From a virus: 64,000 nucleotides of DNA. Both the position numbers and the translations under genes were made by a program. Location of the stretch: positions 96,001-160,000 of the IMG/VR virus record IMGVR_UViG_3300045988_167206; one strand, written 5' to 3'. Below the pieces are notes generated by a model. The model had not been told where the DNA came from. It saw only the letters and a list, made by a program, of their open reading frames with translations, and ran no database searches. This document shows positions 1 to 64,000 of the stretch, one piece after another. Position 1 is the first letter of the stretch; each line of letters starts with the position of its first letter.

Positions 1-15
1 AGATTAATAAAATTA

Positions 16-1014
16 ATGAAAACAGTTTCGTATGATTGTAGATCAGATGCAGAATATGAATTTTTCCATTATAAAGACAAATCTCTGCAATTTCGTATTA
101 AGTATGAAACAATTTACAATGAAAATTATGAAATCGGGGCTAATATTCCTGTTGAGTATCGTTTTTCCAAATATTATAATGAAGCTACTCATTCGTTCCA
201 TTATCGTATTATATTAAATCCGAATTTTCTCCTATCATTTTCTTGTACATCAGGAGATATCAGTATGGCATTTTACAATCTCAATGATTATGTTAATTTC
301 GAATTAATCTGTTTATACGATGGGGATGCTGATATTATCGCAAATTATTTTAAAGAAACATCAAAATATGATGTTTTTACAGAATATAAATATAAAGAGA
401 AAGTTGCAGATAACGGAATTACGTGGATTTCCCGTACTGATGAAATTCTTTCAGAGATATCCAGTGATGACTATCGGATCATTGACTTCAAATGTATTGT
501 TGTAAAATCTGCAATACGTAAATGTGATAATGAAGAACATCATACTAAAATTATAAATGGCATTTTCTTTACAATATCAAGAAAAACTGGAAATGTTAAA
601 TACACAATAATTCCTTTAGTATATTGCCAAGAATGTAATGTTTATTTTATGTATGATTTTGAATATAATAGTTTATGTATGCAAGGAAGACCTCTTTGCA
701 AAATCTATAATCACCTACATAAATCTGGTTCAGCAGATATATTTTCACAGTTAAATACAGAGTCTATTTTTAAAGTATGCGGTTATACGGTTGATGTAAA
801 TGAGGGGTTATCAGATAAGGCTAGACATAATCTTTTGGACTTCCTTATTAATAGAAAAATTGTAACAGTATTGCAAACATTAAATTTTCTACAGTGGCTC
901 ATCAACAGTAGAAAAAATAACTTAAATATGTATAATGCTGTACAAAAATGGGAGAATGATTTTTCTTATATAAATGAAAAGTATAATTCTTCACAAAATG
1001 TTATTGTTGTATAA
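16..1014 (+). CDS. hypothetical Cys/His-containing protein (332 aa), convergent with the tail genes
   Basis: Long ORF on the strand opposite to the whole structural module. It has CxxC-type pairs (YCQECNVYF, CMQGRPLC). No family recognised. Confidence 0.55.
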   Translation: MKTVSYDCRSDAEYEFFHYKDKSLQFRIKYETIYNENYEIGANIPVEYRFSKYYNEATHSFHYRIILNPNFLLSFSCTSGDISMAFYNLNDYVNFELICLYDGDADIIANYFKETSKYDVFTEYKYKEKVADNGITWISRTDEILSEISSDDYRIIDFKCIVVKSAIRKCDNEEHHTKIINGIFFTISRKTGNVKYTIIPLVYCQECNVYFMYDFEYNSLCMQGRPLCKIYNHLHKSGSADIFSQLNTESIFKVCGYTVDVNEGLSDKARHNLLDFLINRKIVTVLQTLNFLQWLINSRKNNLNMYNAVQKWENDFSYINEKYNSSQNVIVV

Positions 1015-1135
1015 TGCAATTATACATAAAATAATTATTTTGACTGTTTATTTGTTTTATTAGGCTTCACAAAAATACCATGACATTTTATTTTGTCTGA
1101 TTTTATAATTTGTGATTTTTCTTTACTGGTAAACA

Positions 1136-1597
1136 TCAAATCCAGTTTACGTTCCATGATACTACCTCCTCGAATGTGAAATCTGGGAATACCTTTTTAA
1201 CTATCATAAAAGTTAATATTTTAGCCTTTGTTTCGTCTTTTTCTTGAAAATAATAATGTACAAGTTCTTCTATAAAAATAAAAAGTTTCATTTTGTCATT
1301 ACATTGTTCAATTTTTTCTATTGCATATATAATTAATTGAAAACATCTTCCATAAGCTATGGACATATTCTCTTTTATAGAAAAACTACCGTCTCTTGTA
1401 AAAATTAAATTTACAGATAAAAAATTGTTTGGATCAATTTCTTTTTCATATAGCACTTTACTTAAGACTTCAAGCCCTTTTGTAAATAAATTAGCTGTTT
1501 GTTCTGGCATTGGATATAAAGCATTCATAAAGATGCAATTATTAAAATAAGGCGGTGCAACAGGTGCAAAAGATTGTACAGAATTTTCTAAAATCAT
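1136..1597 (-). CDS. hypothetical protein (153 aa) located 3' of an intron-like structured region
   Basis: ORF with AAAGGAG 8 nt upstream of the ATG. No family recognised. Confidence 0.5.
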   Translation of the reverse strand: MILENSVQSFAPVAPPYFNNCIFMNALYPMPEQTANLFTKGLEVLSKVLYEKEIDPNNFLSVNLIFTRDGSFSIKENMSIAYGRCFQLIIYAIEKIEQCNDKMKLFIFIEELVHYYFQEKDETKAKILTFMIVKKVFPDFTFEEVVSWNVNWI

Positions 1598-2050
1598 AAT
1601 ATGTGCTCCTTTATGGAATTTACTTAATCATATCATAAAAGAGCTAAATAATAAATAATTTTCTCTTCGTTTACAGCAGAAGAGTAGTGCTGAGTGGGGT
1701 TCACCACTATTACAGTGGAACATTCATTAAAAGCATATGTATTAATTCGGACCATACATATACTCTGAGGAAGGGTGCTCTCTCTACACTTCCTGATTAT
1801 TCATATGCTTCCCTCACCATAACTTGCGTTATTGCTGCTAGTGTATCACATATTACTAAAACGTTAATCAGGTTGGTACATGCGTTACTCACAGGCTTGC
1901 GCCTACTTCACTGTAAACAGAATAGTGAGCTTCGATGTTTTAATCCTCTATTTATTTATAGCCGCTAATCTCCATACATTGATATAATCTTTATATAGAT
2001 AGGCTCATTATTAAAATCGGAAAAATAATTGTAACCCTGAATTTGGGTTA
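1598..2050 (-). ncRNA. candidate second group I-like intron or structured RNA directly after tape measure exon 2
   Basis: 450 nt without an ORF, visibly more GC-rich and hairpin-rich than its flanks. It shares the blocks AATAATCAGGAA and AGCACCCT, in the same order, with the intron at 2423-4016. GCCTAT (1999-2004) can pair with the exon end GTAGGT with a terminal U-G pair. Confidence 0.35.
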
Positions 2051-2422
2051 ACCTACGGCTTTTGTAATACCACCGGCGTTTAAGAATTTTAATCCAGCCA
2101 TAGTAGCATTTTTTACGGTCATGGCACCAAAAATTGCAGTAATTAGTGCCGGGATTGGTCCTAAAGTTTTTTCAAGTCCAGTGAATCCTTCAGTTAAGCT
2201 ATGTACGAAATCTAAGGCTCCACCAACTTGATCTGACTGATAAAAGTTAAGCCAGAACTCATCCATCTGAGTTTTAATAGCTTGTACTTTACCACTAAAC
2301 GATTCCATGTATTTCTCTTGGTTTGCTTCTGCATTACCTTGAGTAGTGGTAGCTTCTTCAGCTAAACTCATGGAATCTGTGAATGCGTCCAATATGTTCT
2401 TGAATTTTGAAGTTTGTCTTGT
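2048..2422 (-). CDS. tail tape measure protein, exon 2 (TRQTSKFKNILDAF...GPIPALITAIFGAM...)
   Basis: The reading frame is open from 2422, immediately after a TAG. The ORF track starts it at a TTG at 2392. It continues the TP901-type tape measure core that is broken off at 4017 and has a hydrophobic segment typical of tape measure proteins. Confidence 0.7.
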   Translation of the reverse strand, partial: TRQTSKFKNILDAFTDSMSLAEEATTTQGNAEANQEKYMESFSGKVQAIKTQMDEFWLNFYQSDQVGGALDFVHSLTEGFTGLEKTLGPIPALITAIFGAMTVKNATMAGLKFLNAGGITKAVG

Positions 2423-2478
2423 CTAACTTGTTAAGCATGGTTCGCAACACCATACTGATATTGTTAATTTATCTCCTT

Positions 2479-3393
2479 TTATATTTCTATTAAGGCTCCA
2501 TATTTAATAAAACCTTCAAACAATATATCTTCAATATAAATTTGATCCCAAAATGGAATACGAATTAAATGAATTTTATTATCTTTACAATATTGAGTCT
2601 TTATATTGTCTCGTTTCTTTGTATTTATCATATTGCTATAAGCCTCTTCGTGTGCCATTGTGTTACCTAATGTTACTGGCATATAATGAAATTCTCCATC
2701 ATATTCAATTGCAATATTAGAATCAGGTAAGTAATAATCAAACGGCAGAGGGTTTTTATCTCTACAATCAGAGAATCTTTTTTGTGGTTCGTATTTAATT
2801 CCCCATTTATCTAAAATATCTCCAATCATACTTTCATAATATGTTTTTTTACAATAAGGACAACCAGGACATTTTGATAACGTATATCCTTCTTTAACCT
2901 GGACACCTTTATCTTTATGTACGTTACATATATATTTTACATATGTATATCCATTTTCATGATAATGAGAAACATAGGTAAAATTGTGTTTTTCACATTC
3001 TTCTTTCCAATGATCGACATTGAATATTTTATTTTTCAGTGTACGTTCTCTACCACAATAATAGCACCCTCTATCACGCAGAAATTCGCATAATTTAATT
3101 TCTTGAATACCTTTATCCTTATGTTTTGTACAGATATATTTCATTTTAGTTGTGTAATTTTTGTATTCCTTATCAATTAATTCATATCCTCTATCAGAAA
3201 ATAATTTATTTACTTCATCATAAGTATATTTTTTAGTATTATGAATTACTTTCTTTTCACGAATTAACCCCATACGTCTTCTTTTGGTTATTATTGCACC
3301 TTTAGTAGTTCCGATATTTTTTGCTAATTCATCATCAAATTGTATTTTCCAATTTTCTTTTAAATAGTTTTCTTTATCAGATGTCCATTTCAT
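2479..3393 (-). CDS. intron-encoded homing endonuclease-like protein: N-terminal HTH, two Cys-rich repeats, C-terminal Vsr/DUF559-like PD-(D/E)xK nuclease
   Basis: Duplicated module YIC(T/N)xHKDKG(I/V)Q...C..C(G/K). C-terminal FDYYLPDSNIAIEYDGEFHY...KRDNIKTQYCKDNKIHLIRIPF matches the DUF559/Vsr-type nuclease pattern. Confidence 0.75.
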   Translation of the reverse strand: MKWTSDKENYLKENWKIQFDDELAKNIGTTKGAIITKRRRMGLIREKKVIHNTKKYTYDEVNKLFSDRGYELIDKEYKNYTTKMKYICTKHKDKGIQEIKLCEFLRDRGCYYCGRERTLKNKIFNVDHWKEECEKHNFTYVSHYHENGYTYVKYICNVHKDKGVQVKEGYTLSKCPGCPYCKKTYYESMIGDILDKWGIKYEPQKRFSDCRDKNPLPFDYYLPDSNIAIEYDGEFHYMPVTLGNTMAHEEAYSNMINTKKRDNIKTQYCKDNKIHLIRIPFWDQIYIEDILFEGFIKYGALIEI

Positions 3394-3414
3394 GTATTAT
3401 CACTCCATTTATTA

Positions 3415-3609
3415 TCAATTTTTTGTATAAAAAATCGCCAATGCTTCAAATAACTTTGACGTTTTTGTATATTTGTATGTAGTTACTTCATTTATCACTT
3501 TTATAAATGAAGGTTGTATACCAACACTCCATAAATACTCTTTTTCAGGAGTATATTGAGTGGAATATTCTTTATCAAATTTTTTCATAAATTTATTTAA
3601 AATTAACAA
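3415..3609 (-). CDS. small intron-internal ORF (64 aa), function unknown
   Basis: ORF just 3' of the intron catalytic core. It is separated from the endonuclease ORF by TGA TAA TAA. Confidence 0.4.
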   Translation of the reverse strand: MLILNKFMKKFDKEYSTQYTPEKEYLWSVGIQPSFIKVINEVTTYKYTKTSKLFEALAIFYTKN

Positions 3610-4016
3610 TATCCTTATACTTTCATATAAGTACAGACTATTTCTTCACCTACCGACCTTTACGGTTTAGGGTGTCCTTTTCCATTTAACGGGTTTTCAC
3701 CGACTTCATTAGCGATTAAGCCGTACTTCTATTGATTTGGATATTCAGGATTCCCACCTTTATTTTATAGCTCAATAAGAACATTTCCAAATCCCGACAT
3801 GGGAATAGTCGTTGAATGTTCACCCTCGTCTCAAGTACCATATGATCTATGGAATACGTTAGGGTGCTTCACTGCATGAACAGCCAATCCTTACGTTGTC
3901 AAACCTTCATAATCTAGTTTCCTGATTATTGTGGTGTAAGGCTCTAAGGCATTACCTGCAATTAAAATCATTCCAGTATGAATTTCTTCATACACAGTCC
4001 AACATTAGGCTGCTAC

Positions 4017-7000
4017 ATCAAATGCGATTTTTGCTTGCTGTGCATCAGTCAAATCATTCCATTTGGATTTCAGTTCGGATAATACAGTGATAATACCACG
4101 ATCTGATCCGTCTGGATTATAGACATCAACACCTACTGAATGTAAAGAAGCAGAAGCATTTGATAAATCTTCATTACTTACCTCATCTGCATATTGAGGC
4201 ATTTTACCGACTTTTGTGGTTCTCGTGATAATCGTTTTAATTGCATTACCAATTGAACTTCCATCTTCACGGGTTCTTTCAGCTACTTTTGCAGAAATCG
4301 CAGCTAACTGCTCATATGACATTCCTGCATCAAAAGCAACCTGACCTGATGCCTGAACAGCATCTGTCATTACTTTTATACCTTTAGCGTAATCCATACC
4401 CACGTTTGCTGAAATCTTATCCAATACGTCTACTACATGCATAGAAGCATCAGCGGCAGAAGTGGATCCATCTTCTAACATATGGAACTGCTGTAAGATA
4501 CCCTGTACCTGGTCAGCAGCAGTAGAAGCGTCAACACCACTTAAGTTACTCAAGATAGCAGTCGGTTTTGCAGTTTCCTGAATTTCTTTCGAAGTGGTAT
4601 TCATATTTGCATAGATCTGATAAATGTCCATTGTATTATCAAGAGACATAGAGAGATCTTTTGCCATGTCAACTGCAGAACTACCTAAATTCTGTAATTG
4701 ACTTTGTGACATATCCATTGTATAACTAATGGTTGTCAGTGCTTTATTATAATCCATAAATGTATTAAAGCCTTGTTTCATCTCATTAATGGCTTTATGC
4801 ATTATCTGAATGTTTCCAACATAAGATGTAATATCACCAATAGCACCTTTAAAGTTTCCAGATACTAATCCTTTAAGTCCCTGACTAAATGAAGAAAATC
4901 CAGTAGAAGTCTTAGTGGTATTTTGATACATAACACGAAGACTATCATTGGCTTTTTCAATGTTTCCAGTGAGTTTTACAACGTCTCCAGATGCAGTCTC
5001 AAAATTCATTGTGACTTTTCCGGTTGCATCATTTACAGACTGTGATATTTTATTGGTTAATCCAATTGAAGCAGCATAATCGGTCAATGCCTTTGAAGCA
5101 TCAGCAGTATCTTTGATCTGATGTGCCGTATTCTCAATCATTGTACCTTTACTTGTGGTTTTATTGAGTCCATCAGAAGTCTTTCCAAATTTTTCCATTG
5201 AAGCTACAAGCTCATCAATTCCTTTACTATATGCTTCAATGTCTTTTTGACCTTTTGTGCTATTCTTAAATGTATCATTAAGCTCTTCATACCTTGAATG
5301 AAAACCATCTAATTTTGCTTGGTAAAAACCTGTTTTATCCCCAATGTTTGTATATTTAATTAATTTCTCATGTGCTTGAAAATAATCCAAATCTTTTACG
5401 CCAAGGCCATTTTGGTAATAATCTTTATATGCTTCCGTTTGGTTACGTAACTCAAGCATACGTGAAACATAATCATTTACAGAAATAGATCCATTTTTAA
5501 ATTCTGTGGTAGCAGTATCAAGACCACTAGACAAAGAAGAAAATTGTGACTTAAAACTTTCAGATGCTCTTCCAGCATTTTGAATCTTGGAAACAAAAGA
5601 ATCAATATCTTTAGATAAAGAAGCAAAATTAGAATTTATAGTATTATTTTTATTTATGTTAGATTGTGAAATGAGATCTTGCATTTGAGTATCTGCATAA
5701 TCTTTTCCATAGATTTGAGAAACTTCTTTATACATATTCTCATAACTTTGTTTTGCTCTTGCTTGAGCAGCAGATAATAACATATGTTCTTGCTGAGAGT
5801 ATTTATCCGATGTAGAAAGTCCGATCAATTCTTTTTCAGTTTTAGCCTGAAGAGAATATTGTTCTTTCATATCATCAACTAAATTTTTATGATATTTACT
5901 TTCAGCGGCCTGAGCAGAAGTATAAGCCTTTGCATATTCGTCTGCTTTTTTTGCATTTAATATATTATTATTATTATTTTTGTCATTTTCATATGTATTT
6001 TTATAAAAAGATTCGACTTCTGTTTTTAATGCAGAAACTCTTTTTTTAGCTTCTTCAAATCGTTGAGCTACAGCAGTATCAGTGGAATTAATCTTGTATT
6101 CACTTTGTGCATTAACTAAATCTGCCTGTGCTTGTTTTAGCTCTTTAACTTTAGCGATAGCTGAATCATATTGTGACGTAAAATCAGCAGTTTTTTGTTT
6201 GAGCACATCTTGTTGAAAAGCATCATAAACATTTTGTTCAGCTTGGCCAAGTTTGCTTTTCTGTGTGTTAAAAGCATTTACACGATCTTCACCAAGAATA
6301 CCTTTGTTTTTCTCAATAAACTCATCAATATCTCCTAAACTTTTCTGCTTCTGATCTATTTCTTTTCGAATATTATTAATTAAATCATTAGAAGTACCTT
6401 TAGATTTAGCAGAAGATAACTCTTTATTTTTCTTTTCAAGTTCAGAAAGACCAGACATTAAATCTTCATACTGAGAAATAATTTGATCTGAAATTTTATT
6501 TTGAGAATAGTTTCTTAATGATGCATTAGATTTTTCTGCTTTTCGCATCGCCTCGTCAAATTCATCAATATCTTTTCCTTGAGATTCAAGCAAGGTTTTA
6601 TTCTTAGATATAAAATCGCTTATTTTAAAAGCGTTTGCAGTTTTTTCTAATGAAATTTTTTGATCTTTTAAATCTCTTAAATCACTTTGTAATTTTGTTC
6701 TATCTATGCCAGTATTAGATTTATCATCTAATTGTTTTTGTATATCAAGAATTTCTTTATTAACCTGGTTAAGTTTTTGAGCTTGTTTAACAGCTGTAGT
6801 ATATTGTCCTACGATAGACTGCGTTTTCTGCTTTTGAGTTGCCTCACGTTCCTCCTGATAGGCCTTTTTATTAGCATTAACAGCGATATTATTTTGATCA
6901 CGAAGTTTGGCCCAATTTGGTTTCATCCGTTCAGCAACTTGCTGTCTATATTGTGTCATACTATAATCTGAAGTAGGATCTTGATCATAAGCTCGTGCGA

Positions 7001-8966
7001 CGCTATCATGTTCTTGCTGCTGAATTTGTAATCTTTGAATCTCAGATTTTAAATTAGCTATTTTCCCGGAATCTCTTTGAGATTGTGGTTTTGTCATTTC
7101 AGCATATAATTTTTGTCTGTTAGATACTAAGGCAGCGGTAGTTTTAGCTGAATCCTGCTCTAAAGTTTCAAATTTAATACCAGTCCCAATTGTTGCACTC
7201 CAGGTGTTATTTGCCTGACTATAAGTTTGAGTCAAAGTATGAACTTTTCGATTTACATCTTTATATACTTTTGTAATTTTTTGACCATTACTAGCTGTTT
7301 TTTCGGCCAGTAATTGCATATCATCGAAGTTAGGAGTTCCTGGTACTGAAGGTAAAGTAGGATTTCCTGATGTTGGAGGAGTTGTTGGGAAAGTCGGAAT
7401 ATTTGAATTTTTTGAAGAATTAGATGCGACCGGTGTAGCAGGTATAGCTTTCAATCTTGGACCACGAGAAACTTTATATGCTAATTTTTCTTGTTTAGTA
7501 GCATCTTCCTGTGTGCGAGTTGTATCTTGCACAGCAATACCAAGTCTTTCGGCAGAATCAGCCATCTTATCCATATTTTCTGTGGTATTTCCTACAGTAG
7601 AAGCCACTACATTATTTATGTGATCTGTAGCTGTGTTAATAGTGTCTGCAGCTTTTTCTGCTTTTTTGGCTTGGGCAGTAGGAGATTTTTTACTATGGGT
7701 ACTTTTTTTAGAAGTCTGATTAGATTGGATAGCAGGTGTTTCTACAACTGGATTTCTAATAGCTTCTTCTAGACGAGGATAAGCTTCAGACCAAAATTTA
7801 CCATTTTCAGGATCATCTGATAAAGTTTGAATAGCAGTATCTAAATTTTTTAATTGCTCGCCTGATAGTCCGGTTCCACCTTTATTTTTATATACAACAA
7901 AATTTCTGAATAATTTTGCCAGCATAGTAGTGCTAAAATCATAAATACTTTTATCTCCACTTAAAACTTTTTCAAAATCTTTTTTTAAGATAGAAGAAGC
8001 TTCATCTGCTGTTACTGACGAGATATTTTTTAACATTTTATCTCTAGCACTAGATAAACTTTTATTTCCAGTTGTATTAAAGGCTTTGTCAGCTTTAATT
8101 TTCTGAGTAGCTTTACTTGTTTCAGTAGCAATAGTATTAATTCCATTCTGCATATTACTTATAGCAGCCTGAACCATATCTTCACTACCACTTTCAATAG
8201 CAGCCTGTAATGAATCAAGATCAAAAGCAGAAGCTATATAAGATTTAGAATCTTCTACAGAACTTTCTAATGTTTTACCTATTCCGATCAAGTTTTTATT
8301 ACCAGGTCTGGTTATATGGCTATCTTCTGGAATAGAATCTTTCATTTTACCAAAAAGAGCTTTGATATTTTTCTGATTTTGTTCATAAGTCAAAAGAAGT
8401 TTTTCCTGAGCTTTTACAGCTTGAATATAAGCAGCCATATCTGTAAAATCAGCGGTGTTAAGAGGTTGTGCATTTTCTTGCTGTGCTAACGCCCATTTTG
8501 TAGCTCTTGAATATTCATAGCGTTTTCTATATAATGCTTTATATTCATCAGAATCAACAGCCAGGGTTTTTGGCATTCCGTCACGAACACCTTTTATTTC
8601 ATTTGCATTTAATCTATATAAATTTGCCGGCAAAGTCTGAAAACTTGCATCATACCCACTTTTAACCGCTTTATTAATTATACTTTCTACTTGTTTGGCT
8701 TGAGCTGTAATTGCTTTTTTAGTAGAAGCAGAAAGAGAAGATTTACCAGTTGCTTCTATAATAGCTGGAATTTTTACAGTTGTCTTTTGTAATTTATCTA
8801 ATGCAGAAGTATCTGTCTTTAATTCAGCAGTTATTGTAGATTTCTTTCCGTCTAATTCATCAGCAGTGTTTTTTAATTCTAATAATTTTTCAATTGCTCT
8901 ATCAACAGCAGCGTCAGCATCAACGCCTACACGAACTCGTTTATCATATCCACTCATATTAATCAC
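4017..8966 (-). CDS. tail tape measure protein, exon 1 (about 1650 aa; long coiled-coil plus TP901-type core)
   Basis: 1653-aa ORF, Q/K/E-rich coiled coil. The C-terminal part (MDIYQIYANMN...AISAKVAERTREDGSSIGNAIKTI...LTDAQQAKIAFD) resembles the phage tape measure core. An in-frame stop lies 3 codons past the proposed 5' splice site. Confidence 0.85.
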
Positions 8967-8971
8967 CTACT

Positions 8972-9526
8972 TTATATATTTTGTAAAATTAAATCTCTAA
9001 AAAGATTCGCACACATTTCTTTATAATCAGATCCTTCTAAATATGCATCCACTCTAGGATCCACCATTTCAATTACAGATTGAGTTTTTATAGCAGGACT
9101 ACCCCATTTTGTATAAGCACTTATACCTGAGTTTGGTGTCGGCCATCTATATAAAAAAGATCCAGGAGAAGGATGCCCTGGACCACCGTTAGCTCCACCA
9201 TGATATCCTTCTGCAAAAAACATATGATCAAAAATATATTCGGGCGAAACACGATGTGTATCATCAATTAATGAAGCATCGGAATGCAATAGAATAAATT
9301 CACCGGACGCTTTTATTTTGTATGCATTCGCCATAGACCATGTACGAGAATAATATTTCGGTGAATATGAAGTATAATAAGCTTTTATGCACTCATCAAA
9401 AATATTTTTAAATTCATTTGCTACTATAGGAGCAACTTGTTCAGCAACTTGTTTTTCGAATTTTGGAATATCATTTTTAATTTTTCTTAAAGCTTTGATA
9501 ATTGCTTCAATTGAATATGCTCCCAT
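8972..9526 (-). CDS. hypothetical protein; position suggests a tail assembly protein
   Basis: ORF with GGAGGTG SD, immediately upstream of the tape measure gene. Confidence 0.55.
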   Translation of the reverse strand: MGAYSIEAIIKALRKIKNDIPKFEKQVAEQVAPIVANEFKNIFDECIKAYYTSYSPKYYSRTWSMANAYKIKASGEFILLHSDASLIDDTHRVSPEYIFDHMFFAEGYHGGANGGPGHPSPGSFLYRWPTPNSGISAYTKWGSPAIKTQSVIEMVDPRVDAYLEGSDYKEMCANLFRDLILQNI

Positions 9527-9590
9527 ATAGCACCTCCATAAATTTTATTTATTCTTCATTTTCTTTTACATATTTTAGTAATTCTTGGAT

Positions 9591-10112
9591 TCATTCATTT
9601 GCAAATGCGCCAATAGTACTAGCGAATGCATTTACATATTTGGAAATGTAAGCATCTGTTGTTTTATTTTCTTCCATATAATTATCAATAAGCAAACCAT
9701 TAATACCTAAAAGCTCATCAAGCTCACTTTTTCCAATGATTTCCCAAATCATATTCATAATATTTCTCTGACGTAACATATCATAATCATCAAAAGCAGT
9801 GGTTTCGCTCGGATCTGTTTTTGTAACATTGATTTTTGTATATAAGATAAGAGTAGTAGTAACCATATTCACTTTAGAAAGAAAATAATCAATATGTGCT
9901 ACGCCAGTTGGAGATTCTACAATTGATTTTTCTAACATTGTCTGAAGCACGATTTTCTTTTCAAGAACAGGACAATAATTTCGGGTAATAATACCTTTAA
10001 GCATTTGTCTTTTTGCATCTTCTGTTTTTGCCATATCAAATCTACGACAAAATTCTTTTACGTCAATTTTTCTTTCTACATCATTTTTCTTCTCGGCTTT
10101 ATTTTCGCTCAT
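9591..10112 (-). CDS. hypothetical protein; position suggests a tail assembly chaperone
   Basis: Acidic 173-aa ORF two genes upstream of the tape measure gene. Confidence 0.55.
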   Translation of the reverse strand: MSENKAEKKNDVERKIDVKEFCRRFDMAKTEDAKRQMLKGIITRNYCPVLEKKIVLQTMLEKSIVESPTGVAHIDYFLSKVNMVTTTLILYTKINVTKTDPSETTAFDDYDMLRQRNIMNMIWEIIGKSELDELLGINGLLIDNYMEENKTTDAYISKYVNAFASTIGAFANE

Positions 10113-10126
10113 AACAAAATCTCCTT

Positions 10127-10693
10127 TTATTCCTTATATTTAGAGCAAATCATATCAGCAATCTCTTCTTGTACGCGACCTTCTTTAGCTTTATGTAGAA
10201 GAGAGCAGTTTCGTTTATATCTTTTACATGATTTGCATTTATCTTCAAATTCATTTAGATCTTTCTGGCTGTCAAAGATGCCAGTAAAATCAGTCTTATA
10301 AATCGTATATTCAATTCTTGGATTTTCTGAATCGTATAATACTTTAATTACACGTTCACAAGCCATATTATCATCAACCCAGATAACACCGGAATCAGTA
10401 ATAGCATCAAATGCCACTTTCCAATAATTATTTGTATCCATATCAATTCTTGGAAAATAAAAAACAGCATCTACATAATAGTGCTGCATAGGATCCGGAT
10501 CAGTTATCCAGTTTTGTTCAATTGCCTGTTGTTTAACATATTCAATAAATTCTTTTTGGAACTTTTTTGCTTCAGCAGTCTTATAACTCATTGCCATAGC
10601 GCGCCCGTTTTTTGTGACGGTGCGATATGCTAGATAATGGTTCACTGAAACAAAATTTGTGACGGTTAATTTTAATGTCTGAGTATTACACAT
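10127..10693 (-). CDS. rusA: RusA-like Holliday junction resolvase with Cys-rich C-terminal extension
   Basis: VSVNHYLAYR...FPRIDMDTNNYWKVAFDAITDSGVIWVDDNMA matches the RusA D-x-D-N...K...D...DD pattern. Start moved to MCNTQTL just after the upstream stop. The tail has CKSCKRYKRNC. Confidence 0.7.
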   Translation of the reverse strand: MCNTQTLKLTVTNFVSVNHYLAYRTVTKNGRAMAMSYKTAEAKKFQKEFIEYVKQQAIEQNWITDPDPMQHYYVDAVFYFPRIDMDTNNYWKVAFDAITDSGVIWVDDNMACERVIKVLYDSENPRIEYTIYKTDFTGIFDSQKDLNEFEDKCKSCKRYKRNCSLLHKAKEGRVQEEIADMICSKYKE

Positions 10694-11081
10694 AAAAATT
10701 ACCTTTAAGGGTAAAAGATATTTCAGTAGGACAATCAAAAGCATTTTCTATCCTAAAACTATCAATTGATGCATTTGCATTATATTTTAATATTGTTGTT
10801 TCTGAAATGTTATTTAAATTACAAAGTTCTTTGGTACAATCGTAAACAAGTAATACTTCTTTAATTAATATCCTGGTATCAAAATACTTTTTTAATATTG
10901 GATAAAATTTATACGATCGGATAGAAATATAACTTGTGTCATTATCATTTAAATCTAAATCACTAGAAATAATCACATCAATTTTATAAACTTTTTCATC
11001 GATAAATTTAATATGTAATTCTTTTAAATTTGATATATACCATCCATCAATAATTTCGTTTTCCATATAATCATTCTCCAT
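10686..11081 (-). CDS. hypothetical protein (131 aa)
   Basis: ORF in the tail/connector gene string; no family recognised. Confidence 0.55.
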   Translation of the reverse strand: MENDYMENEIIDGWYISNLKELHIKFIDEKVYKIDVIISSDLDLNDNDTSYISIRSYKFYPILKKYFDTRILIKEVLLVYDCTKELCNLNNISETTILKYNANASIDSFRIENAFDCPTEISFTLKGNFYV

Positions 11082-11094
11082 TTATTCCTTATAT

Positions 11095-11361
11095 TTATAA
11101 TGTTTTCACTAGCTCATAACTGATAACCAGCGGAATGATTACTAACTCAGATCCAGTATCACCGGTGTCCTGAATGTAATTATTGAGCATTATTCTGGCT
11201 ATTTTACTTGAATGAGCCTTCGTAGCATCAGTTACATCTGTAGTGAACGAATATTCAATTTTCTGTAATTTCTTTTTTAAGTACATAGGCTTACCTGAAA
11301 CAGCAGTGCCTAATACATATTTTAATTCTTGTTTTTCTAATATTTTTTCAATGTTATCCAT
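11095..11361 (-). CDS. hypothetical protein (88 aa)
   Basis: Tightly packed ORF in the structural operon. Confidence 0.55.
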   Translation of the reverse strand: MDNIEKILEKQELKYVLGTAVSGKPMYLKKKLQKIEYSFTTDVTDATKAHSSKIARIMLNNYIQDTGDTGSELVIIPLVISYELVKTL

Positions 11362-11364
11362 AAC

Positions 11365-11601
11365 TTACTCCAATGTATGCTCAAGCCATTTTTGATAAAG
11401 ATCCTGAGTTTCTTCTTTAAGAAAAATATTTACAATAATATCTTTTCCATCCTTATCAACACTAGAATAGATGTCAATAGGATATACATTATGTTTGATA
11501 TATAAATCTCTTTGCTTTGGATTTACAATTCTGATTATTTCATCGATCGTATACGGACGATATTTTAAATTCGGGTTTATAATATCTTTGTTTTTATTCA
11601 T
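11365..11601 (-). CDS. hypothetical protein (78 aa)
   Basis: Tightly packed ORF in the structural operon. Confidence 0.55.
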   Translation of the reverse strand: MNKNKDIINPNLKYRPYTIDEIIRIVNPKQRDLYIKHNVYPIDIYSSVDKDGKDIIVNIFLKEETQDLYQKWLEHTLE

Positions 11602-11704
11602 ATTCCTTATTCTCCAGAGTGAAAAAAGGGATACAACTCGAATGGTTTATTCCTTTCTGAGTTATACCCCTTTAATAAAAATCACCATTCAAAATTCAAA
11701 TTAA

Positions 11705-12163
11705 TTATTTTTTTTTACCTATATATTTCATACATTTTGGCTGCTTAATAGCAGTATTCATCACCGGATCAGAAACTTTATTTTCAACGTCTGGATCTGA
11801 TGTTGTATCGTTAACAACTGATTCAGCTAACTTGATTATATCCTCTGACACAGGAGTAACTGTTACAACTGAATCAATCATATCAAGATTGGAAGTTTCT
11901 TCTGACATGATAGTATTAATGCAGGCTTGATTGAATTCACTGTATGTATCTGTTTTGGTTAAATCACATTTTTCAAGAAGTTCTTTAGCTTCTTTTTTAG
12001 TTTTATGTTTCATATTATAACTAGATAATGTATAAAAAATATCTTTGCAATTTTCGCTGCAATAACATGCCATCCAACGAGGCAAGTGATCGAATTCAGC
12101 GCAGCCACTGCAATAAGAATATTTCTTTCCACATAAAATACATGTTTTATTGTCTCTTACCAT
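11705..12163 (-). CDS. hypothetical Zn-binding protein (N-terminal Cys cluster, acidic C-terminus)
   Basis: Start moved to MVRDNK behind AAAGGAGG. Cys cluster CILCGKKYSYCSGC...CYCSENC. Confidence 0.6.
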   Translation of the reverse strand: MVRDNKTCILCGKKYSYCSGCAEFDHLPRWMACYCSENCKDIFYTLSSYNMKHKTKKEAKELLEKCDLTKTDTYSEFNQACINTIMSEETSNLDMIDSVVTVTPVSEDIIKLAESVVNDTTSDPDVENKVSDPVMNTAIKQPKCMKYIGKKK

Positions 12164-12187
12164 ATTTGCCTCCTTTAATTTGATGGT

Positions 12188-12223
12188 AATAAAATCAGTC
12201 GGTACGATTTGACTCGTACCGAC
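12188..12223 (-). terminator. rho-independent terminator after the major tail gene
   Basis: 10-bp stem GTCGGTACGA/TCGTACCGAC followed on the minus strand by TGATTTTATT. Confidence 0.6.
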
Positions 12224-12251
12224 CATAAAATAAATTATTTAATAAGAAAGA

Positions 12252-13058
12252 TTATTCATCTTCCTCATCATCTTCTGCATAATAAATTTCATACAGAGTT
12301 TTCTCAGCAGAGCAGTAGTCCATCTGCATAGATCCAGAATACTGAAGCTGTCCATCTGTTGTTAAAGAGATTTCGATTTCCGGAGAAACCTGGAATGACG
12401 GAATCACAATATATGCTGCACGAAGTACGTCAACTTCACATGGGTCTACAACAAGTGCTTTAAGAGTAAGTTTAACAGTTGATGGGAATTTATCTCCTCT
12501 GTTAACAATTCTAGCACCTGTGTCAGCTTTTACTTTTCTTTCAAATTTGATAATAAAATTACCATCTTCAACTGTAGGAAGCGTAACAACACCTTCTGAA
12601 TATGAAAATGTGCTCTCTTTTGCAGCTGTGTCTTTAGTATAATTAGTACCTTTTGTACCATTTGTACTAAATGCACTTACTTTGATGGAATCAGCATCGA
12701 TATCTGCTGTTTCGCCAAGCTTAACAGTAGCATTTTTTTCTGTGTTCTGAGAAGCAGTAATAATTTTTGGCATATAGAGGTTGCCATCTGCACTTGTAAC
12801 AGATCCCTCACCAGCAGCTGCTGCTGCGATATTAAGATTGATCATTGCGTTATTTGCAGTAAGCTCTCCAGATTTTGCTTTCCAGAAACGTTTGATTAGA
12901 GTACCCTGATTGTCAACCGCATCTGTAGAATCAGCTGTGATGTTTACAGAAACATCCTGAAGCTGTGTCAAAACATATAATGGAGTTCCACTTTTCTTTT
13001 CTTCAGCGAATGCATACTGTACTCTATCAACAATAATGTCACCTAAATTAAATCCCAT
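12252..13058 (-). CDS. putative major tail protein
   Basis: 268-aa ORF with its own terminator. Call rests on position between the head-completion genes and the tape measure cluster, and on Thr/Ser/Ala-rich, beta-strand-like composition. Confidence 0.5.
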   Translation of the reverse strand: MGFNLGDIIVDRVQYAFAEEKKSGTPLYVLTQLQDVSVNITADSTDAVDNQGTLIKRFWKAKSGELTANNAMINLNIAAAAAGEGSVTSADGNLYMPKIITASQNTEKNATVKLGETADIDADSIKVSAFSTNGTKGTNYTKDTAAKESTFSYSEGVVTLPTVEDGNFIIKFERKVKADTGARIVNRGDKFPSTVKLTLKALVVDPCEVDVLRAAYIVIPSFQVSPEIEISLTTDGQLQYSGSMQMDYCSAEKTLYEIYYAEDDEEDE

Positions 13059-13112
13059 TATGATTTTCCTCCTTTAGAATTTTTAGAAATGTGTTAGAAA
13101 TGTATAAAAAGA

Positions 13113-13886
13113 CTAATTCTTATGAGATAGATCTCTCATGAAATTAAAGTCATCTTTATTAATTTTGGATGCGTCAATAAATCCGCTATAGATACCTTTA
13201 AGTAAGGCAGTAGAAGATTCATAAATTTGAAGTCTTTGTACACTGTCCATAAATTCGACAATGCCAACTTCTTTTAATTCATTTTTTTTATACTTAAAAC
13301 CGGGATGATTTAAACACGAAGAAATGAGTGGTAGAAGAGTAGACTTGTATTTATCATTTTTATGGAGTTCATAATTTTGACGATCTTCCCAGATTATAGA
13401 TTTTTTTGTCGCCTTACCTTTGGCTTTCTCAGTTTTTGGGAATATATTGAACATAGTTTTAAGATATAATGCCAGGGCTTGATAAGTAGATTCATCAATT
13501 AGATAATCCTGATCATTATTATATAGAAAGAAGTACGGATCACCGTCTTCAGTTTTATCTTGATATAATTTAAATAATTGGAAATCCAAATCACCGAATA
13601 GCAATTTGGTTGAGTCTTGAGTTAACGTTGGAGCTAACATGCAGAATAGATTAAAATCAGAAAGTTTATTCCAGTCAATACCCATATTCCATAATTGTAA
13701 TCTGTACATAGTTGGATTAGCAATTAAGGTATTCAGTCCAGAATATACTTTTTTTTCACCTTCATGAATAATGTCACCTATAGTGGGCTGAAAAATAGTA
13801 ATATCATTTGCAGATTCAGAAGGAATACTGAATGGTTCTCCAAAATATAATTGAAGAGCATCAACTTCAAACTCTGAAGTTGTCAT
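13113..13886 (-). CDS. hypothetical structural-module protein
   Basis: Start moved to MTTSEFEV (AGGAAGGA SD); tight coupling with the upstream gene. Confidence 0.6.
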   Translation of the reverse strand: MTTSEFEVDALQLYFGEPFSIPSESANDITIFQPTIGDIIHEGEKKVYSGLNTLIANPTMYRLQLWNMGIDWNKLSDFNLFCMLAPTLTQDSTKLLFGDLDFQLFKLYQDKTEDGDPYFFLYNNDQDYLIDESTYQALALYLKTMFNIFPKTEKAKGKATKKSIIWEDRQNYELHKNDKYKSTLLPLISSCLNHPGFKYKKNELKEVGIVEFMDSVQRLQIYESSTALLKGIYSGFIDASKINKDDFNFMRDLSHKN

Positions 13887-14475
13887 ATTTATTATTCCTT
13901 CCTGCATAAATACCATTTGGACATTCAATCTTAAATTTTAAAGTCCTGCAATAATAACGAGTGTCAACAATATCTCCAAAATCAGCGATACATTTAAGCT
14001 GCTTGCCAAAAGCATTGGTCCAACATAAAAGATCTTTTACGATATAACTTAATAAATCAGTTCTCATAATTTCATATTCTGTTTCTACATCGTCTTCATG
14101 CACCAGACACATAACTTCGATGATCTGATTTTTAATAGATTCATTTACGTATGATACGCTATCATCATTGATATCAAACATGATAAAATTTAAAACTTCC
14201 TTATTAATACCGTTTAACTTTAGCATAGGGATAATTTGTTTTTTATCAACTCGTTTATTGTATTCTAAAATAAGATTTCGTTCCTCCAGCTCTTGCTCTG
14301 TAGGATGTTCTTTATCCGCAAATTTATTTAAAGGCCGTTTATCCTTTTTCCCTAGTATTTCGTTTAAATCAGGATCTGCCTCAAAGATTTCTTGGAGTTT
14401 ATTTTTTTTATAAATAATATCATTATTCTTTTTATCCTCAAGATCTCTTTTTATATTAAAAATATCTCTAATCAT
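13867..14475 (-). CDS. hypothetical structural-module protein
   Basis: Start moved to MIRDIFNIK, which overlaps the stop of the upstream gene. Confidence 0.6.
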   Translation of the reverse strand: MIRDIFNIKRDLEDKKNNDIIYKKNKLQEIFEADPDLNEILGKKDKRPLNKFADKEHPTEQELEERNLILEYNKRVDKKQIIPMLKLNGINKEVLNFIMFDINDDSVSYVNESIKNQIIEVMCLVHEDDVETEYEIMRTDLLSYIVKDLLCWTNAFGKQLKCIADFGDIVDTRYYCRTLKFKIECPNGIYAGRNNKYDNFRV

Positions 14476-15682
14476 CGTCAACCACCTCCAGTACAATTGA
14501 TGACATATTATCACCATTATTATCTGTAGCAGAAAGAGTAAATCGTTTTCCAATTAAGCTCTTTGCTTTCCCTGGCTTAATCGATATAGACACATTATCT
14601 AACACAGTCATTTTCATTAACTTATTATAATAGGAAGTTTCTCTTTCAGAATACTCATTATTTTCATCAATAATATGTAAATTCCATTCAGATGTCATAT
14701 CCGAATAAGGGAGAGTGTACTCAAAATAAGAATTCTTTCCTATATATAATACTTGTCGTGATCTATCAATTAAAGGTTCTAATTCGCCATCATCATTTAA
14801 TGTCATCCACTGAATATGTGAATTTGTCTTCATCATTTGAGGATGCTGAATAGTTTCTGTTTTTTGATCTCCGGATTCTGTGTAATAATCACAGATACGT
14901 AGCTGAATGTTATCTGTTTTATTATTTAGCTCATCCTGTTTAATGGATAGTTTAATAATTCCAGATGGGTTTAAATCGATTATTTTTGTTACCTGATATA
15001 CTTTCGGATCAAAAATATTATTTGTAAGCATAAAACGTTGTTCATGCATAATAGTTCTGGTATCTCCTAATTTTAAGGTATACATATCATTTCCGTATGC
15101 GTAATATAGATCAGGCACCCAAGCAGCAGTCAAATTATCAAGCGAAGAACTTAATTCATCGGTCCACTTACCAGAAGTGTAGGAATTTGCTGATCTATTC
15201 GCACCCCAACAGGAATATAATTCATTTTTATAAATCCATTGAAATTTCCAATTACATTTTAAAATATTATATCTAACATAAGCGGCAGCGTCATCTCTAC
15301 CAACAATGAACCATAATTGTGTTATTCGTTCATTTGGAAGAGAGAATGGATTATCAAGTTCGTGCCCGGATATATTAATATCAAAGTCAGTATCATCAGG
15401 AACAAACACATAGCTTCCAATTGGATAATGAACTTTAGGCCGAAATTGTAAATAATAATCCACTGCGTCTTTAAGAATAGATAGTTTGGAATGACGTTGA
15501 TATTTAGCATCTTCCCATTTCCATCCATCGCGAGTTAATATGTAAACTCTTTTATATTGTGCATCAGCAGTAAAAGTAGAATTTATTATCATATCAGATT
15601 GAGTTCTTTTTATTTGTGCTAAATTACCGCCTTGTGATGCCAAGTGACTTTTATACATATCAGCAGTAATCATTAAACTCAA
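14468..15682 (-). CDS. hypothetical structural-module protein (404 aa)
   Basis: Long ORF between the head and tail genes. Confidence 0.65.
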   Translation of the reverse strand: MSLMITADMYKSHLASQGGNLAQIKRTQSDMIINSTFTADAQYKRVYILTRDGWKWEDAKYQRHSKLSILKDAVDYYLQFRPKVHYPIGSYVFVPDDTDFDINISGHELDNPFSLPNERITQLWFIVGRDDAAAYVRYNILKCNWKFQWIYKNELYSCWGANRSANSYTSGKWTDELSSSLDNLTAAWVPDLYYAYGNDMYTLKLGDTRTIMHEQRFMLTNNIFDPKVYQVTKIIDLNPSGIIKLSIKQDELNNKTDNIQLRICDYYTESGDQKTETIQHPQMMKTNSHIQWMTLNDDGELEPLIDRSRQVLYIGKNSYFEYTLPYSDMTSEWNLHIIDENNEYSERETSYYNKLMKMTVLDNVSISIKPGKAKSLIGKRFTLSATDNNGDNMSSIVLEVVDDD

Positions 15683-16011
15683 CTCCTTGAATTGATTTTA
15701 TCTACTTCATGATGAGCGTCTAATATTAATTTTCTGTATGATTGATAGTCAAAATCCTCGTCTTGATGAGCTTCATCCCAGGCCGCTTGTAATAGGCTCA
15801 TAATAGTAATGATTTCAACAGGATAATCAAGTATTTTATTAAGACCATCAATACGTAACATCAAATTAATAAAATATTTGTCAAAGTCAACATTAAATTC
15901 ATCTTTTGTTTTTGGGTCTTTATATAAGAGCAACCAAAACAAATCTTTGTGCAATTTTACTTTATAGTCTTCGAATTGTTTGTCATCAAAATGTCCATAT
16001 ATTGTTTTCAT
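15679..16011 (-). CDS. hypothetical head-tail joining region protein
   Basis: ORF with a 4-nt overlap to its neighbour. Confidence 0.6.
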   Translation of the reverse strand: MKTIYGHFDDKQFEDYKVKLHKDLFWLLLYKDPKTKDEFNVDFDKYFINLMLRIDGLNKILDYPVEIITIMSLLQAAWDEAHQDEDFDYQSYRKLILDAHHEVDKINSRS

Positions 16012-16475
16012 TATGATTCACCATCCAAATAACTATTCCAAATATAACCTCTGTCTCTTATAAGGTTTCGCTGTTCTCTGACAAGACTATCTCTTAAGTC
16101 TTTTAATGTGCTTAGATGAGCAGCCTGTGAAAAGAATTTTTCTTCAGATGATCCAAAAATCTGTGATATATTATTCAGATTATTAATTTTAGGAGTGATC
16201 CATTCAATGACCAATCCAATGCCAACTACATCAGTAATTAGTTCTTTATCAAAATCATCATCTACTGAATATTTCATAGTGTAATCAAATTGCTGAATTT
16301 CATCATGAAATTTGGTACTGGTAAATAATCTGTAAATATACGGTTTATGAATAGCCGAATGCATCCAATCGCACAAAAATACATTCAGATCGTCATCTCT
16401 TAAGTCTAAAAGATCATATGCAGAGGCTTTTAAACGAAACTTAGAATAAATTTCTTCATAATTTAATGAAGGCAT
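16011..16475 (-). CDS. hypothetical head-tail joining region protein
   Basis: ORF translationally coupled to its neighbours. Confidence 0.6.
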   Translation of the reverse strand: MPSLNYEEIYSKFRLKASAYDLLDLRDDDLNVFLCDWMHSAIHKPYIYRLFTSTKFHDEIQQFDYTMKYSVDDDFDKELITDVVGIGLVIEWITPKINNLNNISQIFGSSEEKFFSQAAHLSTLKDLRDSLVREQRNLIRDRGYIWNSYLDGES

Positions 16476-16493
16476 AAAACACCTCCAAACAAA

Positions 16494-17066
16494 TTAATTA
16501 AACAATCCAGTCATAACAGTCATGTCTGTATCAAAGATTTCATCAAGAATTTTGATTTTCTTGACACTATCAAGTCTTCCATCGCTTACCATTTTTGAGG
16601 CGAGATGACTAATAGAAGTCTGAGCACCTTCAGGAAGTGAGAGAATAGTAGCTTTCATACTTGCTGGATCAAGATCAAGAATTACATCTTCAAGCTCACC
16701 AACAGAATAAAGAGATTCATAAAGCTTTTTAATCTGTGGATAGTGTTCAATCATCTCAGAATCTTCAATTACAAAAAGAGGACGCATAATATATCCATTG
16801 TGAGAACGAATAGCAGCAAGTAAATCCTGATACTCAACTTCAACAACATCACCGGCATCAACCCATTCGTAAAGAATGCTTGATTTAAGACCTGACATAT
16901 AAAGTCCACCCTGTGTAATGGATTTACATGGAATTCCATCAGTAGGAGAGTAAACCTTCTCAACTTTCTTTTCTTCTTTAATGCTTTCTTTTTCTACAGT
17001 AACATTATCTGTATTAACTGGTTCTGTTTTGGTATTTACATTTTTGGTTTTCATAGCGGTAGCCAT
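16494..17066 (-). CDS. hypothetical protein downstream of the capsid gene
   Basis: ORF with AAAGGAG SD after the capsid terminator. Confidence 0.6.
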   Translation of the reverse strand: MATAMKTKNVNTKTEPVNTDNVTVEKESIKEEKKVEKVYSPTDGIPCKSITQGGLYMSGLKSSILYEWVDAGDVVEVEYQDLLAAIRSHNGYIMRPLFVIEDSEMIEHYPQIKKLYESLYSVGELEDVILDLDPASMKATILSLPEGAQTSISHLASKMVSDGRLDSVKKIKILDEIFDTDMTVMTGLFN

Positions 17067-17088
17067 TTTATTTTCTCCTTTTATTCAA

Positions 17089-17146
17089 ATGCGGTATACC
17101 AATAAAGATATACCGCATATTCTATATAAGTTAATCAAAACTAACT
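17089..17146 (-). promoter_or_regulatory. conserved 18-nt block plus 10-bp hairpin just after the capsid gene stop
   Basis: Plus-strand AGTTAATCAAAACTAACT (17129-17146) matches 16 of 18 nt with 18844-18861. It is followed on the minus strand by the hairpin ATGCGGTATA/TATACCGCAT. Confidence 0.5.
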
Positions 17147-17159
17147 AAATGGCCTAAAA

Positions 17160-18296
17160 TTAGGCGATTGTCCATTCTCCGAAGTAGCGTCCAAGCTGAC
17201 ATCCAACACCCATAGCTCTCTGTACTTCGTATTTCATCGTATCATCCATACGTGCAGCTTTCTCTGTTACTTCAGTAATTTCTGTTTCACCAACATCAAC
17301 AAATTTGATAAATTTATCTTCAACCTGTGGCATGAAGAATAATTTCTTTGGATCCAGAAGTTTCTTTGAAGTATCGTTCAGAGCGAATCTCTGAGGAAGT
17401 TCAAATAAAGTATACGGTCCATAATAACCAAGTCTTCCCATTGTAGCCATATCTCTTTTCTGATCATCTGAAATCCAATTAATATCAATCAGATTAGAGA
17501 ACTGCTGAAGACCTGTTCTGGTTCCCATAATTACAACCTGTGCTCCATCATTAGCCATAGATACATCTTCAAGAAGAGTATCAATTTTATCTTTCATATC
17601 TTTAGTGATAGCACCTGTTCCACGGAACTGAGCCGGGAGTTTCTTTCCAGCATTCATCATTTCAGCAAAAATATCATTCTGAATTTTTCTTACGAAAGCA
17701 GCGGCGCACTGATCGGTAAGTTTTGCCCAATCATATCTTCCTGCAAGATATAAATCAATATCAGCACCAACAGCAATACCATAAACAGATGTGGTTACTG
17801 TATAGCTTTCTCCAGAACCAAGTCTCTGGAGTGTAAAATCATGATGATCACCCGAAATTTTAGTAACTGACAGGATAACTTTATCATCTGTCCAGAATTC
17901 CTGAGAATCACCACGAGCAAGGTTTCTCTGTTCTACGTAATTATTAAAGAATTCAGATTCTTTAAAACCTGTCTCAACCTTAATATCAATTTCTTCTTCC
18001 ATAACTTCAAACAGTTCCATACCATGTCTCTTCATAGCACGATCTCTTTGACGTTTAGTAGATTTTTCATCTAATCCCATAATAGCAAATACAAATTTAC
18101 GAACTGCATTTTCAGCATCTTTCTTAGGAATTCTATTTCCTTCTTCATCAAAAATCTCATTCGGATTATGATTTAACTCATATGTAAGTCTTTTGAATCC
18201 TTCAAAATTTTCCTCTGGTGTTACACCATCTTCGCATAAATCTGTAAATACTTTCTTTGTATGTTCACTTAAATCATTAAAACAAATTTTATTCAT
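17160..18296 (-). CDS. putative major capsid protein
   Basis: 378-aa ORF flanked by strong hairpin terminators. Position is portal, scaffold-like gene, small head protein, then this gene. Assigned by synteny only. Confidence 0.55.
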   Translation of the reverse strand: MNKICFNDLSEHTKKVFTDLCEDGVTPEENFEGFKRLTYELNHNPNEIFDEEGNRIPKKDAENAVRKFVFAIMGLDEKSTKRQRDRAMKRHGMELFEVMEEEIDIKVETGFKESEFFNNYVEQRNLARGDSQEFWTDDKVILSVTKISGDHHDFTLQRLGSGESYTVTTSVYGIAVGADIDLYLAGRYDWAKLTDQCAAAFVRKIQNDIFAEMMNAGKKLPAQFRGTGAITKDMKDKIDTLLEDVSMANDGAQVVIMGTRTGLQQFSNLIDINWISDDQKRDMATMGRLGYYGPYTLFELPQRFALNDTSKKLLDPKKLFFMPQVEDKFIKFVDVGETEITEVTEKAARMDDTMKYEVQRAMGVGCQLGRYFGEWTIA

Positions 18297-18314
18297 TATT
18301 TATTCACCCCTTCC

Positions 18315-18779
18315 TTATTCGCTAATCTTTAGCTTTCTATTTTCACAAGTTACAGTTTTTTCGGCTTCAGGAGTACCGGTAAATCCTTCTGCGGATACTT
18401 CGAAAACATCACCTGTATGAAGAGCATATCCACGAACAGTATCACCTTTTGCATTATAGAAATTTGATTCTTTTTTCCATGTGTTTGTCCAATCTTCAGC
18501 AATAAATGCCTGCATATAAACAAACAGAGCATCTCCTGGCTCAACAACCTCTACGTACCAATTTCCATTTGCAGCCTGCTTCTGAATTTTTCCTTCAAAT
18601 TCAGTTACGGTTCCTTCCTCGTATAAATCAAGATCAAGGAATTTTCCTTTAGCAACTAACTGACCATTATCTGTATCATTTTTTAGCTCAATATTATAAA
18701 TGTGCTCTCCACCCTGCTGTGCAACAAGCTTAGATGGAAACGCAATAGCATGTTTTTCAATTGCATATTTAATAGCCAT
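18315..18779 (-). CDS. hypothetical head protein (154 aa)
   Basis: ORF directly upstream of the capsid gene, with its own SD. Confidence 0.6.
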   Translation of the reverse strand: MAIKYAIEKHAIAFPSKLVAQQGGEHIYNIELKNDTDNGQLVAKGKFLDLDLYEEGTVTEFEGKIQKQAANGNWYVEVVEPGDALFVYMQAFIAEDWTNTWKKESNFYNAKGDTVRGYALHTGDVFEVSAEGFTGTPEAEKTVTCENRKLKISE

Positions 18780-18816
18780 TTTTTTTAGCTCCTTTCATAT
18801 TTTTAGGCATAAAAAT

Positions 18817-18861
18817 AAGATCAGAATTTCTGATCTTAAATAAAGTTAAATAAAACTAACT
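18817..18861 (-). promoter_or_regulatory. conserved 18-nt block plus hairpin just after the scaffold-like gene stop
   Basis: Plus-strand AGTTAAATAAAACTAACT (18844-18861), then the hairpin AAGATCA/TGATCTT with a T-run on the minus strand. Confidence 0.5.
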
Positions 18862-18885
18862 CAACAATATAAAAATTACTTATTT

Positions 18886-20436
18886 TTATTTGACAGAAAA
18901 TAAAGAACCGAATTTATTCTTTTTCTGTGTAGATTTAACATTTGCAAGACCAACTTTTGCAGCTGGTTTCTTTGTATTAACTGGTTCTTCAATTGCAGAA
19001 AAGTTAAGTTTTCCAGCTTTTGCGTAAGACAAAAGAATACCATCTAATTTTTCTTTTAACTCATCTACTGTAAATTCCTTATGATCGTTCATAAGAGTAG
19101 TGAATTCTTCAGTCTCTTTGATTCCTTTATAGTCATCTATTGCAAATAAAGCATCCTTATTTGCATCTTCCTCAGCCTTTTCGTATTTCTGCAGTTTCTC
19201 AGAAATAGCAGCATAATTTGAACGCATACTCTGAAGTTCAGAATACTCAGAATCCGTTAAAAGTTCACGATGAAGATTATATCTTTCACCATCAAAAGCA
19301 ACATTATCACCATCTTTTGTATAGTTCTGTCCGTAGATTTTATCTCCATCCCAATTTTCATATGTAAAATGAGAGTCATATACTGAATTAATAAAATACC
19401 ATTCATTATCAGCTTCTTCATAAGAATCAAGAAGAGTATAAAGCGCATAACGAATATCACTATGAGATAACTCAAAAGATTTTACAAAATTCTCTGGTTC
19501 CTGTTCTGGATTATTTTCTTCGAATGCTTTAGCAAAAGCAGATTCCAGTTCTTCATCTGATAGATCTTTATATTCAAATGTAACATCTTCTACGGTTTTA
19601 CCGTATTTCTGTAAAAGTTCTTCAAATTTATTCACCTGATTCTCCTCCTTTCCTTCAGCATTATTTATATTGAAATTAGAGAGAGTAGTGTTAATTTTCT
19701 CTAATGTTTCAACCAATTTAGAATTAATATCAAAATCTACATACATAGAATTTTTCTTAGAATCAAAATCAGCAAGCTGAACATTACTTCCGGCCATACC
19801 TGGTCCAACATTTTCATTAAGAAGAGTAAGCCCACCTACATAATAATCATCAAGGTTTAATACTTTATCTTTGGCATTAAATGACAACTCGCGAATACTT
19901 AATTCAACACTACAATCAACTTTTTCTCTTCGTTCCATAATATCGACAGCATCCTGGCAATATCCTTCCCAAAGATAACCTTGAATCATAGCTCTGTTTA
20001 CACCGGCTTCTTTATCATATTCAATACTATAATCTTTCTTAATTACACCAACTGGACGTTCCTGATAGATAAATGTTTCATTTCCGTCTTCATCTGTCTC
20101 GACAGTAAAATCATGGGATCCGAAATCTTTGTTTCCGTCAGCATTTTCAATAATGTTAGCCAAGATTGGTCTATATGGAATCGATTGAGTATTTTCCTCA
20201 AAGACATCTTCATTAATATTAGATTTATTTAAATTTACATGATCGTGATAGGCAGCTGCGACAAATGGCTTTAAGCCTTCTGTATGCTTATTATCATCAG
20301 ATTCTCCAAATGTAGCTACGGCAGGCATCTGAACACAAATTTCTGCGTTTGATTCTTTACTGCTAAATTTTGCAAAATTATTTTGTATACAAAATTCAAT
20401 TAAATCGTCAATAGTTAAATATTTCTTTTTAATCAT
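18886..20436 (-). CDS. putative scaffolding or prohead-processing protein (516 aa, acidic coiled-coil C-terminal half)
   Basis: Lies between portal and capsid. The C-terminal half is E/K-rich. Function inferred from position only. Confidence 0.5.
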   Translation of the reverse strand: MIKKKYLTIDDLIEFCIQNNFAKFSSKESNAEICVQMPAVATFGESDDNKHTEGLKPFVAAAYHDHVNLNKSNINEDVFEENTQSIPYRPILANIIENADGNKDFGSHDFTVETDEDGNETFIYQERPVGVIKKDYSIEYDKEAGVNRAMIQGYLWEGYCQDAVDIMERREKVDCSVELSIRELSFNAKDKVLNLDDYYVGGLTLLNENVGPGMAGSNVQLADFDSKKNSMYVDFDINSKLVETLEKINTTLSNFNINNAEGKEENQVNKFEELLQKYGKTVEDVTFEYKDLSDEELESAFAKAFEENNPEQEPENFVKSFELSHSDIRYALYTLLDSYEEADNEWYFINSVYDSHFTYENWDGDKIYGQNYTKDGDNVAFDGERYNLHRELLTDSEYSELQSMRSNYAAISEKLQKYEKAEEDANKDALFAIDDYKGIKETEEFTTLMNDHKEFTVDELKEKLDGILLSYAKAGKLNFSAIEEPVNTKKPAAKVGLANVKSTQKKNKFGSLFSVK

Positions 20437-20454
20437 AGTTCCTCCTTTCTTTGA

Positions 20455-20486
20455 GTATAAAAATACTCCTCAAATAGAAGAGGAGT
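20455..20486 (-). terminator. rho-independent terminator
   Basis: Stem ACTCCTC/GAGGAGT followed on the minus strand by ATTTTTAT. Confidence 0.5.
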
Positions 20487-20488
20487 GA

Positions 20489-20677
20489 TTAAATACATAA
20501 AGTATTTGTATATACAAGGCCACTTAAATTATTAAATAGCATCTTGGCATCATTTAAAAAAATCCATTGATCTCCATCTTGTTTTAATAATTTAAAACCA
20601 GTTTTTAATAAGAGATCTGCGGATTCATCATTTTTAGTAATTATAAATTTTGATTCATTATTTATCATATAATTCAT
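20489..20677 (-). CDS. hypothetical protein (62 aa)
   Basis: Small ORF between the portal and scaffold-like genes. Confidence 0.45.
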   Translation of the reverse strand: MNYMINNESKFIITKNDESADLLLKTGFKLLKQDGDQWIFLNDAKMLFNNLSGLVYTNTLCI

Positions 20678-20682
20678 CCATC

Positions 20683-22266
20683 CTAATTTTTCTTATCTTG
20701 TTTATCTCTACTTGCTTCGCCATCGTCAGTAATACTCGAATCATCTTTTGTAGGTGCACCTCCAGTATCTGAAGAGCCAGACTGAGTATATGATGTTTGA
20801 AGAGGAACTAAAAGTCCTGATAGTCTAAGAACTTGCTCTTCTAAGAAATTAAGTGCAAGAGTATCTTTTTCAGAAAATTGATTTAAAGTATTATAAGCCA
20901 ATTTTGTCGGAAGTCCGTTTTGTGCACCAACCAATAATTCTTGTTTGAATTCACCTTTTGTGTAGGCACTCACTTCAAAAAATTTAACTTTGGCAGGAGT
21001 GGATACCCAATATGTTAAAAAGCGATTGACCCATCCCTGGGTCTCCGGCAATAACATTGAAATTGCCATTTCTGTATCAGCTTTTACCGCAGCTGAAAAT
21101 GCTGTGGTTCCAGAAATGCTTGCACTGTTTAATATTTGTGCACCACCAGAACTATTAAATAAAGTTTCTGTGGATTTTGCTATTTTATTTGTATCGGTAG
21201 CTTTGTCGTTATTAAATGAAATTTGATCAAGTTTACCAGGAATAATGGCAGCGGAAGTATATTCAGGTAAAGCCTCGCTGATCATCCTATTAAAGTACTC
21301 AATAACAATATCTGGTGTAATTTTCCAATCATCAACGTTATCACTGCCAGTAATCGTTTCAAGCTCTAACCAAATCATTTTGTAAATGTCTTGCTGATCT
21401 GCAATTGCCTGTAAATCATCAAGATCAATAAGATTAATAATTCCAGAAAGTAATCCAGAAAATGGAGGAACAACAGTTTCCCAATCTTCAGCTCTGGCTT
21501 TTAAGCATACCGCATATTCATCTGGCATAGGTTGCCATTTTCCATTTGTTGTATCGTTTTCATATGCGCGATACATTGATTGGAATGGTTCTCCCCATAA
21601 TTCAAGGACAGTCTGCCTTGATCTAAAATAACTCATATCCATTGAGAAAGCATAATCTCCAGTATTATAAGCTCCGGAAATTTTACAATAATCAGGATCA
21701 AGTGGGAGAATAAATAATCCTTGATCCTCATCATAAAATGCACATCCATAAAATACATCTTCACGGAAGCATACCATATAAGCTTTTAACATTTCATATT
21801 GAAGATGCATCTTATCAAGAATATTAAGTGTATCCTGGTAAGATGATAACATAGCATTGGCATCGCCACCATTTACTAAATCATAATCTGGGATAACTGA
21901 ACGAGCGTCCAAACAGAACATATTTGCATTATAAGCAATCAATCTGTAATAAGCATGACATCTATAATACAAATACCTAGAAAGATTTCGAAGGTTCTTT
22001 TCATTTGAACCGATATTTTTAAGATAAGTTCTGAGACTATCCTTACTGAATGCAGTAATAGTAGTAGTGCTTGTCTTAGTAACATCTCTAAGTCCTCGTG
22101 CACCCTCCATTGCAGCAGCATAATTTTCAATATCTCTATGATTTTTTGAGTACCAATCTTTAATTTCAGCAATTGAACTTTGCTGAGTAGGTGCCGGGTC
22201 CAACTTTTTAGCTGTTGGAACCTTGCTATTAGCACTAATTCGTCTTCTTTTCATTCTTTGTGCCAA
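20683..22266 (-). CDS. putative portal protein
   Basis: 527-aa ORF immediately downstream of the terminase large subunit, with an acidic C-terminus. Assigned by synteny and size. Confidence 0.6.
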   Translation of the reverse strand: MAQRMKRRRISANSKVPTAKKLDPAPTQQSSIAEIKDWYSKNHRDIENYAAAMEGARGLRDVTKTSTTTITAFSKDSLRTYLKNIGSNEKNLRNLSRYLYYRCHAYYRLIAYNANMFCLDARSVIPDYDLVNGGDANAMLSSYQDTLNILDKMHLQYEMLKAYMVCFREDVFYGCAFYDEDQGLFILPLDPDYCKISGAYNTGDYAFSMDMSYFRSRQTVLELWGEPFQSMYRAYENDTTNGKWQPMPDEYAVCLKARAEDWETVVPPFSGLLSGIINLIDLDDLQAIADQQDIYKMIWLELETITGSDNVDDWKITPDIVIEYFNRMISEALPEYTSAAIIPGKLDQISFNNDKATDTNKIAKSTETLFNSSGGAQILNSASISGTTAFSAAVKADTEMAISMLLPETQGWVNRFLTYWVSTPAKVKFFEVSAYTKGEFKQELLVGAQNGLPTKLAYNTLNQFSEKDTLALNFLEEQVLRLSGLLVPLQTSYTQSGSSDTGGAPTKDDSSITDDGEASRDKQDKKN

Positions 22267-22286
22267 AGATTCAGCACCTCCTTCGT

Positions 22287-24341
22287 TTAATCATCAAACA
22301 TAGATCCAATTCGTCCTTTACGAATAGTAAGAAGCTGCACTAGAGATTTGTCAGCAGTTGGACGTTTCTTATTCGTAATAAATTTTCTACGCTCACATTG
22401 AAGAGCATAAGAGCACATTGCTGTTACATAAGCTCTATCATCATGAAGCTTAGTACGTTTTTCCGGACATAATTCAAAAGAGTCTTTTCCAGACTCTCGT
22501 TTAATACGGATCATATTTACAAGTTCTTCTTTTGTAGCATCAATACTAGCAAGTGATTTTTGTTCTTGCCAGCTTAATTTTTCTATTTTACTTTTTACAT
22601 TTTGTAAATTATTCAAATCCTTCTGAACATTATAATCAATGTCCTCTGGACTCATTTTTTGTTTTTTATATTTAGCTTCAAGCTCTTTTTTAGCCTTATC
22701 ATACTTATCTTTGTCGATATCAAAAATAGTAAGATAATCTTTTCCATCATAATCTGCCGTAAACCCAATTTTATCCTGATTCATCAACTCAATCATTGCT
22801 TCATACATTTCTGATTTATATTGAGTAGGAGACATAAGATGAATTTTATTTACTGCATTTGGGAATTTTTTAACATATTCTTCAGAATATTCTTTATCAA
22901 TTAAACCACGATGTTTTTTTCCATCTTTACCTTTCCAGTCAGGCATAAGATAATCTGCAATATTTACACCTGCTCCACCAGATCCAGCATCAATATAAAT
23001 TCCTAAAATATTGCTATAGGAGTCATCGCCGCCTTGATTATAATCAAGAATAACTTCTTTTAAATAATCAACTTGATCAGGAGTCTGCATAGGTGTTTTT
23101 CGCTTAGTTTCAATATCAATGAGATTAATACAATTTAATAATTTCATTTTGTATTCTGAATCACCATTTTGATCTTTATCTACGTATATTTCTGCTACTA
23201 AAATAACAGAATTATCTCGACTACGAGCAGGGTCATAAGCTATAACAATTTTTCTCTGTCCGGTATCATTATACAAAATAGGTCTTCTTATCTCAGAATT
23301 CCTTGCAATAACACCTCTTCGAATAATAGCATTTGCTCCAGCGTCAGAAGTGAACTCACAGTAATATTCTCTACGAGCTTTTTCAGGATTTGAACGCATA
23401 GCTGCCTCGACTGTAGATTTCGTAAGAAGCGGAGCCATAACTTGGCCACGAATTGTAGGTCTGAATGCAACTTCACAATCAATATGAGCGACAAAATAAT
23501 CTGGATCGCCCATAAGCTGCCTTTTACTAAAATCTCTATATAACTTATAAAATTCTGTATCTGTAGAAGAAGCAGAAGAGATATAAAATAATTGGTTTGG
23601 AATATTCGATGGAATACATCTTAGACGGTTTATATCAATAGAATTACCATCACGGTCTTTACCAGATTTGAAACTTTTATTAACAATTGCGAATGCGCCG
23701 TAAGTCTGAAGCATTTCATCAGAAAGCCATCCACATTCATCAAAGATTACATTACCACGCATTCCTCTTTTTTTATCAATATTACTATTAAGTGTTTGAG
23801 TAAATGCGCCATTATATAAGCTATATGAAAATCCATTAGAAGAGTGGCTAAATCCATCTCCGGCAGCATTCTTTATTTCAATTTCTGCCTTAAATATATA
23901 ACCTGTAGAACCAAGCATGGTATCAATATTATCATTCGCAATTCTTTCAAGTGTCGTAAAGGTTTGTTCAGCCTGCGATCCCGATCCTGAAGCAATGTAT
24001 GTCCAATAGTTATTAAATAGCATATCTTTGGCCATTACCATAATATCTATTAGTGTAGATTTTCCAAATCCACGGGTACAAACCAATAATACATTTGGAC
24101 AATTCCAAGATCGTTGAATAATCCATGCCTGAGAATCTAACAATTCAATATTAAAAAAATCATTTATAAAACGTACTGGATTACATTGATAATATTTTTG
24201 GAGATTTGCAATTTTTATAAAGCCTTCCAGTTTTCTGGACGACATTGGATAAACTCCAGGTTTTACAAAAATCTTATCTCCTTGTTCGCAATAATCAAGT
24301 TTCGGAAGCCGGTTCATCCGTCTCGGATCCATCATCGGCAT
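22287..24341 (-). CDS. terL: terminase large subunit
   Basis: Walker A-like VCTRGFGKST, Walker B-like NVIFDECGW, a C-terminal nuclease-size domain, and position upstream of portal. Confidence 0.85.
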   Translation of the reverse strand: MPMMDPRRMNRLPKLDYCEQGDKIFVKPGVYPMSSRKLEGFIKIANLQKYYQCNPVRFINDFFNIELLDSQAWIIQRSWNCPNVLLVCTRGFGKSTLIDIMVMAKDMLFNNYWTYIASGSGSQAEQTFTTLERIANDNIDTMLGSTGYIFKAEIEIKNAAGDGFSHSSNGFSYSLYNGAFTQTLNSNIDKKRGMRGNVIFDECGWLSDEMLQTYGAFAIVNKSFKSGKDRDGNSIDINRLRCIPSNIPNQLFYISSASSTDTEFYKLYRDFSKRQLMGDPDYFVAHIDCEVAFRPTIRGQVMAPLLTKSTVEAAMRSNPEKARREYYCEFTSDAGANAIIRRGVIARNSEIRRPILYNDTGQRKIVIAYDPARSRDNSVILVAEIYVDKDQNGDSEYKMKLLNCINLIDIETKRKTPMQTPDQVDYLKEVILDYNQGGDDSYSNILGIYIDAGSGGAGVNIADYLMPDWKGKDGKKHRGLIDKEYSEEYVKKFPNAVNKIHLMSPTQYKSEMYEAMIELMNQDKIGFTADYDGKDYLTIFDIDKDKYDKAKKELEAKYKKQKMSPEDIDYNVQKDLNNLQNVKSKIEKLSWQEQKSLASIDATKEELVNMIRIKRESGKDSFELCPEKRTKLHDDRAYVTAMCSYALQCERRKFITNKKRPTADKSLVQLLTIRKGRIGSMFDD

Positions 24342-25596
24342 CTACCTCATCTTCTAGTGACCCAAAGCAAGAATATAAGTCATTTAGATCAACTAAATCT
24401 GTAGGTTTAATCAATCCTTCTTCTTGCATATAATCTTTGAGATCAATATTTTCACGTAATAAAATACGTGAAATTTCTTTATAATTATCTAAATCAGTAC
24501 GTAAATTTGTGATCATTTGTCGCTGTTCTGCAACCATATCAGACCATTCAGATTCATCTAGACGTAATGCCTTTAATATAGAAGCATTACTCATATCCAT
24601 TACTTGTTGCATGCCTCGACAAGTTCCAATATCAAATCCGTTAACCTCACCTTCGCGAAGATTTAAGTCTTTTATTTTTTTGATTTTTCCGGTCCATGTA
24701 TTTTCGCCCTTTTTGGCATTTTTATTATTCTTTAAAGAAATACAGCTTTCAGCTGCCAAATCTTTTATAATAGTAGTTAGATCTTTTTTACTTTGCTGTA
24801 GGGATTTTATTGTAGCAGAATTATTTTTTAATTTATGAATATCAGACATATATGTAGAAATAGCATTGTCAATTTTAGACTGCTGAAGAAATGCTCGCAC
24901 AATAGAAATAGCAGAAGCAGTACGCATCATATCATCATTGGCATCTTCACTTGAATCAAGAAGTCCAAGTAATTGAGAATATAAAAACGGCTGATCAGAA
25001 ATAGCTTCTTTTTCGAATGGATCATAGCCAAGCAATCGAACTACATCATTTTTATTTTTCGTAAAACTACTATATGTATCCTGATTTTCACGACCTTTTA
25101 CCACATCGTCTGTAGTTTTTTCATCTTCATATACAATTTTTTCTTTGAATAAGTCAGAATCAGAAAATGTGTATCCGATATATTGTGGCATCGAAACATT
25201 TTTTATATACGAAGTCCAAGCATTTGTTTTGGATTTTCCTGTGATAGAATTTTCTGATTCTTGAATACTAGAATTGTAAAGACTTTCATAGAATGGTTTA
25301 TTTAGATATCTGAGAGCTTGAATAATAGATTCTTTTGTTGGTTCATGTTCTTCACCATTAACATCAATTCGTAATGCAATTTTTCTTGCACAATCCATGC
25401 AAATTGGAGAACATCCTGATTCACATAACGGATCGGTATTTTTATAAAATTTATCTTTTTTTTTAGGTTTTCCACATAGAAAACACCAAGCAGTGTTTTC
25501 TTTATAATTATTATTTTCGATTTCTAATTCTTTAATTCGGTTTCTCATTTGGGTCGGAGTCATCTTGACTTGCCCAGTTTCTTTTGTTGCTGCCAT
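24295..25596 (-). CDS. hypothetical Zn-ribbon protein upstream of terL (possible small terminase or packaging accessory)
   Basis: 433-aa ORF with CFLCGKP...CESGCSPICMDC. Function inferred from position only. Confidence 0.55.
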   Translation of the reverse strand: MAATKETGQVKMTPTQMRNRIKELEIENNNYKENTAWCFLCGKPKKKDKFYKNTDPLCESGCSPICMDCARKIALRIDVNGEEHEPTKESIIQALRYLNKPFYESLYNSSIQESENSITGKSKTNAWTSYIKNVSMPQYIGYTFSDSDLFKEKIVYEDEKTTDDVVKGRENQDTYSSFTKNKNDVVRLLGYDPFEKEAISDQPFLYSQLLGLLDSSEDANDDMMRTASAISIVRAFLQQSKIDNAISTYMSDIHKLKNNSATIKSLQQSKKDLTTIIKDLAAESCISLKNNKNAKKGENTWTGKIKKIKDLNLREGEVNGFDIGTCRGMQQVMDMSNASILKALRLDESEWSDMVAEQRQMITNLRTDLDNYKEISRILLRENIDLKDYMQEEGLIKPTDLVDLNDLYSCFGSLEDEVDADDGSETDEPASET

Positions 25597-25620
25597 AACA
25601 ACTCCTCCTTGTATTCGTAA

Positions 25621-25695
25621 TGGATATAGTAGGACTCGAACCTACAAAAGCCTGATCCTAAGTCAGGTGCGTCTGCCAAATTGCGCCATACATCC
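25621..25695 (-). tRNA. tRNA-Leu(TAG): tRNA-Leu-like, anticodon UAG, lacking the long variable arm
   Basis: Cloverleaf: acceptor GGATGTA/TATATCC, A73, anticodon stem CCTGA/TCAGG with loop CTTAGGA, 5-nt variable loop CTTTT, T arm GTAGG-TTCGAGT-CCTAC. The D arm TGGCGCAATTTGGCAGACGC resembles tRNA-Leu. Confidence 0.75.
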
Positions 25696-25769
25696 AGAGA
25701 AGGACAGTAAAGACTGTCCTGTAAAGAAATGTATAATATAAGCAGCAACGCCACTCGTATTATTTAAAT

Positions 25770-26957
25770 TTAATTTAATTTATATTTATGTTCGTCAACA
25801 ATACCATCGGTTTTATCAAATACAAACATTGATGCACCGGCATTAGCTGTTTTTCCAAGAGTCTCACTATATGGATTAAGTCCAATTATAGATCGAACAC
25901 TTATTGCTTCTGAATTTACTCCACCTTCTTCTGAAAATGAAGAGTGCCAATGTCCACTAAATAAATAATCAAATGGTACTTTATACATTTTTGATAAAGA
26001 TTTTAACTTGTCATTTAACTGCTTAGTCTCAAAATGTCCACCAATACAAGTGTGGCAAGCAAGTTGCGAATAAGCTAATCCTGTTGGATTTTCAATAATA
26101 GTGATATTATCATTGCCTTTTAATCTAGCTTTAATTAAGGTAAGCATGGATTTACTCATATCCTCATCCTTAAATGCGTCTTTTGGCTGCCCAACTAAGC
26201 GTAGCTGATTATGATTTGACCTTTTTACCATCTGAAATTTGATAATTACATGTTTACTTAATTCATTGAGCCATTCTGAAATAAAATTTGCATACAAAAT
26301 AGAAGAGTCGATAACTCCATATTTTAGAGTCATAAGCTGTGAATTAGCCCTTAAAATTCCTTCTAAAGCATCACCAAGATCCCAAATATGTAAAACCTTA
26401 ATATCGTCTTTATCAATTTGCTCTACTACTTTATAATATAATTCCCACATTCGTTGCTCAAAAATTTCAGGGCTATATTTATTAAGTGTATACCCGTAAA
26501 TATCTTTAATATCAAATTCAACGCCATAATGTGCGTCAGAAATAACTAATAAATAATCTTTACTGGTTACAAAAGGTTTAGTGATTATATTTTTAGGTAA
26601 TGTAACAGGTTTAATTTTTTCAATCGCTTCAACAATTTTTTCCGTAATTAATTCATCACGAGAGTATTCTCGTAACCATTTATTAAATTCTAATTTTTCA
26701 CTCTGAAGTTTAATGCGTTCTTTTTTAATAGCTAATTCTTCAGGTAAAGTTGAAATAGAAGAGGATGGGACAATATCCCATCCTGCATCTACATATTCTA
26801 ATAATAATTTTGATCCTTTTCGTACAGTATCACGGTGTTCTGTTTCTCCAAGTGCATCTGCTCTAAAATCAGTTATATCTTGCCATTCAATTGAAGGATC
26901 TATTTGTTTACGCTTAATTAAATCAAGCTGTTGCTGTAAAAATTGATTGTTATCCAT
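25770..26957 (-). CDS. calcineurin-like metallophosphoesterase
   Basis: Motifs LVISDAHYG, HIWDLGDALEG, RSNHNQL and SGHWH. Confidence 0.75.
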   Translation of the reverse strand: MDNNQFLQQQLDLIKRKQIDPSIEWQDITDFRADALGETEHRDTVRKGSKLLLEYVDAGWDIVPSSSISTLPEELAIKKERIKLQSEKLEFNKWLREYSRDELITEKIVEAIEKIKPVTLPKNIITKPFVTSKDYLLVISDAHYGVEFDIKDIYGYTLNKYSPEIFEQRMWELYYKVVEQIDKDDIKVLHIWDLGDALEGILRANSQLMTLKYGVIDSSILYANFISEWLNELSKHVIIKFQMVKRSNHNQLRLVGQPKDAFKDEDMSKSMLTLIKARLKGNDNITIIENPTGLAYSQLACHTCIGGHFETKQLNDKLKSLSKMYKVPFDYLFSGHWHSSFSEEGGVNSEAISVRSIIGLNPYSETLGKTANAGASMFVFDKTDGIVDEHKYKLN

Positions 26958-26965
26958 ATTTCTCC

Positions 26966-27214
26966 TTAAAGTTTCATTCCATCGGTTGCAGATCCAGAGA
27001 TTTCATCCAGATCAATAGTTTCTTCTGTTTTAGTAGTAGTAGATAAGTCAAAAGGCATATCTCCATAAGCCTTTTTAAAAATTTCATTGATGTCGATAAT
27101 TTCACCTGTACTATCAACAAGCTGATCATCTACCACATGTAGTCCTTTAAGTTTTCCATCGTATTTTACAGTTTTTTTTAATTCCATTATTTTTCTCCTT
27201 TTATTCCTTGACAT
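26966..27214 (-). CDS. hypothetical acidic protein (82 aa)
   Basis: ORF with SD; no family recognised. Confidence 0.5.
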   Translation of the reverse strand: MSRNKRRKIMELKKTVKYDGKLKGLHVVDDQLVDSTGEIIDINEIFKKAYGDMPFDLSTTTKTEETIDLDEISGSATDGMKL

Positions 27215-27269
27215 ATTGAAATAATCAATATAAAATGTTATTAGTGAAAGTTTACAATAAAATGTCTTA

Positions 27270-27872
27270 TTAAAGAATATCGTCTAATTCAAGATCCTGG
27301 CCAATAATTCCATCGACAATTCCACGTTCTTTAGCTTCTTCAGCAAACATATAATATTCACGATCCTTAATTTCTTCAAGAAATTCTGCAGTCATATTTG
27401 AATGTTCGATCATAAACTTATTCATACGCTCTTCAAGTGTGTCATAGAATTTCTGAATATCTTTTCCTTTATTTGAAGAGCTGATGTATCCTGTTTGTCC
27501 ATCATGATGAAGAACTACGGTTCCCGGGAAACAATATCTTTTATGTCCAGCTGCTAAAATATAACAAGCCATAGAAGCACACCTTGCAAAACCTATTGTT
27601 ACAATAGGTGTTTTAGACGTACAGATAGTACCTAATACCTGATAACCACATACGACATCACCGCCGCAGGAATTAATATATATATAAATTTTTTTTCGTT
27701 TACTAATAGGAATATCTTTATCTTCTTTATTCCATTTCATAATCATAAGACATACATTTTCAATGACATTATCATCGATATCCTCATTCAAAATGATTTT
27801 ACGTTCATTTAAATGTTCTTTTATAATAGCATCATAAATGCAATCATCATCTTTTAATGTAAATAATTCCAT
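27270..27872 (-). CDS. ClpP-family serine protease-like protein
   Basis: INSCGGDVVCGYQVLGTI...IGFARCASMACYILAAG...VVLHHDGQ aligns with the ClpP Ser and His motifs. Start moved to MELFTL behind a GGAG. Confidence 0.75.
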   Translation of the reverse strand: MELFTLKDDDCIYDAIIKEHLNERKIILNEDIDDNVIENVCLMIMKWNKEDKDIPISKRKKIYIYINSCGGDVVCGYQVLGTICTSKTPIVTIGFARCASMACYILAAGHKRYCFPGTVVLHHDGQTGYISSSNKGKDIQKFYDTLEERMNKFMIEHSNMTAEFLEEIKDREYYMFAEEAKERGIVDGIIGQDLELDDIL

Positions 27873-27903
27873 TTTATTTTCTCCATGTTTTCCTAAATAT
27901 ATT

Positions 27904-29349
27904 TTATAATGCAACAACCATATCTTTAACAGAAGCGACTACTTTAAATGTTTTATCTTCTTTTGATATGGCATCTTTCAAATCTTTTTTTAAACTATTT
28001 TTTGCTACTTCAGATCCATGTACTAAAATCAATTTTTCTGTATTAATTTTAGATCCATATGTAATAAGTTCATTTCGATTTGCATGACTTGAAAATGTTC
28101 CAAGCGATATACAATCTGCTTTATTTTCAACACCATCTCCACTGATCTTTATAATTTTGTTTTCCTTATAGTTTTTTATTCTATAAGACAAATAAGAGTT
28201 GTCGGATCCAGTGTATCCACTAAAAATAACCATACTATTTTCATCGCTGAGATATTCATGTAAATAAGATAAAATACGTCCGTTTGTACAAAATCCAGAA
28301 CTACTTAATATAATTTTAGGCCGATGATCTTTTACAATTGCCAAAGAGTCTTCTTTTTCACGAATAAAATGAACTTTATTCCATCCTACAACTTTATTCC
28401 ATAGTTTTAACTCTTCTTCAGATAAAAGAGTAGAGTATAAGTCACAAATATCACATGATAATATAGAATCAACTATAATATCGTAATTAAATGAAATATC
28501 ATGATAGATATTGTACAAATTAGTAAGAATTTCTTGAGTCCTACTAAAACTAAAGCATGGCATAATAACAGATCCACCACGTTCAGTTACGGTATCAATC
28601 GCAGTTTTTAAATGATCCAAATCGAATTTTCGAGTCTTTTTATTTATTCGTCCTGGTTCTCCATATGTAGATTCCATAATTGTAATTTTGTTAAAATCTG
28701 TTGGAATTTCTGTATTATGAACATAATGATTTTTGGTATTTAAAGAACCAATATCAGAAGTGTATAAAATAGATTTTGAAACACCATTTTGATCTCGAAG
28801 CGTAAGCTGAAGCTGTCTAGCTCCAACACAATGACTATTCTCATACCATTTAAAAGAAACAATATCGTCAAGAATATACTGTATATGTAACTCATCATAT
28901 TCAACAATATATTTCAAAGTATTCATAACATCATTTTCTTCATAGATAGGAGAGTAGTTTCGTTTATATTTAAATGATAAGGCGTTTGCTTCACTAAATA
29001 AAATAAAAGCACAGTTATAAAGTAAAGGCTTCATAAGTTGTGCAGTAGCGTGTGAAGCGATAATTTTTCCAGTAAATCCTTCTTTAACTAATCTTGGTAG
29101 CAACCCAATATGATCAACATGAGTATGGCCAACAAACACATAATCAATTTCAGAAGGCTTAAAAGGAAATTTGGCAGAGTTTATATTATATGATTCAAGA
29201 TAATTGTTATTTTGGTAAAGACCGCATTCCAATAAAATCTTTTTTCCATTAAACTTAATATAAATACAACTGCCGGTAACATCGTTGGCATTTTGTCCAA
29301 TTAAATAAATGCCATCGTCTTTTTTCTTTTTGCTGATATCCAACACCAA
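27904..29349 (-). CDS. beta-CASP metallo-beta-lactamase-fold nuclease (RNase J/CPSF-like)
   Basis: HxHxDH motif (VGHTHVDHIG), a C-terminal SSHANRNEL beta-CASP His motif, and the typical 481-aa size. Confidence 0.8.
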   Translation of the reverse strand: MVLDISKKKKDDGIYLIGQNANDVTGSCIYIKFNGKKILLECGLYQNNNYLESYNINSAKFPFKPSEIDYVFVGHTHVDHIGLLPRLVKEGFTGKIIASHATAQLMKPLLYNCAFILFSEANALSFKYKRNYSPIYEENDVMNTLKYIVEYDELHIQYILDDIVSFKWYENSHCVGARQLQLTLRDQNGVSKSILYTSDIGSLNTKNHYVHNTEIPTDFNKITIMESTYGEPGRINKKTRKFDLDHLKTAIDTVTERGGSVIMPCFSFSRTQEILTNLYNIYHDISFNYDIIVDSILSCDICDLYSTLLSEEELKLWNKVVGWNKVHFIREKEDSLAIVKDHRPKIILSSSGFCTNGRILSYLHEYLSDENSMVIFSGYTGSDNSYLSYRIKNYKENKIIKISGDGVENKADCISLGTFSSHANRNELITYGSKINTEKLILVHGSEVAKNSLKKDLKDAISKEDKTFKVVASVKDMVVAL

Positions 29350-29371
29350 CTTTCAGTATATTTAACATATA

Positions 29372-29584
29372 TTAAAAACGAAAATCTTGTTTGTTTTTGC
29401 TTTTATAAAGATCAGTCTGGTGTCTGGATTTTCTATAATCATTTAGAAGCTGCACACTTCTATATCGAGTAGTTAACCAGTATTTCTTTCCTCTACTTTT
29501 ATGAGTTTTACTTGTAACGTGTACATCGAATCCTCGTCCTTTTGAACGTAGATATTCTGCTTCTTTTGAAGTAATAGTAATCAA
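29372..29584 (-). CDS. small basic protein (70 aa)
   Basis: TTG start behind GTGAGGA. K/R-rich, possibly nucleic-acid binding. Confidence 0.5.
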   Translation of the reverse strand: MITITSKEAEYLRSKGRGFDVHVTSKTHKSRGKKYWLTTRYRSVQLLNDYRKSRHQTDLYKSKNKQDFRF

Positions 29585-29628
29585 ATTTATTTCCTCACTT
29601 TTAAATTATTTCTCCAATCAGGAGATAA

Positions 29629-29711
29629 TGGGAAGTGATGGAGTTGAACCACCCGAGTCTTTCGACAACAGATTTACAGTCTGCCCCGCTACCCCTACGG
29701 TATAACTTCCC
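29629..29711 (-). tRNA. tRNA-Tyr(GTA): tRNA-Tyr (GTA), class II
   Basis: Acceptor GGGAAGT/ACTTCCC, anticodon loop CTGTAAA, long variable arm, T loop TTCAACT. Confidence 0.85.
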
Positions 29712-29859
29712 TTGTTTTCTTTACTTTTTCATCTTGGCTGAGGATTTGTGCCCTCCAACCAAAGATATAGTCTGTGTACTTTAGACTGCCATTTACTTTA
29801 CACTCTAAATGGTCAAAACGTAACCGAGGCTGCTGGCGCGACCAGTGCATGTCAGTTAA

Positions 29860-29931
29860 CACACCCTCAAGGACTCGAACCCTGTTCTACGGTTTTGGAG
29901 ACCGTCATAATACCACATATACCAAAGGTGC
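29860..29931 (-). tRNA. tRNA-Trp(CCA): tRNA-Trp (CCA)
   Basis: Anticodon stem ACGGT/ACCGT with loop CTCCAAA; T arm CAGGG-TTCGAGT-CCTTG. Confidence 0.8.
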
Positions 29932-29941
29932 AAAAAAATAA

Positions 29942-30023
29942 CGCCGTGCACACGATTCGAACGTGCAAGTCCTTTCAGACCAACAGTTTTCAAGACTGCT
30001 CCCTCACCACCCGGACACACGGC
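29942..30023 (-). tRNA. tRNA-Ser(TGA): tRNA-Ser (TGA), class II
   Basis: Acceptor GCCGTGT/GCACGGC, loop CTTGAAA, long variable arm, T arm GCACG-TTCGAAT-CGTGT. Confidence 0.8.
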
Positions 30024-30030
30024 ATAATAA

Positions 30031-30103
30031 AGCTGAAATAGAGACTTGAACTCTAAACCTGCTGATTACAAATCAGCTGCTCTGCCAATTGAGCTATTCC
30101 AGC
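30031..30103 (-). tRNA. tRNA-Thr(TGT): tRNA-Thr (TGT)
   Basis: GCTGGAATAGCTCAATTGGCAGAGC..., anticodon loop TTTGTAA, T loop TTCAAGT. Confidence 0.85.
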
Positions 30104-30169
30104 AAAATCCGTCTTTCCGGATTGTCAGACCGAGATACCAGTCATTTACTAATTAAATTTTAAACTTGC

Positions 30170-30198
30170 TTGACAAAAATATCCAATAATGGTATTAT
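30170..30198 (+). promoter_or_regulatory. near-consensus sigma-A/sigma-70 promoter firing antisense to the tRNA operon
   Basis: TTGACA (30170-30175), 17-nt spacer, TATTAT (30193-30198). Confidence 0.7.
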
Positions 30199-30360
30199 CC
30201 CATTCGTTAGAGGTCGAGAATCCCAAAAGGATTCATAGGAAGATAGTGCAAACTGGACTCCGTGGTAAACCAAGCAATATACAACGGTTATTATACGGCC
30301 GCCTTTATGGGCAGATTTTAGCTCATGTGCCTCCAATCGGTAGGAGAGGAGGTTTTTACT

Positions 30361-30441
30361 ATGAATGATTATATTACATATATTATTCTAGGACTTGATG
30401 CACTCGTATGGGTGCTGAAGGTTATTAAAACATTTTGTTAA
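30361..30441 (+). CDS. 26-aa hydrophobic peptide MNDYITYIILGLDALVWVLKVIKTFC (type I toxin-like or small membrane protein)
   Basis: GGAGG SD 8 nt upstream of the ATG, one predicted TM helix with a basic C-terminus, its own promoter and terminator. Below the ORF-track length cutoff. Confidence 0.55.
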   Translation: MNDYITYIILGLDALVWVLKVIKTFC

Positions 30442-30500
30442 TTTCTTGTTGTTGAGCTTGGCGGGATAATAATTCCATTATTGGATTAATCATAGTAGTA

Positions 30501-30537
30501 GAAGCTGCATCCTGCAGCTTCTTTCTTTGTGTTTTTT
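30501..30537 (+). terminator. rho-independent terminator of the mini-ORF transcript
   Basis: 9-bp stem GAAGCTGCA/TGCAGCTTC, 3-nt loop, then TTTCTTTGTGTTTTTT. Confidence 0.8.
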
Positions 30538-30632
30538 GATATGCTCCCAATCTAAAAGACCTGAGGTCTCCCAGGAAGGATTTTCACCTTCGAGTTCCCA
30601 GCATGGTGGGCGGTAACTGTTCATATCTTTAA

Positions 30633-30717
30633 CGCAAAGCAGAGTATTCGAAACTCAATCCAATAAAGGATCGCATGACTTAGCAGGTCAGCTCCGTGCC
30701 TCACGGATTTACTTTGC
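30633..30717 (-). tRNA. tRNA-Ser(GCT): tRNA-Ser (GCT), class II
   Basis: Acceptor GCAAAGT/GCTTTGC, D stem TCCG/CGGA, loop CTGCTAA, variable arm ATCC/GGAT, T loop TTCGAAT. Confidence 0.75.
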
Positions 30718-30785
30718 AATTTTAAAGGAGAGGGAGGATAAAACCTCCCCAGAAAAAAGAAAGAGGTAGTAACTATAACAAATCA

Positions 30786-30815
30786 ACAAAAAAATATTGA
30801 GTGTAAAACACTCAG
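30786..30815 (-). terminator. rho-independent terminator immediately 3' of tRNA-Leu(TAA)
   Basis: Minus strand: TGAGTG-TTTTA-CACTCA followed by ATATTTTTTTG. Confidence 0.65.
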
Positions 30816-30901
30816 TGCTATCTGTGGGACTCGAACCCACACTTCGTGTTTCAGAAACAGGATTTTAAGTCCTGTGCGCCTGCCAGTTACGCCAAGATAG
30901 C
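30816..30901 (-). tRNA. tRNA-Leu(TAA): tRNA-Leu (TAA), class II
   Basis: Acceptor GCTATCT/AGATAGC, A73, loop CTTAAAA, 17-nt variable arm, T arm GTGGG-TTCGAGT-CCCAC. Confidence 0.85.
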
Positions 30902-30912
30902 ATTTATTTATA

Positions 30913-30985
30913 AGCACTATATGAGAGTCGAACTCATATCATCTGATTGGAAGTCAGATATCATGTTCCGTTAAACCAATAGTGC
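30913..30985 (-). tRNA. tRNA-Gly(TCC): tRNA-Gly (TCC)
   Basis: Acceptor GCACTAT/ATAGTGC, loop CTTCCAA, T loop TTCGACT. Confidence 0.85.
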
Positions 30986-31016
30986 ATCGGCAGGGAAGCG
31001 GAATTCTGCCTTCTAA

Positions 31017-31036
31017 TTCTCTTATTACCTACTAAA
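31017..31036 (-). repeat. 20-nt spacer block, copy 1
   Basis: Plus-strand TTCTCTTATTACCTACTAAA; 18 of 20 nt identical to 31267-31286, exactly 250 nt away. Confidence 0.6.
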
Positions 31037-31140
31037 TTATAAAGAGCCATGGTTTTATAAAATTTCGGATCCTCTGTAGAAAGAGGATAACATTCTTTAT
31101 AATTACTCATTCTGAGATTATACTTAGTACTTCCCCAAAT

Positions 31141-31209
31141 AGCGGAGGCTGGATTTGAACCAACGTCTCTAGAGCATGAATCTAGCAAGGAACCGCTCCT
31201 CTACTCCGC
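31141..31209 (-). tRNA. tRNA-Met(CAT): tRNA with CAT anticodon (elongator Met or Ile2), short D loop
   Basis: Acceptor GCGGAGT/CCTCCGC with two mismatched inner pairs, anticodon stem CTAGA/TCTAG with loop TTCATGC, T loop TTCAAAT. Only 69 nt long, with G at position 37. Confidence 0.65.
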
Positions 31210-31266
31210 GTTATTCGTATATTTATGGTAGAACTATATCTATGTCGTCTTACAACATACAGCATG

Positions 31267-31286
31267 TTCACTTATTGCCTACTAAA
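31267..31286 (-). repeat. 20-nt spacer block, copy 2
   Basis: Plus-strand TTCACTTATTGCCTACTAAA. Confidence 0.6.
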
Positions 31287-31390
31287 GATTTCGTACTTAA
31301 ACCCGATCAGGAATATAATAAAATCACTCGGTTAACACATGCAATTATATTCCGTGTACCTATCTACACCAAACTTTCAGGCACCATAGT

Positions 31391-31462
31391 TGGAATGACG
31401 GGATTTGAACCCACAACGTCTTGGTCCCAAACCAAGCGGACTGCCAAGTTGTCCTACATTCC
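31391..31462 (-). tRNA. tRNA-Pro(TGG): tRNA-Pro (TGG)
   Basis: Anticodon stem CTTGG/CCAAG, loop TTTGGGA, T loop TTCAAAT. Confidence 0.85.
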
Positions 31463-31471
31463 AAAATTAAG

Positions 31472-31544
31472 CTCTCCCAGCAGGACTCGAACCTGCGACA
31501 CAACGGTTAACGGCCGTTTGCTCTACCAACTGAGCTATAAGAGA
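31472..31544 (-). tRNA. tRNA-Asn(GTT): tRNA-Asn (GTT) with C instead of U at position 33
   Basis: TCTCTTATAGCTCAGTTGGTAGAGC..., anticodon stem AACGG/CCGTT, loop CCGTTAA, T loop TTCGAGT. Confidence 0.75.
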
Positions 31545-31583
31545 ATGTAATCAGGGTAGGAAAGTATCCTACCCTATATTTAG

Positions 31584-31859
31584 TTACGCATTTACTGCTT
31601 CTTTGATCTGTTTTCCAAATTTACATCTTACAGCATTTTTAGCATCGACCATTACAGTTTCACCTGTTCTTGGATTACGAGCTGTACGAGCATCCTTATG
31701 TACTGTAGAAAGTGTAACGCCATCCATCAGTTTAACCTCATCGCCTTTTACAAGTGTATCAAATGTAACTGCCTGGATAGCTTCCATAACGGACTTAATA
31801 TCCTTCTGTGTAAATCCTGTCTTTGTTGCAACTTCTTTAATCATTTCTACTTTGTTCAT
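31584..31859 (-). CDS. hup: HU/IHF-family DNA-binding protein
   Basis: MNKVEMIKEVATKTGFTQKD...ARTARNPRTGETVMVDAKNAVRCKFGKQIKEAVN is a near-canonical HU sequence. Confidence 0.9.
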   Translation of the reverse strand: MNKVEMIKEVATKTGFTQKDIKSVMEAIQAVTFDTLVKGDEVKLMDGVTLSTVHKDARTARNPRTGETVMVDAKNAVRCKFGKQIKEAVNA

Positions 31860-31899
31860 TATAAATTTCTCCTTTTATTCATTAAAAATATAGTATTTT

Positions 31900-31932
31900 G
31901 TGTATAATAAAAGCGGTGCATAAAACACCGCT
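31900..31932 (-). terminator. rho-independent terminator
   Basis: Stem AGCGGTG/CACCGCT followed on the minus strand by TTTTATTAT. Confidence 0.65.
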
Positions 31933-31949
31933 GATATTGACGAGTTTAT

Positions 31950-32288
31950 TTAGTTGAAAATATTATTTGCGATCTCAGCTCCACGATCACCAAGAATTTC
32001 ACAAGATATAATGTAAGACACAATCTCATTTCCTTCTTTGTCTTCACGTTTTACTTCGATGCCTTTACATTTTGGATTTTTACATGCCATAATGTTTCCG
32101 TGAATATAAGTCATTGGAAGACCACATGCTTTACATATATGCTTATTAACGAATGTTTTTTGCTGTTCTGCAAGCTTTTCGCTATCTCGTGTCTTTTTGA
32201 TGACTGGTTTCATTCCCCAACCTTCTCTAAGAGCAGCTAAAGATGTGTAATGTTCAGTAGTTCCCTTTGACATTCTATAGTTGTTCAT
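31950..32288 (-). CDS. Zn-ribbon protein (112 aa)
   Basis: CKACGLP...CKNPKCKG, with a good SD (AAGGAG). Confidence 0.6.
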   Translation of the reverse strand: MNNYRMSKGTTEHYTSLAALREGWGMKPVIKKTRDSEKLAEQQKTFVNKHICKACGLPMTYIHGNIMACKNPKCKGIEVKREDKEGNEIVSYIISCEILGDRGAEIANNIFN

Positions 32289-32562
32289 TGTAGATCTCCT
32301 TGTTTCTCAAATAATTATTTGTACACCCGGATGTACCAAGCCCATCCGGTAAGGCATTACCATTATCAAATTCGAATCCCATATTTCAACACGCATCGGC
32401 AATAGCGCAGAAGGTTTTACTTTTTTTCAAACAGCTGTCTGACCACATGTATCCATATTCTACGTATAAACATGGACCTGAAGGATCAACGAAGCAAAAA
32501 GTTATTCCCCTCATATACCACACGCTATTCGAATTGCGAAAAACACTGATTTTATAAAGGTT

Positions 32563-35430
32563 TTAGAGCAACTTTTTTTTTGATATTCTGCAGTTTTTCC
32601 GGAAATTTTGCAAAAATGCATTTTTGTCCATTCTATAAAGAAGATTTAAAAGATTGCGAGTGTATCTTGAATAATCTTTCTTTTTTCCTCTTGTACTTGT
32701 ATTCAAAGCAATTTCAATTAAACGGCTCATTGTTTTCGGATTAGAAATTTTCATTTTTCGTAAATCAGTTAAAATTTCTTCAAATCTTTCTGTATAAGCC
32801 ATGATATCATCGTCAGACATATCATCTTTACTCAATTCATCTAATTCTTTGGCATAATTAATAATTTTTTCCATTTGTCTGTGATTAGCCTTTCCAGGTA
32901 CATCAACGATAAATTCTTTTATAGGAATAGCATCTTTTTGTGATGCCGGTGCAATCTCATTTAATATTCTTTCAAGAAAATTCATAGGACATATATAATA
33001 GGAAGAAACTCTGTTATAAAGTTTGTTTTTCTGTTCCATAACAATCTCTCTATCAATTTCTTTACCATTTTTGGTATAAGCAATTTTTCGTGTAAACTTC
33101 ATAAATTCCGGGAAATCTCGTTTTATTTTTTTCACATTTCCATCTTTATCAGTAATCTCTTCAACCTGGCACATACATGGCAACCCCTTTATTCGTTTAA
33201 TTTCTTCTATAGCGTCAACTTCATACTCTCGTTTACATCCATCAATAATAACCTGGGCTAATACAGAAAGAATCACAAAATTATCGTATAATTCTTTGGA
33301 TGGTTCGGTCCAATAGTATGTCATAGCAAGCTGTGCTAAGTTACTAGATTCTCCGATACCAATACGTGATTTTGCAAATTTGTTATCCATACGAGCATAT
33401 TCCTTCATTGTATTCTTATAGGTAAGACCACTTTCTTTAAGTTTGTTCACTATAGTAGGATATTTTTCGTATGCGGCTTTCGCACTTTTTACCATTACTG
33501 GATTATTGGTCACAAAGAAAAAATCGGAATCAAAATCACATCCATTGGCACGATCCTGAATATCTGTTTCGATACAGTTCACAAACATAATGTTGTTACT
33601 TATCTTAAAATAACGAGATAATTCAGGACTATAATGATTATGTAAATAGCAAATGTTATTTGGACTATTATGTGGATTTCTGATACCACATAGATATTCG
33701 CCATCATCAAAACGAGTAGTATAACACTGAATTGTTCCAGGCTCCGGGCGAAGAGTGGGATCTGACTCCGGATCTTCACCAACTGCTTTTAATAAAAGTG
33801 CATATGGATTACCAAAAATCGTAAGATTGTCGCCGTCTATAGTAATTTTACCGTTACGAAGTCTATTTACATAGTTACGAAGAATCTGCCTTTTCTCGTA
33901 TCTAAACCAAGTACTATCACCAAATTCATAGTCCTGGTCATATAGATCTGCTAACATCTCATAATGGTTTACTATAGTAGCATTTTTTCTCAGGAACCGC
34001 TCGAAGATATCATTTTCCAGCTTCATATCTTCAACATAATCAACACTGGTTCTCGCCAATTCACGTACTTCAGACATTCCACAGCATAATAATTCACTAT
34101 CTTCTTCATAAGATGGGAGAGTATTGATCATCTGATAGCTCATCTGCTGAACGCTGCCTAATTTACTTGGATGATCAGTTTTTACCACGCCCCAGTAGCT
34201 TCCGTCTGCATCAACACGATCACACCAATATTTATAGGCCGCTTCAGGTGTTTTTCCCATCAAATCCATGAATTTCTTCCATTTAATGGCATTATCAGTA
34301 GTGATCATCTTAATATCTTTGAGTTTGTGTGATACTCCGAACATATCTTTAACTTCATATGTTTCGTAGTCTAAATCATGTTCCTCGCACCAGTCCTTAA
34401 AAAATAGCTGCAATTTACTTTTGATTGCACATGCCTTAAAGAAATGTTGCCTGAGCAACGCCATACCATTGATCCATTTAGGTAAAATAGAGATATCTGC
34501 AAGAGCAAGTCCATCATGTAATGTATTTTTTACCTCTGTCTCTTCATCAGAAACAACACATTTTTTCTTTGTTACCGGCACCATTTTATATCTCCGGCTG
34601 AATTTAGGAGTAACACCATCTTTTAAAAATTTCTTCTCTCGAATAGCTTTTTGTTTTGCTGCTTCAGTAGCTTCTTCATCAAGAACCTTTTCGTATGCTA
34701 TATATTCTTCAGCTTTTACTATTTTAGCCATAGTCTTAAAAAAGCTATCAGTGTCCTTTAGAATCAAAATATCTCTAACAGGGCAATAAAACTTTCCTAC
34801 TATGGTAGAAGTAGTAAGAGGAGCATAAGCAGACATCTCTACAATTTTTGCATTATCAATAGGCATTTTCTTTCCGAGTCCCATTGTAAGCCAATCATAA
34901 GACTTCTTATATAATTTGCTATTGATAAACATTACCTGGCCGATCTTAGCTTTAGAGGAGTTACGATACAGCATTTTATAATTAATAGTCTGGCTTTTTT
35001 CACCATCTTTTTTAGTGTATTTCGATTTATATTCTATGTTAACTCCTTGATCATAGAACAACTCACGTATTTCATCCTTAGATAATTTCCAATAATTATC
35101 TTTATTTTTTTCTACATTATCAAATATCTGCTGGATTTTTTTCTTTGATTCCGCTGTAAGAGAAGCATCATGTTTAAAACCTTTAAATTGTTTACGTAAA
35201 TGATCAAGTTCTTCTTCGTAACTTCTGCTACCAAAATCAAAATCCAAACAGATAATATCTCTAGTACTCGTATCATTCCAAACATTAAGGCCATTTTCTC
35301 TAATCCAATCATAAAACAGACTATTGCTAAACATTGCTTCAGTCGAATCATAATGATCACGAACTCCCTGATTACAACCAAATAGAGTACCGGCTTTAAT
35401 ATTCCGTATTTTTAAACCAAATTCAGACAA
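32563..35430 (-). CDS. YonO / RdRP-like single-subunit two-barrel RNA polymerase candidate (955 aa)
   Basis: GIRNPHNSPNNICYL then, about 40 aa later, ANGCDFDSDFFFVTNNP (DFDSD = nt 33523-33537). This parallels the RNPxxHPGD...GGDbDGD catalytic segment of YonO/cellular-RdRP-type polymerases. N-terminal MLYRNSSKAKIGQVMF and MSAYAPLTTST resemble upstream RdRP-family blocks. TTG start. Confidence 0.55.
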   Translation of the reverse strand: MSEFGLKIRNIKAGTLFGCNQGVRDHYDSTEAMFSNSLFYDWIRENGLNVWNDTSTRDIICLDFDFGSRSYEEELDHLRKQFKGFKHDASLTAESKKKIQQIFDNVEKNKDNYWKLSKDEIRELFYDQGVNIEYKSKYTKKDGEKSQTINYKMLYRNSSKAKIGQVMFINSKLYKKSYDWLTMGLGKKMPIDNAKIVEMSAYAPLTTSTIVGKFYCPVRDILILKDTDSFFKTMAKIVKAEEYIAYEKVLDEEATEAAKQKAIREKKFLKDGVTPKFSRRYKMVPVTKKKCVVSDEETEVKNTLHDGLALADISILPKWINGMALLRQHFFKACAIKSKLQLFFKDWCEEHDLDYETYEVKDMFGVSHKLKDIKMITTDNAIKWKKFMDLMGKTPEAAYKYWCDRVDADGSYWGVVKTDHPSKLGSVQQMSYQMINTLPSYEEDSELLCCGMSEVRELARTSVDYVEDMKLENDIFERFLRKNATIVNHYEMLADLYDQDYEFGDSTWFRYEKRQILRNYVNRLRNGKITIDGDNLTIFGNPYALLLKAVGEDPESDPTLRPEPGTIQCYTTRFDDGEYLCGIRNPHNSPNNICYLHNHYSPELSRYFKISNNIMFVNCIETDIQDRANGCDFDSDFFFVTNNPVMVKSAKAAYEKYPTIVNKLKESGLTYKNTMKEYARMDNKFAKSRIGIGESSNLAQLAMTYYWTEPSKELYDNFVILSVLAQVIIDGCKREYEVDAIEEIKRIKGLPCMCQVEEITDKDGNVKKIKRDFPEFMKFTRKIAYTKNGKEIDREIVMEQKNKLYNRVSSYYICPMNFLERILNEIAPASQKDAIPIKEFIVDVPGKANHRQMEKIINYAKELDELSKDDMSDDDIMAYTERFEEILTDLRKMKISNPKTMSRLIEIALNTSTRGKKKDYSRYTRNLLNLLYRMDKNAFLQNFRKNCRISKKKLL

Positions 35431-37172
35431 TAATGATCAGACCTCCTTGCTAATGTTTCATTTGATCTAGCAAGATCGTTAGAGGATATTATTTCGTATG
35501 TAGGAAGATGGTGACTGTCTCGTGGTAATATAATAGGATTGGACACAGAATTTAAATCAAGAGTTTCCGCTCTATGACCTATTGAATTTGCTTCACTTGG
35601 ATAAGCATATGCATGACTACTTATATGGGCAGCAGAAGTAATAGTTCCATTTTCAGATGTAGGTAATGGTCTAATTGAATCAATATCAAGGTGATGCTCT
35701 CCAAGAATGAAATTCATACTCCCAATAGATAAATTTCCACTAAGATATTCAATTTTATTATTTGATTTTTCTTTTTGTAGTGTTCTCAATTTTTTCAATT
35801 TTACATTTAACTCATTATTGGCCTTATTTAACGCCTGGTTAATAGATTTCCGACTATAATAAGTCTTTTTATGCATAAGTTGGGTTTTCAACCTAGTAAT
35901 TTCAGTTTTTAAATATTTTATTTCTTTTTTTAATTGATCATCTTCATGCAACTTATTATATCTTCCAATATAATACTCATTAAGCGCGGGAGAAAATAAT
36001 TTTGTCAAATCATTCCAAGAAGCAAACTCGATTTCTTCAATACTAACCGATTTTGCATAATCAATAATATTCTTAACAAATTCTAAAGTAAGAAGAAAAG
36101 TTTCATATTTTAATGTACTTTTAAACATTCTGAATTCAATGGTATCCGGATGCTGTAAATTCAGCGCAGCCTTCTTACCTTCATCTGAATATTTTCCAAA
36201 TAATGTGATAGCGGTATCATCTTTTCCTCGATCACCAACAAATCTACTATAATCTGTATGCCGTCTTCCAATAACACAAATTTCATCATTAAATTTCTCA
36301 ATGATATATAGAATCTTTGAAATTACAAGCTCCTGTTGTAATTTAGTTTTACCTAGGTAAGATCTGTTTGCATGAATATGTAATCCGGCATTACTACAGT
36401 CATGTCCTTTATAACCTTGTTCATCAAGATATTTAAACATTTCTTTATAATTCATTTTGGTCTGATGGAATTTAAGACTGCATGGCATTGTATCAAGTTC
36501 GATTTGTACAGTCCCATCATGTGTACTATAAATATATTTCTCTTCATCAGAATCTGAAGTATTCATGATCTGAATACATTTTTTTACAACATCCTGCTTA
36601 ATAATTTGATCTATTTCTGGAAGATTTCCTGCAACCTCAATTTCTGCACCAAGTAGAAGAGTAGTAGATGGATCTTCATCTTCACAGAAATATCTTAAAT
36701 ATTCAGGTTTATAGTCATATGAATGAATATAATATTTTATTCCTGTATTAGAAACTCTGCGTTGAGTCTCTAATCTTCTTATATTGTTATCTCGATTAGT
36801 AGAAAGTCTACCGCTATACCAATTAAATATATCGTTTGATGAATTAAACGGTATTAATCCATGTGAACCAAGATCATCTATATATTCGTCACTATAATAC
36901 ATACAACAGGGATCGAAATAAAACCTGTTGCTATAATTATCTGTAAATTCAATTAATGTATCTTTCACTAATTTACAAAAATCCACATAATTAAAATTAT
37001 AAGTATACCATCTATGATTATCTCGTATATGTTCACACATTATTCTGAGTGTTGATTGGCTATTAATATTTATTTGTACATCAATATCAGTCACCAAATT
37101 TCCATCTATAGTAAGTGGATCCTGCAGACTTATAATATGTCCATCAAGTTCCATATCTGGTAGTAATCTCAT
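35412..37172 (-). CDS. Amidoligase_2-type (glutamine-synthetase-like COOH-NH2 ligase) protein with long N- and C-terminal extensions
   Basis: LLLGAEIEVAG, HDGTVQIELDTMPCSL, NAGLHIHANRS and HPDTIEFRMFKSTL match the four conserved amidoligase blocks. The C-terminus is a coiled coil. Confidence 0.7.
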   Translation of the reverse strand: MRLLPDMELDGHIISLQDPLTIDGNLVTDIDVQININSQSTLRIMCEHIRDNHRWYTYNFNYVDFCKLVKDTLIEFTDNYSNRFYFDPCCMYYSDEYIDDLGSHGLIPFNSSNDIFNWYSGRLSTNRDNNIRRLETQRRVSNTGIKYYIHSYDYKPEYLRYFCEDEDPSTTLLLGAEIEVAGNLPEIDQIIKQDVVKKCIQIMNTSDSDEEKYIYSTHDGTVQIELDTMPCSLKFHQTKMNYKEMFKYLDEQGYKGHDCSNAGLHIHANRSYLGKTKLQQELVISKILYIIEKFNDEICVIGRRHTDYSRFVGDRGKDDTAITLFGKYSDEGKKAALNLQHPDTIEFRMFKSTLKYETFLLTLEFVKNIIDYAKSVSIEEIEFASWNDLTKLFSPALNEYYIGRYNKLHEDDQLKKEIKYLKTEITRLKTQLMHKKTYYSRKSINQALNKANNELNVKLKKLRTLQKEKSNNKIEYLSGNLSIGSMNFILGEHHLDIDSIRPLPTSENGTITSAAHISSHAYAYPSEANSIGHRAETLDLNSVSNPIILPRDSHHLPTYEIISSNDLARSNETLARRSDHYCLNLV

Positions 37173-37318
37173 TCTTCCTTCTCCTTCCTATCATTATCTT
37201 TATAAATAGTATCTTCATATTTCTTTTGAATAGCACATAATATCCAACATAAGAAAACCAATAATAAAATCATACAAACTACAAAAATAATGACTGCAAT
37301 ATTTAATAAATTCATAAA

Positions 37319-37564
37319 TCATTCCTCTTTTTTTAATAATTTTTCTATGGTATCATTGGCTTTTTCTATAACGTCTTTATCAATATTTACATTATTAGCG
37401 GCAAACAATAACTTCTCACCGCAATGCTTACAAACATCTAATTTTTTATATCCACTCCATATCCACTCTCCGCACATTATGTTCCAAAATCTTCCAGAGC
37501 GTTTTACCTTATAATGGTAATCTGCTTCGTTCTCATGACAAATATCACAAATACATTTTTTCAT
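37319..37564 (-). CDS. Zn-ribbon protein (81 aa)
   Basis: CICDICHEN...CKHCGEK. Confidence 0.55.
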   Translation of the reverse strand: MKKCICDICHENEADYHYKVKRSGRFWNIMCGEWIWSGYKKLDVCKHCGEKLLFAANNVNIDKDVIEKANDTIEKLLKKEE

Positions 37565-37567
37565 TAT

Positions 37568-37876
37568 TTAATTCTCCTCTATTATGGCAATAGCTTTCTT
37601 AGTACAAGGATCAGGATATATTTGTTTTATTCCATATTCTGGTAACGCCCATTCTTCCCATGGAATGAAATCATGTTTTATAATTCCATTTTCTCCTATA
37701 GAAATGTCTTCTGTGTTTAAAACAGCACTATAAATAATAACCGTAACGTCAGAGAATATTTTATTTCCGACAGAAGAATATACAGCGACTCCTTTGTATG
37801 TTATTTTGTAAGTACCATCTGTATTTCTTTCAATAAGAACCGACTGTGGTTTTTTATCAGCAATAATACGAAACAT
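37568..37876 (-). CDS. hypothetical protein (102 aa)
   Basis: ORF coupled to its neighbours. Confidence 0.55.
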   Translation of the reverse strand: MFRIIADKKPQSVLIERNTDGTYKITYKGVAVYSSVGNKIFSDVTVIIYSAVLNTEDISIGENGIIKHDFIPWEEWALPEYGIKQIYPDPCTKKAIAIIEEN

Positions 37877-37887
37877 AATTAATCCTC

Positions 37888-38784
37888 CTAAACAAATACT
37901 AATTCGTTAATATAATCTCTGCCTTTGCCTTTAAATACCGGAATATTATTATCAATGGTCCAATAGGATCGTTGTGTTTCACATCTAATTTCTCCAATTC
38001 TTTTGTTATCATCTTTAACAGGTTTCCATCCTTCATGATTTTCATAAGTTTTAATACAACAGAATCCGCGTTGTTTGCCAATTTTAAAATCATTATCAAA
38101 ATCAATATTTTTCTGCTCATGTAACATTTCTTTAATGGCAGCAGTACTTTTATTCTGTAATTCCTTTTGTGTAAAATTTGCCTGGCCAACCATCTGAATA
38201 GAATTACGAATACAATCTTGCTGCCGCCAGAAAAAATAATTTGCGATCTCATCTTTAGAGAGATTAAAACACCTTGAATCAAAACCTCTGTATTTAAATT
38301 CAAGCGCATTCCATAAACGTTGCATATATTCAATATCGGATTTTTCTTTATCTGTTAAATCTTTATAAGTTCCACCCATATCATAATCCGGAATGTTTCT
38401 ATATCCATATCTTTCAATATTTTCCTTAAACATTTCTTCAAAAAATGTTGTAGCAAGAGCAGCAGAAGTGCTGACTATTTTCTGAATTCTATTATCAAAC
38501 CAAGGCTGAGTATCAAAATTTTTATAATCAATAAGAAGTAATGAAATTTCATCAGACTGAGTATATGCAAGAACACAATTCTGCACATTCTGACACATAT
38601 ATAATGCAGTCTGTTGCATAGTATCAATTAAAATATCATCAAATGGTTTCCTGAATCCTCTTGTAAAACTATGGAAGCTGCGGCCATCAAGTCTAATAAT
38701 TACCGGTAATCTTCGGATTAACTTTTGATCCGTAATCTTTTCGTAGTCTTTCATTCTAATATCTAAATCTGTATATGCTGGCAT
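37888..38784 (-). CDS. Thg1-like protein (tRNA-His guanylyltransferase family 3'-5' nucleotidyltransferase)
   Basis: VIIRLDGRSFHSF, AYTQSDEISLLL, GFDSRCF and YFFWRQQDCIRNS match the Thg1/TLP catalytic core blocks. Confidence 0.85.
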   Translation of the reverse strand: MPAYTDLDIRMKDYEKITDQKLIRRLPVIIRLDGRSFHSFTRGFRKPFDDILIDTMQQTALYMCQNVQNCVLAYTQSDEISLLLIDYKNFDTQPWFDNRIQKIVSTSAALATTFFEEMFKENIERYGYRNIPDYDMGGTYKDLTDKEKSDIEYMQRLWNALEFKYRGFDSRCFNLSKDEIANYFFWRQQDCIRNSIQMVGQANFTQKELQNKSTAAIKEMLHEQKNIDFDNDFKIGKQRGFCCIKTYENHEGWKPVKDDNKRIGEIRCETQRSYWTIDNNIPVFKGKGRDYINELVFV

Positions 38785-38815
38785 TGATTAATTCTCCTTA
38801 AATATTTTGTAAATT

Positions 38816-39121
38816 TCATTTTTTCTGAAATTCTTTAACAGAAAGAGTATGTTCGTGAGTAATCTCAATCCAATTATAATTATTCAGCGTTTTTTTAGAT
38901 GCTTCTAGGTATTTATCATAAATTTCTTTTACACATTCTTTGCTGCAACAATCATATGTTTTTGAATCACCCCAGTTATCATGTTTATCAACGTCTTGTA
39001 TTGTTACTAACCAATAATGCTGCGGAACCTTCATTTTCTTGTTACATACATCGCAGAAATAATTATGTTCAACAACTACTTCTTGCGTTACCTGATGTTT
39101 TTCTGTTTTATTTTCAATCAT
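38816..39121 (-). CDS. Zn-binding hypothetical protein
   Basis: Start moved to MIENKTEK behind GAGGAG. Cys motifs CDVCNKK...CCSKEC. Confidence 0.55.
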   Translation of the reverse strand: MIENKTEKHQVTQEVVVEHNYFCDVCNKKMKVPQHYWLVTIQDVDKHDNWGDSKTYDCCSKECVKEIYDKYLEASKKTLNNYNWIEITHEHTLSVKEFQKK

Positions 39122-39131
39122 ATATACTCCT

Positions 39132-39680
39132 CTAAACAATTACTGTTAATCCATTTTTAATTCCTTCTTTTGGATCATCCCATTCTTCATATGAAACGAT
39201 TTCCTGGCTTGGACTATAGTTATCTCCATCAAGAGATATTATTTTGCCGACCTCAGTTTTAAATGCTCCGGCAAATATACTGTCTGTTTCATATATAGGA
39301 GGAATAGTAATCCTATATTCAACATAGTCATAATCTTTATTTTTTATTAAATCTCCAATAGTAAGACGAGCACCTTCATTCTCAATCATTGGAATTTCTT
39401 TAATTCCTAGGACGATTTTTCTGTATTCTTCCGATGTTATTTTTCCAAGCTTCATATTAATGAGATCGCCAATATGTTTACCTTTAATATCTACATCATA
39501 TTGAATATCGTTGCATAACTTCCGGATTTCATATACGGCTTTTTTAGAGTCAAGATGCATTTTACTTTCGCGAACGCATATCTCCCCAACTTCGTTATAA
39601 AAGCTCTTAAATCGATCAATTATATAAATAAGCTGCTCTTTACTGAGGTTTTCTAAATTTTCTTTAATATCACTTCTCAT
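39132..39680 (-). CDS. hypothetical protein (182 aa)
   Basis: ORF coupled to its neighbours. Confidence 0.6.
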   Translation of the reverse strand: MRSDIKENLENLSKEQLIYIIDRFKSFYNEVGEICVRESKMHLDSKKAVYEIRKLCNDIQYDVDIKGKHIGDLINMKLGKITSEEYRKIVLGIKEIPMIENEGARLTIGDLIKNKDYDYVEYRITIPPIYETDSIFAGAFKTEVGKIISLDGDNYSPSQEIVSYEEWDDPKEGIKNGLTVIV

Positions 39681-39967
39681 AGCTCATCCATCCAATCCTT
39701 CAAATCGTAAATATCAAATTCCGTAATCTTTTCAAGATCCGGATGATAGAAGAAGAGAGAACTATCATTAGTCCCAGCTGCAAATGTTTGCTCTAGGAAT
39801 GATAAGACAGTTCTAACACCAAGAGAGTAAGCTTCGCTCTCAGTTCCGGTCATTTCTTCGGTTATATCTCTGTATTTTTTATCAAGTGCATCCTTAAACG
39901 TTTTTGTGTTGAAGCCCCAGAAGGAAATATCCTCCAGGGCTTTCATATCATAATTTACATGTGACAT
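39677..39967 (-). CDS. hypothetical protein (96 aa)
   Basis: ORF with AAGGAG SD, 25 nt downstream of a GTAAAATTTAA motif. Confidence 0.6.
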   Translation of the reverse strand: MSHVNYDMKALEDISFWGFNTKTFKDALDKKYRDITEEMTGTESEAYSLGVRTVLSFLEQTFAAGTNDSSLFFYHPDLEKITEFDIYDLKDWMDEL

Positions 39968-39990
39968 TTTTAATTCTCCTTAATATATCA

Positions 39991-40003
39991 TTAAATTTTA
40001 CAT
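39991..40003 (-). promoter_or_regulatory. GTAAAATTTAA motif copy (candidate phage promoter or operator)
   Basis: Minus strand ATGTAAAATTTAA, about 25 nt upstream of the start at 39967. Confidence 0.5.
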
Positions 40004-40010
40004 TAATTGA

Positions 40011-41024
40011 TTAAAGTCTTGCGTCATACATCTGCTGTACAAGCATTTCTACGTCTGATTTAAACAGTTTTACAGCTAATTCGTATAATTCGTTAAGCAT
40101 TCCAAGCTGCTCATCAATAAACTGAAGCCGGCTCTTACATTTAGGAGAATGTGTATCATTATATTTATTCATTCTGTATTTTGTGTTCATGTGATAAATG
40201 TCATCAAATTCTCTATACAGAATCATGTATCTGGATCCGAAATTATCTCCAGGAGCACGAAGAACTCTGTTTAAGATAGCTCTTTTCCCTGCAAGTGGAA
40301 CATCCTTAACAAGGTTTGTAACAACACCTACATAGCCTTCGATCTGCTGATCTTTGAATTCTAACTGTTCATGCTGTTTGGAGAGTTCTCGTTTCTGAGC
40401 AAGAATACGATTATCTTTTTCATTCAGATCTTTCTGCTGAGATTCAAGCTGAAGTTTCTGGTCCTTGATAATCTTGTTCTACTGCGCCATAGCCTGCATA
40501 TTTAATCTGAAGAAATTTTTTACATTTTCGTCAGCAAACGGCAGGTACGTTTCTACAAAGAGATCTTCCTGTCCAGGATTAATATAACCCCCGGTCTTGC
40601 GAATAGTAGGAAGAACTTCTGCTGTAACCCAGTGCTTAAACTCTTTGGCTTTTTCGAGCTTGCTGCCGAGGATGAGAGAGTAGAGACCGGATTCGTTGAT
40701 CCAAACTGGATACTGAGTTCGTCCTAAACTATCTGTGATGGATGGGGTAACGTTTTGGACCCCCATCTTATCTTCTTCTGATACATGATTACGAATTGCT
40801 TTACTTGTATTAAAATATCCCAACGCTTCAGCTACATCCTTGCCTACAAACCACGGTTCTCCCTCGATCGTAAGAGTACGAAGATTACCGAACTCTGGAT
40901 GAAGAGAAGAGTTAAAGATCTGGATCTGCGGTGGAGTAGTGGATTTGGTAGTGGAGGATGAGAATCCTTCTGTTACCTGCTCTGGTGTAATAGTTGCTGC
41001 GATTTTACTTGCGTTGCTTGTCAT
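40011..41024 (-). CDS. Bro-N domain antirepressor-like protein interrupted by one in-frame TAG (40479-40481)
   Basis: The N-terminal EFGNLRTLTIEGEPWFVGKDVAEALGY..SKAIRNHV is a Bro-N domain. After the TAG, 84 codons stay open in the same frame with no start codon and encode a coiled coil (QKLQLESQQKDLNEKDNRILAQKRELSKQHEQLE). They run into the 71-aa ORF 40011-40226. Confidence 0.6.
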
Positions 41025-41069
41025 AATTATTGTCTCCTTTAAAATTAATTTGTTTTACACTGATGATAA

Positions 41070-41082
41070 TTAAATTTTACAT
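41070..41082 (-). promoter_or_regulatory. GTAAAATTTAA motif copy
   Basis: Minus strand ATGTAAAATTTAA, 46 nt upstream of the Bro-N gene start. Confidence 0.5.
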
Positions 41083-41180
41083 TATTAAATCTTAAAAATA
41101 AAAACATCAGTATTTATGAGGTTTTCAAGGTGCTGCACACGGAAGATTTGTACAAATGTAAAAACAATTGATATACTTTC

Positions 41181-41191
41181 AAATTTTACAT
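41181..41191 (-). promoter_or_regulatory. GTAAAATTT motif copy (variant)
   Basis: Minus strand ATGTAAAATTTG. Confidence 0.4.
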
Positions 41192-41227
41192 TATAACCGG
41201 TACACGATGAGTATATCACCAGCGAAA

Positions 41228-41241
41228 GGTAGTGTCAAGAG
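41228..41241 (+). repeat. 14-nt direct repeat GGTAGTGTCAAGAG, copy 1
   Basis: Identical copy at 41727-41740. Confidence 0.7.
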
Positions 41242-41257
41242 CTTTGAACGAAAATAA

Positions 41258-41270
41258 TGTAAAATTTAAA
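41258..41270 (+). promoter_or_regulatory. GTAAAATTTAA motif copy
   Basis: TGTAAAATTTAAA. Confidence 0.5.
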
Positions 41271-41413
41271 CAGATATTTTGAGCCATGTGAATGATGAGA
41301 GGGGAGGGAAAGGTAGGTGATGTTGCATTAAATAGGAAGAAACTCGTTATATTTGGTGCGAGATATAGAGATTTTGCGATCAGAAGTGCGATAGGAGAGT
41401 TGGAGATAGTAAA

Positions 41414-41425
41414 TGTAAAATTTGA
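41414..41425 (+). promoter_or_regulatory. GTAAAATTT motif copy (variant)
   Basis: TGTAAAATTTGA, inside the C-poor tract. Confidence 0.4.
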
Positions 41426-41677
41426 TGAGAGTGTATGGGGATTGTGAGGATTGAGACAAGATTTTGAGTGAATGGGGATGTGATAGGCGGGATGTTAAAA
41501 TTGCAGTCAGTGTATGTGTGAACCGGCTTACCAAGAAACCATAAAAAAACATGCCTTTTTTGGTCAAAAGTACCCCCTACTTGCACCTAAATCTTCAAAA
41601 AGACAATTGACAATAGGGATTGTTTGTCCCGGAATCCCTTTATTTATGCGGGTTTCCGGGCTTTTTGGAAAAATAAT

Positions 41678-41690
41678 AGTAAAATTTAAA
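41678..41690 (+). promoter_or_regulatory. GTAAAATTTAA motif copy
   Basis: AGTAAAATTTAAA, 30 nt upstream of a TATAAT at 41720-41725. Confidence 0.5.
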
Positions 41691-41726
41691 AAATGCATGG
41701 TTTCTATATGTACGGCGTGTATAATG

Positions 41727-42397
41727 GGTAGTGTCAAGAGGATAAGCAATCCCTACTTGATAAATGTTCGTTATACTATCGGCGTGAGTGACCGCCGAAC
41801 CTTGTAACCTATAAACCAATGAGTTCTACTGTATAGGAACGTTTAATAGCTATACAGGCACTTCAACAGCAGGTGAGGAGCGGTAAACTTTAATACCGAT
41901 ATCAAATTGAACCCTAAATAGGAAGTTCTTTTAATTTAAGCGGGTACAATACTGGACGTGGGGCGGGAAAGACCATATTAAGTACTAGTAGTAACGACAG
42001 GTTGTACAGTAAAAATTCTCATATGAATACCGCTGAAAAAAGAGTATACTATAAATCTTTATCTTTGAAGAAATAGCTTGTTAATAGATGTGGGCGAACA
42101 AGCTGACAGCAAGCCCGAACACTCAGGGCGGTACATTGAGAGAGTACCAAAAAACTACAGTTCTTCTGGAAATGTCAACAAGTAGTAATCTGGTGATTCT
42201 ACTTTACGATAAGTACAGCGTGAAGTCTCTGATAGACTTCACAGGTGGTGCAAGTCTCTGATAGACAAGTACAGGAACAACAACACACTTTCTGTATCTA
42301 ATACCCATATGCGAAACGCGTGGCGAAAAATACAGTCTAACTATAAACAATGACGGGATAAGTCCGTCTAATTATAAGAAAGAAAGAGGTAGTTATC
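41727..42397 (+). ncRNA. candidate large structured ncRNA or very long 5' leader (about 670 nt)
   Basis: No credible ORF and higher GC than the flanks. Many 5-8-bp hairpins: CTGTATAG/CTATACAG, GTGAAGTC/GACTTCAC, CGGCG/CGCCG, CTTGTT/AACAAG, GGTAC/GTACC, GACGG/CCGTC. Internal 15-nt direct repeat AAGTCTCTGATAGAC at 42223 and 42252. It starts with the GGTAGTGTCAAGAG repeat, about 2 nt after a TATAAT. Confidence 0.35.
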
Positions 42398-43162
42398 ATG
42401 TTAAAAGCTGAGAATATCATTATTAGAACCATTAACCATAAGCCAGAGCAGTTTGACAAAATCTGTGATTTTGTACGCTTCCTTGCATGGGATGCAGAGT
42501 ACACTAACACAAAGAAGCAGTACTCAAAAATGACTGCTTTAATCACAGAACAGTTCCCGTTCGCTAATCTCAGTGAGATTGACGTAAAAGAATTGATTCT
42601 TGTTGACGGGTTGGAAGTCCAAAAGTTCATTGAAACACGCAAGCGTATGCGTGAACTTGATGAGATTCTGGACGAACTGGCTAAACAGGGATTTACAAAA
42701 ATCTCATATAACGCACTCAACAGCACAGACAAAGTGTTTTTGACTTTACAGGCTCATACAGCAGTAAAGGCTATTCAGATTGATGAGTCTGTACTCACAA
42801 AATCCAACGGGGAAAAACTGGACTTTGAACCACTTATCAATAAATGGATTGCAAACGGTCAGAAGTTCGCAGATATTCGAAAAGCACTGTCAGCCGTTTT
42901 TTCCAAAATGGTCAACAGTGAGGGTGACTTGTTCTATCCTATCAAAATCAAAAAAAGTGATTTGCCGGAATCAGACGTTCGCCATTTCCTTGGTGCATTC
43001 CTTGGAAAAACCGGACGTTCCGACAAGGGTAAAGGACGTTATCAGTATCTGACAGATATCTCTGATAAAAAAGTGCTGTCAGCAGTCACAGATCTTTATG
43101 CGGTCATTCTTGAAAGTGATTGTATTGAAGTGATTAAGTCAGAGCCACATAACGAAAAATAA
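42398..43162 (+). CDS. hypothetical protein (254 aa), first gene of the rightward operon
   Basis: ATG 4 nt after the conserved AAGAAAGAGGTAGT SD block. Confidence 0.7.
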   Translation: MLKAENIIIRTINHKPEQFDKICDFVRFLAWDAEYTNTKKQYSKMTALITEQFPFANLSEIDVKELILVDGLEVQKFIETRKRMRELDEILDELAKQGFTKISYNALNSTDKVFLTLQAHTAVKAIQIDESVLTKSNGEKLDFEPLINKWIANGQKFADIRKALSAVFSKMVNSEGDLFYPIKIKKSDLPESDVRHFLGAFLGKTGRSDKGKGRYQYLTDISDKKVLSAVTDLYAVILESDCIEVIKSEPHNEK

Positions 43163-43183
43163 CCATTCTTGACAATTAAACAT

Positions 43184-43211
43184 AAAAAAAGACCTTCGCG
43201 GGTCTTTTTTT
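43184..43211 (+). terminator. rho-independent terminator (A-tract/T-tract flanked)
   Basis: AAAAAAAGACC-TTCGCG-GGTCTTTTTTT. Confidence 0.75.
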
Positions 43212-43237
43212 ATTGTGAAAAAAATAAGGGGTAAAAT

Positions 43238-43972
43238 ATGAGCAAAAAAGGATTAAAACTGTATACAAAACAGTGTAAAGCATACAATACAATTTTTGAA
43301 GGCTTTAAAGTTCCCGTTGGTGCATTTTATGGACGTATTTTAGTACCATATACAGACGGTATTTATCGCAGTTCGGATTATGTTTTTTGGGTATGTGATG
43401 ACCCAAAAAGTATTAAAACAGGTATGCTTTCCATTCATATTATGAAACGCGAATGGGGTAATAATACTATTACTCGCGATATTCGCAAGACTACATGGCA
43501 CGATATTAAAGTAGGAAAAAATCATCCAATTTATCAAACTGTATTAACAGAATGCTATAAACTTGGTGGAATTCCTGTAGTTAAAACCTTTAAAAATCCG
43601 CAAATTTATGTTAATCGTGTATACACTGCACTAGCACATGAATATAGCTACCGTAAACATCCACAGCCACAGTCACGTTGTTATAAACAAGCACAAGTTG
43701 ACGGTAAAAATTGGGATATTTCTTGGGAAGAAAACATTCAACCAATGCAGGATATTGACGGTTATAATTACAATGGTATGCCTGTACAATATAATTCTGA
43801 TAACACCAAACAAGCTCCTTTTACCTCTTTTGAAGGATTTACCGACACGTATGAAGCTCATAGACATGATGGTATGAAGGTTAATCAGACTAAATGCAGA
43901 CCTGAAAAACAACGTAATAATAATGCCATTATATCTATAAAAATCAACGGTGTTAATATTAACGTTAAATAA
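43238..43972 (+). CDS. hypothetical protein (244 aa)
   Basis: ORF with AAGGGG SD. Confidence 0.65.
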   Translation: MSKKGLKLYTKQCKAYNTIFEGFKVPVGAFYGRILVPYTDGIYRSSDYVFWVCDDPKSIKTGMLSIHIMKREWGNNTITRDIRKTTWHDIKVGKNHPIYQTVLTECYKLGGIPVVKTFKNPQIYVNRVYTALAHEYSYRKHPQPQSRCYKQAQVDGKNWDISWEENIQPMQDIDGYNYNGMPVQYNSDNTKQAPFTSFEGFTDTYEAHRHDGMKVNQTKCRPEKQRNNNAIISIKINGVNINVK

Positions 43973-43973
43973 T

Positions 43974-44002
43974 TTGACATATATTCACTAACAGTATATT
44001 AT
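43974..44002 (+). promoter_or_regulatory. sigma-A/sigma-70-type promoter
   Basis: TTGACA, 17-nt spacer, TATTAT. Same architecture as the promoter at 30170. Confidence 0.65.
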
Positions 44003-44034
44003 GAGAGGAGGTGATATACTGGAGGTGAGAAAAT

Positions 44035-44328
44035 ATGATGATAGACAGTACAAAATTAATGTTTGGTGGATCTGATTGGTCTGTTAGAAGACGAGCAAGA
44101 TTACTCGACCAAATGGATCAATATATTAAAGCACATATTAATTCATACGATGATTCTTCAATCAGAGAGTGGCGTATATTTGGAATACTTGATAAATCTG
44201 ATGAAGAAGTTCTTGAAATGGCAGAAGATTATACACAGTTTATTAATGCCTTATTTGTATTTCAAGGCATCGTTGCTGGTGAGAGTATAGACGAAATTCT
44301 CACTGTCAAAATTGGTCGTTTTAACTAA
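44035..44328 (+). CDS. hypothetical protein (97 aa)
   Basis: ORF with GGAGGTG SD. Confidence 0.6.
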   Translation: MMIDSTKLMFGGSDWSVRRRARLLDQMDQYIKAHINSYDDSSIREWRIFGILDKSDEEVLEMAEDYTQFINALFVFQGIVAGESIDEILTVKIGRFN

Positions 44329-44350
44329 TAATCAACACCACACACATTAA

Positions 44351-44377
44351 GAAGCCCAACACCAGGGCTTCTTTTTG
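44351..44377 (+). terminator. rho-independent terminator
   Basis: GAAGCCC-AACACCA-GGGCTTC followed by TTTTTG. Confidence 0.75.
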
Positions 44378-44421
44378 TGTACAAAAAATATAGATAACAC
44401 CACAAACCACCACATATCACA

Positions 44422-44492
44422 GTCCTATTGATGTGAGGAACATTCGCCGGTTCCACCCCTTACCGGTTGCAAGGTCAAACCTTGATAGGACG
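44422..44492 (+). ncRNA. tRNA-like four-arm cloverleaf element (non-canonical loops)
   Basis: 7-bp closing stem GTCCTAT/ATAGGAC, then arms ATGT-GAGGA-ACAT, CCGGT-(10 nt)-ACCGG and CAAGG-TCAAA-CCTTG. 71 nt in total. It lacks the T-loop consensus and a 7-nt anticodon loop. Confidence 0.3.
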
Positions 44493-44524
44493 CTTGTAAT
44501 GAACATACACAAGGAGGAGTTACT

Positions 44525-44740
44525 ATGTTTAAAAATCAAAGTCTCAGACTTATTATGCAATTAGAAAGTCAGCTGTCCGCAATTGACATTCTAATCTCAG
44601 AAGCAGAGACTCGCTTCGATCTTGCAACTATTGAACATTATAATAAGGTTCGAAAAGTCCTTTCTCATAAACTCAATGTGATCTTGCAAGACCACAAGGA
44701 ATCATTAGAACATGATTATGAATTAGTATATTCCTGCTAG
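44525..44740 (+). CDS. hypothetical protein (71 aa)
   Basis: ORF with AAGGAGG SD. Confidence 0.6.
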   Translation: MFKNQSLRLIMQLESQLSAIDILISEAETRFDLATIEHYNKVRKVLSHKLNVILQDHKESLEHDYELVYSC

Positions 44741-44804
44741 TTCCCTTTAATTTTAATACATCATAGGTTACGTCTAATCCACAAAGGCGAGAAGGAGAAT
44801 AACC

Positions 44805-45218
44805 ATGACAACAACAATCACAATAAAAGACTACAATGATGCAGTCACCCTGCTTAATGCATTTTACGGAGAGGACGGATGGCTCATCTGCAACTATCTG
44901 GAAGATCCGGTTTTACAAGTTCGCACCCTCTGGGATAGCGACAACTGCAAGTCGAAAGCTATAAAGATTGCACTGGCAGTCATTCTTTCTACCGCTTGCG
45001 TAGAGGATGAAGAAATCCTGAACGACTGGGATGAATGGACGATGGCTGAATATCTGCATATAGATTATTGCCTGGATAATCCAGAAGATTACGAAAAATT
45101 ACTCAAAAAAGCAGAAGATATAGAATCTCAGTTAGATGATTGTGATTGGAATATTATTGAGTTTTTGAATAATCAGAAAGAGTGTCGTGTGTTCGACACA
45201 ACATGCTGGATAAGATAA
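44805..45218 (+). CDS. hypothetical acidic protein (137 aa)
   Basis: ORF with AAGGAG SD. Confidence 0.6.
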   Translation: MTTTITIKDYNDAVTLLNAFYGEDGWLICNYLEDPVLQVRTLWDSDNCKSKAIKIALAVILSTACVEDEEILNDWDEWTMAEYLHIDYCLDNPEDYEKLLKKAEDIESQLDDCDWNIIEFLNNQKECRVFDTTCWIR

Positions 45219-45241
45219 AAGGAAGAGAGGAGAATAACCAT

Positions 45242-45469
45242 ATGAATATGAATGCCATCCAGACAGAAGCAGCCATGCATGATTTACTTATTCGTGTCGG
45301 TAGAAATACCGATCCGAACTACATTTCAATCAAAAATCTCTTGATTTCATACATGTATAACACATGTATTTCAAAGAGCAAAATCTACGAGATCTTCGTA
45401 GAGTTCTGTAATACTGGAGTGTTACCGGCGATGAGTACCGTACCAGGATATTACAGATATAACAAATAA
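45242..45469 (+). CDS. hypothetical protein (75 aa)
   Basis: Start moved to MNMNAIQ behind GAGGAG. Confidence 0.55.
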   Translation: MNMNAIQTEAAMHDLLIRVGRNTDPNYISIKNLLISYMYNTCISKSKIYEIFVEFCNTGVLPAMSTVPGYYRYNK

Positions 45470-45526
45470 TAAAATGGTAATTTTAAACATACATGTATAA
45501 ATATATAGGAGAAAGAGGGTGTTAAT

Positions 45527-45601
45527 ATGGTTTTACTTATCGGATATACTCCTGTTGATGTAATTATTGCACCACTTATTATAGATATATTTAGAAAATA
45601 A
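45527..45601 (+). CDS. 24-aa hydrophobic mini-ORF MVLLIGYTPVDVIIAPLIIDIFRK
   Basis: AGGAGAAAGAGGG SD upstream; below the ORF-track cutoff. Confidence 0.35.
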   Translation: MVLLIGYTPVDVIIAPLIIDIFRK

Positions 45602-45790
45602 ACACAAAAATGTAATCCTGAATTATATCAATTCAAATTTCAAATTTGCTATAAAATCATATTACTTGCCGATTTGAAACTTGGGTTTTGAAATAGGATC
45701 GCATTTTTTGTACCGACCCACCCCAGTAGTGAAGCTACGAAAATAAATATACACCTGATATACAGGGAAATAAGAAGGAGAGAAAACATC

Positions 45791-46342
45791 ATGAAAAAAT
45801 CATTCAACGCAAATATTAAATCTGCAATCGAAACAATCGTCACGATTACTCTTGCTACACTTGCAGTAGCATGTCAGCCTTCACCAGTAAATGCAGCTAC
45901 GGAAACATTTTTGGATTCTATTACTACTAAAACAGAATCTACATCAACTGGAACTCTGTATACATTCAGTGATGGAACCGGTTACTATGAAGAGAAATCA
46001 GACGCAACAGAAGATTTTTCTGATGGATTAAAGAAACCAGATACAACAGCGTTCGCTCCAACGCTCAGATATTCAATGGACGGAAAGTATTATCCACTCA
46101 CTGGAATTATCACATCAATAGTTCCAGACGCAGACGCAAGAGAAAATGTGATCACTTTCGAATGTGGAAACGGAAACATGTTCCAGTTTACAGATTCTAC
46201 AAATGCAGACTGGGATACATATGATCTTGTATCTTGTGTCATGGATAACAATGGAACTGCAATTGTATATGACGATGAAGTTGTTACGACAATGTACGCA
46301 GGATATACAGGACAGTTCCAGGAGATTGAAGGAAGAGATTAA
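45791..46342 (+). CDS. secreted protein or possible lipoprotein (183 aa)
   Basis: N-terminal signal-like MKKSFNANIKSAIETIVTITLATLAVAC with a Cys after the hydrophobic core. Confidence 0.6.
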   Translation: MKKSFNANIKSAIETIVTITLATLAVACQPSPVNAATETFLDSITTKTESTSTGTLYTFSDGTGYYEEKSDATEDFSDGLKKPDTTAFAPTLRYSMDGKYYPLTGIITSIVPDADARENVITFECGNGNMFQFTDSTNADWDTYDLVSCVMDNNGTAIVYDDEVVTTMYAGYTGQFQEIEGRD

Positions 46343-46381
46343 ATATGTTATAATAAATAAAAAAGAAAGAGGTGAAAGGAA

Positions 46382-46750
46382 ATGTTCGCCATTTATAAAA
46401 GAATAGCTGAATTCAAATGGAAAGACAGATTTTCCATTGAAGCTGGATGCACCTGTGATGATCCGGATCCTGAGCTTCTTACATCTTTTGATAGTCTCGA
46501 AGATGCAAGAAAAGAACTAAACAAACATAAAACTTCTATAAGGGAATTTGATTCTCCTATAGGAAAAATGTTTGAAGTTGTTGAATATATCATTCAGGAC
46601 CAGGAAAGCTTTGATGTGTGGGACGAATCAGAACTCAACATTAATCTGCTTGATGAAAATGGAAACAGTGTTGCAACTTGCGTATCTTATCAAAGTGCGG
46701 AAGAGATTTTTAATAAAGATGATCGTGAATTAAAAATAGTTCTTCCGTGA
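46382..46750 (+). CDS. hypothetical protein (122 aa)
   Basis: ORF with SD. Confidence 0.6.
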   Translation: MFAIYKRIAEFKWKDRFSIEAGCTCDDPDPELLTSFDSLEDARKELNKHKTSIREFDSPIGKMFEVVEYIIQDQESFDVWDESELNINLLDENGNSVATCVSYQSAEEIFNKDDRELKIVLP

Positions 46751-46767
46751 TAATAACAAAATCAACT

Positions 46768-46806
46768 AATAGTCTTATAGAGAAATCTGTGAGACTATTT
46801 TTTTAT
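46768..46806 (+). terminator. rho-independent terminator
   Basis: 8-bp stem AATAGTCT/AGACTATT followed by a T-run. Confidence 0.7.
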
Positions 46807-46823
46807 GAAAGGAAATAAAAATC

Positions 46824-47081
46824 ATGAACAACAGAAAATTGAAATCAATCCTTACAGGCGGCTTATTCTTAGCTGTCTTTTTTATTGCAGTCGCAATCAC
46901 AGGATCCGTTGACTACAACGCTTACAACGGAATCCATAAGGTTTCCGGCACTGTGATCAACGGAAAAGTCCAGGACGATAACGGAAATGTGTACTCCGCA
47001 GCTTCCTGGGAAACCGGATCAAAGGTAACTCTCACCCTTGATGGTGATGGTGCAGTGGTAAGTATTGCCACTAATAAATAA
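46824..47081 (+). CDS. small membrane-anchored protein (85 aa)
   Basis: N-terminal TM segment LTGGLFLAVFFIAVAITGSV. Confidence 0.6.
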   Translation: MNNRKLKSILTGGLFLAVFFIAVAITGSVDYNAYNGIHKVSGTVINGKVQDDNGNVYSAASWETGSKVTLTLDGDGAVVSIATNK

Positions 47082-47105
47082 TAATCTAAGAAGGAGGGAA
47101 ATGGT

Positions 47106-47444
47106 ATGGCAGTAAATTTAACCAGACCAAAAACAGCAACAGAGCATCAAATAAAACTTAAATCTCTGAATAAGGACATCAATGGAATGTTACATGTTCT
47201 TGCGAGCTACAAGAAACATCCAGAAACAGAAAGAACATTCTTCACAAAAGAAAAATGTGAGAAAGAACTCGCACTTGCATATCATCAGAAACTTAAACTT
47301 CTGTATCCAAAGGCAGAAGCATTATATCAATCTACCATTACAGAAACCTGCAACGGAGAATTTGGACGGAAGTTACTTATTAAATACGATCTCATCGAGA
47401 CTTGTGGCGTTGCAGATAATGATGAGAAACTTTATGCAATTTAA
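47106..47444 (+). CDS. hypothetical protein (112 aa)
   Basis: ORF with AAGGAGGG SD. Confidence 0.6.
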   Translation: MAVNLTRPKTATEHQIKLKSLNKDINGMLHVLASYKKHPETERTFFTKEKCEKELALAYHQKLKLLYPKAEALYQSTITETCNGEFGRKLLIKYDLIETCGVADNDEKLYAI

Positions 47445-47465
47445 ATAGAAAGGAGAGAAAACGAA

Positions 47466-47624
47466 ATGAAACGATGGGAAATTCATGCAAGATCTATCAT
47501 GAAAGATTTTTGTTTTCCGATGGCAAAGATTAATCAGGTGATTGACTATGCAAAGGCAATACCGAACGCAAGTAATGACATTAGATTAAACTATGCTTGT
47601 CGCAAGGCAAGGGAATTGCTGTAA
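47466..47624 (+). CDS. hypothetical protein (52 aa)
   Basis: AAAGGAGAG SD; below the ORF-track cutoff. Confidence 0.45.
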   Translation: MKRWEIHARSIMKDFCFPMAKINQVIDYAKAIPNASNDIRLNYACRKARELL

Positions 47625-47687
47625 TAAGATTCTAGTTACCATACAATAGTAAAAATTAAAAACACATAAAAGAAAGAGGTAGTAAAA

Positions 47688-48743
47688 ATGAAAATCAAAG
47701 AAATCGTAAGCACAATCATGGGAAACAAAGTAGTAGAGGCAGCAGTAGCAGCACCAGTACAGCTCTCTGTATACAACAAAGAAACTGCGTACAATACAGT
47801 AATGGAAGATGCAAGAAAAATTGGTTTCAAGAAATTTGCATCAATTCCACTGGAACTTCTGGAGATCGACACTGATTATCAGCGTCTGTCAATAATTTCT
47901 AGAGACAAAATCAATTCTCTTGTAAGGGAATTTAATACAAACTTATGTGATCCAATCCTGGTATCACCACACCCGGAAACACATTCGTTTGCAGTAATTG
48001 ATGGCAGTCATAGAATGGTTGCGTGTGAACTCAAGGGAATTAAAAATATTACGGCAGTTATTGCTGAAGGACTTCCGGCAGACCCTCACGAAAGGAAAAT
48101 TGCAGAAGCAGTAATCTTCTGTGAGCAGGCTGTCAATATTGATCATCTATTGCCAGCTCATAAGCACAGAGCCAATGTTACTCGTGGAGTTAAGAAGTTC
48201 GTCATTCTTGATGAGTGTATGAACGGAAGAAACCTTTTACTTAATATCCATGAATTGAAAAATAAGACAAAAGAAGAACAGGACAAAATGAAAGCAGACG
48301 GATGGAGAGTATTATCTGGTTATTCTGCGGCTCTTACTGTGGCTGCTCGAACAAACGGAAAGGAAGTATTAACTGACGTTTTTGATATTATTCAGAAATG
48401 TAATTGGCATATGGCAAAAAATGGATACGCTTCAAATGTAATACTTCCGATTGCGAGTATTCTTGGAATTCATAACAATGATCCAATTACAGTAGGTGCA
48501 ATCATCAAGCTCTTATCTACTATGGAACCAGATGCACTTTTTGCAAAAGCTCACGCACAGTTTCCGGAAAGAAAAGAAAAAGAACGTATCATGATGTACA
48601 TTGAGATCGAAACAGCGAAACTGTTAAATCGAGATCCTATCTATGTTGGTGGGGATCTTAGAAAGCTGCGTTATCAGTTAAACGACAAGGTAACGAAGAT
48701 GCCAACTGGAACAGACGGAACCGCGCCAGCTTTAACAAAATAA
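47688..48743 (+). CDS. ParB/Srx-fold nuclease-like protein
   Basis: LLEIDTDYQR...CDPILVSPHPETHSFAVIDGSHRMVA is a ParB N-terminal domain with the DGxHR motif. It follows the conserved AAGAAAGAGGTAGT SD block. Confidence 0.65.
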   Translation: MKIKEIVSTIMGNKVVEAAVAAPVQLSVYNKETAYNTVMEDARKIGFKKFASIPLELLEIDTDYQRLSIISRDKINSLVREFNTNLCDPILVSPHPETHSFAVIDGSHRMVACELKGIKNITAVIAEGLPADPHERKIAEAVIFCEQAVNIDHLLPAHKHRANVTRGVKKFVILDECMNGRNLLLNIHELKNKTKEEQDKMKADGWRVLSGYSAALTVAARTNGKEVLTDVFDIIQKCNWHMAKNGYASNVILPIASILGIHNNDPITVGAIIKLLSTMEPDALFAKAHAQFPERKEKERIMMYIEIETAKLLNRDPIYVGGDLRKLRYQLNDKVTKMPTGTDGTAPALTK

Positions 48744-48777
48744 ATAAAGTAAGATTTAAAAATTATTAAAATAACAC

Positions 48778-48806
48778 TTGCGTTTTAGATATGTAGGTGC
48801 TATTAT
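48778..48806 (+). promoter_or_regulatory. sigma-A-type promoter candidate
   Basis: TTGCGT, 17-nt spacer, TATTAT. Confidence 0.45.
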
Positions 48807-48819
48807 AATAATTAAATAA

Positions 48820-48832
48820 AGTAAAATTTAAT
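48820..48832 (+). promoter_or_regulatory. GTAAAATTTAA motif copy
   Basis: AGTAAAATTTAAT, 32 nt upstream of the ATG at 48865. Confidence 0.5.
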
Positions 48833-48864
48833 AATATAAGAATAAAAGAAAGGAAATAGATATT

Positions 48865-49107
48865 ATGAAGACAACAGTAATCTTTCAGCATAAAACAGAG
48901 ACATACAGAACAGCATCTGGCAAATTTTTGCCACTTATCCTTAAAGTAGTGACTGAGCCTGACGCAAGAGGAATACGGATTTCAATATCTGGATATTCAA
49001 ACCCACTTCCATTTAAAGAAGCGGTTATTGAATGTGAGAGTTATCCTATCAGTTCATGGATAGAGAAATTCGGATATCAGAAGATCGCAGAATTTTACAA
49101 AGAATAA
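48865..49107 (+). CDS. hypothetical protein (80 aa)
   Basis: ORF with SD. Confidence 0.6.
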   Translation: MKTTVIFQHKTETYRTASGKFLPLILKVVTEPDARGIRISISGYSNPLPFKEAVIECESYPISSWIEKFGYQKIAEFYKE

Positions 49108-49164
49108 CGATAAATAACGCTTTACGCGATATTTATATATGCAACACAAGTAACTATTAATCAA

Positions 49165-49395
49165 AGCAAACAGTTTTTGACTTGCTACCAAAACTGACTC
49201 TTACGTACACCCACAAATACATCCTGTATCATGATCCAATTGAACGGTTCAACCTCTAGTCGAAGGTACGTTTTTCCAGATACGGAAATTGATGCAGGAT
49301 GTCATATCAATAAGATAATTCAGCATCTTACTCATTGGTGGGGTGAAACCTAGACCCACCCTCCTTCTTATAAAGGTATTGAATTATCTTATTGA
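49165..49395 (+). ncRNA. structured intergenic element or candidate ncRNA
   Basis: Perfect 15-bp long-range inverted repeat CAATAAGATAATTCA (49308-49322) / TGAATTATCTTATTG (49380-49394) enclosing the hairpin GGTGGG/CCCACC. An adjacent 8-bp pair ACATCCTG (49219-49226) / CAGGATGT (49295-49302). No ORF. Confidence 0.35.
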
Positions 49396-49403
49396 GAGAT
49401 AAA

Positions 49404-49416
49404 AGTAAAATTTAAA
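49404..49416 (+). promoter_or_regulatory. GTAAAATTTAA motif copy
   Basis: AGTAAAATTTAAA, 19 nt upstream of the ATG at 49436. Confidence 0.5.
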
Positions 49417-49435
49417 AATTAAGGAGAACAAAGAA

Positions 49436-49558
49436 ATGAAAAGCAAAATCATTCCATTTCCAAAAGAAAAAGTAAAGGAACCCAAAACGTACCCTGGAGA
49501 TAACAAAATTATTTATCTTAGAAGGGAATATTTCCAGAAAGGAGAGTATCACTCATGA
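49436..49558 (+). CDS. hypothetical protein (40 aa)
   Basis: AAGGAG SD and an ATGA overlap with the next gene. Confidence 0.45.
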   Translation: MKSKIIPFPKEKVKEPKTYPGDNKIIYLRREYFQKGEYHS

Positions 49559-49842
49559 ATAAATATCTTTTTAAAATAGCAGATCTTCTGTTAGCTACGG
49601 AAAGTACAACGTTCAAAAATATTCAGGGAGCTTCTGGAACCACATATAATATAGAAGTAATTCGTACTCCAACGGATGTAGAAGTTTGGTCAATCGCACC
49701 TACGGAAACTATTTATACAGAATTTGATGCGATTATGGCTGCCTATGAAGAGCAGGAATATCTTCGTAGGAAACGATTACAACAGAAAAAGAAGAATAAA
49801 GTATCAATTTTAAATATCTTGTTTGGAAGGAGAGTAGCATAA
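49555..49842 (+). CDS. hypothetical protein (95 aa)
   Basis: ORF with SD. Confidence 0.6.
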   Translation: MNKYLFKIADLLLATESTTFKNIQGASGTTYNIEVIRTPTDVEVWSIAPTETIYTEFDAIMAAYEEQEYLRRKRLQQKKKNKVSILNILFGRRVA

Positions 49843-50480
49843 TGAAATTTATTGAAAAATTTTATGCAGAAGATAAATTTAGATCAAGTCCATTAGGCAA
49901 ATGGTGTCCATATCAGTTAGGATATGAGCCAGGACCAGATCCAGAAAGAAAAAATGCAGGTAAATGTCCAGAAGTAGTAAAGGATTATTCTTGCGCTACG
50001 TGTTGGAACAGAGAAATACCAGAAGAAAAAGAAACAACAGAATCTAAAGAAAACACACCATCAAATCCATTTCCAGGCTTTGAAATCAACGATGTTGTGC
50101 AGTTAAGAAATGGAAAGTTATGCATCGTATTGCCTAATAATGCATCTGAGAATAATAAAAGCTTATTTTATAAATATGACATAAGAGAAGCAGGATATGG
50201 ATCTGGACTGAGCTGTGTAAGTCATTGCTGTGATTATACAGACAATATTTATAATAATAAGTCATATAACTATGATGTTGTTAAGTTATGGAGATCTGAT
50301 TCTGAAAATGCTTTAATGACTATCGGATATTTCTTCAATAAAGAATCAAATCTTAAAACAATCAAACCAATCTGGCAGGAACAGCCAACAAAGAAAATGA
50401 CACTTAAAGAAATTGAACAGAAGCTTGGATATTCAGTAGAAATTGTAGAAGAATCAGAGAAGGAAGACGAAGATGAATGA
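49842..50480 (+). CDS. hypothetical protein (212 aa)
   Basis: ORF with GGAAGGAG SD. Confidence 0.6.
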   Translation: MKFIEKFYAEDKFRSSPLGKWCPYQLGYEPGPDPERKNAGKCPEVVKDYSCATCWNREIPEEKETTESKENTPSNPFPGFEINDVVQLRNGKLCIVLPNNASENNKSLFYKYDIREAGYGSGLSCVSHCCDYTDNIYNNKSYNYDVVKLWRSDSENALMTIGYFFNKESNLKTIKPIWQEQPTKKMTLKEIEQKLGYSVEIVEESEKEDEDE

Positions 50481-51135
50481 TATATGTACATTCTTAGGAT
50501 TTGCACCAGCACTTGCGGATCAAATACTTTCATACAAAGATAAATTTGATGCCGTCTACATTGATCATGGTCAGATGATCCTGGTGAGCAAAGATACATA
50601 TTCAGCGGAAGCGGATGGAGAACTTCCGGCATTTGAGTACAAGTATATCTTAAACTGCTTTGATTTTCAGGCTTTTGGAGCTGATCGAAGCGAAATTGTA
50701 GTTCAATGTAGATTATGCCCATTACAAAAATACATCAACAAAGAGAAACTTTCAGAACTATTAGAATCAGTTAACGGAGAAGTTTATGATGAAGATTTCT
50801 ACTTCGAAGATATGGCAAGCACAGGAATTCTCCCATGTTTAGGAACAGAATATATCAGCTATGATCCAGAAAAAGTTCCAGAAAATAAATACGGAAATCG
50901 TTGGTATGATTATTATTATAATCTTACTGATAACAAGGACTTTGTACTGATGTTGAACGTGGCAGCCACAGTATTAAATTGCATCGATGCTATGCGCGGA
51001 GAGTTTATTGATAATGTATGGAACCAGATTGGAAACACTGGTTGGGATAACTTGAATTACCTTCTCAATGGTAGAGACTGGTTGAATGCAGCACTTAGAA
51101 GAATCAAAAACAATGAAAGCGAGGAAGATAAATAA
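50473..51135 (+). CDS. hypothetical protein (220 aa)
   Basis: ORF overlapping the upstream stop. Confidence 0.6.
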   Translation: MNDICTFLGFAPALADQILSYKDKFDAVYIDHGQMILVSKDTYSAEADGELPAFEYKYILNCFDFQAFGADRSEIVVQCRLCPLQKYINKEKLSELLESVNGEVYDEDFYFEDMASTGILPCLGTEYISYDPEKVPENKYGNRWYDYYYNLTDNKDFVLMLNVAATVLNCIDAMRGEFIDNVWNQIGNTGWDNLNYLLNGRDWLNAALRRIKNNESEEDK

Positions 51136-51136
51136 A

Positions 51137-51463
51137 ATGATGAATCCAGATCCAAAGGAATATAACTACGATGATTGCAAACTGAAATTTTACAGAGGGA
51201 AATATGAATTCGGTGGTGGAACTGCGCTGATGGCTATTTGTGATACCGGAGAACCATATGCAACTATCTCTGTAAATTTTGATGAAGTAAAAATCCCAAA
51301 GGATCACATCTTCCTCGACATGAATAACTGCAAGCATTTATGTCAGCAGATGATTGATGATGGTTTACTTGAACTGACCGGGTTGCAACGTCCATCAGGA
51401 TTCTGCATTTATCCGGCGGCCAGAATGACAGACAAGCTCAAAGAGATTCTGGAAGATTTTTAA
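51137..51463 (+). CDS. hypothetical protein (108 aa)
   Basis: Start moved to MMNPDPKE, directly after the upstream stop. Confidence 0.55.
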   Translation: MMNPDPKEYNYDDCKLKFYRGKYEFGGGTALMAICDTGEPYATISVNFDEVKIPKDHIFLDMNNCKHLCQQMIDDGLLELTGLQRPSGFCIYPAARMTDKLKEILEDF

Positions 51464-51478
51464 ATTATAATCATATAA

Positions 51479-51491
51479 AGTAAAATTTAAA
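51479..51491 (+). promoter_or_regulatory. GTAAAATTTAA motif copy
   Basis: AGTAAAATTTAAA, 53 nt upstream of the ATG at 51545. Confidence 0.5.
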
Positions 51492-51544
51492 ATAAATCAA
51501 AAAAATGAATCAAACTTTAAGGACGGAAAGGAAGTTGATACAAA

Positions 51545-51754
51545 ATGAGAAGAAGAACTGTTGTGGTTAAGAGCAGGAGAATTGCCTGGATGTTAAGGAA
51601 GGAGGGATATAGGATTATCAAGATAGCTCCAGACAGATTTAGACCTCAATTCAACATTTTTATCTTCCAAAACGAACCTGGACTTGGAAAATCTTTAAAG
51701 AAATATATCGAGGAAACTGAAGAATATAGAAGAGTCAGGGATCAGAAAAAATGA
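51545..51754 (+). CDS. small basic protein (69 aa)
   Basis: R/K-rich ORF, possibly DNA-binding. Confidence 0.55.
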   Translation: MRRRTVVVKSRRIAWMLRKEGYRIIKIAPDRFRPQFNIFIFQNEPGLGKSLKKYIEETEEYRRVRDQKK

Positions 51755-51776
51755 TGAACTGAAAGGACGTAACGAA

Positions 51777-52712
51777 ATGAGTGCACACAATGAAGAATTT
51801 GACCGTAGCAAATGTTTTACCTTCTTTGAATCATATTACACTACAGGTAAGATGATTGAAGAAATAAAAGGTAAAGATATCGCTTACGAATATTATAAAG
51901 CGATTATTGAGTATGCTTTATACAAAAAACCGATAGAGAATAAAGAAATACTTCTCTATGCAGGTGGAGACACCGCCCTTAGAGTAATTGATTCATCTCA
52001 AGAAAGACGAGCGAGAGGTTTTGGTGAGAACACAGAAAGAACTCAAGCAATTATAGAATTTGTCAGAGATCATCCTGGAGTATCACAAAATGAAGTCGCT
52101 GCTCAAGTACATTGCAGTAAAGGAAAAGTAAACCAGGCTCTGAAAAATTTCAGAGAAGGAAAATATGTAGACACATTCGATTTCAATATCATCATAAATG
52201 GTAAGGAGTACCGCTCAGATGGTCAGGTCGTGACCGATCAATCAGAGAGCGAATATGAAGTGATTGATGATGGTACCGAAGATAGTACCGCTATGGTACC
52301 CGGTACTTATATACATACTGATACTGATAATGATATTGATAATGATAGTACTGACCGGTACCGGTACCGCGATGCGGATAGCCGTATAGCCGGATCAGTC
52401 ACAGAGAGTCGCTGCGCTCCAGAGATCGCTGACGCTCCGATCGCTAACGCTCAAAAAGATCCTGAACGAGAAAAGAAGAGGGAAGAGAATCTTAATCACT
52501 TCAAATCTCTTGATTATGGTGGAATCATGTCAAATGAACTGATCCCTGAAGTTTGTGAAGCTCAGTATGCAAGAGAAGAGTATGAGGATGAAACTATAGA
52601 TGAGAAAAGAGAACGCTTAATGAAATTTCTTACAGGTGGTTTTGTTCGGGCAAAAAAAGAATTTGCAGAGGAGCTTGTTGACACAGTTATTACCGGTAAC
52701 GGTAGGTTATAA
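51777..52712 (+). CDS. hypothetical protein with central acidic low-complexity tract (311 aa)
   Basis: Contains an HTH-like segment (GVSQNEVAAQVHCSKGKVNQALKNF). The DNA carries GATA/GGTACC micro-repeats at 52310-52380. Confidence 0.6.
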   Translation: MSAHNEEFDRSKCFTFFESYYTTGKMIEEIKGKDIAYEYYKAIIEYALYKKPIENKEILLYAGGDTALRVIDSSQERRARGFGENTERTQAIIEFVRDHPGVSQNEVAAQVHCSKGKVNQALKNFREGKYVDTFDFNIIINGKEYRSDGQVVTDQSESEYEVIDDGTEDSTAMVPGTYIHTDTDNDIDNDSTDRYRYRDADSRIAGSVTESRCAPEIADAPIANAQKDPEREKKREENLNHFKSLDYGGIMSNELIPEVCEAQYAREEYEDETIDEKRERLMKFLTGGFVRAKKEFAEELVDTVITGNGRL

Positions 52713-52725
52713 AAAGGAGATAGAA

Positions 52726-52881
52726 ATAACGTTACTTAAGATAATTATAGTATTAATTGCTTTCCCACTTGGATTTTTTCTGATCGGAAGGCATTACTCG
52801 ATACAAGATAAATTGCTTGCAGTATTCACTGTGTGGCTTTCATTATGTGTGGTAACAGAAAATATACGGTATTTGATATAG
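52726..52881 (+). CDS. two-TM mini-protein (51 aa), possibly initiated at ATA
   Basis: AAGGAG ends 6 nt before an in-frame ATA. There is no ATG/GTG/TTG after the upstream stop. The alternative is a GTG at 52636 that overlaps the upstream gene by 77 nt. Confidence 0.35.
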   Translation: MTLLKIIIVLIAFPLGFFLIGRHYSIQDKLLAVFTVWLSLCVVTENIRYLI

Positions 52882-52889
52882 AGGAGAAA

Positions 52890-53054
52890 ATGTTAATGAA
52901 TAAGTCATTATCAGAATTAACAAGAAATGAATTATTTGCCGTTTTGTTGTGTGGAGAACGACCAAAGGAAGGATTTACTCTGAATGATTATGCAAAAGAA
53001 TGGAATCTTAGAGTTGAACAAGAGGGTGGATTTGAGATTTCCGCATCCGATTGA
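52890..53054 (+). CDS. hypothetical protein (54 aa)
   Basis: Start moved behind GAGGAG. Confidence 0.45.
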   Translation: MLMNKSLSELTRNELFAVLLCGERPKEGFTLNDYAKEWNLRVEQEGGFEISASD

Positions 53055-53065
53055 AAGGAGTTATT

Positions 53066-53239
53066 ATGTCAAAGAAAAATAAGCCAAGATGGAAAGAGTT
53101 AAATATGTATGAGCAGCTTGCTAGACGACATAAACAGAACGGTGGATCTGAATATATGGTTAATTGGCTTCACGAGAAAGCAAGAGAAAAAGAACAGGAA
53201 GAAAAACGAAAGGTGGAAATGAATAATGAAGAAATTTAG
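53066..53239 (+). CDS. hypothetical basic protein (57 aa)
   Basis: Start moved behind AAAGGAG. Confidence 0.45.
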   Translation: MSKKNKPRWKELNMYEQLARRHKQNGGSEYMVNWLHEKAREKEQEEKRKVEMNNEEI

Positions 53240-53597
53240 CATTGAATATCACGAAACTTATGGAAGAACATATGAAATTGAAGCCAATTCACCAGAAGAA
53301 GCAGAAGAAATTTTAAAAGAAAGAATTAGAGAAGGAATGGAAGATCCACCAGAAGAATGTGAAAATAGCTGGTGTGATAATATCCAGAAAATGAAAGAAA
53401 CTAATATTTATGTATCAATAGAAGATAAATTAGAGGAAATTATTTCCAATGAATCTGTTGACATGATAGAAGAATTTCTTGGATATGAATTAACATTTAC
53501 CGCACCAGAAGATATACATAGTCAAGTAAGAGATACTTTAGATCAGATGCCAGAAGAAGAACTTCTTTTATGGGAAGAAAAATATAATTTACTTTAG
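53226..53597 (+). CDS. two-domain small protein: DpnD/PcfM-like N-terminus plus EEFLGYE C-terminal module
   Basis: ETYGRTYEIEANSPEEAEE resembles 58916 and 61262. The C-terminal IEEFLGYELTF...MPEEELLLWEEKY is paralogous to 56525-56716. Confidence 0.55.
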   Translation: MKKFSIEYHETYGRTYEIEANSPEEAEEILKERIREGMEDPPEECENSWCDNIQKMKETNIYVSIEDKLEEIISNESVDMIEEFLGYELTFTAPEDIHSQVRDTLDQMPEEELLLWEEKYNLL

Positions 53598-53629
53598 ATG
53601 AAAGAGATATTTCAAGATGAGGTGGAAAA

Positions 53630-53899
53630 ATGGATAATAAAGAAAAGATTTCTTTTAAAAATAAAAATATTTTTTGCCAAAATGACAAAGAAATTATAGA
53701 AATATTAAATGAAGCAGAAAAACGTGGGTATAAATGGAGATCAGGAATTGAACCACTGAAATATATTCCAAAAACAATTTGTGATGGATTAGGAGTAATT
53801 TTATTTTTCGATAGAGATGGATCAAAAGTAATTACGTTTTTAGATAGTTATTTTAAAGAAACAAATCTTGATGTAATTTTGGCAAAAAATATTATCTAA
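53630..53899 (+). CDS. hypothetical protein (89 aa)
   Basis: ORF with SD. Confidence 0.55.
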   Translation: MDNKEKISFKNKNIFCQNDKEIIEILNEAEKRGYKWRSGIEPLKYIPKTICDGLGVILFFDRDGSKVITFLDSYFKETNLDVILAKNII

Positions 53900-53997
53900 A
53901 TTTGAATGGATAGTGTAAAAAGTAACTAATACGATTTTAGATATATGTGCAGAATATGTAGAAGAATGAAACAAGAGTTTCAGGAGGTGGAAGTTAT

Positions 53998-54255
53998 ATG
54001 GACAAAGAGAAATTTATGGAAGAACTAGAGAATAAAGCTGCAGCAGCTATAAAATATGCATTGAAAAATGCAAAGAAAGCTGAAGATGAAAACGATAAAG
54101 CCGCCATTCTTAATATAGAATTTTGGATAGGACAATATCAGGCTTATAAATCTTTAATGAATGATTTAGACCATGAAAAATATGTTGAATTACATCGCAA
54201 ATACAGAAATGAATTTACTGAATGTCAATGTGTAATTTATGAGTTATATCATTAA
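53998..54255 (+). CDS. hypothetical protein (85 aa)
   Basis: ORF with AGGAGGTGG SD. Confidence 0.6.
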   Translation: MDKEKFMEELENKAAAAIKYALKNAKKAEDENDKAAILNIEFWIGQYQAYKSLMNDLDHEKYVELHRKYRNEFTECQCVIYELYH

Positions 54256-54269
54256 GAGGTGAAAAATAA

Positions 54270-54488
54270 ATGAAAATATATGTATTAGAAGAATACAACA
54301 CAGGGCGCACTGCTTGCATATCAGAAGATATTAACATGATAAGAAAGAAAATGTGTGACAAAACTTATTTTGATCCACAATATAATGATTACCCAATTTT
54401 AACAATCTGGGAAAATGGAGATAGCATTGAGAAAATAGAAGGCAGTAATGTATTGAAGAAAATTGCAGAAGAAATTAACAAATTATAA
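54270..54488 (+). CDS. hypothetical protein (72 aa)
   Basis: ORF with SD. Confidence 0.55.
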   Translation: MKIYVLEEYNTGRTACISEDINMIRKKMCDKTYFDPQYNDYPILTIWENGDSIEKIEGSNVLKKIAEEINKL

Positions 54489-54513
54489 TATAAAAGAAGA
54501 ATTGGAGGAAATT

Positions 54514-54666
54514 ATGAGAAGTATTTCGAGTGCGATAATTAGTTTGACTTGTTGGTATATTCTTGCGAATATGAATACTACACAAGTTGATATGAGATCA
54601 TTTTTAGCCATGATGTCACTTGTAATGTTAGTAATAGCAATTATATTAATGATTTTTGGACTTTAA
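54514..54666 (+). CDS. two-TM mini-protein (50 aa)
   Basis: Start moved to MRSISSAII behind TGGAGGA; hydrophobic. Confidence 0.5.
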   Translation: MRSISSAIISLTCWYILANMNTTQVDMRSFLAMMSLVMLVIAIILMIFGL

Positions 54667-54699
54667 TGAAATGATGATTTCAGGATTGGAGAAAATATT

Positions 54700-55002
54700 A
54701 TGACATTTAAAGAATGGTTAAAAGAGGCTGTAAGTAAAAGAAGTGATGATTATAAAAATCTTCTTCCAGAATTAGAATTAATAGATGGTACAAAATTGTC
54801 AGTGCAGGCATCAGAATTTCATATGTGTATGCCAAGAAAGAAATTAAAAGACGGAAATTATGATAGTGTTGAGGTGTATACACATGGAGTTGAAATTAAA
54901 GAGTTAAATGAAATGTTCTGGGAGATGTCTCCATATGTTTATGGATATGTATCAGTAGAATTTATGGAAACATTATGTATGCTACACGGTGGTATTAGAT
55001 GA
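54700..55002 (+). CDS. hypothetical protein (100 aa)
   Basis: ORF with SD. Confidence 0.6.
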   Translation: MTFKEWLKEAVSKRSDDYKNLLPELELIDGTKLSVQASEFHMCMPRKKLKDGNYDSVEVYTHGVEIKELNEMFWEMSPYVYGYVSVEFMETLCMLHGGIR

Positions 55003-55094
55003 AATTCTTTTGTTGTAACTGTATGGCAGGAATTGATAGAGGGTATGATCAGTCACCACATGGATTAATTGATGCATGGAATAAGAGAGTATAA
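54999..55094 (+). CDS. 31-aa ORF resembling the C-terminal half of Lar-family restriction-alleviation proteins
   Basis: MKFFCCNCMAGIDRGYDQSPHGLIDAWNKRV carries the C..C...AWN(K/R)R ending typical of the family. The N-terminal CPFCG half is absent. Confidence 0.3.
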   Translation: MKFFCCNCMAGIDRGYDQSPHGLIDAWNKRV

Positions 55095-55106
55095 GGAGAA
55101 ATTATA

Positions 55107-55328
55107 ATGGATGGAAATATATTTGCGGTATATACAAAAGAAGATAAGAATATTGGAATGTGTGCAATAGCAGAAAAGATTCCTAAAAGTAATAATCTTG
55201 TAAGTTATTTTAAGAGTTGTGTTACATTCAATGTATTCGATACATGGAAAGAAGCAAAAGAAATAGAGAAAGAGTGGAATATCGGATTCTTAAAGAATGG
55301 GGAACAGAAACATTATTCGGAATGGTAA
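55107..55328 (+). CDS. hypothetical protein (73 aa)
   Basis: ORF with AAGGAG SD. Confidence 0.55.
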   Translation: MDGNIFAVYTKEDKNIGMCAIAEKIPKSNNLVSYFKSCVTFNVFDTWKEAKEIEKEWNIGFLKNGEQKHYSEW

Positions 55329-55367
55329 ATAAAATAAAATTTTATGAAGGAAGTGTAAATAAGTTGT

Positions 55368-55511
55368 ATGGATTTTTTAGAAGAGAAATGGATTAAAGAT
55401 GGTTGTCATATTGATGAAACGCCAGATTATGAAATGGAAGATAAAGAAAGATTAAAAGATGCGTTACGTGCATTAGATAGAACACTTGACAATTTCAAAA
55501 ATAGAAAGTGA
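55368..55511 (+). CDS. hypothetical protein (47 aa)
   Basis: Small ORF below the track cutoff. Confidence 0.4.
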   Translation: MDFLEEKWIKDGCHIDETPDYEMEDKERLKDALRALDRTLDNFKNRK

Positions 55512-55521
55512 GGAATAAAAC

Positions 55522-55743
55522 ATAAAAGTAGAATTAAATCAGATATTTACAGTAAACAAAGGAAACAGAACGGTTAAATGGAAAGTTATAGAACATCCGT
55601 ATTTTGATAGATTGATACTTGTCAAAGATTACTCTGGGTTATACGGAAGAATGAAAAATGGAGTTTGTAAGGAAGATTATAACCATGTAAACGGATATAC
55701 AACTTTAGAAACGGCTTATGAAGATGCTTTTATTATGAGTTAA
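55522..55743 (+). CDS. hypothetical protein (73 aa), possibly initiated at ATA
   Basis: The open frame begins right after an in-frame TAA at 55516. GAGG lies 8 nt upstream of the ATA at 55522. The first canonical start, a TTG, lies 105 nt further in. Confidence 0.35.
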   Translation: MKVELNQIFTVNKGNRTVKWKVIEHPYFDRLILVKDYSGLYGRMKNGVCKEDYNHVNGYTTLETAYEDAFIMS

Positions 55744-55784
55744 TGAAACGATAATTTCAGGTTGAGAAAGGTTAGGTAATTATA

Positions 55785-55970
55785 ATGACAGTCGAAGACG
55801 TAATTAAAAAAGAAACAAATGTAAAAAGAATTGGTTTCAGAAGTATTCGGAATGGTAAAATTATTGAGTATTATAAAAAACCAAGTGATATCCCGAAGAA
55901 TAAGATGTGCCAAGCCACACCAGGATATATAAATATTTATGGATATTTAACAATTGATGTTCATTTTTAA
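55785..55970 (+). CDS. hypothetical protein (61 aa)
   Basis: ORF with SD. Confidence 0.5.
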   Translation: MTVEDVIKKETNVKRIGFRSIRNGKIIEYYKKPSDIPKNKMCQATPGYINIYGYLTIDVHF

Positions 55971-55988
55971 GAAGGAGAAAATCTTGTA

Positions 55989-56507
55989 ATGACAACAGAA
56001 CGAACAAAACTTAGAGGATATGAAGTAGTTTTCTACCATAAAGGTTATAGACTTCATGCCGGAAATCCAAAAATTTTTCCGGTCCGAAAACCATCCGAAA
56101 TATACAAGAAACATTATGAGGAATATCCATGGTTCGACCACGAATTATGCATTGAAGAAACAGAATATGAAGGCGTTCCATTGAGTCCATACAATACTTA
56201 TAACGGAAGGGATATCATTGACAGAGAACACTATTTTGGCCTTGATGCTTGTGAAATTGGTGATTATTTTTCAAGAGATATGATTAATTATTTTATGGAT
56301 ATGCTTCCACCAGCTTGTATGAGAAGCGATTGTTTCCAGATGGGAGAACCTGTTTCGCATAAACTTAACGATAATGGAAAATATGCAGCAACGTATCCGA
56401 CATTTAAACAAATCTCAGAAGATATTTGGGAATATTGTGGAGATTGTTTTAGAGGAGAAAATTCTCAACATGGACAAAGAATAATGGCTCCATATGTTTA
56501 TATTTAA
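55989..56507 (+). CDS. hypothetical protein (172 aa)
   Basis: ORF with AAGGAG SD. Confidence 0.6.
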   Translation: MTTERTKLRGYEVVFYHKGYRLHAGNPKIFPVRKPSEIYKKHYEEYPWFDHELCIEETEYEGVPLSPYNTYNGRDIIDREHYFGLDACEIGDYFSRDMINYFMDMLPPACMRSDCFQMGEPVSHKLNDNGKYAATYPTFKQISEDIWEYCGDCFRGENSQHGQRIMAPYVYI

Positions 56508-56524
56508 GGAAGAAGGAGATTAAC

Positions 56525-56716
56525 ATGGATAAGAGATTTGAAGAATTAAAAAGTGAATTATTTATGTGGGGACAAGATCGTATTGAAGAGTTTCTTGGAT
56601 ATGAAATCAATCCGGATTGGGACAAAGATACGATCGACAATGCTATGGATGAAACTTATATGCAGATGCCCGAAGATGAACTTGAAGTATTTTATCAGCA
56701 GTATCTTATTGAGTAA
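56525..56716 (+). CDS. EEFLGYE-module small protein (63 aa)
   Basis: RIEEFLGYEINPDW...MPEDELEVFYQQY is paralogous to the C-terminus of 53226-53597. Confidence 0.6.
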   Translation: MDKRFEELKSELFMWGQDRIEEFLGYEINPDWDKDTIDNAMDETYMQMPEDELEVFYQQYLIE

Positions 56717-56815
56717 GAGATTTTTAGATGGAGTTAAATATATAACAGAGCAGAATTTGATGAAATGACAGAAAGAAATCTTTAAACTGATTGAGGGAAA
56801 GGAAGGAAATTGATT

Positions 56816-57253
56816 ATGGATATCAATAATTTAACAAAAGAGCAGGCGATTGCAGAACATAGAAAAATGTGGAATTGGATCGCTGATAGATTAGAGAATT
56901 ATAATGATCCTGGTTATGATATTCATATGTATAAAGTGAAATATATAAAAGAAAACTTTCCACATAATGATATTAGACACGATTGTTTTTGTTGTCATTA
57001 CGCTGTGCAAGAAAATGATGGTAATGTTTTTACTAATTATTGTATTAACTGTCCACTGATTTGGGGTACGGAAGATAATACAGATGAATTCTTCTGTGAG
57101 CAAGGCAATCGTGATATTCCATTCGAAGATATGTATTTGTTTGGTGAAGAAGGATATGGATTATGGAATTACGCACAGAGCTTAACAAAGAATCATGACT
57201 ACGATGAAGCTGCTAAGGTCGCAAGGCAGATAGCAAATTTGCCGGAAAGGTGA
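56816..57253 (+). CDS. Cys-rich hypothetical protein
   Basis: CFCCHY...CINCPLIWG...FCEQG; start moved to the ATG behind AAGGAAGG. Confidence 0.6.
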   Translation: MDINNLTKEQAIAEHRKMWNWIADRLENYNDPGYDIHMYKVKYIKENFPHNDIRHDCFCCHYAVQENDGNVFTNYCINCPLIWGTEDNTDEFFCEQGNRDIPFEDMYLFGEEGYGLWNYAQSLTKNHDYDEAAKVARQIANLPER

Positions 57254-57259
57254 TTGATT

Positions 57260-57430
57260 ATGTTTAATACTACAGTACCATTAAGAATTTATGAAAATGT
57301 AAAGAAATACTTTGAAAAACATAATATGTCATATGATGTGCAGGAAATTATTCCGGATTTATTACTTTTATGTATGATCGGTTTACGGAAGTGGCTCCTA
57401 TTATGTTTTATTGATTCGGAAGGGAGATAA
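57260..57430 (+). pseudogene. truncated or diverged paralog of 58122-58433
   Basis: VKKYFEKHNMSYDVQEIIP here versus VRKYFKENNMPYEVQEIIP at 58122. Similarity ends after EIIP, and the remaining 24 aa look like out-of-frame sequence. Confidence 0.45.
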
Positions 57431-57432
57431 TT

Positions 57433-58077
57433 ATGAAATTATTGTTGGAAAACATTGCAGATATTCAAGAGATATATGGAACACGTATTATCTATAACAA
57501 TGTATCATGTATCAAAAATATTATTAATAAGGATATGTTTAATAAATGTTTGATTTATAGTGAATCCAAAAATCATAAAATCAAAGGCAATATTAAATGC
57601 AGACCAATGAATACAGATTGGAAGACAGAATGTAAAGAAAACATGTTCTGGTTTCAGGACACATTGGAAGACATGAAACAAATGCACCCATTTATGGATG
57701 ACCGTCTGTTTGATCTTCGTCAAAAACTTCTTGATTTTGCTGGGGAAGTTGTCTGTCTTCCTGCTTACGAAGAAGACCTTGACAACATCTTGAATTATGG
57801 TCAGTTCTGGGTTGGTAACAACGTAAAATTAATGCGTGGTGAACCAAGTCAATGTCATGCAAATTCATGTAATCTCTGGGAACAAAACAAAAATGCTACA
57901 CGCATCTGTACCGGATATGCATTATCTGACGATGGAATGTGGCGTCAGCATAGTTGGCTTGTATGGCACAAAGCCCGTTCCAACCAGATTGTTGAGACAA
58001 CTGTAAAACGCATTGTTTACTATGGCTTTGTCATGCCTTATGATATGTGTCAGAAATTTGCAGATGACAATTTTTAA
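57433..58077 (+). CDS. hypothetical protein (214 aa)
   Basis: ORF with GGGAG SD. Confidence 0.6.
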   Translation: MKLLLENIADIQEIYGTRIIYNNVSCIKNIINKDMFNKCLIYSESKNHKIKGNIKCRPMNTDWKTECKENMFWFQDTLEDMKQMHPFMDDRLFDLRQKLLDFAGEVVCLPAYEEDLDNILNYGQFWVGNNVKLMRGEPSQCHANSCNLWEQNKNATRICTGYALSDDGMWRQHSWLVWHKARSNQIVETTVKRIVYYGFVMPYDMCQKFADDNF

Positions 58078-58121
58078 TATAACTATGATAGTAAATTAAT
58101 TTGGGAGTGAAATAATTAATT

Positions 58122-58433
58122 ATGGTTAATATTACTATTGTTCCAGTATCAATTAATAATCCTGTGTATGATCATGTAAGGAAATATTTCAAGGAAAATA
58201 ATATGCCTTACGAAGTACAGGAAATTATTCCAAATGGAAGCCCATTTAATCATAATCTTTATATTGTGATTGCAAAACATACTAATTATCCAGAGATCAA
58301 AAAATCGTACGGTGGTGGTCCATGGGTTGTCTGGAGCAGCTGGAATGAAAGCACACAGTGCTTAAATCACGGCCATTACGATATAGTGGATTATGATAAG
58401 GCATACGCACTTGCGATGGAATTAAGAGCGTAA
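58122..58433 (+). CDS. hypothetical protein (103 aa)
   Basis: Full-length member of the 57260 paralog pair. Confidence 0.6.
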   Translation: MVNITIVPVSINNPVYDHVRKYFKENNMPYEVQEIIPNGSPFNHNLYIVIAKHTNYPEIKKSYGGGPWVVWSSWNESTQCLNHGHYDIVDYDKAYALAMELRA

Positions 58434-58448
58434 GAAAGGTGTGAGATA

Positions 58449-58904
58449 ATGTACAAGCTTGAGACTTATATAAAAGAAGACAGAATACCGTATATGGTTA
58501 AAACAGAAATTTGTAATGAAAAAATTACTGTAAATACTCCAAAAAAAGTATTCAACATGCTTAATACATATTTTAATCTTGGATTAAGATCAGAAGAATA
58601 TGTATATATGATTTCAATGGATGCTAAATGCAATATCATTGGAATATTTGAAATATCACATGGGATCATTAATCAATCAATGTTGAACCCAAGAGAAATT
58701 TTTATGAAAGCTTTGTTATCTGGAGCAGCTTCAATTATTTTAGCACATAATCATCCAAGTGGTAATTGCTCTCCGTCACAAGAAGATCGTAATTGTTGTA
58801 ATAGAATACATGAAGTTGGAGAAATGTTAGGTATTGAATTATCTGATTTTCTTGTTGTAAGTGAAAAAACATATTGTTCTTTTAAAGAAAAAGCATATTT
58901 GTGA
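58449..58904 (+). CDS. radC: RadC-like JAB-domain protein
   Basis: ILAHNHPSGNCSPSQEDRNCCNRI is the JAMM/RadC motif. Confidence 0.85.
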   Translation: MYKLETYIKEDRIPYMVKTEICNEKITVNTPKKVFNMLNTYFNLGLRSEEYVYMISMDAKCNIIGIFEISHGIINQSMLNPREIFMKALLSGAASIILAHNHPSGNCSPSQEDRNCCNRIHEVGEMLGIELSDFLVVSEKTYCSFKEKAYL

Positions 58905-58915
58905 GGTAAAAAGAT

Positions 58916-59113
58916 ATGAAGGTGCTGGTAACTGTAACAGAAACTTATACACATACATATTGTGTGGAAGCTAAGTCGAAAGAAGATGCCGAAAGATATG
59001 CAGAAGATAAAGGTTTGGATTGCAATGTCTTTAATGATGATTGTGAAACAGAATACGAAGCAAGATTACCTAAAGGCGAAGACCTTAGTATGTATGAATA
59101 TGTGAAGGATTGA
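58916..59113 (+). CDS. DpnD/PcfM-like small protein (65 aa)
   Basis: VTVTETYTHTYCVEAKSKEDAERYAEDKG. Confidence 0.5.
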   Translation: MKVLVTVTETYTHTYCVEAKSKEDAERYAEDKGLDCNVFNDDCETEYEARLPKGEDLSMYEYVKD

Positions 59114-59114
59114 G

Positions 59115-59312
59115 GTGGACGAGATTATGTGGAATGATAGTTATGATATTACGCCGGATGAATTAAGTCAGATCATGGATATGTGTCGAAAAAATTGGAC
59201 ATGTACAAGATTTGAACCAGGAGAAACTTTATATATCCTTCTTTGTAGAGTAGATGAAGATGATATTGAAAATATAGTTGATAAAAAAGAATTTGAATTT
59301 GTGAAATGTTAG
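59115..59312 (+). CDS. hypothetical protein (65 aa)
   Basis: GTG start in the track (an ATG lies 4 codons in). Confidence 0.5.
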   Translation: MDEIMWNDSYDITPDELSQIMDMCRKNWTCTRFEPGETLYILLCRVDEDDIENIVDKKEFEFVKC

Positions 59313-59330
59313 AAAGGAAAGAGAATAAAA

Positions 59331-59807
59331 ATGAGTAAAGCAATTATTGACGCAATCGCACAGCCAGGAGTTATTGTAGTATTTGATGTAGATGGAGTTC
59401 TTGCACCGTATGAGTGGGGAACTAACTGTCATCACAGTATGTCGGATGATGAATGGGATAGTAGACTTGCATCAGGCGAAGATCTTTACAAGACAATTCA
59501 GCCAGTGAAAACATTACAGAATTTTATTGCACAGAAAAATCCTGATGAAGTATATGTGTGTTCAAAAGCAGCCAATGTAGAAGCGAAATCAAAAAAGGAA
59601 TTCTGTATTAGAGAGTATGGTATTAAGCCGGAAAACATTCGCTTGGTAAAAAAGAAATCTGATAAGTTGACATTACTGAATTCACTCAGGGACGAGCTTA
59701 ATATTCCAGAAAATCAGATCGCTATTGTAGAAGATACAGTTGAAACATTGGACATGATTGCTGATAAAAATAATTATAAAACAATTCATGTGTCATCATT
59801 CTTGTAA
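59331..59807 (+). CDS. HAD-superfamily hydrolase-like protein
   Basis: VVFDVDGVLAP carries the DxDxV motif I. The 158-aa size is compatible with a nucleotidase-type HAD. Confidence 0.5.
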   Translation: MSKAIIDAIAQPGVIVVFDVDGVLAPYEWGTNCHHSMSDDEWDSRLASGEDLYKTIQPVKTLQNFIAQKNPDEVYVCSKAANVEAKSKKEFCIREYGIKPENIRLVKKKSDKLTLLNSLRDELNIPENQIAIVEDTVETLDMIADKNNYKTIHVSSFL

Positions 59808-59845
59808 TAAAGAATTCACATTTTTCTTATGAAAGGAGAATTAAT

Positions 59846-60541
59846 ATGGCAGACATAAGAGAAAAAATTCAGAAACTGTTGGCATTATCAAAATCTCCGA
59901 ATGAACATGAAGCATATGCAGCACTGGTTAAAGCAAGAGAATTAATCGCAAAAAACAAGCTGGATGAAATAGATTTTGAAGATAAAGAAAAAAAGAAAGT
60001 AATTAAAACAATGGAGCTTACTGGAATTTCTTACAGTATGAGACGCAATCCCTGGATGAATGATCTTAAAGAAGTAATTGCTGAGAATTATTGTTGTAAG
60101 AGTTTTGCGAAACGCATAAAAAAGACGAGATATATAAAATTTATGGGTTTAGAAGAAGATGTTGATATGTGTACAGATGTATTTTGGTATGCATTAAATT
60201 GTATTAATGACGGAATTGAGAAAGAAAAGAAAAAATATAAAGGAGCCAAAACGAAAGATTTAACAATCATAGCAAACAGTTATGGTTTTGGGTTTATTGA
60301 TGGACTCAAACAGGCATTCGAAAAACAGAATCAGGAAAATGAAAAAGGATGGGGATTGGTTTTAACTGTTCCAGAAGAGGTAATAGATAGAGTAAATGAA
60401 TTATGTGGGAAACCTAAAAAATTATCATGTAAAGCAGCAAATGAAATTCATCCGGATACATACAGTGCCGGTTATGCCGAAGGAAAACAATTTACAACAA
60501 GAAAGAAATTAGGTGAAGAGAATGAAAAAATTGAATCCTAA
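59846..60541 (+). CDS. DUF2786-domain protein
   Basis: IREKIQKLLALSKSPNEHEAYAALVKARELIAKNKLDE is the typical DUF2786 N-terminus. Confidence 0.7.
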   Translation: MADIREKIQKLLALSKSPNEHEAYAALVKARELIAKNKLDEIDFEDKEKKKVIKTMELTGISYSMRRNPWMNDLKEVIAENYCCKSFAKRIKKTRYIKFMGLEEDVDMCTDVFWYALNCINDGIEKEKKKYKGAKTKDLTIIANSYGFGFIDGLKQAFEKQNQENEKGWGLVLTVPEEVIDRVNELCGKPKKLSCKAANEIHPDTYSAGYAEGKQFTTRKKLGEENEKIES

Positions 60542-60782
60542 TGAACAAGAATATCTTCATGGATTAAATAATGAAGTAATGTCTAATATTAACAACGCAA
60601 TAGATTTATTATGTAAAAGCAAATATTTATTAGAACGTTGTGAAGTATACGCATTAGAAACAAGTGCTATTAATGATAGGATTTCACAAGCAATAACTAT
60701 GGCAATTAGCGCAAGGATTAGATCTGGAGAATTTAGGGAAGAAATAAGTAGCGGAGAAATTTCAACAGAGGGATTTTATTAA
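60522..60782 (+). CDS. hypothetical protein
   Basis: Start moved to MKKLNPNEQ. Confidence 0.5.
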   Translation: MKKLNPNEQEYLHGLNNEVMSNINNAIDLLCKSKYLLERCEVYALETSAINDRISQAITMAISARIRSGEFREEISSGEISTEGFY

Positions 60783-60797
60783 AAAGAGAGAAATAAA

Positions 60798-61034
60798 ATG
60801 GATATATATAAATTTGCAATAATGACTATTTCATTAGATATTTTGATAAATATACATATAGCGACCACAATGATGAAAATACCAGAATTTAATTGGAAAC
60901 ATGAAAAATTATCAATAATCGTGCATACATTCATTATTGTTATATTTTTTGTAGCATGGTTTTATGTTTTTGTATATTCGGATTGGATTTATATTTGGCT
61001 TCATAATTTAAGTGAAAAAACTATGAAAATTTAA
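60798..61034 (+). CDS. two-TM membrane protein (78 aa)
   Basis: Hydrophobic segments FAIMTISLDILINIHIA and IIVHTFIIVIFFVAWFYVFVY. Confidence 0.55.
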   Translation: MDIYKFAIMTISLDILINIHIATTMMKIPEFNWKHEKLSIIVHTFIIVIFFVAWFYVFVYSDWIYIWLHNLSEKTMKI

Positions 61035-61052
61035 GAAAGCATGAAATAAATA

Positions 61053-61238
61053 ATGAAAAAGGTTAGTGAGGAATATAAAAAAAGAACAGAAGAATGGTTG
61101 GATGAACGATGGTGGTTTACACAAATGGAAGATGCTAGACCGCAAGAAATGAGCTATTATCTAGGAGCCGTAAAAGCACTTGAATTTCTTGGATTTGATT
61201 GGGTACGAGACGAACACGGCAAGCATACGATTTATTAA
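61053..61238 (+). CDS. hypothetical protein (61 aa)
   Basis: ORF from the track; weak SD. Confidence 0.45.
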   Translation: MKKVSEEYKKRTEEWLDERWWFTQMEDARPQEMSYYLGAVKALEFLGFDWVRDEHGKHTIY

Positions 61239-61261
61239 AAATTTTTAAGGAGGGTGTTCAT

Positions 61262-61477
61262 ATGAAATATTATATACCGTTTACATATGGAAGATATGGA
61301 AAAATTTGTATAGAAGCAGATAATCCTAAAGAAGCTGTCGATAAAGCAAAAACAGAATTAAGTGTAATAAGTGAAATAGATTTAAACAGGATATCTGCAT
61401 ATCTTGCAGATTCATTGGAAATTGATAAAGACGGGGTTATTCTAGATGAGTGTGGAAATATTGTTGGGGTGATTTAA
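61262..61477 (+). CDS. DpnD/PcfM-like small protein (71 aa)
   Basis: Start moved behind AAGGAGGG; FTYGRYGKICIEADNPKEAVDKAK. Confidence 0.5.
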   Translation: MKYYIPFTYGRYGKICIEADNPKEAVDKAKTELSVISEIDLNRISAYLADSLEIDKDGVILDECGNIVGVI

Positions 61478-61478
61478 A

Positions 61479-61739
61479 ATGGAAAAAAAATATTATGCAT
61501 TTTGGAAATATGATAGTGTCCCATATTTACTCGGTGGAGAAATAGAAGAATTTAAATCAGACGGACGAGTAAAAATTAAAGGATTTACAGGAATACTATT
61601 TCATCCAGTGAAAATTGTACCATTGGCGACAGGAATTAAACTTAAGAAACTTCTCGATATAGCAGAAGCAAATTATAGTATAAAATATCAACAAATTGAT
61701 AGAGAGTTGAAGTCTGTAATCGATAAAATTTGTGAATAA
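61479..61739 (+). CDS. hypothetical protein (86 aa)
   Basis: ORF with SD. Confidence 0.55.
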   Translation: MEKKYYAFWKYDSVPYLLGGEIEEFKSDGRVKIKGFTGILFHPVKIVPLATGIKLKKLLDIAEANYSIKYQQIDRELKSVIDKICE

Positions 61740-61752
61740 AGGAGAATTAGCT

Positions 61753-61935
61753 ATGACACATTGCTATATTTGTGAAAAGTCAGATATAACTAATCCAAAT
61801 GTAAAAATAACATATTGTGGAAAAAAGAAAGGAAAAAGAGTACAGAAAACAATAAGAATTTGTAATACTTGTGCAGCTATGATGACAGATGAAGAAATAA
61901 AAGATCAGGTTAGAGATTGGGAAAGATGGGATTAA
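61753..61935 (+). CDS. Zn-ribbon protein (60 aa)
   Basis: CYICEK...CNTCA; start moved behind AAGGAG. Confidence 0.5.
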   Translation: MTHCYICEKSDITNPNVKITYCGKKKGKRVQKTIRICNTCAAMMTDEEIKDQVRDWERWD

Positions 61936-61938
61936 ATT

Positions 61939-62319
61939 ATGCAGATGGTAAATCAGGGAATTATTTCTATTCCAAAAGAATGGGAAGGTGCATTGAAATT
62001 TTGTTTACGATGTGTTGGTATGGACGAAGAAGCAGTTGATATTACAGTTGAAAATGATAAGGCAATTGCTAATATTGAAGAATACTATGGAGATATTGAA
62101 GAAAGTTTAAAAGATTTGGTAGATATGTTTGTCGCTGCGGATGTTCCGATCGATATAGACATTGAATACTATGGTGATTATAACGGAGCGTATAAAGTTG
62201 AAAATGATGAATTAATTTGTCTGGACGCTGAAGATTTGGCAGTAAAAAAATCTAATGACGATGAGCTGATTAAAGAATTGGAGCGTAGAGGATATCAAGT
62301 AGTTAAGCGTAAGAAATAA
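61939..62319 (+). CDS. hypothetical acidic protein (126 aa)
   Basis: ORF from the track. Confidence 0.6.
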   Translation: MQMVNQGIISIPKEWEGALKFCLRCVGMDEEAVDITVENDKAIANIEEYYGDIEESLKDLVDMFVAADVPIDIDIEYYGDYNGAYKVENDELICLDAEDLAVKKSNDDELIKELERRGYQVVKRKK

Positions 62320-62320
62320 A

Positions 62321-62333
62321 TGTAAAATTTAAA
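62321..62333 (+). promoter_or_regulatory. GTAAAATTTAA motif copy
   Basis: TGTAAAATTTAAA, 38 nt upstream of the ATG at 62372. Confidence 0.5.
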
Positions 62334-62371
62334 AATATATTAACGAATTAAGGAAAAGGAGATTGATAATT

Positions 62372-62629
62372 ATGAAACAGATTATAAAATTTATAGACAC
62401 AGATGTTGATGGCTGTGGCACAAATATAGAAATAATGATTCAAATTAAAGGTAAACATAAAATAACAAATGAAGTCATTCGAAGAACAGAAGATGTTATT
62501 GAAAAATATAAAAAAGAAAATAAAGAAGAATGGGATACTGATAGCATTATCAATATAGCATGTGAACATTTAAAAACAGAAGGTTATACATGCTACTACA
62601 TTGTAGAAGAAGCAACAATTGAATTTTAA
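62372..62629 (+). CDS. hypothetical protein (85 aa)
   Basis: Start moved behind AAAGGAG. Confidence 0.55.
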   Translation: MKQIIKFIDTDVDGCGTNIEIMIQIKGKHKITNEVIRRTEDVIEKYKKENKEEWDTDSIINIACEHLKTEGYTCYYIVEEATIEF

Positions 62630-62661
62630 ATTAAATATTTACTATAAAGGAGATTGATATT

Positions 62662-63636
62662 ATGATGACAAATTTAAACGGAACAAGAAGAACAAATAAT
62701 GTTACACATGTAGAAACAATGTTTGATGCAAGAAAAACTCCATGGGACGGTCTTGGTAGAGAAATTGCAGGAGCTGTAACATCTAAAGATGCACTTAGAC
62801 TTGCACAGTTAGATTGGTATGTAAAAAGCAGATCGGTTAAAGATTCTACAACTGGAAATATTATTCCGAACTGGAAAGCAAATGTAAGAGATATTGATAA
62901 TAGCGTACTTGGTATGGTGTCCGGTAGATATCAGATTGTGCAGAATGACGAAGCGTTTGCATTTACAGATGCTCTTCTGGGCGAAGGCGTTACATATGAA
63001 ACAGCCGGATCCTTAAATGGCGGCAGAAAGGTATGGATGCTTGCTAGACTTGATGGAAGAGATATTGCCGGAGAGAAGATTGATCCTTATCTGGTATTTA
63101 CTAATAGCCATGATGGAAAGGGATCCGTAAGAGTAGCGATCACACCGATCAGAGTATGGTGCAGTAATACTCTTAACCTGGCATTAAAAAGAGCACAGCG
63201 TCAGTGGAGTTGTACTCATACAGGAGATATCAACGGTAAGCTCGAAGATGCCAGGATGACTATTATTAATAGTGAAAAATATCTTGGTGCTCTTAAAGAC
63301 GAATTTGAAACCTTAAAGCTGAAGAAGATCACGAAAGATAAAATGTTCGAATTCACAAAAGAGCTTCTTCCGCTTGATGAAGTGAGAGATACAGTATTAA
63401 AAGCAAATAATATTGAGCGTGATAGAGAAATGCTTATGCAGTGTTGGGATGCACCGGATCTCCAGCAGACAGAGAATAGTTTATTTAAGTTTGTCAATGC
63501 TGTATCAGATTTCTCTACTCATAGACCTGCAAAAAGAATTACAGAAACAGGACAGCAGAATAGATTCATGAAGGTAGTTAATGGAGACGACCTGATTGAT
63601 AAAGCGTATAAGATCGCACAGAGGGAGCTGATTTAA
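62662..63636 (+). CDS. DUF932 (phage/plasmid-like protein) family
   Basis: VETMFDARKTPWDGLG...DALRLAQLDWYVK...RYQIVQNDEAF...GGRKVW...THSGDI-like core is typical of DUF932. Confidence 0.75.
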   Translation: MMTNLNGTRRTNNVTHVETMFDARKTPWDGLGREIAGAVTSKDALRLAQLDWYVKSRSVKDSTTGNIIPNWKANVRDIDNSVLGMVSGRYQIVQNDEAFAFTDALLGEGVTYETAGSLNGGRKVWMLARLDGRDIAGEKIDPYLVFTNSHDGKGSVRVAITPIRVWCSNTLNLALKRAQRQWSCTHTGDINGKLEDARMTIINSEKYLGALKDEFETLKLKKITKDKMFEFTKELLPLDEVRDTVLKANNIERDREMLMQCWDAPDLQQTENSLFKFVNAVSDFSTHRPAKRITETGQQNRFMKVVNGDDLIDKAYKIAQRELI

Positions 63637-63813
63637 ATGAAAATGGTAAAAAATGAAAACCCATTAAATACAATGGAAATTCAGCAGACTCCGGACCAGA
63701 AATGGTTCGGGTTCTGCGAGCAGACACATGAGTATACGCCGCCATTTATAAGTAAGAAAAATTTAATAAAAATGCTTGTAATGAAAGGATATGAGGTGAT
63801 AGAAGATGATTGA
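63637..63813 (+). CDS. hypothetical protein (58 aa)
   Basis: The ATG follows the upstream TAA directly; below the track cutoff. Confidence 0.45.
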   Translation: MKMVKNENPLNTMEIQQTPDQKWFGFCEQTHEYTPPFISKKNLIKMLVMKGYEVIEDD

Positions 63814-64000
63814 TTTATTAGAAAAAGCTGTGTTTGTAAAAACACAGGATGAATATAAAAATCTTTTAAGAATGGCTAAATTACAGGGCTTTAAATTAAC
63901 TGATGATTTAAAAGCAGAAATATCATTACCAAATATACTGTTTTTTAATCGAAACAAAATAATTGCTAAATTGAATTCAGACGAAACAAGAATAATATAT
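63806..64000 (+). CDS. hypothetical protein, 3'-truncated by the window end
   Basis: ATGA overlap with the upstream gene; open to the last base of the window. Confidence 0.45.
   Translation, partial: MIDLLEKAVFVKTQDEYKNLLRMAKLQGFKLTDDLKAEISLPNILFFNRNKIIAKLNSDETRIIY

Follow-up and report, generated by a model that had tools for sequence, protein, structure and literature searches.

In a large phage of gut Clostridia, a short stretch of DNA with the signals of a gene of its own lies antisense among the tRNA genes. This raises the question of what so small a unit encodes and how its expression is controlled. We analyzed it within the 64-kb stretch of viral DNA that contains it (the window). Positions 30170-30537(+) form a self-contained transcription unit of ~330 bp on the strand opposite to the phage tRNA genes, composed of a near-consensus promoter, a leader of ~155-156 nt, a hairpin that buries the Shine-Dalgarno (SD) sequence, a 26-codon ORF, and a terminator (Table 1). 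The unit is real and lies where a preliminary description of this DNA had placed it; besides its signals and their conservation, we observed coding constraint, a conserved fold, and the behavior of a cassette. Its existence goes beyond chance, as 10 distinct variants, spread over 3 clades, share the whole unit and show covariation. We read it as a type I-toxin-like moron cassette between the tRNA genes of a large gut-Clostridia phage, an interpretation to which we give about an even chance.

Table 1. Features of the cassette and its surroundings in the 64-kb window
Feature	Position	Strand	Details
tRNA-Thr(tgt)	30031-30103	-	Next tRNA gene downstream of the cassette on the tRNA strand
Insertion limits	30152-30489		~333-bp cassette; reference is the empty site of L001-L003
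Direct repeat ATTAA	30152-30156 and 30485-30489		Flanks the cassette; from alignment with L001 and L004
Sigma-A/sigma-70-type promoter	30170-30198	+	-35 TTGACA 30170-30175; 17-nt spacer; -10 TATTAT 30193-30198
Extended -10 TG	30190-30191	+	Part of the 30170-30198 promoter (TTGACA-17-TGnTATTAT)
Structured 5' leader	30203-30360	+	RNAalifold consensus
5'-terminal strand	30203-30209	+	Pairs with 30459-30465
Multiloop-closing helix	30212-30216 / 30296-30300	+	GGTCG / CGGCC
Hairpin P2	30218-30234	+	GAATCC 30218-30223 / GGATTC 30229-30234; inside multiloop
Variable hairpin P3	30238-30261	+	Inside multiloop
Invariant 22-nt block	30262-30283	+	GTGGTAAACCAAGCAATATACA; in multiloop; includes a 3-bp UGG/CCA hairpin
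Small leader hairpin	30301-30312	+	
Leader AGCTCA	30320-30325	+	Pairs with TGAGCT 30453-30458
Anti-SD/SD hairpin	30329-30353	+	GCCTCC 30329-30334 / GGAGGT 30348-30353
26-codon ORF and stop	30361-30441	+	MNDYITYIILGLDALVWVLKVIKTFC; ATG at 30361, TAA to 30441
Invariant post-ORF block	30450-30465	+	TGTTGAGCTTGGCGGG; contains TGAGCT and TGGCGGG
TGAGCT	30453-30458	+	Partner is leader AGCTCA
TGGCGGG	30459-30465	+	Partner is the 5' end of the RNA
AT-rich tail	30466-30486	-	-10-like box TATTAT 30471-30466; TGGAATTAT 30477-30469
Intrinsic terminator	30500-30537	+	10-bp stem 30500-30522, 3-nt loop, then TTCTTTGTGTTTTTT
Terminator-like hairpin	30560-30575	-	Between the tRNA-Ser(GCT)-like gene and the cassette
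tRNA-Ser(GCT)-like gene	30632-30718	-	Upstream of the cassette on the tRNA strand; atypical D arm
Terminator-like hairpins	30734-30750 and 30798-30814	-	Between tRNA-Leu(taa) and the cassette

A near-consensus promoter opposite the tRNA genes

The promoter, described beforehand as TTGACA-17-TATTAT at 30170-30198, was found at that position; it scores 11/12 and has an extended -10 element in addition, and transcription is predicted to start at about 30205-30206. Promoters of this class (at least 11/12, or 10/12 with a TG) are rare, with 7 on both strands of the 64-kb window. All three clades keep the -35 TTGACA, the 17-nt spacing, and the TG, and their -10 hexamers read TATTAT, TACGAT, or TATTCT. 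Both hexamers are the same as those of the promoter at 43974(+), which stands at the start of a plus-strand gene block. A similarity of the promoter core to 43917-43932 was out of register, and we judged it to be chance. The cassette had been thought to hold the only plus-strand signals in a minus-strand block; this does not hold, as a second conserved sigma-A-type promoter lies at 27208-27236(+).

The tRNA-Ser(GCT) gene named in the preliminary description exists, but it falls below the default thresholds of ARAGORN and Rfam, and calling it with ARAGORN required relaxed settings. It shows 80-84% conservation in all relatives, with compensatory changes. Ant-like and ParB-like genes are also present in the window, and a look-up of the neighboring gene led to a single 2.2-kb contig.

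Carriers and relatives of the cassette

The carriers are related ~170-kb human-gut phages, whose copies fall into three sequence clades (A, B, and C). The cultured isolate Ruminococcus sp. AM36-2AA has a clade B copy in a bacterial scaffold of 499 kb. Every copy found in this analysis is oriented antisense to the tRNA genes, with one copy per genome and no divergent paralogues seen.

Pattern scans of public collections placed every true match within the three clades; 4 further matches in IMG/VR, 69 in genomes, and ~50 to single 16-mers were attributed to chance after inspection by eye and with nhmmer. Among 50,697 phage records, neither blastn in distant mode with 30104-30814 nor tblastn with the peptide gave a match, and megablast with 20-40 kb retrieved tRNAs only. 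No family in Rfam, Pfam, NCBIfam, or PADLOC accounts for the cassette.

The ORF is conserved as a coding sequence

No ORF other than the peptide frame is kept in all clades; conservation of the peptide in related phages, named beforehand as a check, extends across the 3 clades. A minus-strand ORF over the cassette (58 aa in the window) is not conserved. The SD, ATG, frame, and stop codon are conserved, with an SD-ATG spacing of 8 nt in the window and 8-10 nt across clades. The indel that separates clades within the ORF is 9 nt and in frame, and changes within the ORF are synonymous or conservative, with a pN/pS of 0.36-0.49 in comparisons between clades and of 0.08 inside clade C. The copy L093 is near-identical, and the two differences in its ORF are non-synonymous (I5L and K20N).

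The peptides are 23-26 aa long, have GRAVY values of 0.97-1.71, and contain one predicted helix with a narrow polar face, the polar or charged stripe being formed by T6, D13, K20, K23, and T24. In clade C, D13/K20 are replaced by K/E, a charge swap between residues i and i+7, which lie on one helix face. Of the earlier proposal that the ORF encodes one TM helix and a basic tail, the hydrophobic helix stands; the tail is weak, with 2 Lys and a net side-chain charge of 0, and in clade C one of the two Lys is Glu. With E values up to 10 allowed, the only match to Pfam, NCBIfam, or PADLOC was a chance, sub-threshold one of the clade C peptide to Pox_A9 (Pfam, E 0.082). Nor did it match a profile of the known type I toxin families (Fst/Ldr, Hok, TisB, Ibs, ShoB, TxpA/BsrG, and others). 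Judged by length, GRAVY, helix, and coding conservation, the ORF would belong to the small ORFs (usually <60 aa) for hydrophobic, membrane-active peptides.

The predicted transcript has a conserved fold that would bury the SD

In the leader fold, 96% of cells are paired, compared with 33-47% when the partners are slid, and compensatory changes affect 6 pairs, including 2 in P2 and 2 in P3. The GAATCC/GGATTC hairpin noted in the leader beforehand corresponds to P2. The 22-nt block is identical in all copies, with 16 nt unpaired. Between clades A and C, the leader is 73% conserved and the ORF 69%.

The anti-SD CCTCC (30330-30334) and the SD GGAGG (30348-30352) form a hairpin of -12 kcal/mol (z = -2.8), which is invariant in 9/9 sequences and has an energy of -12.0 to -12.4 kcal/mol in all three clades. 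The predicted probability that the SD is unpaired stays <0.01 in the window copy and <0.03 across the three clades and rises only upon removal of the anti-SD, in agreement with the earlier suggestion that CCTCC sequesters the SD.

Beyond the leader, the post-ORF block is also complementary to CCAAGC and CCGCC of the leader, which are alternative partners. The long-range helices consist of invariant bases and one-sided changes, and no compensatory double changes were seen. Where these helices vary, a G faces either C or U; such variation is allowed only on the plus strand and fits an RNA transcribed from it. Type I toxin mRNAs are described by SD/anti-SD pairing, 5' stem-loops, a 3' terminator, and 5'-3' long-distance pairing (PMC8594479). 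Compared with these T1TAdb descriptors, the cassette has the fold of a toxin mRNA, its long-range helices being without compensatory support.

The preliminary description had also suggested scanning the leader against Rfam. No known riboswitch matched: with Rfam 15 at gathering scores, the window and 5 relatives yielded no family for the leader, and a search of 29500-31700 with E values up to 10 gave nothing but tRNAs and noise. A PrrF match with 24 bits against a gathering score of 90 was likewise noise. By curated-family match, the leader is not a known cis-regulatory RNA; as modeled, the conserved domain at the 5' end, which contains the invariant block of 22 nt, is a structured and so far uncatalogued RNA. 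The 22-nt block is not needed for a cis-antisense mechanism, which hints at a trans factor or ligand.

Alternatively, the leader could act as a sensor of an uncatalogued kind, such as a riboswitch, an RNA thermometer, or a protein or RNA target, and open the SD in response to a signal, the peptide being a non-toxic membrane modulator of a host complex or transporter. The covarying hairpins around a largely unpaired invariant block are aptamer-like, translational riboswitches usually act by sequestering the SD, and an antitoxin was not found. We nevertheless consider a sensor unlikely. Rfam offers no match even at E up to 10, and among the 3 clades we found no conserved switching helix that links the multiloop domain to the anti-SD in a mutually exclusive manner, the candidate GGAGG-like arm of P3 not being conserved in clade A. 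Riboswitches, moreover, are not built with a leader that pairs to a block beyond the ORF, and the family is restricted to one phage group.

The cassette occupies two different tRNA spacers

The closest relatives, L001-L003, lack the cassette, as do ~40 other relatives. In clade C, it lies in another spacer, tRNA-Leu(taa)/tRNA-Gly, which is 8 nt long in empty relatives, so that the cassette occupies two different tRNA spacers overall. This is the organization of a phage moron, an independent promoter-gene-(terminator) unit that some related phages carry between conserved genes and others lack; the term moron describes structure and does not denote a function.

The terminator (-14.7 kcal/mol, z = -3.7) tops the list of terminator-like sites between 25 and 35 kb. 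It had been described as a 9-bp GC-rich hairpin followed by a T-run; the T-run does extend to 30537, but the stem has 10 bp with 5 G-C pairs and is not especially GC-rich. The terminator accompanies the cassette in clades A and B, is also found in the cassette-less L001-L003, and is missing in clade C, indicating that it belongs to the insertion site and not to the cassette core.

An 18-nt inverted repeat connects the promoter core (30181-30198) with 30469-30486 (94% complementary), so that part of the AT-rich tail is at the same time its right arm. The repeat is significant in clade A only, and its left arm lies 24 nt inside the boundary. The ATTAA flanks are found at the clade A/B site only, with no repeat at the clade C site. 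We rejected a transposable element or MITE: outside clade A the inverted repeat is not significant, and a target-site duplication is not seen at every copy. In relatives, the same tRNA array harbors an HNH endonuclease gene or GOLLD RNA.

An early phage effector without an antitoxin, made by the host polymerase at the onset of infection and acting in take-over, superinfection exclusion, or lysis timing, would account for the host-type consensus promoter, of the same class as 43974(+) at the start of the plus-strand block; its fold would only set dose or timing, and convergent transcription, from the tRNA strand or late in infection, would shut it off. The second conserved antisense host-type promoter at 27208 suggests general antisense early transcription, and no integrase was found in the 64-kb window. 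Yet an SD that is >97% occluded is a poor fit to a promptly needed peptide, the cassette is dispensable in the closest relatives, and the copy in the 499-kb bacterial scaffold hints at carriage in the cell and not at a purely lytic life, which makes an early effector quite unlikely. Finally, that the product is a regulatory or structural small RNA itself, the 26-codon frame being incidental or secondary, is very unlikely: although the leader and 3' block are conserved as much as the ORF or more, the 22-nt and post-ORF blocks are invariant within a conserved fold, and tRNA arrays of relatives also carry the large non-coding RNA GOLLD, the SD, ATG, frame, stop codon, and in-frame indel are all conserved, ORF changes are synonymous or conservative, two charges swap together, and no complementary target lies elsewhere in the window.

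Possible antisense transcription from the tRNA strand

The type I toxin-antitoxin reading of the preliminary description is supported in part, by the self-contained unit, the hydrophobic ORF, the occluded SD, and the design of the mRNA, but not by an antisense promoter, which was not found. That reading relied on a tRNA precursor reading through the cassette, perfectly complementary to its mRNA. The geometry of clade C requires this: with a spacer of 8 nt in empty relatives, a tRNA-Gly/tRNA-Leu co-transcript would necessarily hold the full antisense. In the window, three tRNA-strand terminator-like hairpins lie upstream of the cassette, so read-through is not a given there.

No conserved minus-strand promoter was detected in the cassette, where no candidate reaches 9/12. 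In the alignment, a -10-like hexamer recurs at one position in every clade but lacks a convincing -35, and the box at 30466-30477(-) is a weak candidate for the promoter of an antisense RNA. A minus-strand terminator was not found inside the cassette, and no trans-encoded antisense or partial second copy exceeded chance in the 64-kb window. At the 5' edge of the cassette, an outward-facing promoter-like site (TCGACC-17/18-TAnCAT, 8-9/12) is seen in A, B, and L042; we note it as a caveat, its bases being those that complement conserved positions of the leader and the -10 element. Together, tRNA-strand transcripts are a plausible antitoxin, especially for clade C, and the idea stays unproven because a conserved antisense promoter was not found.

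Proposed mechanism of the cassette

For the type I-toxin-like cassette, we propose from its sequence that host RNA polymerase with the housekeeping sigma factor would transcribe it opposite the tRNA genes, giving an mRNA of ~325 nt whose product would be an amphipathic transmembrane helix of 23-26 residues. Small type I toxins that form pores and depolarize membranes are designed with such a narrow polar or charged stripe, and the peptide may be toxic. The nascent SD would be captured by the anti-SD 14 nt upstream (-12 kcal/mol), keeping the mRNA untranslated; the 5' end and the internal AGCUCA would then pair with the invariant block after the stop codon and close the message. Our modeling suggests that translation would need the anti-SD to be removed or captured, probably by 5' processing as for tisB, dinQ, and zorO. 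We rejected 3' trimming as the activating step, because the SD hairpin persists after 3' truncation in the models. By analogy, a complementary tRNA-strand RNA would block or destroy the activated message, and it might originate from tRNA-precursor read-through or from the weak promoter just 3' of the GGCGGG block.

In a more specific form, the repressor may be no dedicated small RNA but a spacer or leader of the phage's own tRNA precursor, with perfect complementarity over the full cassette once RNase P and RNase Z have freed it. Silencing would then be tied to transcription of the tRNA operon, and the cassette would be an addiction or guard module or a shut-off sensor, spreading by recombination in the tRNA flanks; we regard this proposal as doubtful. 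Against the type I reading as a whole stand the hardly basic tail, the lack of homology to known toxins, the non-synonymous differences of L093, the long-range helices without compensatory pairs, the search for an antisense RNA gene that found none, the terminator-like hairpins upstream on the tRNA strand, the 22-nt block with its hint at a trans factor or ligand, and the number of independent clades, which is only three.

To our knowledge, almost no small genes have been annotated in uncultivated large phages of gut Clostridia. If confirmed, the cassette would represent a new type I-toxin-like peptide and mRNA family of large human-gut Clostridia phages, and phage tRNA arrays would be hosts to small antisense toxin cassettes beside homing endonuclease genes and GOLLD RNA. 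Should the tRNA precursor be the antitoxin, this would be a new way of coupling a toxin to an RNA operon. Since a clade B copy resides in the cultured Ruminococcus sp. AM36-2AA, the question is directly testable.

Comparison with known systems

Phages of Clostridioides difficile commonly carry type I toxin-antitoxin loci, and a phage type I locus is therefore not new in itself (PMC7699646). The prophage examples CD0977.1/RCd11 and CD0956.2/RCd10, for which a role in keeping the mobile element has been proposed (PMC7699646, PMC5961336), have in common with our cassette that they are phage-borne in Clostridia and have a sigma-A-type promoter, a small hydrophobic peptide, and an AGGAGG-type ribosome-binding site 7-8 nt before the ATG. 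The C. difficile toxins are 34-47 aa long with a lysine-rich tail, whereas the cassette peptide has 23-26 aa, a nearly neutral tail, and no sequence similarity to them. Their antitoxins are mapped, convergent, and have their own promoter, whereas no dedicated antitoxin gene is evident in the cassette. Unlike the C. difficile loci, the cassette lies antisense inside a tRNA gene array.

The features defining type I toxin mRNAs have been described for aapA1 (PMC5416894). With aapA1/IsoA1 of Helicobacter pylori and with hok/Sok, the cassette shares a membrane peptide of the 30-aa class and a folded, inert primary transcript (PMC5416894, PMC6733600, PMC8594479). As in aapA1 and hok, an anti-SD would sequester the SD during and after transcription, and 5'-3' pairing would close the message. 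In those systems, 3' trimming frees the SD, whereas the anti-SD hairpin of the cassette is predicted to persist after 3' truncation, and there is no homology.

In tisB/IstR-1, dinQ/AgrB, and zorO/OrzO of E. coli, the primary mRNA is inactive and 5' processing is needed, as is predicted for the cassette. Peptides of the tisB class, which the cassette peptide resembles in design, form a 26-29-aa amphipathic transmembrane helix with a few charges on one face, for TisB the "charge zipper" idea, and the replacement of D13/K20 by K/E in our cassette fits an interaction of this type. The cassette peptide has no sequence similarity to the TisB class, whose antitoxins are short divergent RNAs acting on a standby site and whose loci are SOS-regulated, chromosomal, and found in Proteobacteria.

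Phage morons and insertions into tRNA arrays, such as homing endonuclease genes and GOLLD RNA, share with the cassette a promoter of its own, a terminator (in clades A and B), insertion between conserved genes, and presence or absence among close relatives. The cassette differs from them in lying on the strand opposite to the array and in having a terminator context that was partly in place at the site beforehand.

Promoter, leader, and terminator of the plus-strand unit

Promoter, leader hairpin, CCTCC/GGAGG pair, ORF, and terminator were all found where the preliminary description had placed them, and the arrangement is clearly non-random. The promoter scores 11/12 and carries an extended −10 TG; counting both strands, the 64-kb window has seven comparable sites (at least 11/12, or 10/12 with TG). 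One of the seven, at 43974(+), where a plus-strand gene block begins, has identical hexamers. Transcription should start at about 30205-30206, giving a leader of ~156 nt.

Some details had to be amended. The terminator stem, described as GC-rich, is half G-C; the peptide tail, described as basic, is barely so (net side-chain charge 0); and the unit is not the sole plus-strand signal in the minus-strand block, as a second host-type promoter is kept in all relatives. This near-consensus promoter occupies the same place throughout (12/12 in the related loci L001-L003), a short stretch separating the ClpP-like protease gene from an 82-aa ORF, and would drive transcription antisense to the protease gene.

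Window coordinates of the cassette and neighboring features
Feature	Position	Strand	Remarks
Cassette	30157-30489	+	single unit by comparison with relatives
Promoter	−35 TTGACA 30170-30175; TG 30190-30191; −10 TATTAT 30193-30198	+	sequence match; 17-nt spacer
Hairpin P2	30218-30234	+	sequence; GAATCC/GGATTC
Hairpin P3	30238-30261	+	variable
Anti-SD CCTCC/SD GGAGG	30330-30334/30348-30352	+	hairpin, −12 kcal/mol
ORF	ATG 30361; TAA 30439-30441	+	26 codons; SD-to-ATG spacing 8 nt
Predicted long-range helices	30203-30209 and 30320-30325 (AGCUCA) with 30453-30465	+	post-ORF UGAGCU-UGGCGGG
Terminator	30500-30522	+	10-bp hairpin, then TTCTTTGTGTTTTTT; tops terminator-like list for 25-35 kb
ATTAA	30152-30156; 30485-30489		ends of filled site
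Inverted repeat	30181-30198/30469-30486		18 nt
Second promoter	27208-27236	+	TTGACA-17-TAAAAT
RNase J/beta-CASP metallo-beta-lactamase nuclease	27904-29349	−	flanks tRNA array
Thg1-like tRNA-His guanylyltransferase	37888-38784	−	flanks tRNA array
Hairpin AATCCG-tctttc-CGGATT	30104-30131	+/−	directly upstream of tRNA-Thr on tRNA strand
Two conserved hairpins, then a terminator-like one	30560-30625	−	downstream of tRNA-Ser(GCT)-like gene
tRNA-Ser(GCT)-like gene	30632-30718	−	6-bp/3-nt "D arm"
tRNA-Asp(gtc) remnant	30720-30797	−	replaced or decayed

Insertion sites and exchange of the cassette

In clade A (the window and L093) and clade B (related phage loci L004, L005, L045, L056, L092, L094-L096, L098, and L107), which are ~87% identical, the cassette occupies one site, with tRNA-Thr(tgt) on one side and the tRNA-Ser(GCT)-like gene on the other. 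The closest relatives by neighboring gene (91% protein identity), L001-L003, lack it and retain both flanks, terminator hairpin included; the ATTAA found at both ends of the filled site is single in the empty one. In clade C (L042 and L097; ~72% identical), the cassette lies in another spacer, the one separating tRNA-Leu(taa) from tRNA-Gly(tcc), which measures just 8 nt in relatives without it. All copies found are antisense to tRNA genes.

The clades are homologous from the −35 box to slightly beyond GGCGGG; the clade A/B terminator is therefore part of the insertion site. In clade C, no terminator is evident. The inverted repeat is significant in clade A only, and a classical transposon was thus rejected. 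By comparison of the loci, the cassette looks like a moron exchanged via recombination within the mosaic tRNA array. An HNH endonuclease gene and GOLLD RNA are further occupants of this array in relatives. A search of 169 loci with nhmmer yielded no divergent second copies, and pattern scans of public collections no clade beyond A, B, and C.

Other features of the array, phage, and host

GOLLD (RF02032, 182-194 bits) lies at 3645-4123 of L008, 3447-3916 of L042, and 2097-2569 of L097, and is absent from the window. Some of the relatives carry an insertion between tRNA genes, a 276-aa ORF whose translation, inspected by eye, resembles an HNH homing endonuclease; in L006 (reverse complement, 8468-9399), it adjoins a tRNA-like gene whose called anticodon has 4 bases (ttat). 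The tRNA-Ser(GCT)-like cloverleaf falls under the ARAGORN default and Rfam thresholds and is 80-84% conserved in every relative, with compensatory changes. The hairpins downstream of it, CCCAC..GTGGG and GAAGG-UGAAAAUC-CCUUC, are followed by a terminator-like hairpin and may form a small structured RNA; the second shows a compensatory replacement of A-U by U-A. Of the tRNA-Asp(gtc) present in most relatives, the window keeps a 5′ remnant and a GGGGAGG..CCTCCC hairpin. Relatives that lack the cassette share the hairpin upstream of tRNA-Thr, which may be a weak terminator or a processing signal.

No deposited phage genome is similar to this large phage, whose neighboring genes encode a terminase, ClpP-like prohead protease, tape-measure protein, exonuclease, and HU-like protein. 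The minus strand has 10 tRNA genes. Genes for an RNase J/beta-CASP nuclease and a Thg1-like enzyme flank the array, and the phage therefore supplies enzymes of its own for processing or repairing tRNA. IMG/VR provided 57 related loci (contigs mostly 90-180 kb), and human-gut metagenome assemblies additional cassette copies. A 499-kb Ruminococcus sp. AM36-2AA scaffold contains one copy, indicating that the host is a gut member of Clostridia.

Predicted fold and occlusion of the SD

The consensus fold (RNAalifold, nine sequences) comprises a multiloop closed by GGUCG/CGGCC, containing P2, P3, and an invariant 22-nt block (GUGGUAAACCAAGCAAUAUACA), together with the anti-SD/SD hairpin and two long-range helices that enclose the start codon and ORF between the leader and an invariant post-ORF block. 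Standard pairs fill 96% of cells on this structure versus 33-47% with partners slid, and compensatory changes are seen at six pairs, of which P2, P3, and a hairpin within the ORF have two each. The long-range helices vary by C/U opposite G only, which is tolerated on the plus strand and gives A-C mismatches on the minus strand; this variation supports the plus strand, not the helices themselves.

In partition-function modeling, the probability of an unpaired SD was <0.03 for the full message and 3′-truncated forms in all three clades, and reached 0.26-0.49 only with the anti-SD removed. Activation would therefore need 5′ processing or anti-SD capture, and the modeled RNA is structured and self-silencing. 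Leader and ORF are conserved to the same degree, and the cassette matches no Rfam family. A small membrane protein under sensor control, one of the main rival readings, appears unlikely.

Possible antisense partner on the tRNA strand

The preliminary description proposed a type I toxin-like unit with the tRNA-operon spacer as antitoxin. The toxin-like part holds for peptide and mRNA design; a tRNA precursor as antitoxin is a tentative idea that we doubt. Within the cassette, the tRNA strand has no promoter reaching 9/12 and no internal terminator. Each clade has a −10-like hexamer immediately 3′ of GGCGGG (clade A, TATTAT or TGGAATTAT; clade B, AATTAT; clade C, TAATAT), with no credible −35 in any. 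Three terminator-like hairpins stand on this strand between tRNA-Leu(taa) and the window's cassette, so read-through from upstream may be low; no trans copy occurs in the window. In clade C, any tRNA-Gly/tRNA-Leu co-transcript would necessarily hold the full antisense, unless a weak promoter-like site that faces outward from the edge of the cassette is real. An early effector without antitoxin, another rival reading, is rated slightly below the sensor-controlled protein.

The encoded peptide

Comparison across clades indicates that the ORF is coding. It is the sole reading frame kept in all clades, and no minus-strand frame over the cassette is conserved among them. SD, start codon, stop codon, and 8-10-nt spacing are retained, the clade C ORF being exactly 9 nt shorter at the N-terminal end. 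Comparisons between clades give a pN/pS of 0.36-0.49, and the pair of clade C copies gives 0.08, with the caution that the ORF of near-identical L093 carries two non-synonymous substitutions (I5L and K20N). A non-coding RNA, for which the conserved leader might speak, is highly improbable.

The peptides (MNDYITYIILGLDALVWVLKVIKTFC in clade A, MDKYITYIILGLDALSWVLRVIKTFC in B, MITYVILGLKLLTVALEIIKTFC in C) match no protein family. T6, D13, K20, K23, and T24 fall within ~100 degrees on a helical wheel, and in clade C the two charges at i and i+7 are exchanged together (D13 to K, K20 to E), a layout consistent with a membrane helix bearing a polar seam.

Relation to type I toxins

The cassette has the peptide and the mRNA design of the type I class and matches no known toxin family. 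We give about an even chance to its being a putative new member of the type I toxin-like kind. It would be a new family of a known kind, unusually placed, and can be tested in a cultured isolate. Type I loci are prevalent in Clostridioides difficile phages and help keep the prophage (PMC7699646). Type I toxin mRNAs are described by an SD/anti-SD pair, 5′ stem-loops, a 3′ terminator, and a 5′-3′ long-distance interaction (PMC8594479); the cassette matches these descriptors and follows the same logic as aapA1 (PMC5416894).

Follow-up and report, generated by a model that had tools for sequence, protein, structure and literature searches.

A predicted single-chain RNA polymerase of the YonO family in a temperate, SPbeta-like phage of gut Clostridia

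The polymerase gene and its neighborhood

We analysed a 64,000-nucleotide stretch of viral DNA (the window), which carries on its minus strand a gene for a 955-amino-acid protein, here called the window RNAP (Table 1). Direct translation gave exactly the open reading frame (ORF) claimed in the preliminary description of this DNA, contained every motif quoted there, and confirmed the numbering of the aspartates D632, D634, and D636. An AGGAGG sequence lies 11 nt upstream of the TTG start codon, and the alignments with homologs begin at residue 1.

Table 1. Features of the polymerase gene and its neighborhood, in window coordinates
Feature	Position	Strand	Remarks
YonO-family single-subunit two-barrel RNA polymerase gene (predicted)	32563..35430	(-)	955 aa; TTG start; coordinates include the stop codon
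Insertion of ~48 residues at the tip of a long beta-hairpin arm	34561..34710	(-)	residues ~241-290; three-way alignment, hhalign gap
First (beta-type) double-psi barrel region (predicted)	34297..34590	(-)	residues ~281-378; limits inferred from secondary structure of the model
D306-G307	34510-34515	(-)	first barrel
R327	34450-34452	(-)	first barrel
K332	34435-34437	(-)	first barrel
Second (beta-prime-type) double-psi barrel region (predicted)	33508..33843	(-)	residues ~530-641
R584-N-P586	33673-33681	(-)	second barrel; translation
D632-F-D634-S-D636 (DFDSD), predicted to bind Mg	33523-33537	(-)	second barrel; translation
112-aa zinc-ribbon protein (CKACG...CKNPKC)	31950..32288	(-)	ORF and Cys motif; between RNAP gene and terminator
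Intrinsic-terminator-like hairpin with T-run	31912..31932	(-)	ends the RNAP unit before the HU gene; terminator scan
HU-type DNA-binding protein, yonN counterpart	31584..31859	(-)	PF00216, E=4e-24; tblastn to yonN, E=1e-11
Nine tRNA genes with embedded 711-nt conserved non-coding stretch (30104-30814)	29629..31544	(-)	ARAGORN, Rfam
Late/structural module	4005..29349	(-)	collinear SPbeta tblastn matches; PHROG portal and protease

The late module holds genes for a beta-CASP RNase, a prohead protease, a portal protein, and a yomI-like tape measure protein, together with yonJ-, yonG-, terminase (yonF)-, and yonD-like genes. The order RNAP, HU, yonJ, yonG, terminase, yonD, tape measure is collinear with that of SPbeta, and tblastn matches to yomI, yonD, yonF, yonG, yonJ (1e-45), and yonN (E values from 1e-45 to 6e-8) keep both order and orientation. 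SPbeta also has an annotated stem-loop in the gap between yonO and yonN, the place equivalent to that of the terminator-like hairpin. Genes for RNA processing are found near the RNAP gene, namely a Thg1-like gene, the beta-CASP RNase gene, and the tRNA array. The preliminary description had seen no other RNAP or sigma-like gene, and Pfam and PHROG searches of about 30 of the larger ORFs in the window likewise showed none.

A polymerase 76% identical to the window RNAP is encoded by a prophage within a 499-kb contig of Ruminococcus sp. AM36-2AA, in the same neighborhood, which includes the Pfam families YonJ_CC and YonG_N. A host scan of a genome collection returned the Ruminococcus genome only, and the closest traceable relatives of the window RNAP come from gut bacteria and human fecal samples. 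The gene is carried by a temperate, SPbeta-like phage with a gut Clostridia host; the closest cultured carrier is Ruminococcus sp. AM36-2AA. The window ORFs at 37-64 kb had no tblastn match in SPbeta 1-125 kb, so assignment of the phage to the genus Spbetavirus is not warranted. The ORF at 62662-63636 was considered as an MrpR/YopR homolog and rejected, as it has no similarity to SPbeta.

Between the polymerase gene and the late module, the 112-aa zinc-ribbon ORF had no Pfam or PHROG match, and a 113-aa ORF occupies the corresponding place in the Ruminococcus sp. AM36-2AA prophage. The idea that this ORF is a detached C terminus of YonO is speculative, as the two have no sequence similarity (E=0.6). 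An Rfam search of window positions 29300-32600 found tRNAs only. The 711-nt stretch within the tRNA array is conserved with the same prophage and has a fold z-score of -5.6.

Homology, predicted fold, and catalytic residues

The window RNAP matched PHROG 8308 over residues 105-945 (E=1.3e-83), the family that SPbeta YonO matches over its full length (E=0). When a 104-sequence family alignment was compared with YonO by hhalign, the match had 99.0% probability (E=2.7e-18, 500 columns), with the DG, R-x4-K, R-x-P-H, DxDxD, and IGExSN motifs in register. Pairwise BLASTP found no significant similarity between the window RNAP and YonO, the Pfam search gave no family at even E=0.01 (Replitron_C was below threshold, at E=0.08), and phmmer against the PDB returned noise only (antibody chains). 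These blanks carry no information, since YonO likewise lacks Pfam and PDB sequence matches. The window RNAP did not match the eukaryotic RdRP Pfam model either, so that its likeness to those enzymes is structural only, and a profile search of the PDB with the whole family gave 0 matches. A short profile of the second barrel aligned QDE-1 and RDR2 in the correct register (E=0.14 to 1.4), ranked below a false positive, the PB1 domain of Cdc24; we took this match as a register check only. The in-register alignment to RSP...DYDGD of QDE-1 is nonsignificant (E=0.14).

The AlphaFold2 model of the window RNAP was of very high confidence, with a pLDDT of 93.8 and a pTM of 0.90. All of the best 25 matches in a Foldseek search of the PDB were RDR2, QDE-1, or Thermus phage two-barrel RNAPs. 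RDR2 and QDE-1 held ranks 1 to 21 (E from 3.8e-12 to 4e-8, TM 0.40-0.47), followed by the P74 gp62 and P32 gp64 RNAPs and then, weakly, by Rpb1 of Pol II. The best matches in a structure search of BFVD were gut-phage proteins labelled "RdRP" (TM 0.71) and P23-45 gp64. Profile and structure searches gave no confident assignment to an unrelated fold, the outcome that the preliminary description had named as refuting it, and in the PDB search no such fold scored better than E=1. In the model, the first-barrel region comprises strands E281-303, 308-312, 323-328, 331-338, 359-361, 367-369, and 375-378, and the elements around the insertion are E228-250, H252-264, and E281-303. A single 955-aa chain carries the residues of both barrels, and the predicted whole-chain structure resembles those of the single-chain enzymes QDE-1 and RDR2.

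Eight residues are universal to two-barrel RNAPs, and their QDE-1 equivalents include D709, R738, and K743 in the beta-type barrel and R962/P964 (PMC2919709). All eight are present in the window RNAP as D306, R327, K332, R584, P586, D632, D634, and D636, and SPbeta YonO and the protein of Enterocloster phage PMBT24 have identical residues at all eight positions. Among 104 diverse full-length family members, seven of the eight never vary, and conservation of D632 is at least 90%. In a segment alignment that included YonO and the PMBT24 protein, R584, P586, D632, D634, and D636 formed the only invariant columns, and D306, G307, R327, K332, and K383 were 100% identical in 106 sequences that also included these two. 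DxDxD occurs in every full-length representative listed (80 of 106). Judged from these alignments, the conservation of the motifs is far beyond chance.

The arrangement proposed in the preliminary description, an RNP motif followed about 40 residues later by DFDSD, was borne out by translation, with a spacing of 45 residues. The Ser in DFDSD had been singled out as replacing the usual Gly; it is present, but it is no anomaly, being usual in the clade at a position that tolerates G/T/A/L/V. Upstream blocks had also been likened to RdRP-family motifs. Their conservation is real (Y151, R156, G164; Y202, L205; K383, K386), but R156 and G164 are clade specific, and the catalytic residues of the first barrel, D306-G307, R327, and K332, had been missed. 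The latter are read as DG...RQHFFK in the translation of 34435-34515, and the spacing of 5 from R to K is that of QDE-1 and YonO.

The profile homology, predicted fold, and catalytic residues together support a place for the window protein among the two-barrel RNA polymerases, in their YonO branch, and PHROG 8308, hhalign, Foldseek, and the eight residues uphold the original reading of a YonO/cellular-RdRP-type polymerase. The clade is large, diverse, and uncharacterised, with more than 3,000 proteins at 90% clustering and 1,177 clusters at 50%. Descriptions of YonO-like proteins from Firmicute prophages date back to 2003-2010, and the window RNAP is a fresh member of this known family, not a novel enzyme type. 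The finding is solid and unsurprising, and it leaves the picture of the family unchanged.

Probable role and alternative explanations

We regard it as highly probable that the ORF encodes a YonO-family single-polypeptide RNAP with a role in late transcription by analogy with YonO. To our knowledge, YonO is the only YonO-type enzyme that has been studied experimentally. Its biochemical characterisation (Forrest et al. 2017, PMC5467207) established a strict DNA-dependent RNAP whose triad mutant is dead, and which uses a single start site, downstream of yonN, to transcribe 37 late genes. In the window, the late module lies downstream of the RNAP gene on the same strand, collinear with SPbeta. The most likely role of the window RNAP, on this analogy, is DNA-dependent transcription of the downstream late operon, with the late module as its presumed template. 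Similarity to YonO by BLASTP is not significant, and the functional transfer therefore spans a large distance.

In the mechanism we propose, the two double-psi beta-barrels would jointly make one active site, the first barrel contributing D306, R327, and K332 and the second R584, P586, and the predicted Mg-binding triad D632, D634, and D636. The host polymerase would transcribe the RNAP gene within a leftward early/middle operon that runs from the divergent region near 41 kb to the terminator at 31912-31932. By analogy with YonO, the product would then act as a DNA-dependent RNAP, initiate somewhere just downstream of the HU gene, and processively transcribe a late unit made up of the tRNA array together with the structural and lysis genes. 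The window yielded no candidate for a late promoter.

Using published primers, we placed the YonO start region at ~10335-10574 of the SPbeta sequence. The tRNA array occupies the position where, by this primer mapping, SPbeta has the YonO transcription start and a noncoding RNA (ncRNA). No similar motif is present at this SPbeta start region, and the SPbeta noncoding stretch has no similarity to the 711-nt stretch. A joint reading, which we consider rather doubtful, would put the late start at or in the tRNA array, cast the 711-nt stretch as the functional equivalent of SPbeta's unannotated ncRNA after the start, and combine a leader RNA conserved in the YonO-type late switch with a separate zinc ribbon. 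It is possible, if speculative, that the 112-aa zinc-ribbon protein is an accessory factor of the RNAP.

We weighed several other explanations of the gene. The lack of any Pfam or PDB sequence match to the window RNAP might suggest that the motifs occur fortuitously in an unrelated fold, such as that of a primase-helicase, but YonO equally lacks such matches, and profile, fold, and residue conservation all indicate a two-barrel RNAP; the hhalign match to YonO and the Foldseek result against the PDB refute this reading, to which we give virtually no credence. It is very unlikely that the enzyme works as a true RNA-dependent RNA polymerase, copying or amplifying RNA, and does not transcribe phage DNA. 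Structurally it is indeed closest to the cellular RdRPs RDR2 and QDE-1, the PMBT24 and gut-virome homologs are annotated as RNA-dependent RNA polymerases, and the Thg1-like gene, the beta-CASP RNase gene, and the tRNA array lie nearby. However, such database labels are automated homology transfers, no Pfam family matches, the eukaryotic RdRP family included, and the conserved place directly upstream of the late module fits a transcriptase. Within the bacterial/phage branch only YonO has been characterised, and it has a strong preference for DNA templates (PMC5467207); QDE-1 has DNA-dependent activity too (PMC9508822). A polymerase packaged in the virion and injected to transcribe the first genes, like phi14:2 gp66, N4 vRNAP, or P23-45 gp96, would share its fold superfamily with gp66 and gp96, and the RNAP gene does adjoin the structural module, with weak BFVD matches to phi14:2 and crAss proteins. 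We hold this to be extremely unlikely, since the structural likeness to gp66 is weak (E 0.04-0.05, TM ~0.1), the carrier is a temperate prophage whose early arms have sigma-70-like promoters, and a terminator and the HU gene separate the RNAP gene from the structural genes; moreover, expression of the close homolog YonO follows induction, and its targets are late genes (PMC5467207).

The preliminary description had cited the GTAAAATTTAA motif as supporting context, and a related reading is that the window RNAP is a promoter-specific polymerase for the many short early/middle units marked by ATAAW-GTAAAATTTAA, which may then be the first consensus for promoters of any YonO-class polymerase. The motif occurs more often than expected (22 matches versus 8.1 expected, allowing up to one mismatch; 0 of 100 shuffles reached this count), and its copies share the orientation of genes, sit 20 to 45 nt before the start codons, and lack an obvious -35 element. 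Two-barrel RNAPs of Thermus phages recognise, unaided, short motifs adjacent to the transcription start site (PMC10770324). However, the exact copies all lie at 39.9-62.3 kb, in arms that are early by position, and none precedes the late module. Some copies precede the polymerase's own operon, and several directly follow a TATAAT/ATAAT -10-like hexamer. The motif is also absent from the equivalent 10 kb of the Ruminococcus sp. AM36-2AA prophage, whose divergent region instead carries another repeat, TTGCATAAAWATACA. The analogous repeat of SPbeta, SPBRE, occurs at about 10 early promoters, including one upstream of yonP-yonO, and is a repressor operator (PMC10516654). We consider this promoter reading unlikely; the GTAAAATTTAA motif, confined to the early arms and missing in the relative, is probably not the promoter of the window RNAP.

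Comparison with known polymerases

No simpler relatives of the cellular multisubunit RNA polymerase are known than the YonO-type enzymes. The window RNAP is predicted to share with multisubunit beta/beta-prime and with crAss-like phi14:2 gp66 a two-barrel active site and a DxDxD metal site. The structural matches to Pol II Rpb1 (E ~0.2) and gp66 (E 0.05) are marginal only, and no further domains common to either type were detected. The nonvirion Thermus phage enzymes P23-45 gp64 and P74-26 gp62 (8F72, 8F5M) are single-subunit, two-barrel phage RNAPs like the window RNAP (Foldseek E 5e-6 to 3e-5). At phage-specific promoters they need no host sigma (PMC10770324), but at ~600 aa they are much smaller (TM 0.23-0.26 on query length), and they transcribe early/middle genes of a lytic phage, unlike the role inferred here.

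Over the whole chain, the best matches among solved structures are QDE-1 (2J7N, 7Y7P) and RDR2 (7W82, 7ROZ), which have the eight residues and the R-x4-K spacing in common with the window RNAP at 8 to 12% sequence identity; the window family has no significant sequence-profile match to them. QDE-1 and RDR2 are eukaryotic silencing enzymes, whereas the window RNAP stands in a phage transcription context.

Closer relatives are found in other gut phages. The PMBT24 protein (WDQ45559.1) matched by BLASTP at 5e-18 with 25% identity over residues 356-648, including NGCDFD(G/S)D, and it too belongs to PHROG 8308, with Gly in the triad loop where the window RNAP has Ser. The gene order RNAP, HU, terminase, portal is the same in PMBT24 as in the window. 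The gut-virome proteins A0A8S5SZT9 and A0A8S5SEF1 are also relatives (predicted-structure TM of 0.71 to A0A8S5SZT9), and identity to PMBT24 and these gut-virome relatives is ~24 to 25% over about one-third of the window protein. The label "RNA-dependent RNA polymerase" that they carry is probably misleading.

The window RNAP differs from SPbeta YonO in length (955 versus 839 aa), triad (DFDSD versus DNDGD), and host (a gut Clostridia bacterium versus Bacillus), and hhalign left its N-terminal 147 and C-terminal 175 residues unaligned. Its ~48-residue insertion is absent from both YonO and the PMBT24 protein. The C-terminal CxxC...CxxC zinc ribbon of YonO (799-819) is not found in the window RNAP, and a fused ribbon is lacking in 110 of 110 clade members; the 112-aa zinc-ribbon protein might replace it, giving a two-component enzyme. 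No YonO structure has been deposited in the PDB. The cultured lysogen Ruminococcus sp. AM36-2AA would offer a second experimental system for YonO-type promoter recognition and the factors that it needs. The two polymerases have PHROG 8308 in common, carry both barrels in a single chain, and occupy the same genomic place, upstream of an HU gene and a late structural module in collinear order.

Family membership and fold of the polymerase

The 955-aa polymerase ORF, with a TTG start, lies on the minus strand exactly where the preliminary description had placed it (32563-35430), and direct translation confirmed its DFDSD, RNP and DG...RQHFFK motifs. An AGGAGG sequence lies 11 nt 5' of the start codon, and the alignments of homologs begin at residue 1. 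Single-sequence searches with this protein gave no match in Pfam, only noise in the PDB and no significant BLASTP alignment to SPbeta YonO. Such negatives are uninformative here, since searches with YonO fail to find a Pfam or PDB match as well. At the sequence level, profile searches were decisive. The protein matches PHROG 8308 over residues 105 to 945 (E=1.3e-83), and the same profile matches YonO (E=0, 1220 bits, positions 2-847 of 847) and a protein of Enterocloster phage PMBT24 that bears the annotation "RNA-dependent RNA polymerase" (2e-95). Scanning 1.84 billion representatives at E <= 1e-3 yielded 1177 clusters (50% identity). We aligned the protein with 103 diverse full-length members, and hhalign matched this alignment to YonO at 99.0% probability and E=2.7e-18 in 500 columns, spanning residues 148-781 of the query and 138-659 of YonO, with the DG, R-x4-K, R-x-P-H, DxDxD and IGExSN blocks in register.

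YonO-like proteins of Firmicute prophages were catalogued by 2010, among them proteins from genomes that at the time were called Bacteroides capillosus and B. pectinophilus (PMC2919709), and YonO activity was shown in 2017 (PMC5467207). Relatives of our protein already bear polymerase labels in GenBank, and it is therefore a member of a known family. Both "Bacteroides" species are in fact Clostridia. The label "RNA-dependent RNA polymerase" on YonO-family entries (PMBT24, L001 5446-7941; BFVD A0A8S5SZT9 and A0A8S5SEF1) is probably a misnomer acquired by homology transfer, because YonO has a strict preference for DNA as template. The protein is still noteworthy as part of a large, experimentally uncharacterised clade that can be modelled with confidence, and the nearest relatives that could be traced come from gut bacteria, a cultured lysogen included.

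The AlphaFold2 model built from the family alignment had a mean pLDDT of 93.8 and a pTM of 0.90. Foldseek against the PDB placed maize and Arabidopsis RDR2 and QDE-1 at ranks 1 to 21 (E 3.8e-12 to 4e-8; probability 1.00, TM 0.40-0.47, whole chain) and the Thermus phage RNAPs P74 gp62 and P32 gp64 at ranks 22 to 25, followed only by marginal Pol II Rpb1 matches. These are two-barrel RNAPs, and the listing contained no unrelated fold. Among viral predicted structures (BFVD), the best matches were gut-phage proteins labelled RdRP (TM 0.71) and then P23-45 gp64; crAss-like and phi14:2 virion RNAPs matched weakly. A short second-barrel profile aligned QDE-1 RSP...DYDGD in the right register at a nonsignificant E=0.14.

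The counterparts of the two-barrel active-site residues are D306, R327, K332, R584, P586, D632, D634 and D636. Across 106 sequences, including YonO and PMBT24, the only 100%-identical columns of the first-barrel region are D306, G307, R327, K332 and K383. In a separate alignment of the second-barrel segment, the sole invariant columns are R584, P586 and the three Asp residues. The upstream blocks that had been likened to RdRP-family motifs are genuinely conserved, but R156 and G164 are clade specific and the real first-barrel catalytic residues lie outside the quoted blocks. The Ser of DFDSD had been read as a departure from the usual Gly. However, Ser is the commonest residue at this fourth triad-loop position in the clade, where G, T, A, L and V also occur, so across the alignment it is a tolerated clade feature and no anomaly. 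PHROG 8308, the alignment to YonO, the fold and the active site agree, and the polymerase had been correctly identified from the raw sequence.

Genome context

The window ORFs match SPbeta collinearly and in the same orientation at yomI (tape measure), yonD, yonF (terminase), yonG, yonJ (1e-45) and yonN (HU; PF00216, E=4e-24). The portal and prohead protease were assigned by PHROGs. The RNAP gene adjoins the HU gene, as yonO does in SPbeta, and the early arm (37-64 kb) has no similarity to SPbeta. Judged by sequence comparison, the phage has a late module and RNAP-HU pair in common with SPbeta, yet is not a Spbetavirus. In line with the preliminary description, a check of ~30 larger ORFs of the window detected no further RNAP or sigma gene.

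In Ruminococcus sp. AM36-2AA, a 499-kb contig carries a 76%-identical RNAP homolog at position 388.7 kb, and this homolog is therefore in an integrated prophage (L004). Its neighbourhood holds Thg1, Bro-N, a 617-aa ORF, RNAP, a 113-aa ORF, HU, a tRNA array, beta-CASP, ClpP, YonJ_CC and YonG_N. RNA-handling genes (beta-CASP/RMMBL RNase, the amidoligase_2-like protein and Thg1-like) flank the window polymerase on both sides. Within the late module, the yonJ-like and yonG-like genes are separated by a lone tRNA-Leu(UAG) (25620-25696, minus strand), which is kept in the relative (L004 20597-20676).

Features of the window, with two SPbeta (L003) matches in the last row
Feature	Position	Strand	Remark
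HNH/homing endonuclease	2479-3393	-	far end of late arm; PHROG 559, 3e-41
beta-CASP/RMMBL RNase	27904-29349		near RNAP
Nine-tRNA array	29629-31544		without tRNA-His
711-nt stretch, largest ORF <= 58 aa	30104-30814	minus-strand sense	inside tRNA array
Terminator-like hairpin	31912-31932		ends RNAP unit
112-aa ORF, zinc-ribbon motif CKACG...CKNPKC	31950-32288	-	between RNAP gene and terminator
DFDSD (D632, D634, D636)	33523-33537	-	direct translation
RNP (R584, P586)	33673-33681	-	direct translation
DG...RQHFFK	34435-34515	-	direct translation
586-aa protein, weakly amidoligase_2-like	35412-37172		near RNAP
Thg1-like tRNA-His guanylyltransferase	37888-38784		PHROG 4717, 1e-76
Ant/Bro-N-type anti-repressor	40479-41024	-	head of leftward operon holding polymerase gene
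DUF3800-VIII and skipping-rope RNA matches	L003 9410-9475 and 10720-10829		Rfam

The GTAAAATTTAA motif

The intergenic motif GTAAAATTTAA, pointed out earlier as phage specific, is indeed enriched (22 matches with <=1 mismatch versus 8.1 expected) and has the extended consensus ATAAW-GTAAAATTTAA. Copies lie 20-45 nt 5' of start codons, co-oriented with the genes, and the exact copies all fall within 39991-62332 (39.9-62.3 kb), the divergent region and rightward arm. The polymerase's own operon has some of them on its upstream side. Two-barrel RNAPs of Thermus phages start transcription at short motifs (PMC10770324), and GTAAAATTTAA could likewise be the promoter of this polymerase. We consider this less likely, since the late module has no copy in front of it and the corresponding 10 kb of L004 lack the motif; the divergent region there holds another repeat, TTGCATAAAWATACA, three times (4847-5406). 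In SPbeta, the analogous SPBRE element serves the master repressor MrpR as operator (PMC10516654) and occurs at ~10 early promoters, including that upstream of yonP-yonO; GTAAAATTTAA is closer to these operators than to a polymerase promoter. Its location in the early arms, its absence from the relative and the SPBRE analogy make a phage-specific operator or early-promoter element the more likely reading.

Comparison with YonO and the late start

The protein is longer than YonO (955 versus 839 aa), has ~48 additional residues (241-290) inserted in a long beta-hairpin arm, and carries Ser where the YonO triad loop has Gly. YonO has a C-terminal zinc ribbon (799-819), whereas none of 110 clade members does. 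The 112-aa zinc-ribbon ORF is kept in L004 as the 113-aa ORF and may encode a separate accessory subunit of the polymerase. Because its zinc ribbon and that of YonO have no detectable similarity, a split of the YonO-type domain into its own ORF is speculation.

YonO is a strictly DNA-dependent, processive RNAP with an essential Asp triad; it is produced after induction and transcribes the late structural and lysis genes as one long unit (PMC5467207). Our protein belongs to the same family, has the corresponding predicted fold, conserves the active-site residues and is encoded in a syntenic region, and it most likely works in the same way. By analogy, it would be a DNA-dependent, processive RNAP needing its Asp triad, would be made after induction and would transcribe the late structural and lysis genes in one long unit.

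Published YonO-start primers map the SPbeta start ~260-500 nt downstream of yonN, within a 1.7-kb noncoding stretch. Two Rfam matches between yonK and yonN, DUF3800-VIII RNA (47.5 bits versus a gathering score of 40.2) and a sub-threshold skipping-rope RNA, fall in the noncoding stretch containing this start. In SPbeta a stem-loop separates yonO from yonN, and the RNAP unit of the window ends at the terminator-like hairpin. Since the hairpin is followed by HU and then directly by the tRNA array and late genes, the late start would be expected between the HU and beta-CASP genes. The 711-nt stretch in the array is ~77% conserved with L004 14930-15630, as part of one 1133-nt blastn alignment, and its mismatches lack codon periodicity (39/57/55). 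Its predicted RNA fold has z=-5.6 versus 20 shuffles, an Rfam search gave no match, and we regard it as a candidate structured ncRNA. It has no sequence similarity to the unannotated ncRNA that follows the YonO start site in SPbeta but sits in the corresponding place.

Follow-up and report, generated by a model that had tools for sequence, protein, structure and literature searches.

The stretch of DNA analysed here (the window) comprises 64,000 nucleotides of an uncultured virus, positions 96,001 to 160,000 of IMG/VR record IMGVR_UViG_3300045988_167206, and its assignment to a phage in a preliminary description is borne out by genes for a tape measure protein, a portal protein, and a large terminase. 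No near DNA relative of the window was found among deposited sequences, the nearest deposited relative being the Fusobacterium phage FNU3; exact 41-mer searches of viral and metagenome contigs gave no match, and the only recorded instance of the exact TLP sequence is on a contig of 1.7 kb. A related element is present in Ruminococcus sp. AM36-2AA, and the relative L002 belongs to a 255-kb contig. The gene under study encodes a bacterial-type Thg1-like protein (TLP) and lies in a 41-kb arm in which every accepted ORF, from position 1136 to 41024, occupies the minus strand (Table 1). Around it lie small ORFs of unknown function, a gene resembling amidoligases, and a gene for a 955-residue unknown protein, the last of which gave no match when compared by sequence with the PDB. 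A sigma-70-like promoter match heads the leftward run that contains the TLP gene, and a terminator-like hairpin suggests that this run and the HU gene plus tRNA array may form separate transcription units. The product of the nuclease gene listed in Table 1 carries the Pfam domains Beta-Casp, RMMBL, and Lactamase_B; of its earlier designation as an RNase J/CPSF-like beta-CASP nuclease, the beta-CASP and CPSF-like parts hold, with best NCBIfam matches to Cas14 and aCPSF1 (both far under cut-off), while RNase J is matched very weakly. The metallophosphoesterase formerly noted nearby, for which a part as RNA-repair partner is not supported, has a single candidate, the gene at 25770-26957, which has no Pfam match and matches the PHROGs for exonuclease and DNA repair exonuclease; its product is read from these matches as an SbcD/Mre11-like DNA enzyme rather than an RNA end-healing one.

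Table 1. Features of the TLP locus, in order along the window.
Feature	Position	Strand	Evidence and remarks
Isolated tRNA-Leu(tag), tenth tRNA of the window	25620..25696	minus	ARAGORN, Rfam
ClpP-type protease gene	27270-27917		Pfam; adjoins the beta-CASP gene
Beta-CASP metallo-beta-lactamase nuclease gene (CPSF/aCPSF1/Cas14-like)	27904..29349	minus	Pfam, NCBIfam
tRNA array, nine genes: Asn, Pro, Met(cat), Gly, Leu(taa), Thr, Ser, Trp, Tyr	29629..31544	minus	ARAGORN, Rfam
tRNA-Ser/tRNA-Trp junction, 8 nt; site of the relatives' tRNA-His(GTG), cleanly absent here	29933..29940	minus	
Terminator-like hairpin with T-run, separating the TLP-containing run from the HU gene and tRNA array	31912..31932	minus	Consensus match only
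TLP gene (bacterial-type Thg1-like protein, 3'-5' nucleotidyltransferase family)	37888..38784	minus	ATG-to-stop ORF, 298 aa
Insertion 2, lineage-specific, hypervariable, residues 241-278, C-terminal domain	37951..38064	minus	Alignment gaps and variability, model
Insertion 1, lineage-specific, about residues 123-166, between palm and C-terminal domains	38287..38418	minus	Alignment gap, model
Catalytic palm domain, residues 10-135	38380..38757	minus	Pfam stretch, alignment to BtTLP and human THG1
Best sigma-70-like promoter match, TTGACA-17-TATACT with TG, heading the leftward TLP-containing run	41210..41238	minus	Consensus match only

Membership of the Thg1 family, described at the outset as unambiguous, is upheld by an exact ORF, by the presence of all four quoted motifs (IIRLDGRSFHSF, residues 29-40; AYTQSDEISLLL, residues 73-84; FDSRCF, residues 168-173; WRQQDCIRNS, residues 186-195), and by profile scores far beyond chance. 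The Pfam family Thg1 (PF04446) matches residues 10-135 with an E-value of 4.3e-30 (104.7 bits, cut-off 29.2), the C-terminal model Thg1C matches weakly (16.9 bits, below its cut-off of 26.3), and PHROG 4717, annotated as tRNA-His guanylyltransferase, matches at 1.1e-76; phages of this PHROG (Bc431v3, gp143; Fusobacterium phage Fnu1/FNU3) are likewise large and tRNA-bearing, with TLPs 38-43% identical to that of the window. Eukaryotic Thg1 is marked by a HINNLYN-type motif, which separates it from the TLP subtype. Human THG1 reads CHINNLY (D-C-H-I-N-N-L-Y) at the aligned position and the window protein CIRNSIQ (D-C-I-R-N-S-I-Q); in the PDB sequence search, the bacterial-type BtTLP (4kgk) is matched across both domains at 4.3e-52, as against 5e-12 for human THG1 and 9.4e-10 for the C. 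albicans enzyme. As no NCBIfam model matches the protein, the subtype call rests on the PDB, PHROG, and fold comparisons. The window protein thus lacks the eukaryotic motif and is nearer to characterised TLPs than to eukaryotic Thg1 in both sequence and structure, and its reading as a Thg1-family 3'-5' polymerase of the TLP subtype is supported by the alignments and the predicted fold.

All residues with established functions in BtTLP, whether in metal binding, the activation site, or the nucleotidyl-transfer site (roles after PMC3701042), are present in the window protein: E12, R28, D30, T38, S74, D75, E76, R131, R147, N154, and M158 of BtTLP correspond to E15, R31, D33, T41, S77, D78, E79, R171, R187, N194, and M198, respectively. 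The palm thus holds the metal-binding carboxylates D33, D78, and E79 (D29, D76, and E77 in human THG1) together with E15, R31, T41, K46, and S77, and the functional columns are invariant over six diverse phage TLPs. The catalytic carboxylates are also shared with human THG1 (PDB 3OTB) and the protist mitochondrial 5'-editing TLPs, members of the same superfamily. An AlphaFold model (pLDDT 86.4, pTM 0.84) retrieved only Thg1/TLP chains among its 32 best Foldseek matches in the PDB, with E-values down to 6e-21; BtTLP chains filled ranks 1-8, the best being 4kgm and 4kgk (target-normalised TM 0.80-0.86, 31-35% identity). Unlike BtTLP, its closest solved relative in sequence and fold (PDB 4KGK/4KGM; PMC3061083, PMC3701042), the window TLP is phage-encoded and about 50 residues longer, owing to two insertions: the first, a gap in BtTLP and in the TLPs of Bacillus, Aeromonas, Erwinia, and Mycobacterium phages, is modelled as a helical extension (helices 96-130 and 145-163), and the second as a long beta-hairpin (strands 241-258 and 261-278). 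The same chemistry is expected, namely activation of the 5'-phosphate with ATP or GTP and Watson-Crick templated 3'-5' addition, and the protein is apparently an active enzyme that adds nucleotides to tRNA 5' ends. Work on tRNA 5' ends is the sole biochemically documented activity of the subtype, in keeping with the 3'-5' action initially ascribed to the protein; BtTLP adds G-1 opposite C73 about 50-fold better than opposite A73, and its preferred substrates are 5'-truncated tRNAs of any identity (PMC3061083).

ARAGORN counts ten tRNA genes in the window rather than the eleven first reported, and Rfam places nine above its gathering score, with tRNA-Ser and tRNA-Tyr also matching below threshold. 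The nine array genes are spaced 2-11 nt apart and, as read off the ARAGORN drawings, none encodes CCA. Among them, the 5' acceptor stem is defective in tRNA-Met(cat) alone, at C1.U72, and positions 1-3 are paired in every other stem; 5' editing of the mitochondrial style, which would call for multi-position mismatches, was rejected on this account. The array tRNAs are candidate TLP substrates, not parts of a demonstrated module.

Neither ARAGORN nor Rfam found a tRNA-His in the 64-kb window, and no hidden or degenerate copy came to light when 25400-32600 was scanned permissively with Rfam or when the relatives' tRNA-His served as query in a short-word BLAST search. The original statement that the window has none is true but misleading, since the corresponding array of sister phages includes a tRNA-His whose gene does not encode G-1. 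In eight related loci (L003, L006-L010, L081, L087), tRNA-His(GTG) lies between the Ser and Trp genes; it has a G1-C72 pair, discriminator C73, U (T in the DNA) at position -1, and no CCA, and Rfam scores it at 63.3 bits with identical boundaries. Judged by analogy with characterised TLPs, this array tRNA-His of close relatives, a feature newly recognised here, is of the preferred substrate type for G-1 addition. Two relatives encode identical TLP proteins and only one of them carries the tRNA-His (L003, not L004), so that the loss, which is clean, can be very recent. BLAST searches of GenBank phages with the lineage tRNA-His gave only four weak matches. In an independent viral sample, 53 of 64 ARAGORN tRNA-His calls with C73 encode G-1, and the short stretches available beside 120 viral tRNA-His loci, too short to inform on association, held no TLP. 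The Bacillus phages Bc431v3, Bcp1, and QCM8 combine a TLP with a G-1-less tRNA-His (C1-G72, A73; C-1 in Bc431v3). An exclusive pairing of TLP with G-1-less tRNA-His is ruled out: a TLP occurs together with an encoded G-1:C73 tRNA-His in L067/L085 and in the L183/L354 contig, FNU3 has G-1 with A73, and Tsamsa and Chewbecca, which possess the same G-1-less tRNA-His as the Bacillus phages above, are absent among the TLP matches listed.

The TLP of the window is maintained under purifying selection though tRNA-His is absent. Its dN/dS relative to L002 (0.34) is the highest among pairs well separated synonymously, most pairs involving tRNA-His-positive members giving 0.18-0.26; the surplus of non-synonymous differences is probably concentrated in the hairpin insertion, which is hypervariable. 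Between L011 and L012, which form a sister clade and, like the window and L002, have no local tRNA-His, the ratio is 0.15, and the proteins are strongly conserved despite changes in three nucleotidyl-transfer-site residues (E12K, R28Q, and E76K in BtTLP numbering).

The reading that we favour, at a probability of roughly 0.5, is that of a catalytically competent stand-alone TLP which would serve tRNA-His G-1 addition in the lineage together with general 5'-end upkeep; its substrates and physiological role we infer as follows. By analogy with BtTLP, the enzyme would take a tRNA bearing a 5' monophosphate, activate that end using ATP or GTP, and extend it in the 3'-5' direction by one or a few nucleotides at a time, each of them complementary to the base facing it in the 3' strand of the acceptor stem. 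The most concrete natural substrate in the lineage would be its own tRNA-His, with C73 and U-1: as the gene has U at position -1, RNase P should release the tRNA without G-1, and this nucleotide, normally needed by histidyl-tRNA synthetase, would be restored as a templated G opposite C73. Because the window contains no tRNA-His, this role cannot be the whole story there unless such a gene lies elsewhere in the phage genome, and since the phage has lost that gene from the array and keeps an intact, selected TLP, the enzyme would also have to serve general 5'-end maturation and quality control, completing the 5' ends of phage or host tRNAs that were miscleaved or shortened. The TLP would then be an accessory of the phage translation toolkit, outside any specific beta-CASP module. 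Besides that absence, several observations weigh against this reading: TLP and G-1-less tRNA-His do not generally go together, as L067/L085, L183/L354, and FNU3 attest; among Bacillus phages, the G-1-less gene occurs not only in the TLP carriers but also in Tsamsa and Chewbecca, which are absent among the TLP matches listed; and TLPs are carried by phages of Caulobacter and Brevundimonas (13 and 7, respectively, of the TLP-carrying phage records listed), the tRNA-His of C. crescentus requiring no G-1 (PMC3064791).

The tRNA array and nuclease were at first taken to form a module with the TLP, and in its most specific form this view would have the beta-CASP nuclease, with ClpP, trim the array tRNAs and the TLP rebuild or edit their 5' ends, in the manner of mitochondrial 5' editing. 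Such a division of labour could draw on the close spacing of the array tRNAs and their lack of encoded CCA, and on the block of TLP, 955-residue gene, HU, tRNA array, beta-CASP, and ClpP that stays together lineage-wide and recurs in similar form in a distant group (L341, L317, L334), where the 955-residue homologue is only about 21% identical. It is nonetheless very improbable. Shared order within a phage family is to be expected, since common descent alone suffices; co-orientation is uninformative because the whole arm points one way; 6.3 kb, two large unrelated genes, and the terminator-like hairpin part the TLP from the array; and the window tRNAs, unlike those of mitochondrial editing systems, show no multi-position 5' mismatches calling for editing. 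A general TLP/beta-CASP or TLP/tRNA-array module is ruled out on comparative counts, given that, of the 237 loci outside the lineage, only one has a beta-CASP gene within 10 kb of the TLP (L317 lacks the gene despite its conserved block), and that no tRNA lies within 10 kb of the TLP in 59/88 and 65/80 loci of two sets of other viral contigs. The association is mostly inherited gene order. A leftover TLP, whose tRNA-His substrate was lost and which is now decaying or acting on non-tRNA RNA (for example, through 5' activation or capping-like chemistry), is improbable as well: the clean and potentially recent loss, the comparatively high dN/dS against L002, and the altered yet conserved active sites of L011/L012 would all suit it, but the protein of the window is encoded by an intact ORF and retains all functional residues, dN/dS is well below 1, and the surplus changes probably fall in the hairpin.

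Counter-defence repair, raised in the preliminary description and published earlier by Aravind and colleagues, would have the TLP rebuild the 5' ends of host or phage tRNAs shortened by a defence nuclease or a 5'-3' exonuclease and so sustain translation; we regard it as possible, though on the unlikely side. When 91 TLP lineages are compared, RNA end-healing and repair enzymes prove the most frequent neighbours within 4 kb (AAA_33 kinase fused to HD, metallophosphoesterases, RlaP, microbial PARG/Macro, and RNA ligase; families drawn from 244 TLP loci, with Pfam confirmation). Of the viral loci, 54 of 168 have at least one such partner, and of the genomic loci, 43 of 76. In FNU3, an RNA ligase adjoins the tRNA cluster and a Macro-like gene is also present. 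The selection acting on TLPs without a local tRNA-His and the occurrence of TLPs in phages of Caulobacter, a host not using G-1, point the same way, and tRNA-targeting defences, as well as phage tRNAs that evade them, are documented (PMC11555353). Against this, searches for the partner families (tBLASTn with all family members) found none in the 64-kb window or 14 lineage loci, and Pfam found none among 30 window ORFs, so that the window differs from FNU3 and holds no RNA-repair neighbourhood in the sense of at least one healing or sealing partner beside the TLP; the window yielded no kinase, phosphatase, or ligase, and a TLP without a kinase cannot use 5'-OH ends. The gene surroundings are free of anti-defence context, and the limited part of the defence literature covered, chiefly PMC11555353, yielded no nuclease that trims tRNA 5' ends. 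A bolder and more doubtful proposal would join the two roles: TLP and a deliberately G-1-less tRNA-His would constitute a phage-controlled identity system, the first obligatory post-transcriptional G-1 addition in a bacterial virus, and TLPs retained without the tRNA, that of the window included, would rebuild 5'-damaged host tRNAs as counter-defence. For the reading of G-1 addition with general 5'-end upkeep, a solo TLP devoid of repair partners fits 5'-phosphate substrates such as RNase P products.

Known systems offer partial parallels. [quoted passage not shown] T4 Pnkp/Rnl1 and the RNA-repair sets of jumbo phages (PMC7824862) share the proposed purpose of functional tRNAs during infection, but they heal and seal anticodon-loop breaks, whereas a TLP would extend 5' ends. 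Nor is the gene the unusual variant that it was thought to be: phage TLPs have their own PHROG, are annotated in at least 161 GenBank phage records, and occur on at least 570-590 contigs of IMG/VR. Publications of 2010 (PMC2904730) and 2021 (PMC7824862) had already put forward repair or counter-defence as their role. Phage TLP genes are thus already common and annotated in large phages, and the window adds one more uncultured member.

The 5'-repair activity of bacterial-type TLPs dates, as a description, from 2010, and the literature searched contained no enzyme assay of any phage TLP. Three testable handles now present themselves: a natural C73 tRNA-His without G-1, situated a few kilobases from a solo TLP in the sister phages; the cultured Bacillus phages Bc431v3 and Bcp1, which possess both a TLP and a G-1-less tRNA-His; and the cross-lineage recurrence of TLPs beside kinase-HD, phosphoesterase, RlaP, PARG/Macro, and RNA ligase genes. 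If TLPs do mature or repair tRNAs in infection, they would join phage tRNAs and RNA ligases as tools that sustain translation in cells under attack.

The gene that the preliminary description had called a Thg1-like polymerase withstands scrutiny: it is a complete 298-aa ORF from start ATG to stop codon, containing each of the four motifs quoted, and its product matches the Pfam Thg1 family (PF04446; E = 4.3e-30, 104.7 bits, the cut-off being 29.2 bits), PHROG 4717 ("tRNA-His guanylyltransferase"; 1.1e-76), and, in a PDB sequence search and over both domains, the Thg1-like protein (TLP) of Bacillus thuringiensis, BtTLP (4kgk/4kgm; 4.3e-52). The subtype check, run on the window protein, returned TLP; the Thg1 structures of human, Candida, and yeast, and one archaeal TLP, scored only 5e-12 to 1e-5. 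The window protein has CIRNSIQ at the position of CHINNLY in human THG1, a motif that distinguishes eukaryotic Thg1 from TLPs, and this fits the TLP subtype. A confident AlphaFold model (pLDDT 86.4, pTM 0.84), built on an alignment of 48 homologues, has the eight chains of BtTLP as its best PDB fold matches (target-normalised TM 0.80-0.86, lowest E 6e-21), with eukaryotic Thg1 and archaeal TLP structures ranking below. The protein is about 50 aa longer than BtTLP through two lineage-specific insertions, and all residues shown to matter in BtTLP align with identical ones (residue roles from PMC3701042). BtTLP itself uses ATP or GTP to activate a 5'-monophosphate end, to which it next joins a nucleotide templated by Watson-Crick pairing; with C73 as discriminator its addition of the extra 5' G of tRNA-His (G-1) is about 50-fold better than with A73, and its preferred substrates are 5'-truncated tRNAs, whatever their identity (PMC3061083).

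Coordinates of the features discussed (window positions unless a locus or protein is named)
Feature	Position	Strand	Remark
TLP gene	37888-38784	-	
TLP metal carboxylates	D33/D78/E79		BtTLP D30/D75/E76; alignment
Other TLP residues	E15, R31, T41, S77		BtTLP E12, R28, T38, S74; alignment
Other TLP residues	R171, R187, N194, M198		BtTLP R131, R147, N154, M158; alignment
TLP insertion 1	residues ~123-166		helical extension; alignment gap, model
TLP insertion 2	residues 241-278		long, hypervariable beta-hairpin; alignment gap/variability, model
955-aa gene	32563-35430	-	phrog_8308
Terminator-like hairpin	31932-31912		
tRNA array, nine genes	29629-31544	-	ARAGORN
tRNA-Met(cat)	31140-31210	-	
Spacer in array	30104-30814	-	711 nt, ORF-free
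Site of sister tRNA-His	29933-29940		
Beta-CASP gene	27904-29349	-	
ClpP-type protease gene	27270-27917	-	adjoins beta-CASP gene
Exonuclease-like ORF	25770-26957		
tRNA-Leu, isolated tenth	25620-25696	-	ARAGORN
Rightward arm	42398-63636	+	
Sister tRNA-His	L003:19163-19235; L006:20027-20100; L008:19095-19167		
Sister-clade TLP (P0060)	L011:10001-10876; L012:8456-9307		
Non-canonical tRNA-His	L067:4239-4312; L085:3858-3932; L103:2694-2767; L341:13713-13786; L373:38498-38568; L375:102-175		
FNU3 putative RNA ligase	L373:39476-41692		738 aa
FNU3 Macro-like gene	L374:30508-30939		
Beta-CASP/ClpP-like pair	L341:10784-12783		order inverted
Ruminococcus block (L123)	QTYB01000001.1:374484-395299		
Xoo-sp15 tRNA-His	MN364664.1:93176-93273		

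The window has no tRNA-His, as already reported, whether among its 10 tRNAs or by permissive scan, and neither have L002, L004, L011, L012, and L123. Sister phages (L003, L006, L007, L008, L009, L010, L081, L087) carry a tRNA-His(GTG) between tRNA-Ser and tRNA-Trp, starting 2 nt after the former and scored by Rfam at 63.3 bits with identical boundaries. Its gene reads GCG-TT, then GTGACTA...TAGTCAC, then C, giving G1-C72, discriminator C73, and T (U in the RNA) at -1; CCA is not encoded. In bacteria, G-1 is normally part of the tRNA-His gene, pairs with C73, and is retained via an unusual RNase P cut. Archaea without encoded G-1 possess a Thg1 homologue (PMC3245924). A C73 tRNA-His devoid of G-1 is the substrate type for efficient G-1 addition by BtTLP. 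Viral C73 tRNA-His called by ARAGORN bear G at -1 in 53/64 cases and T in 11/64, three of the latter belonging to the sister family, in an independent sample that was drawn by one T-loop pattern and is therefore biased. Compared with L008, the window cleanly lacks the tRNA-His unit and, like L002 (tRNA array 97% identical), has a tRNA-Thr unit instead; such losses can be very recent, since L003 and L004 encode identical TLPs and only L003 has the tRNA-His.

The pairing of TLP with G-1-less tRNA-His is suggestive within the lineage only, being neither exclusive nor general. Conventional G-1:C73 tRNA-His accompanies TLP in L067/L085 and in a contig common to L183 and L354, and Fusobacterium phage FNU3 has a G-1/A73 type. 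G-1-less tRNA-His (C1-G72, A73, C or A at -1) occurs in the TLP-positive Bacillus phages Bc431v3, Bcp1, and QCM8, as well as in Tsamsa and Chewbecca, neither of which is among the TLP matches listed (44 of 46 Bacillus records); B. thuringiensis encodes BtTLP in its own genome (PMC3061083). TLP is likewise found in 13 Caulobacter and seven Brevundimonas phage records (among at least 161), and C. crescentus tRNA-His functions without G-1 (PMC3064791). The tRNA-His of TLP phages is often non-canonical, some genes combining G-1:C73 with U4.U69 and U5.U68 mismatches, and that of L341 combining the same mismatches with U-1/U73. The tRNA-His of Xanthomonas phage Xoo-sp15 (H67; 157 kb) is 98% identical to that of Bc431v3, and the Xanthomonas host label of this record may be wrong.

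The setting of TLP elsewhere was surveyed by clustering 3,019 neighboring ORFs, no more than 4 kb from TLP, at 244 loci (91 TLP lineages at 70% identity). The six commonest families among them were a 253-aa protein with metallophosphoesterase-like motifs and no Pfam hit (22 lineages) and, by Pfam, an AAA_33 P-loop kinase fused to HD (15), a calcineurin-like phosphoesterase (10), RlaP, an "RNA repair pathway" nucleotidyltransferase (9), microbial PARG of the Macro superfamily (8), and RNA ligase PF09414 (8). One or more of them occur at 54/168 viral and 43/76 genomic TLP loci, which bears out and widens a prediction of 2010 (PMC2904730) and speaks for RNA repair as the setting of the TLP family at large. 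FNU3, the nearest deposited TLP phage, encodes a "putative RNA ligase" beside a five-tRNA cluster, as well as a Macro-like gene, and so has the partners foreseen in 2010. A tBLASTn search with all family members and Pfam on 30 window ORFs detected none of these partners in the 64-kb window or, by the former, in 14 lineage loci. The window lineage TLP is for this reason regarded as solo, and a solo TLP can only act on ends already bearing a 5'-phosphate, e.g., RNase P products.

The favored reading, at a probability of about 0.5, is that the window TLP works alone in the 5'-end maturation and quality control of tRNAs, performing templated 3'-5' addition onto 5'-phosphate tRNA ends; its most concrete job in the lineage would be G-1 addition to phage tRNA-His, and the job retained in the window phage would be fill-in of miscleaved or shortened tRNAs. 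Repair of tRNAs as counter-defence, which the repair-gene neighborhoods of other TLP lineages favor, is a distinctly weaker candidate, as such partners are lacking in the window lineage and a nuclease trimming tRNA 5' ends was not found described in the literature searched. That the TLP is a leftover or has been repurposed is improbable. The gene is under purifying selection even without tRNA-His, with dN/dS of 0.34 (window versus L002) and 0.15 (L011 versus L012) among four members lacking it locally, and 0.18-0.26 for most pairs with tRNA-His-positive members; this is one of the points against G-1 addition being the whole of its function. The L011/L012 protein, although under strong purifying selection, carries E12K, R28Q, and E76K (BtTLP numbering), changing three interacting residues of the nucleotidyl-transfer site, and may therefore differ in activity.

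A joint module with the beta-CASP nuclease, as previously proposed along with the tRNA array, is the least probable alternative and very doubtful. Close relatives L002-L010 (TLP 62-81% identical) do share one full gene order (Bro-N, TLP, amidoligase-like, 955-aa, 112-aa, HU, tRNA array, 70-aa, beta-CASP), but they are a single phage lineage with whole-arm synteny. Outside it, beta-CASP lies near TLP at 1/237 loci, and no tRNA lies within 10 kb of TLP at 59/88 and 65/80 loci in two sets of other viral contigs, nor within 12 kb in phage Fnu1. A distant group (L341, L317, L334) has a similar block (TLP, 955-aa homologue of ~21% identity, ClpP, tRNAs, HU, SbcD-like gene), from which beta-CASP is absent in L317 although the block is otherwise kept; this is read as family-level genome architecture rather than a TLP-specific functional unit. 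Co-orientation is uninformative because all accepted ORFs between 1136 and 41024 lie on the minus strand, and 6.3 kb, with the amidoligase-like gene, the 955-aa gene, and a terminator-like hairpin, separate TLP from the first tRNA. The tRNA genes number 10, not 11. The beta-CASP gene is real and CPSF-like, its best NCBIfam matches being Cas14 (1.7e-67) and aCPSF1, which both fall far short of the cut-off; the RNase J label fell away, that match being very weak. The only candidate for the alleged metallophosphoesterase nearby matches PHROG exonuclease/DNA repair exonuclease without a Pfam hit and is read as a probable SbcD/Mre11-like DNA enzyme.

Several further features of this tailed phage (tape measure, portal, and large terminase; G+C 33%), to which no deposited phage is closely related at the DNA level, deserve mention. 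The 955-aa protein, of a PHROG family without assigned function and without match in Pfam, NCBIfam, or PDB sequences, contains a GCDFDSDFFFV motif that we take to resemble one of two-barrel RNA polymerases, and its gene stays near TLP even in the distant group. The beta-CASP and ClpP-like genes overlap by 14 nt and are also adjacent in L341. The spacer within the tRNA array is conserved (76-84% in L011 and L008), gives a far better fold than its 20 shuffled controls (z = -5.6), and has no Rfam match; it may therefore be a novel structured RNA. The tRNA-Met(cat) has a C1.U72 mismatch atop the acceptor stem and lacks the anticodon-stem G-C pairs presumably expected of an initiator; it may be an elongator Met, an Ile2-like, or an initiator-like tRNA. 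The rightward arm encodes weak ParB_N-like and DpnD/PcfM-like matches, RadC-like JAB, DUF2786/DUF7168, and DUF932, a set that we assume to be typical of mobile-element leading regions.

The nearest TLPs in bacterial assemblies (~50% identity) are mainly those of gut Clostridia and Lachnospiraceae, a few being on Bacteroidales and Prevotella MAG contigs. A 499-kb scaffold (L123) of the cultured gut Clostridia isolate Ruminococcus sp. AM36-2AA carries the lineage's block (TLP, Bro-N, amidoligase-like gene, 955-aa gene, HU, tRNA array, start of beta-CASP; 76%, 75%, and 46% identity for the 955-aa gene, HU, and TLP), which points to Clostridia as candidate host and possibly to a prophage-like state.

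Finally, a phage TLP is not the unusual variant that had been supposed. At least 161 GenBank phage records (Bacillus 46, Prevotella (Lak) 15, Caulobacter 13, and Mycobacterium 11 being the largest groups by organism name) hold a homologue, mostly annotated "tRNA-His guanylyltransferase", with FNU3/Fnu1 the best match to the window TLP (43% identity). Two pattern scans confirmed at least 572 and at least 592 IMG/VR contigs, and a protein database yielded at least 7,707 homologues at E <= 1e-10 among 8,000 candidates scored. Thg1 was counted among phage RNA-repair enzymes in a 2021 jumbo-phage survey (PMC7824862), and gp143 of Bc431v3 was pointed out in that phage's 2013 paper; no work on the enzymology or genetics of a phage TLP was found in the literature searched. 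The preliminary interpretation accordingly keeps its enzyme and loses its novelty and module. The window TLP is a further, uncultured member of an already annotated phage gene family, and the G-1-less tRNA-His of its sister phages and the repair-gene neighborhoods of TLP elsewhere are useful by-products of the analysis.
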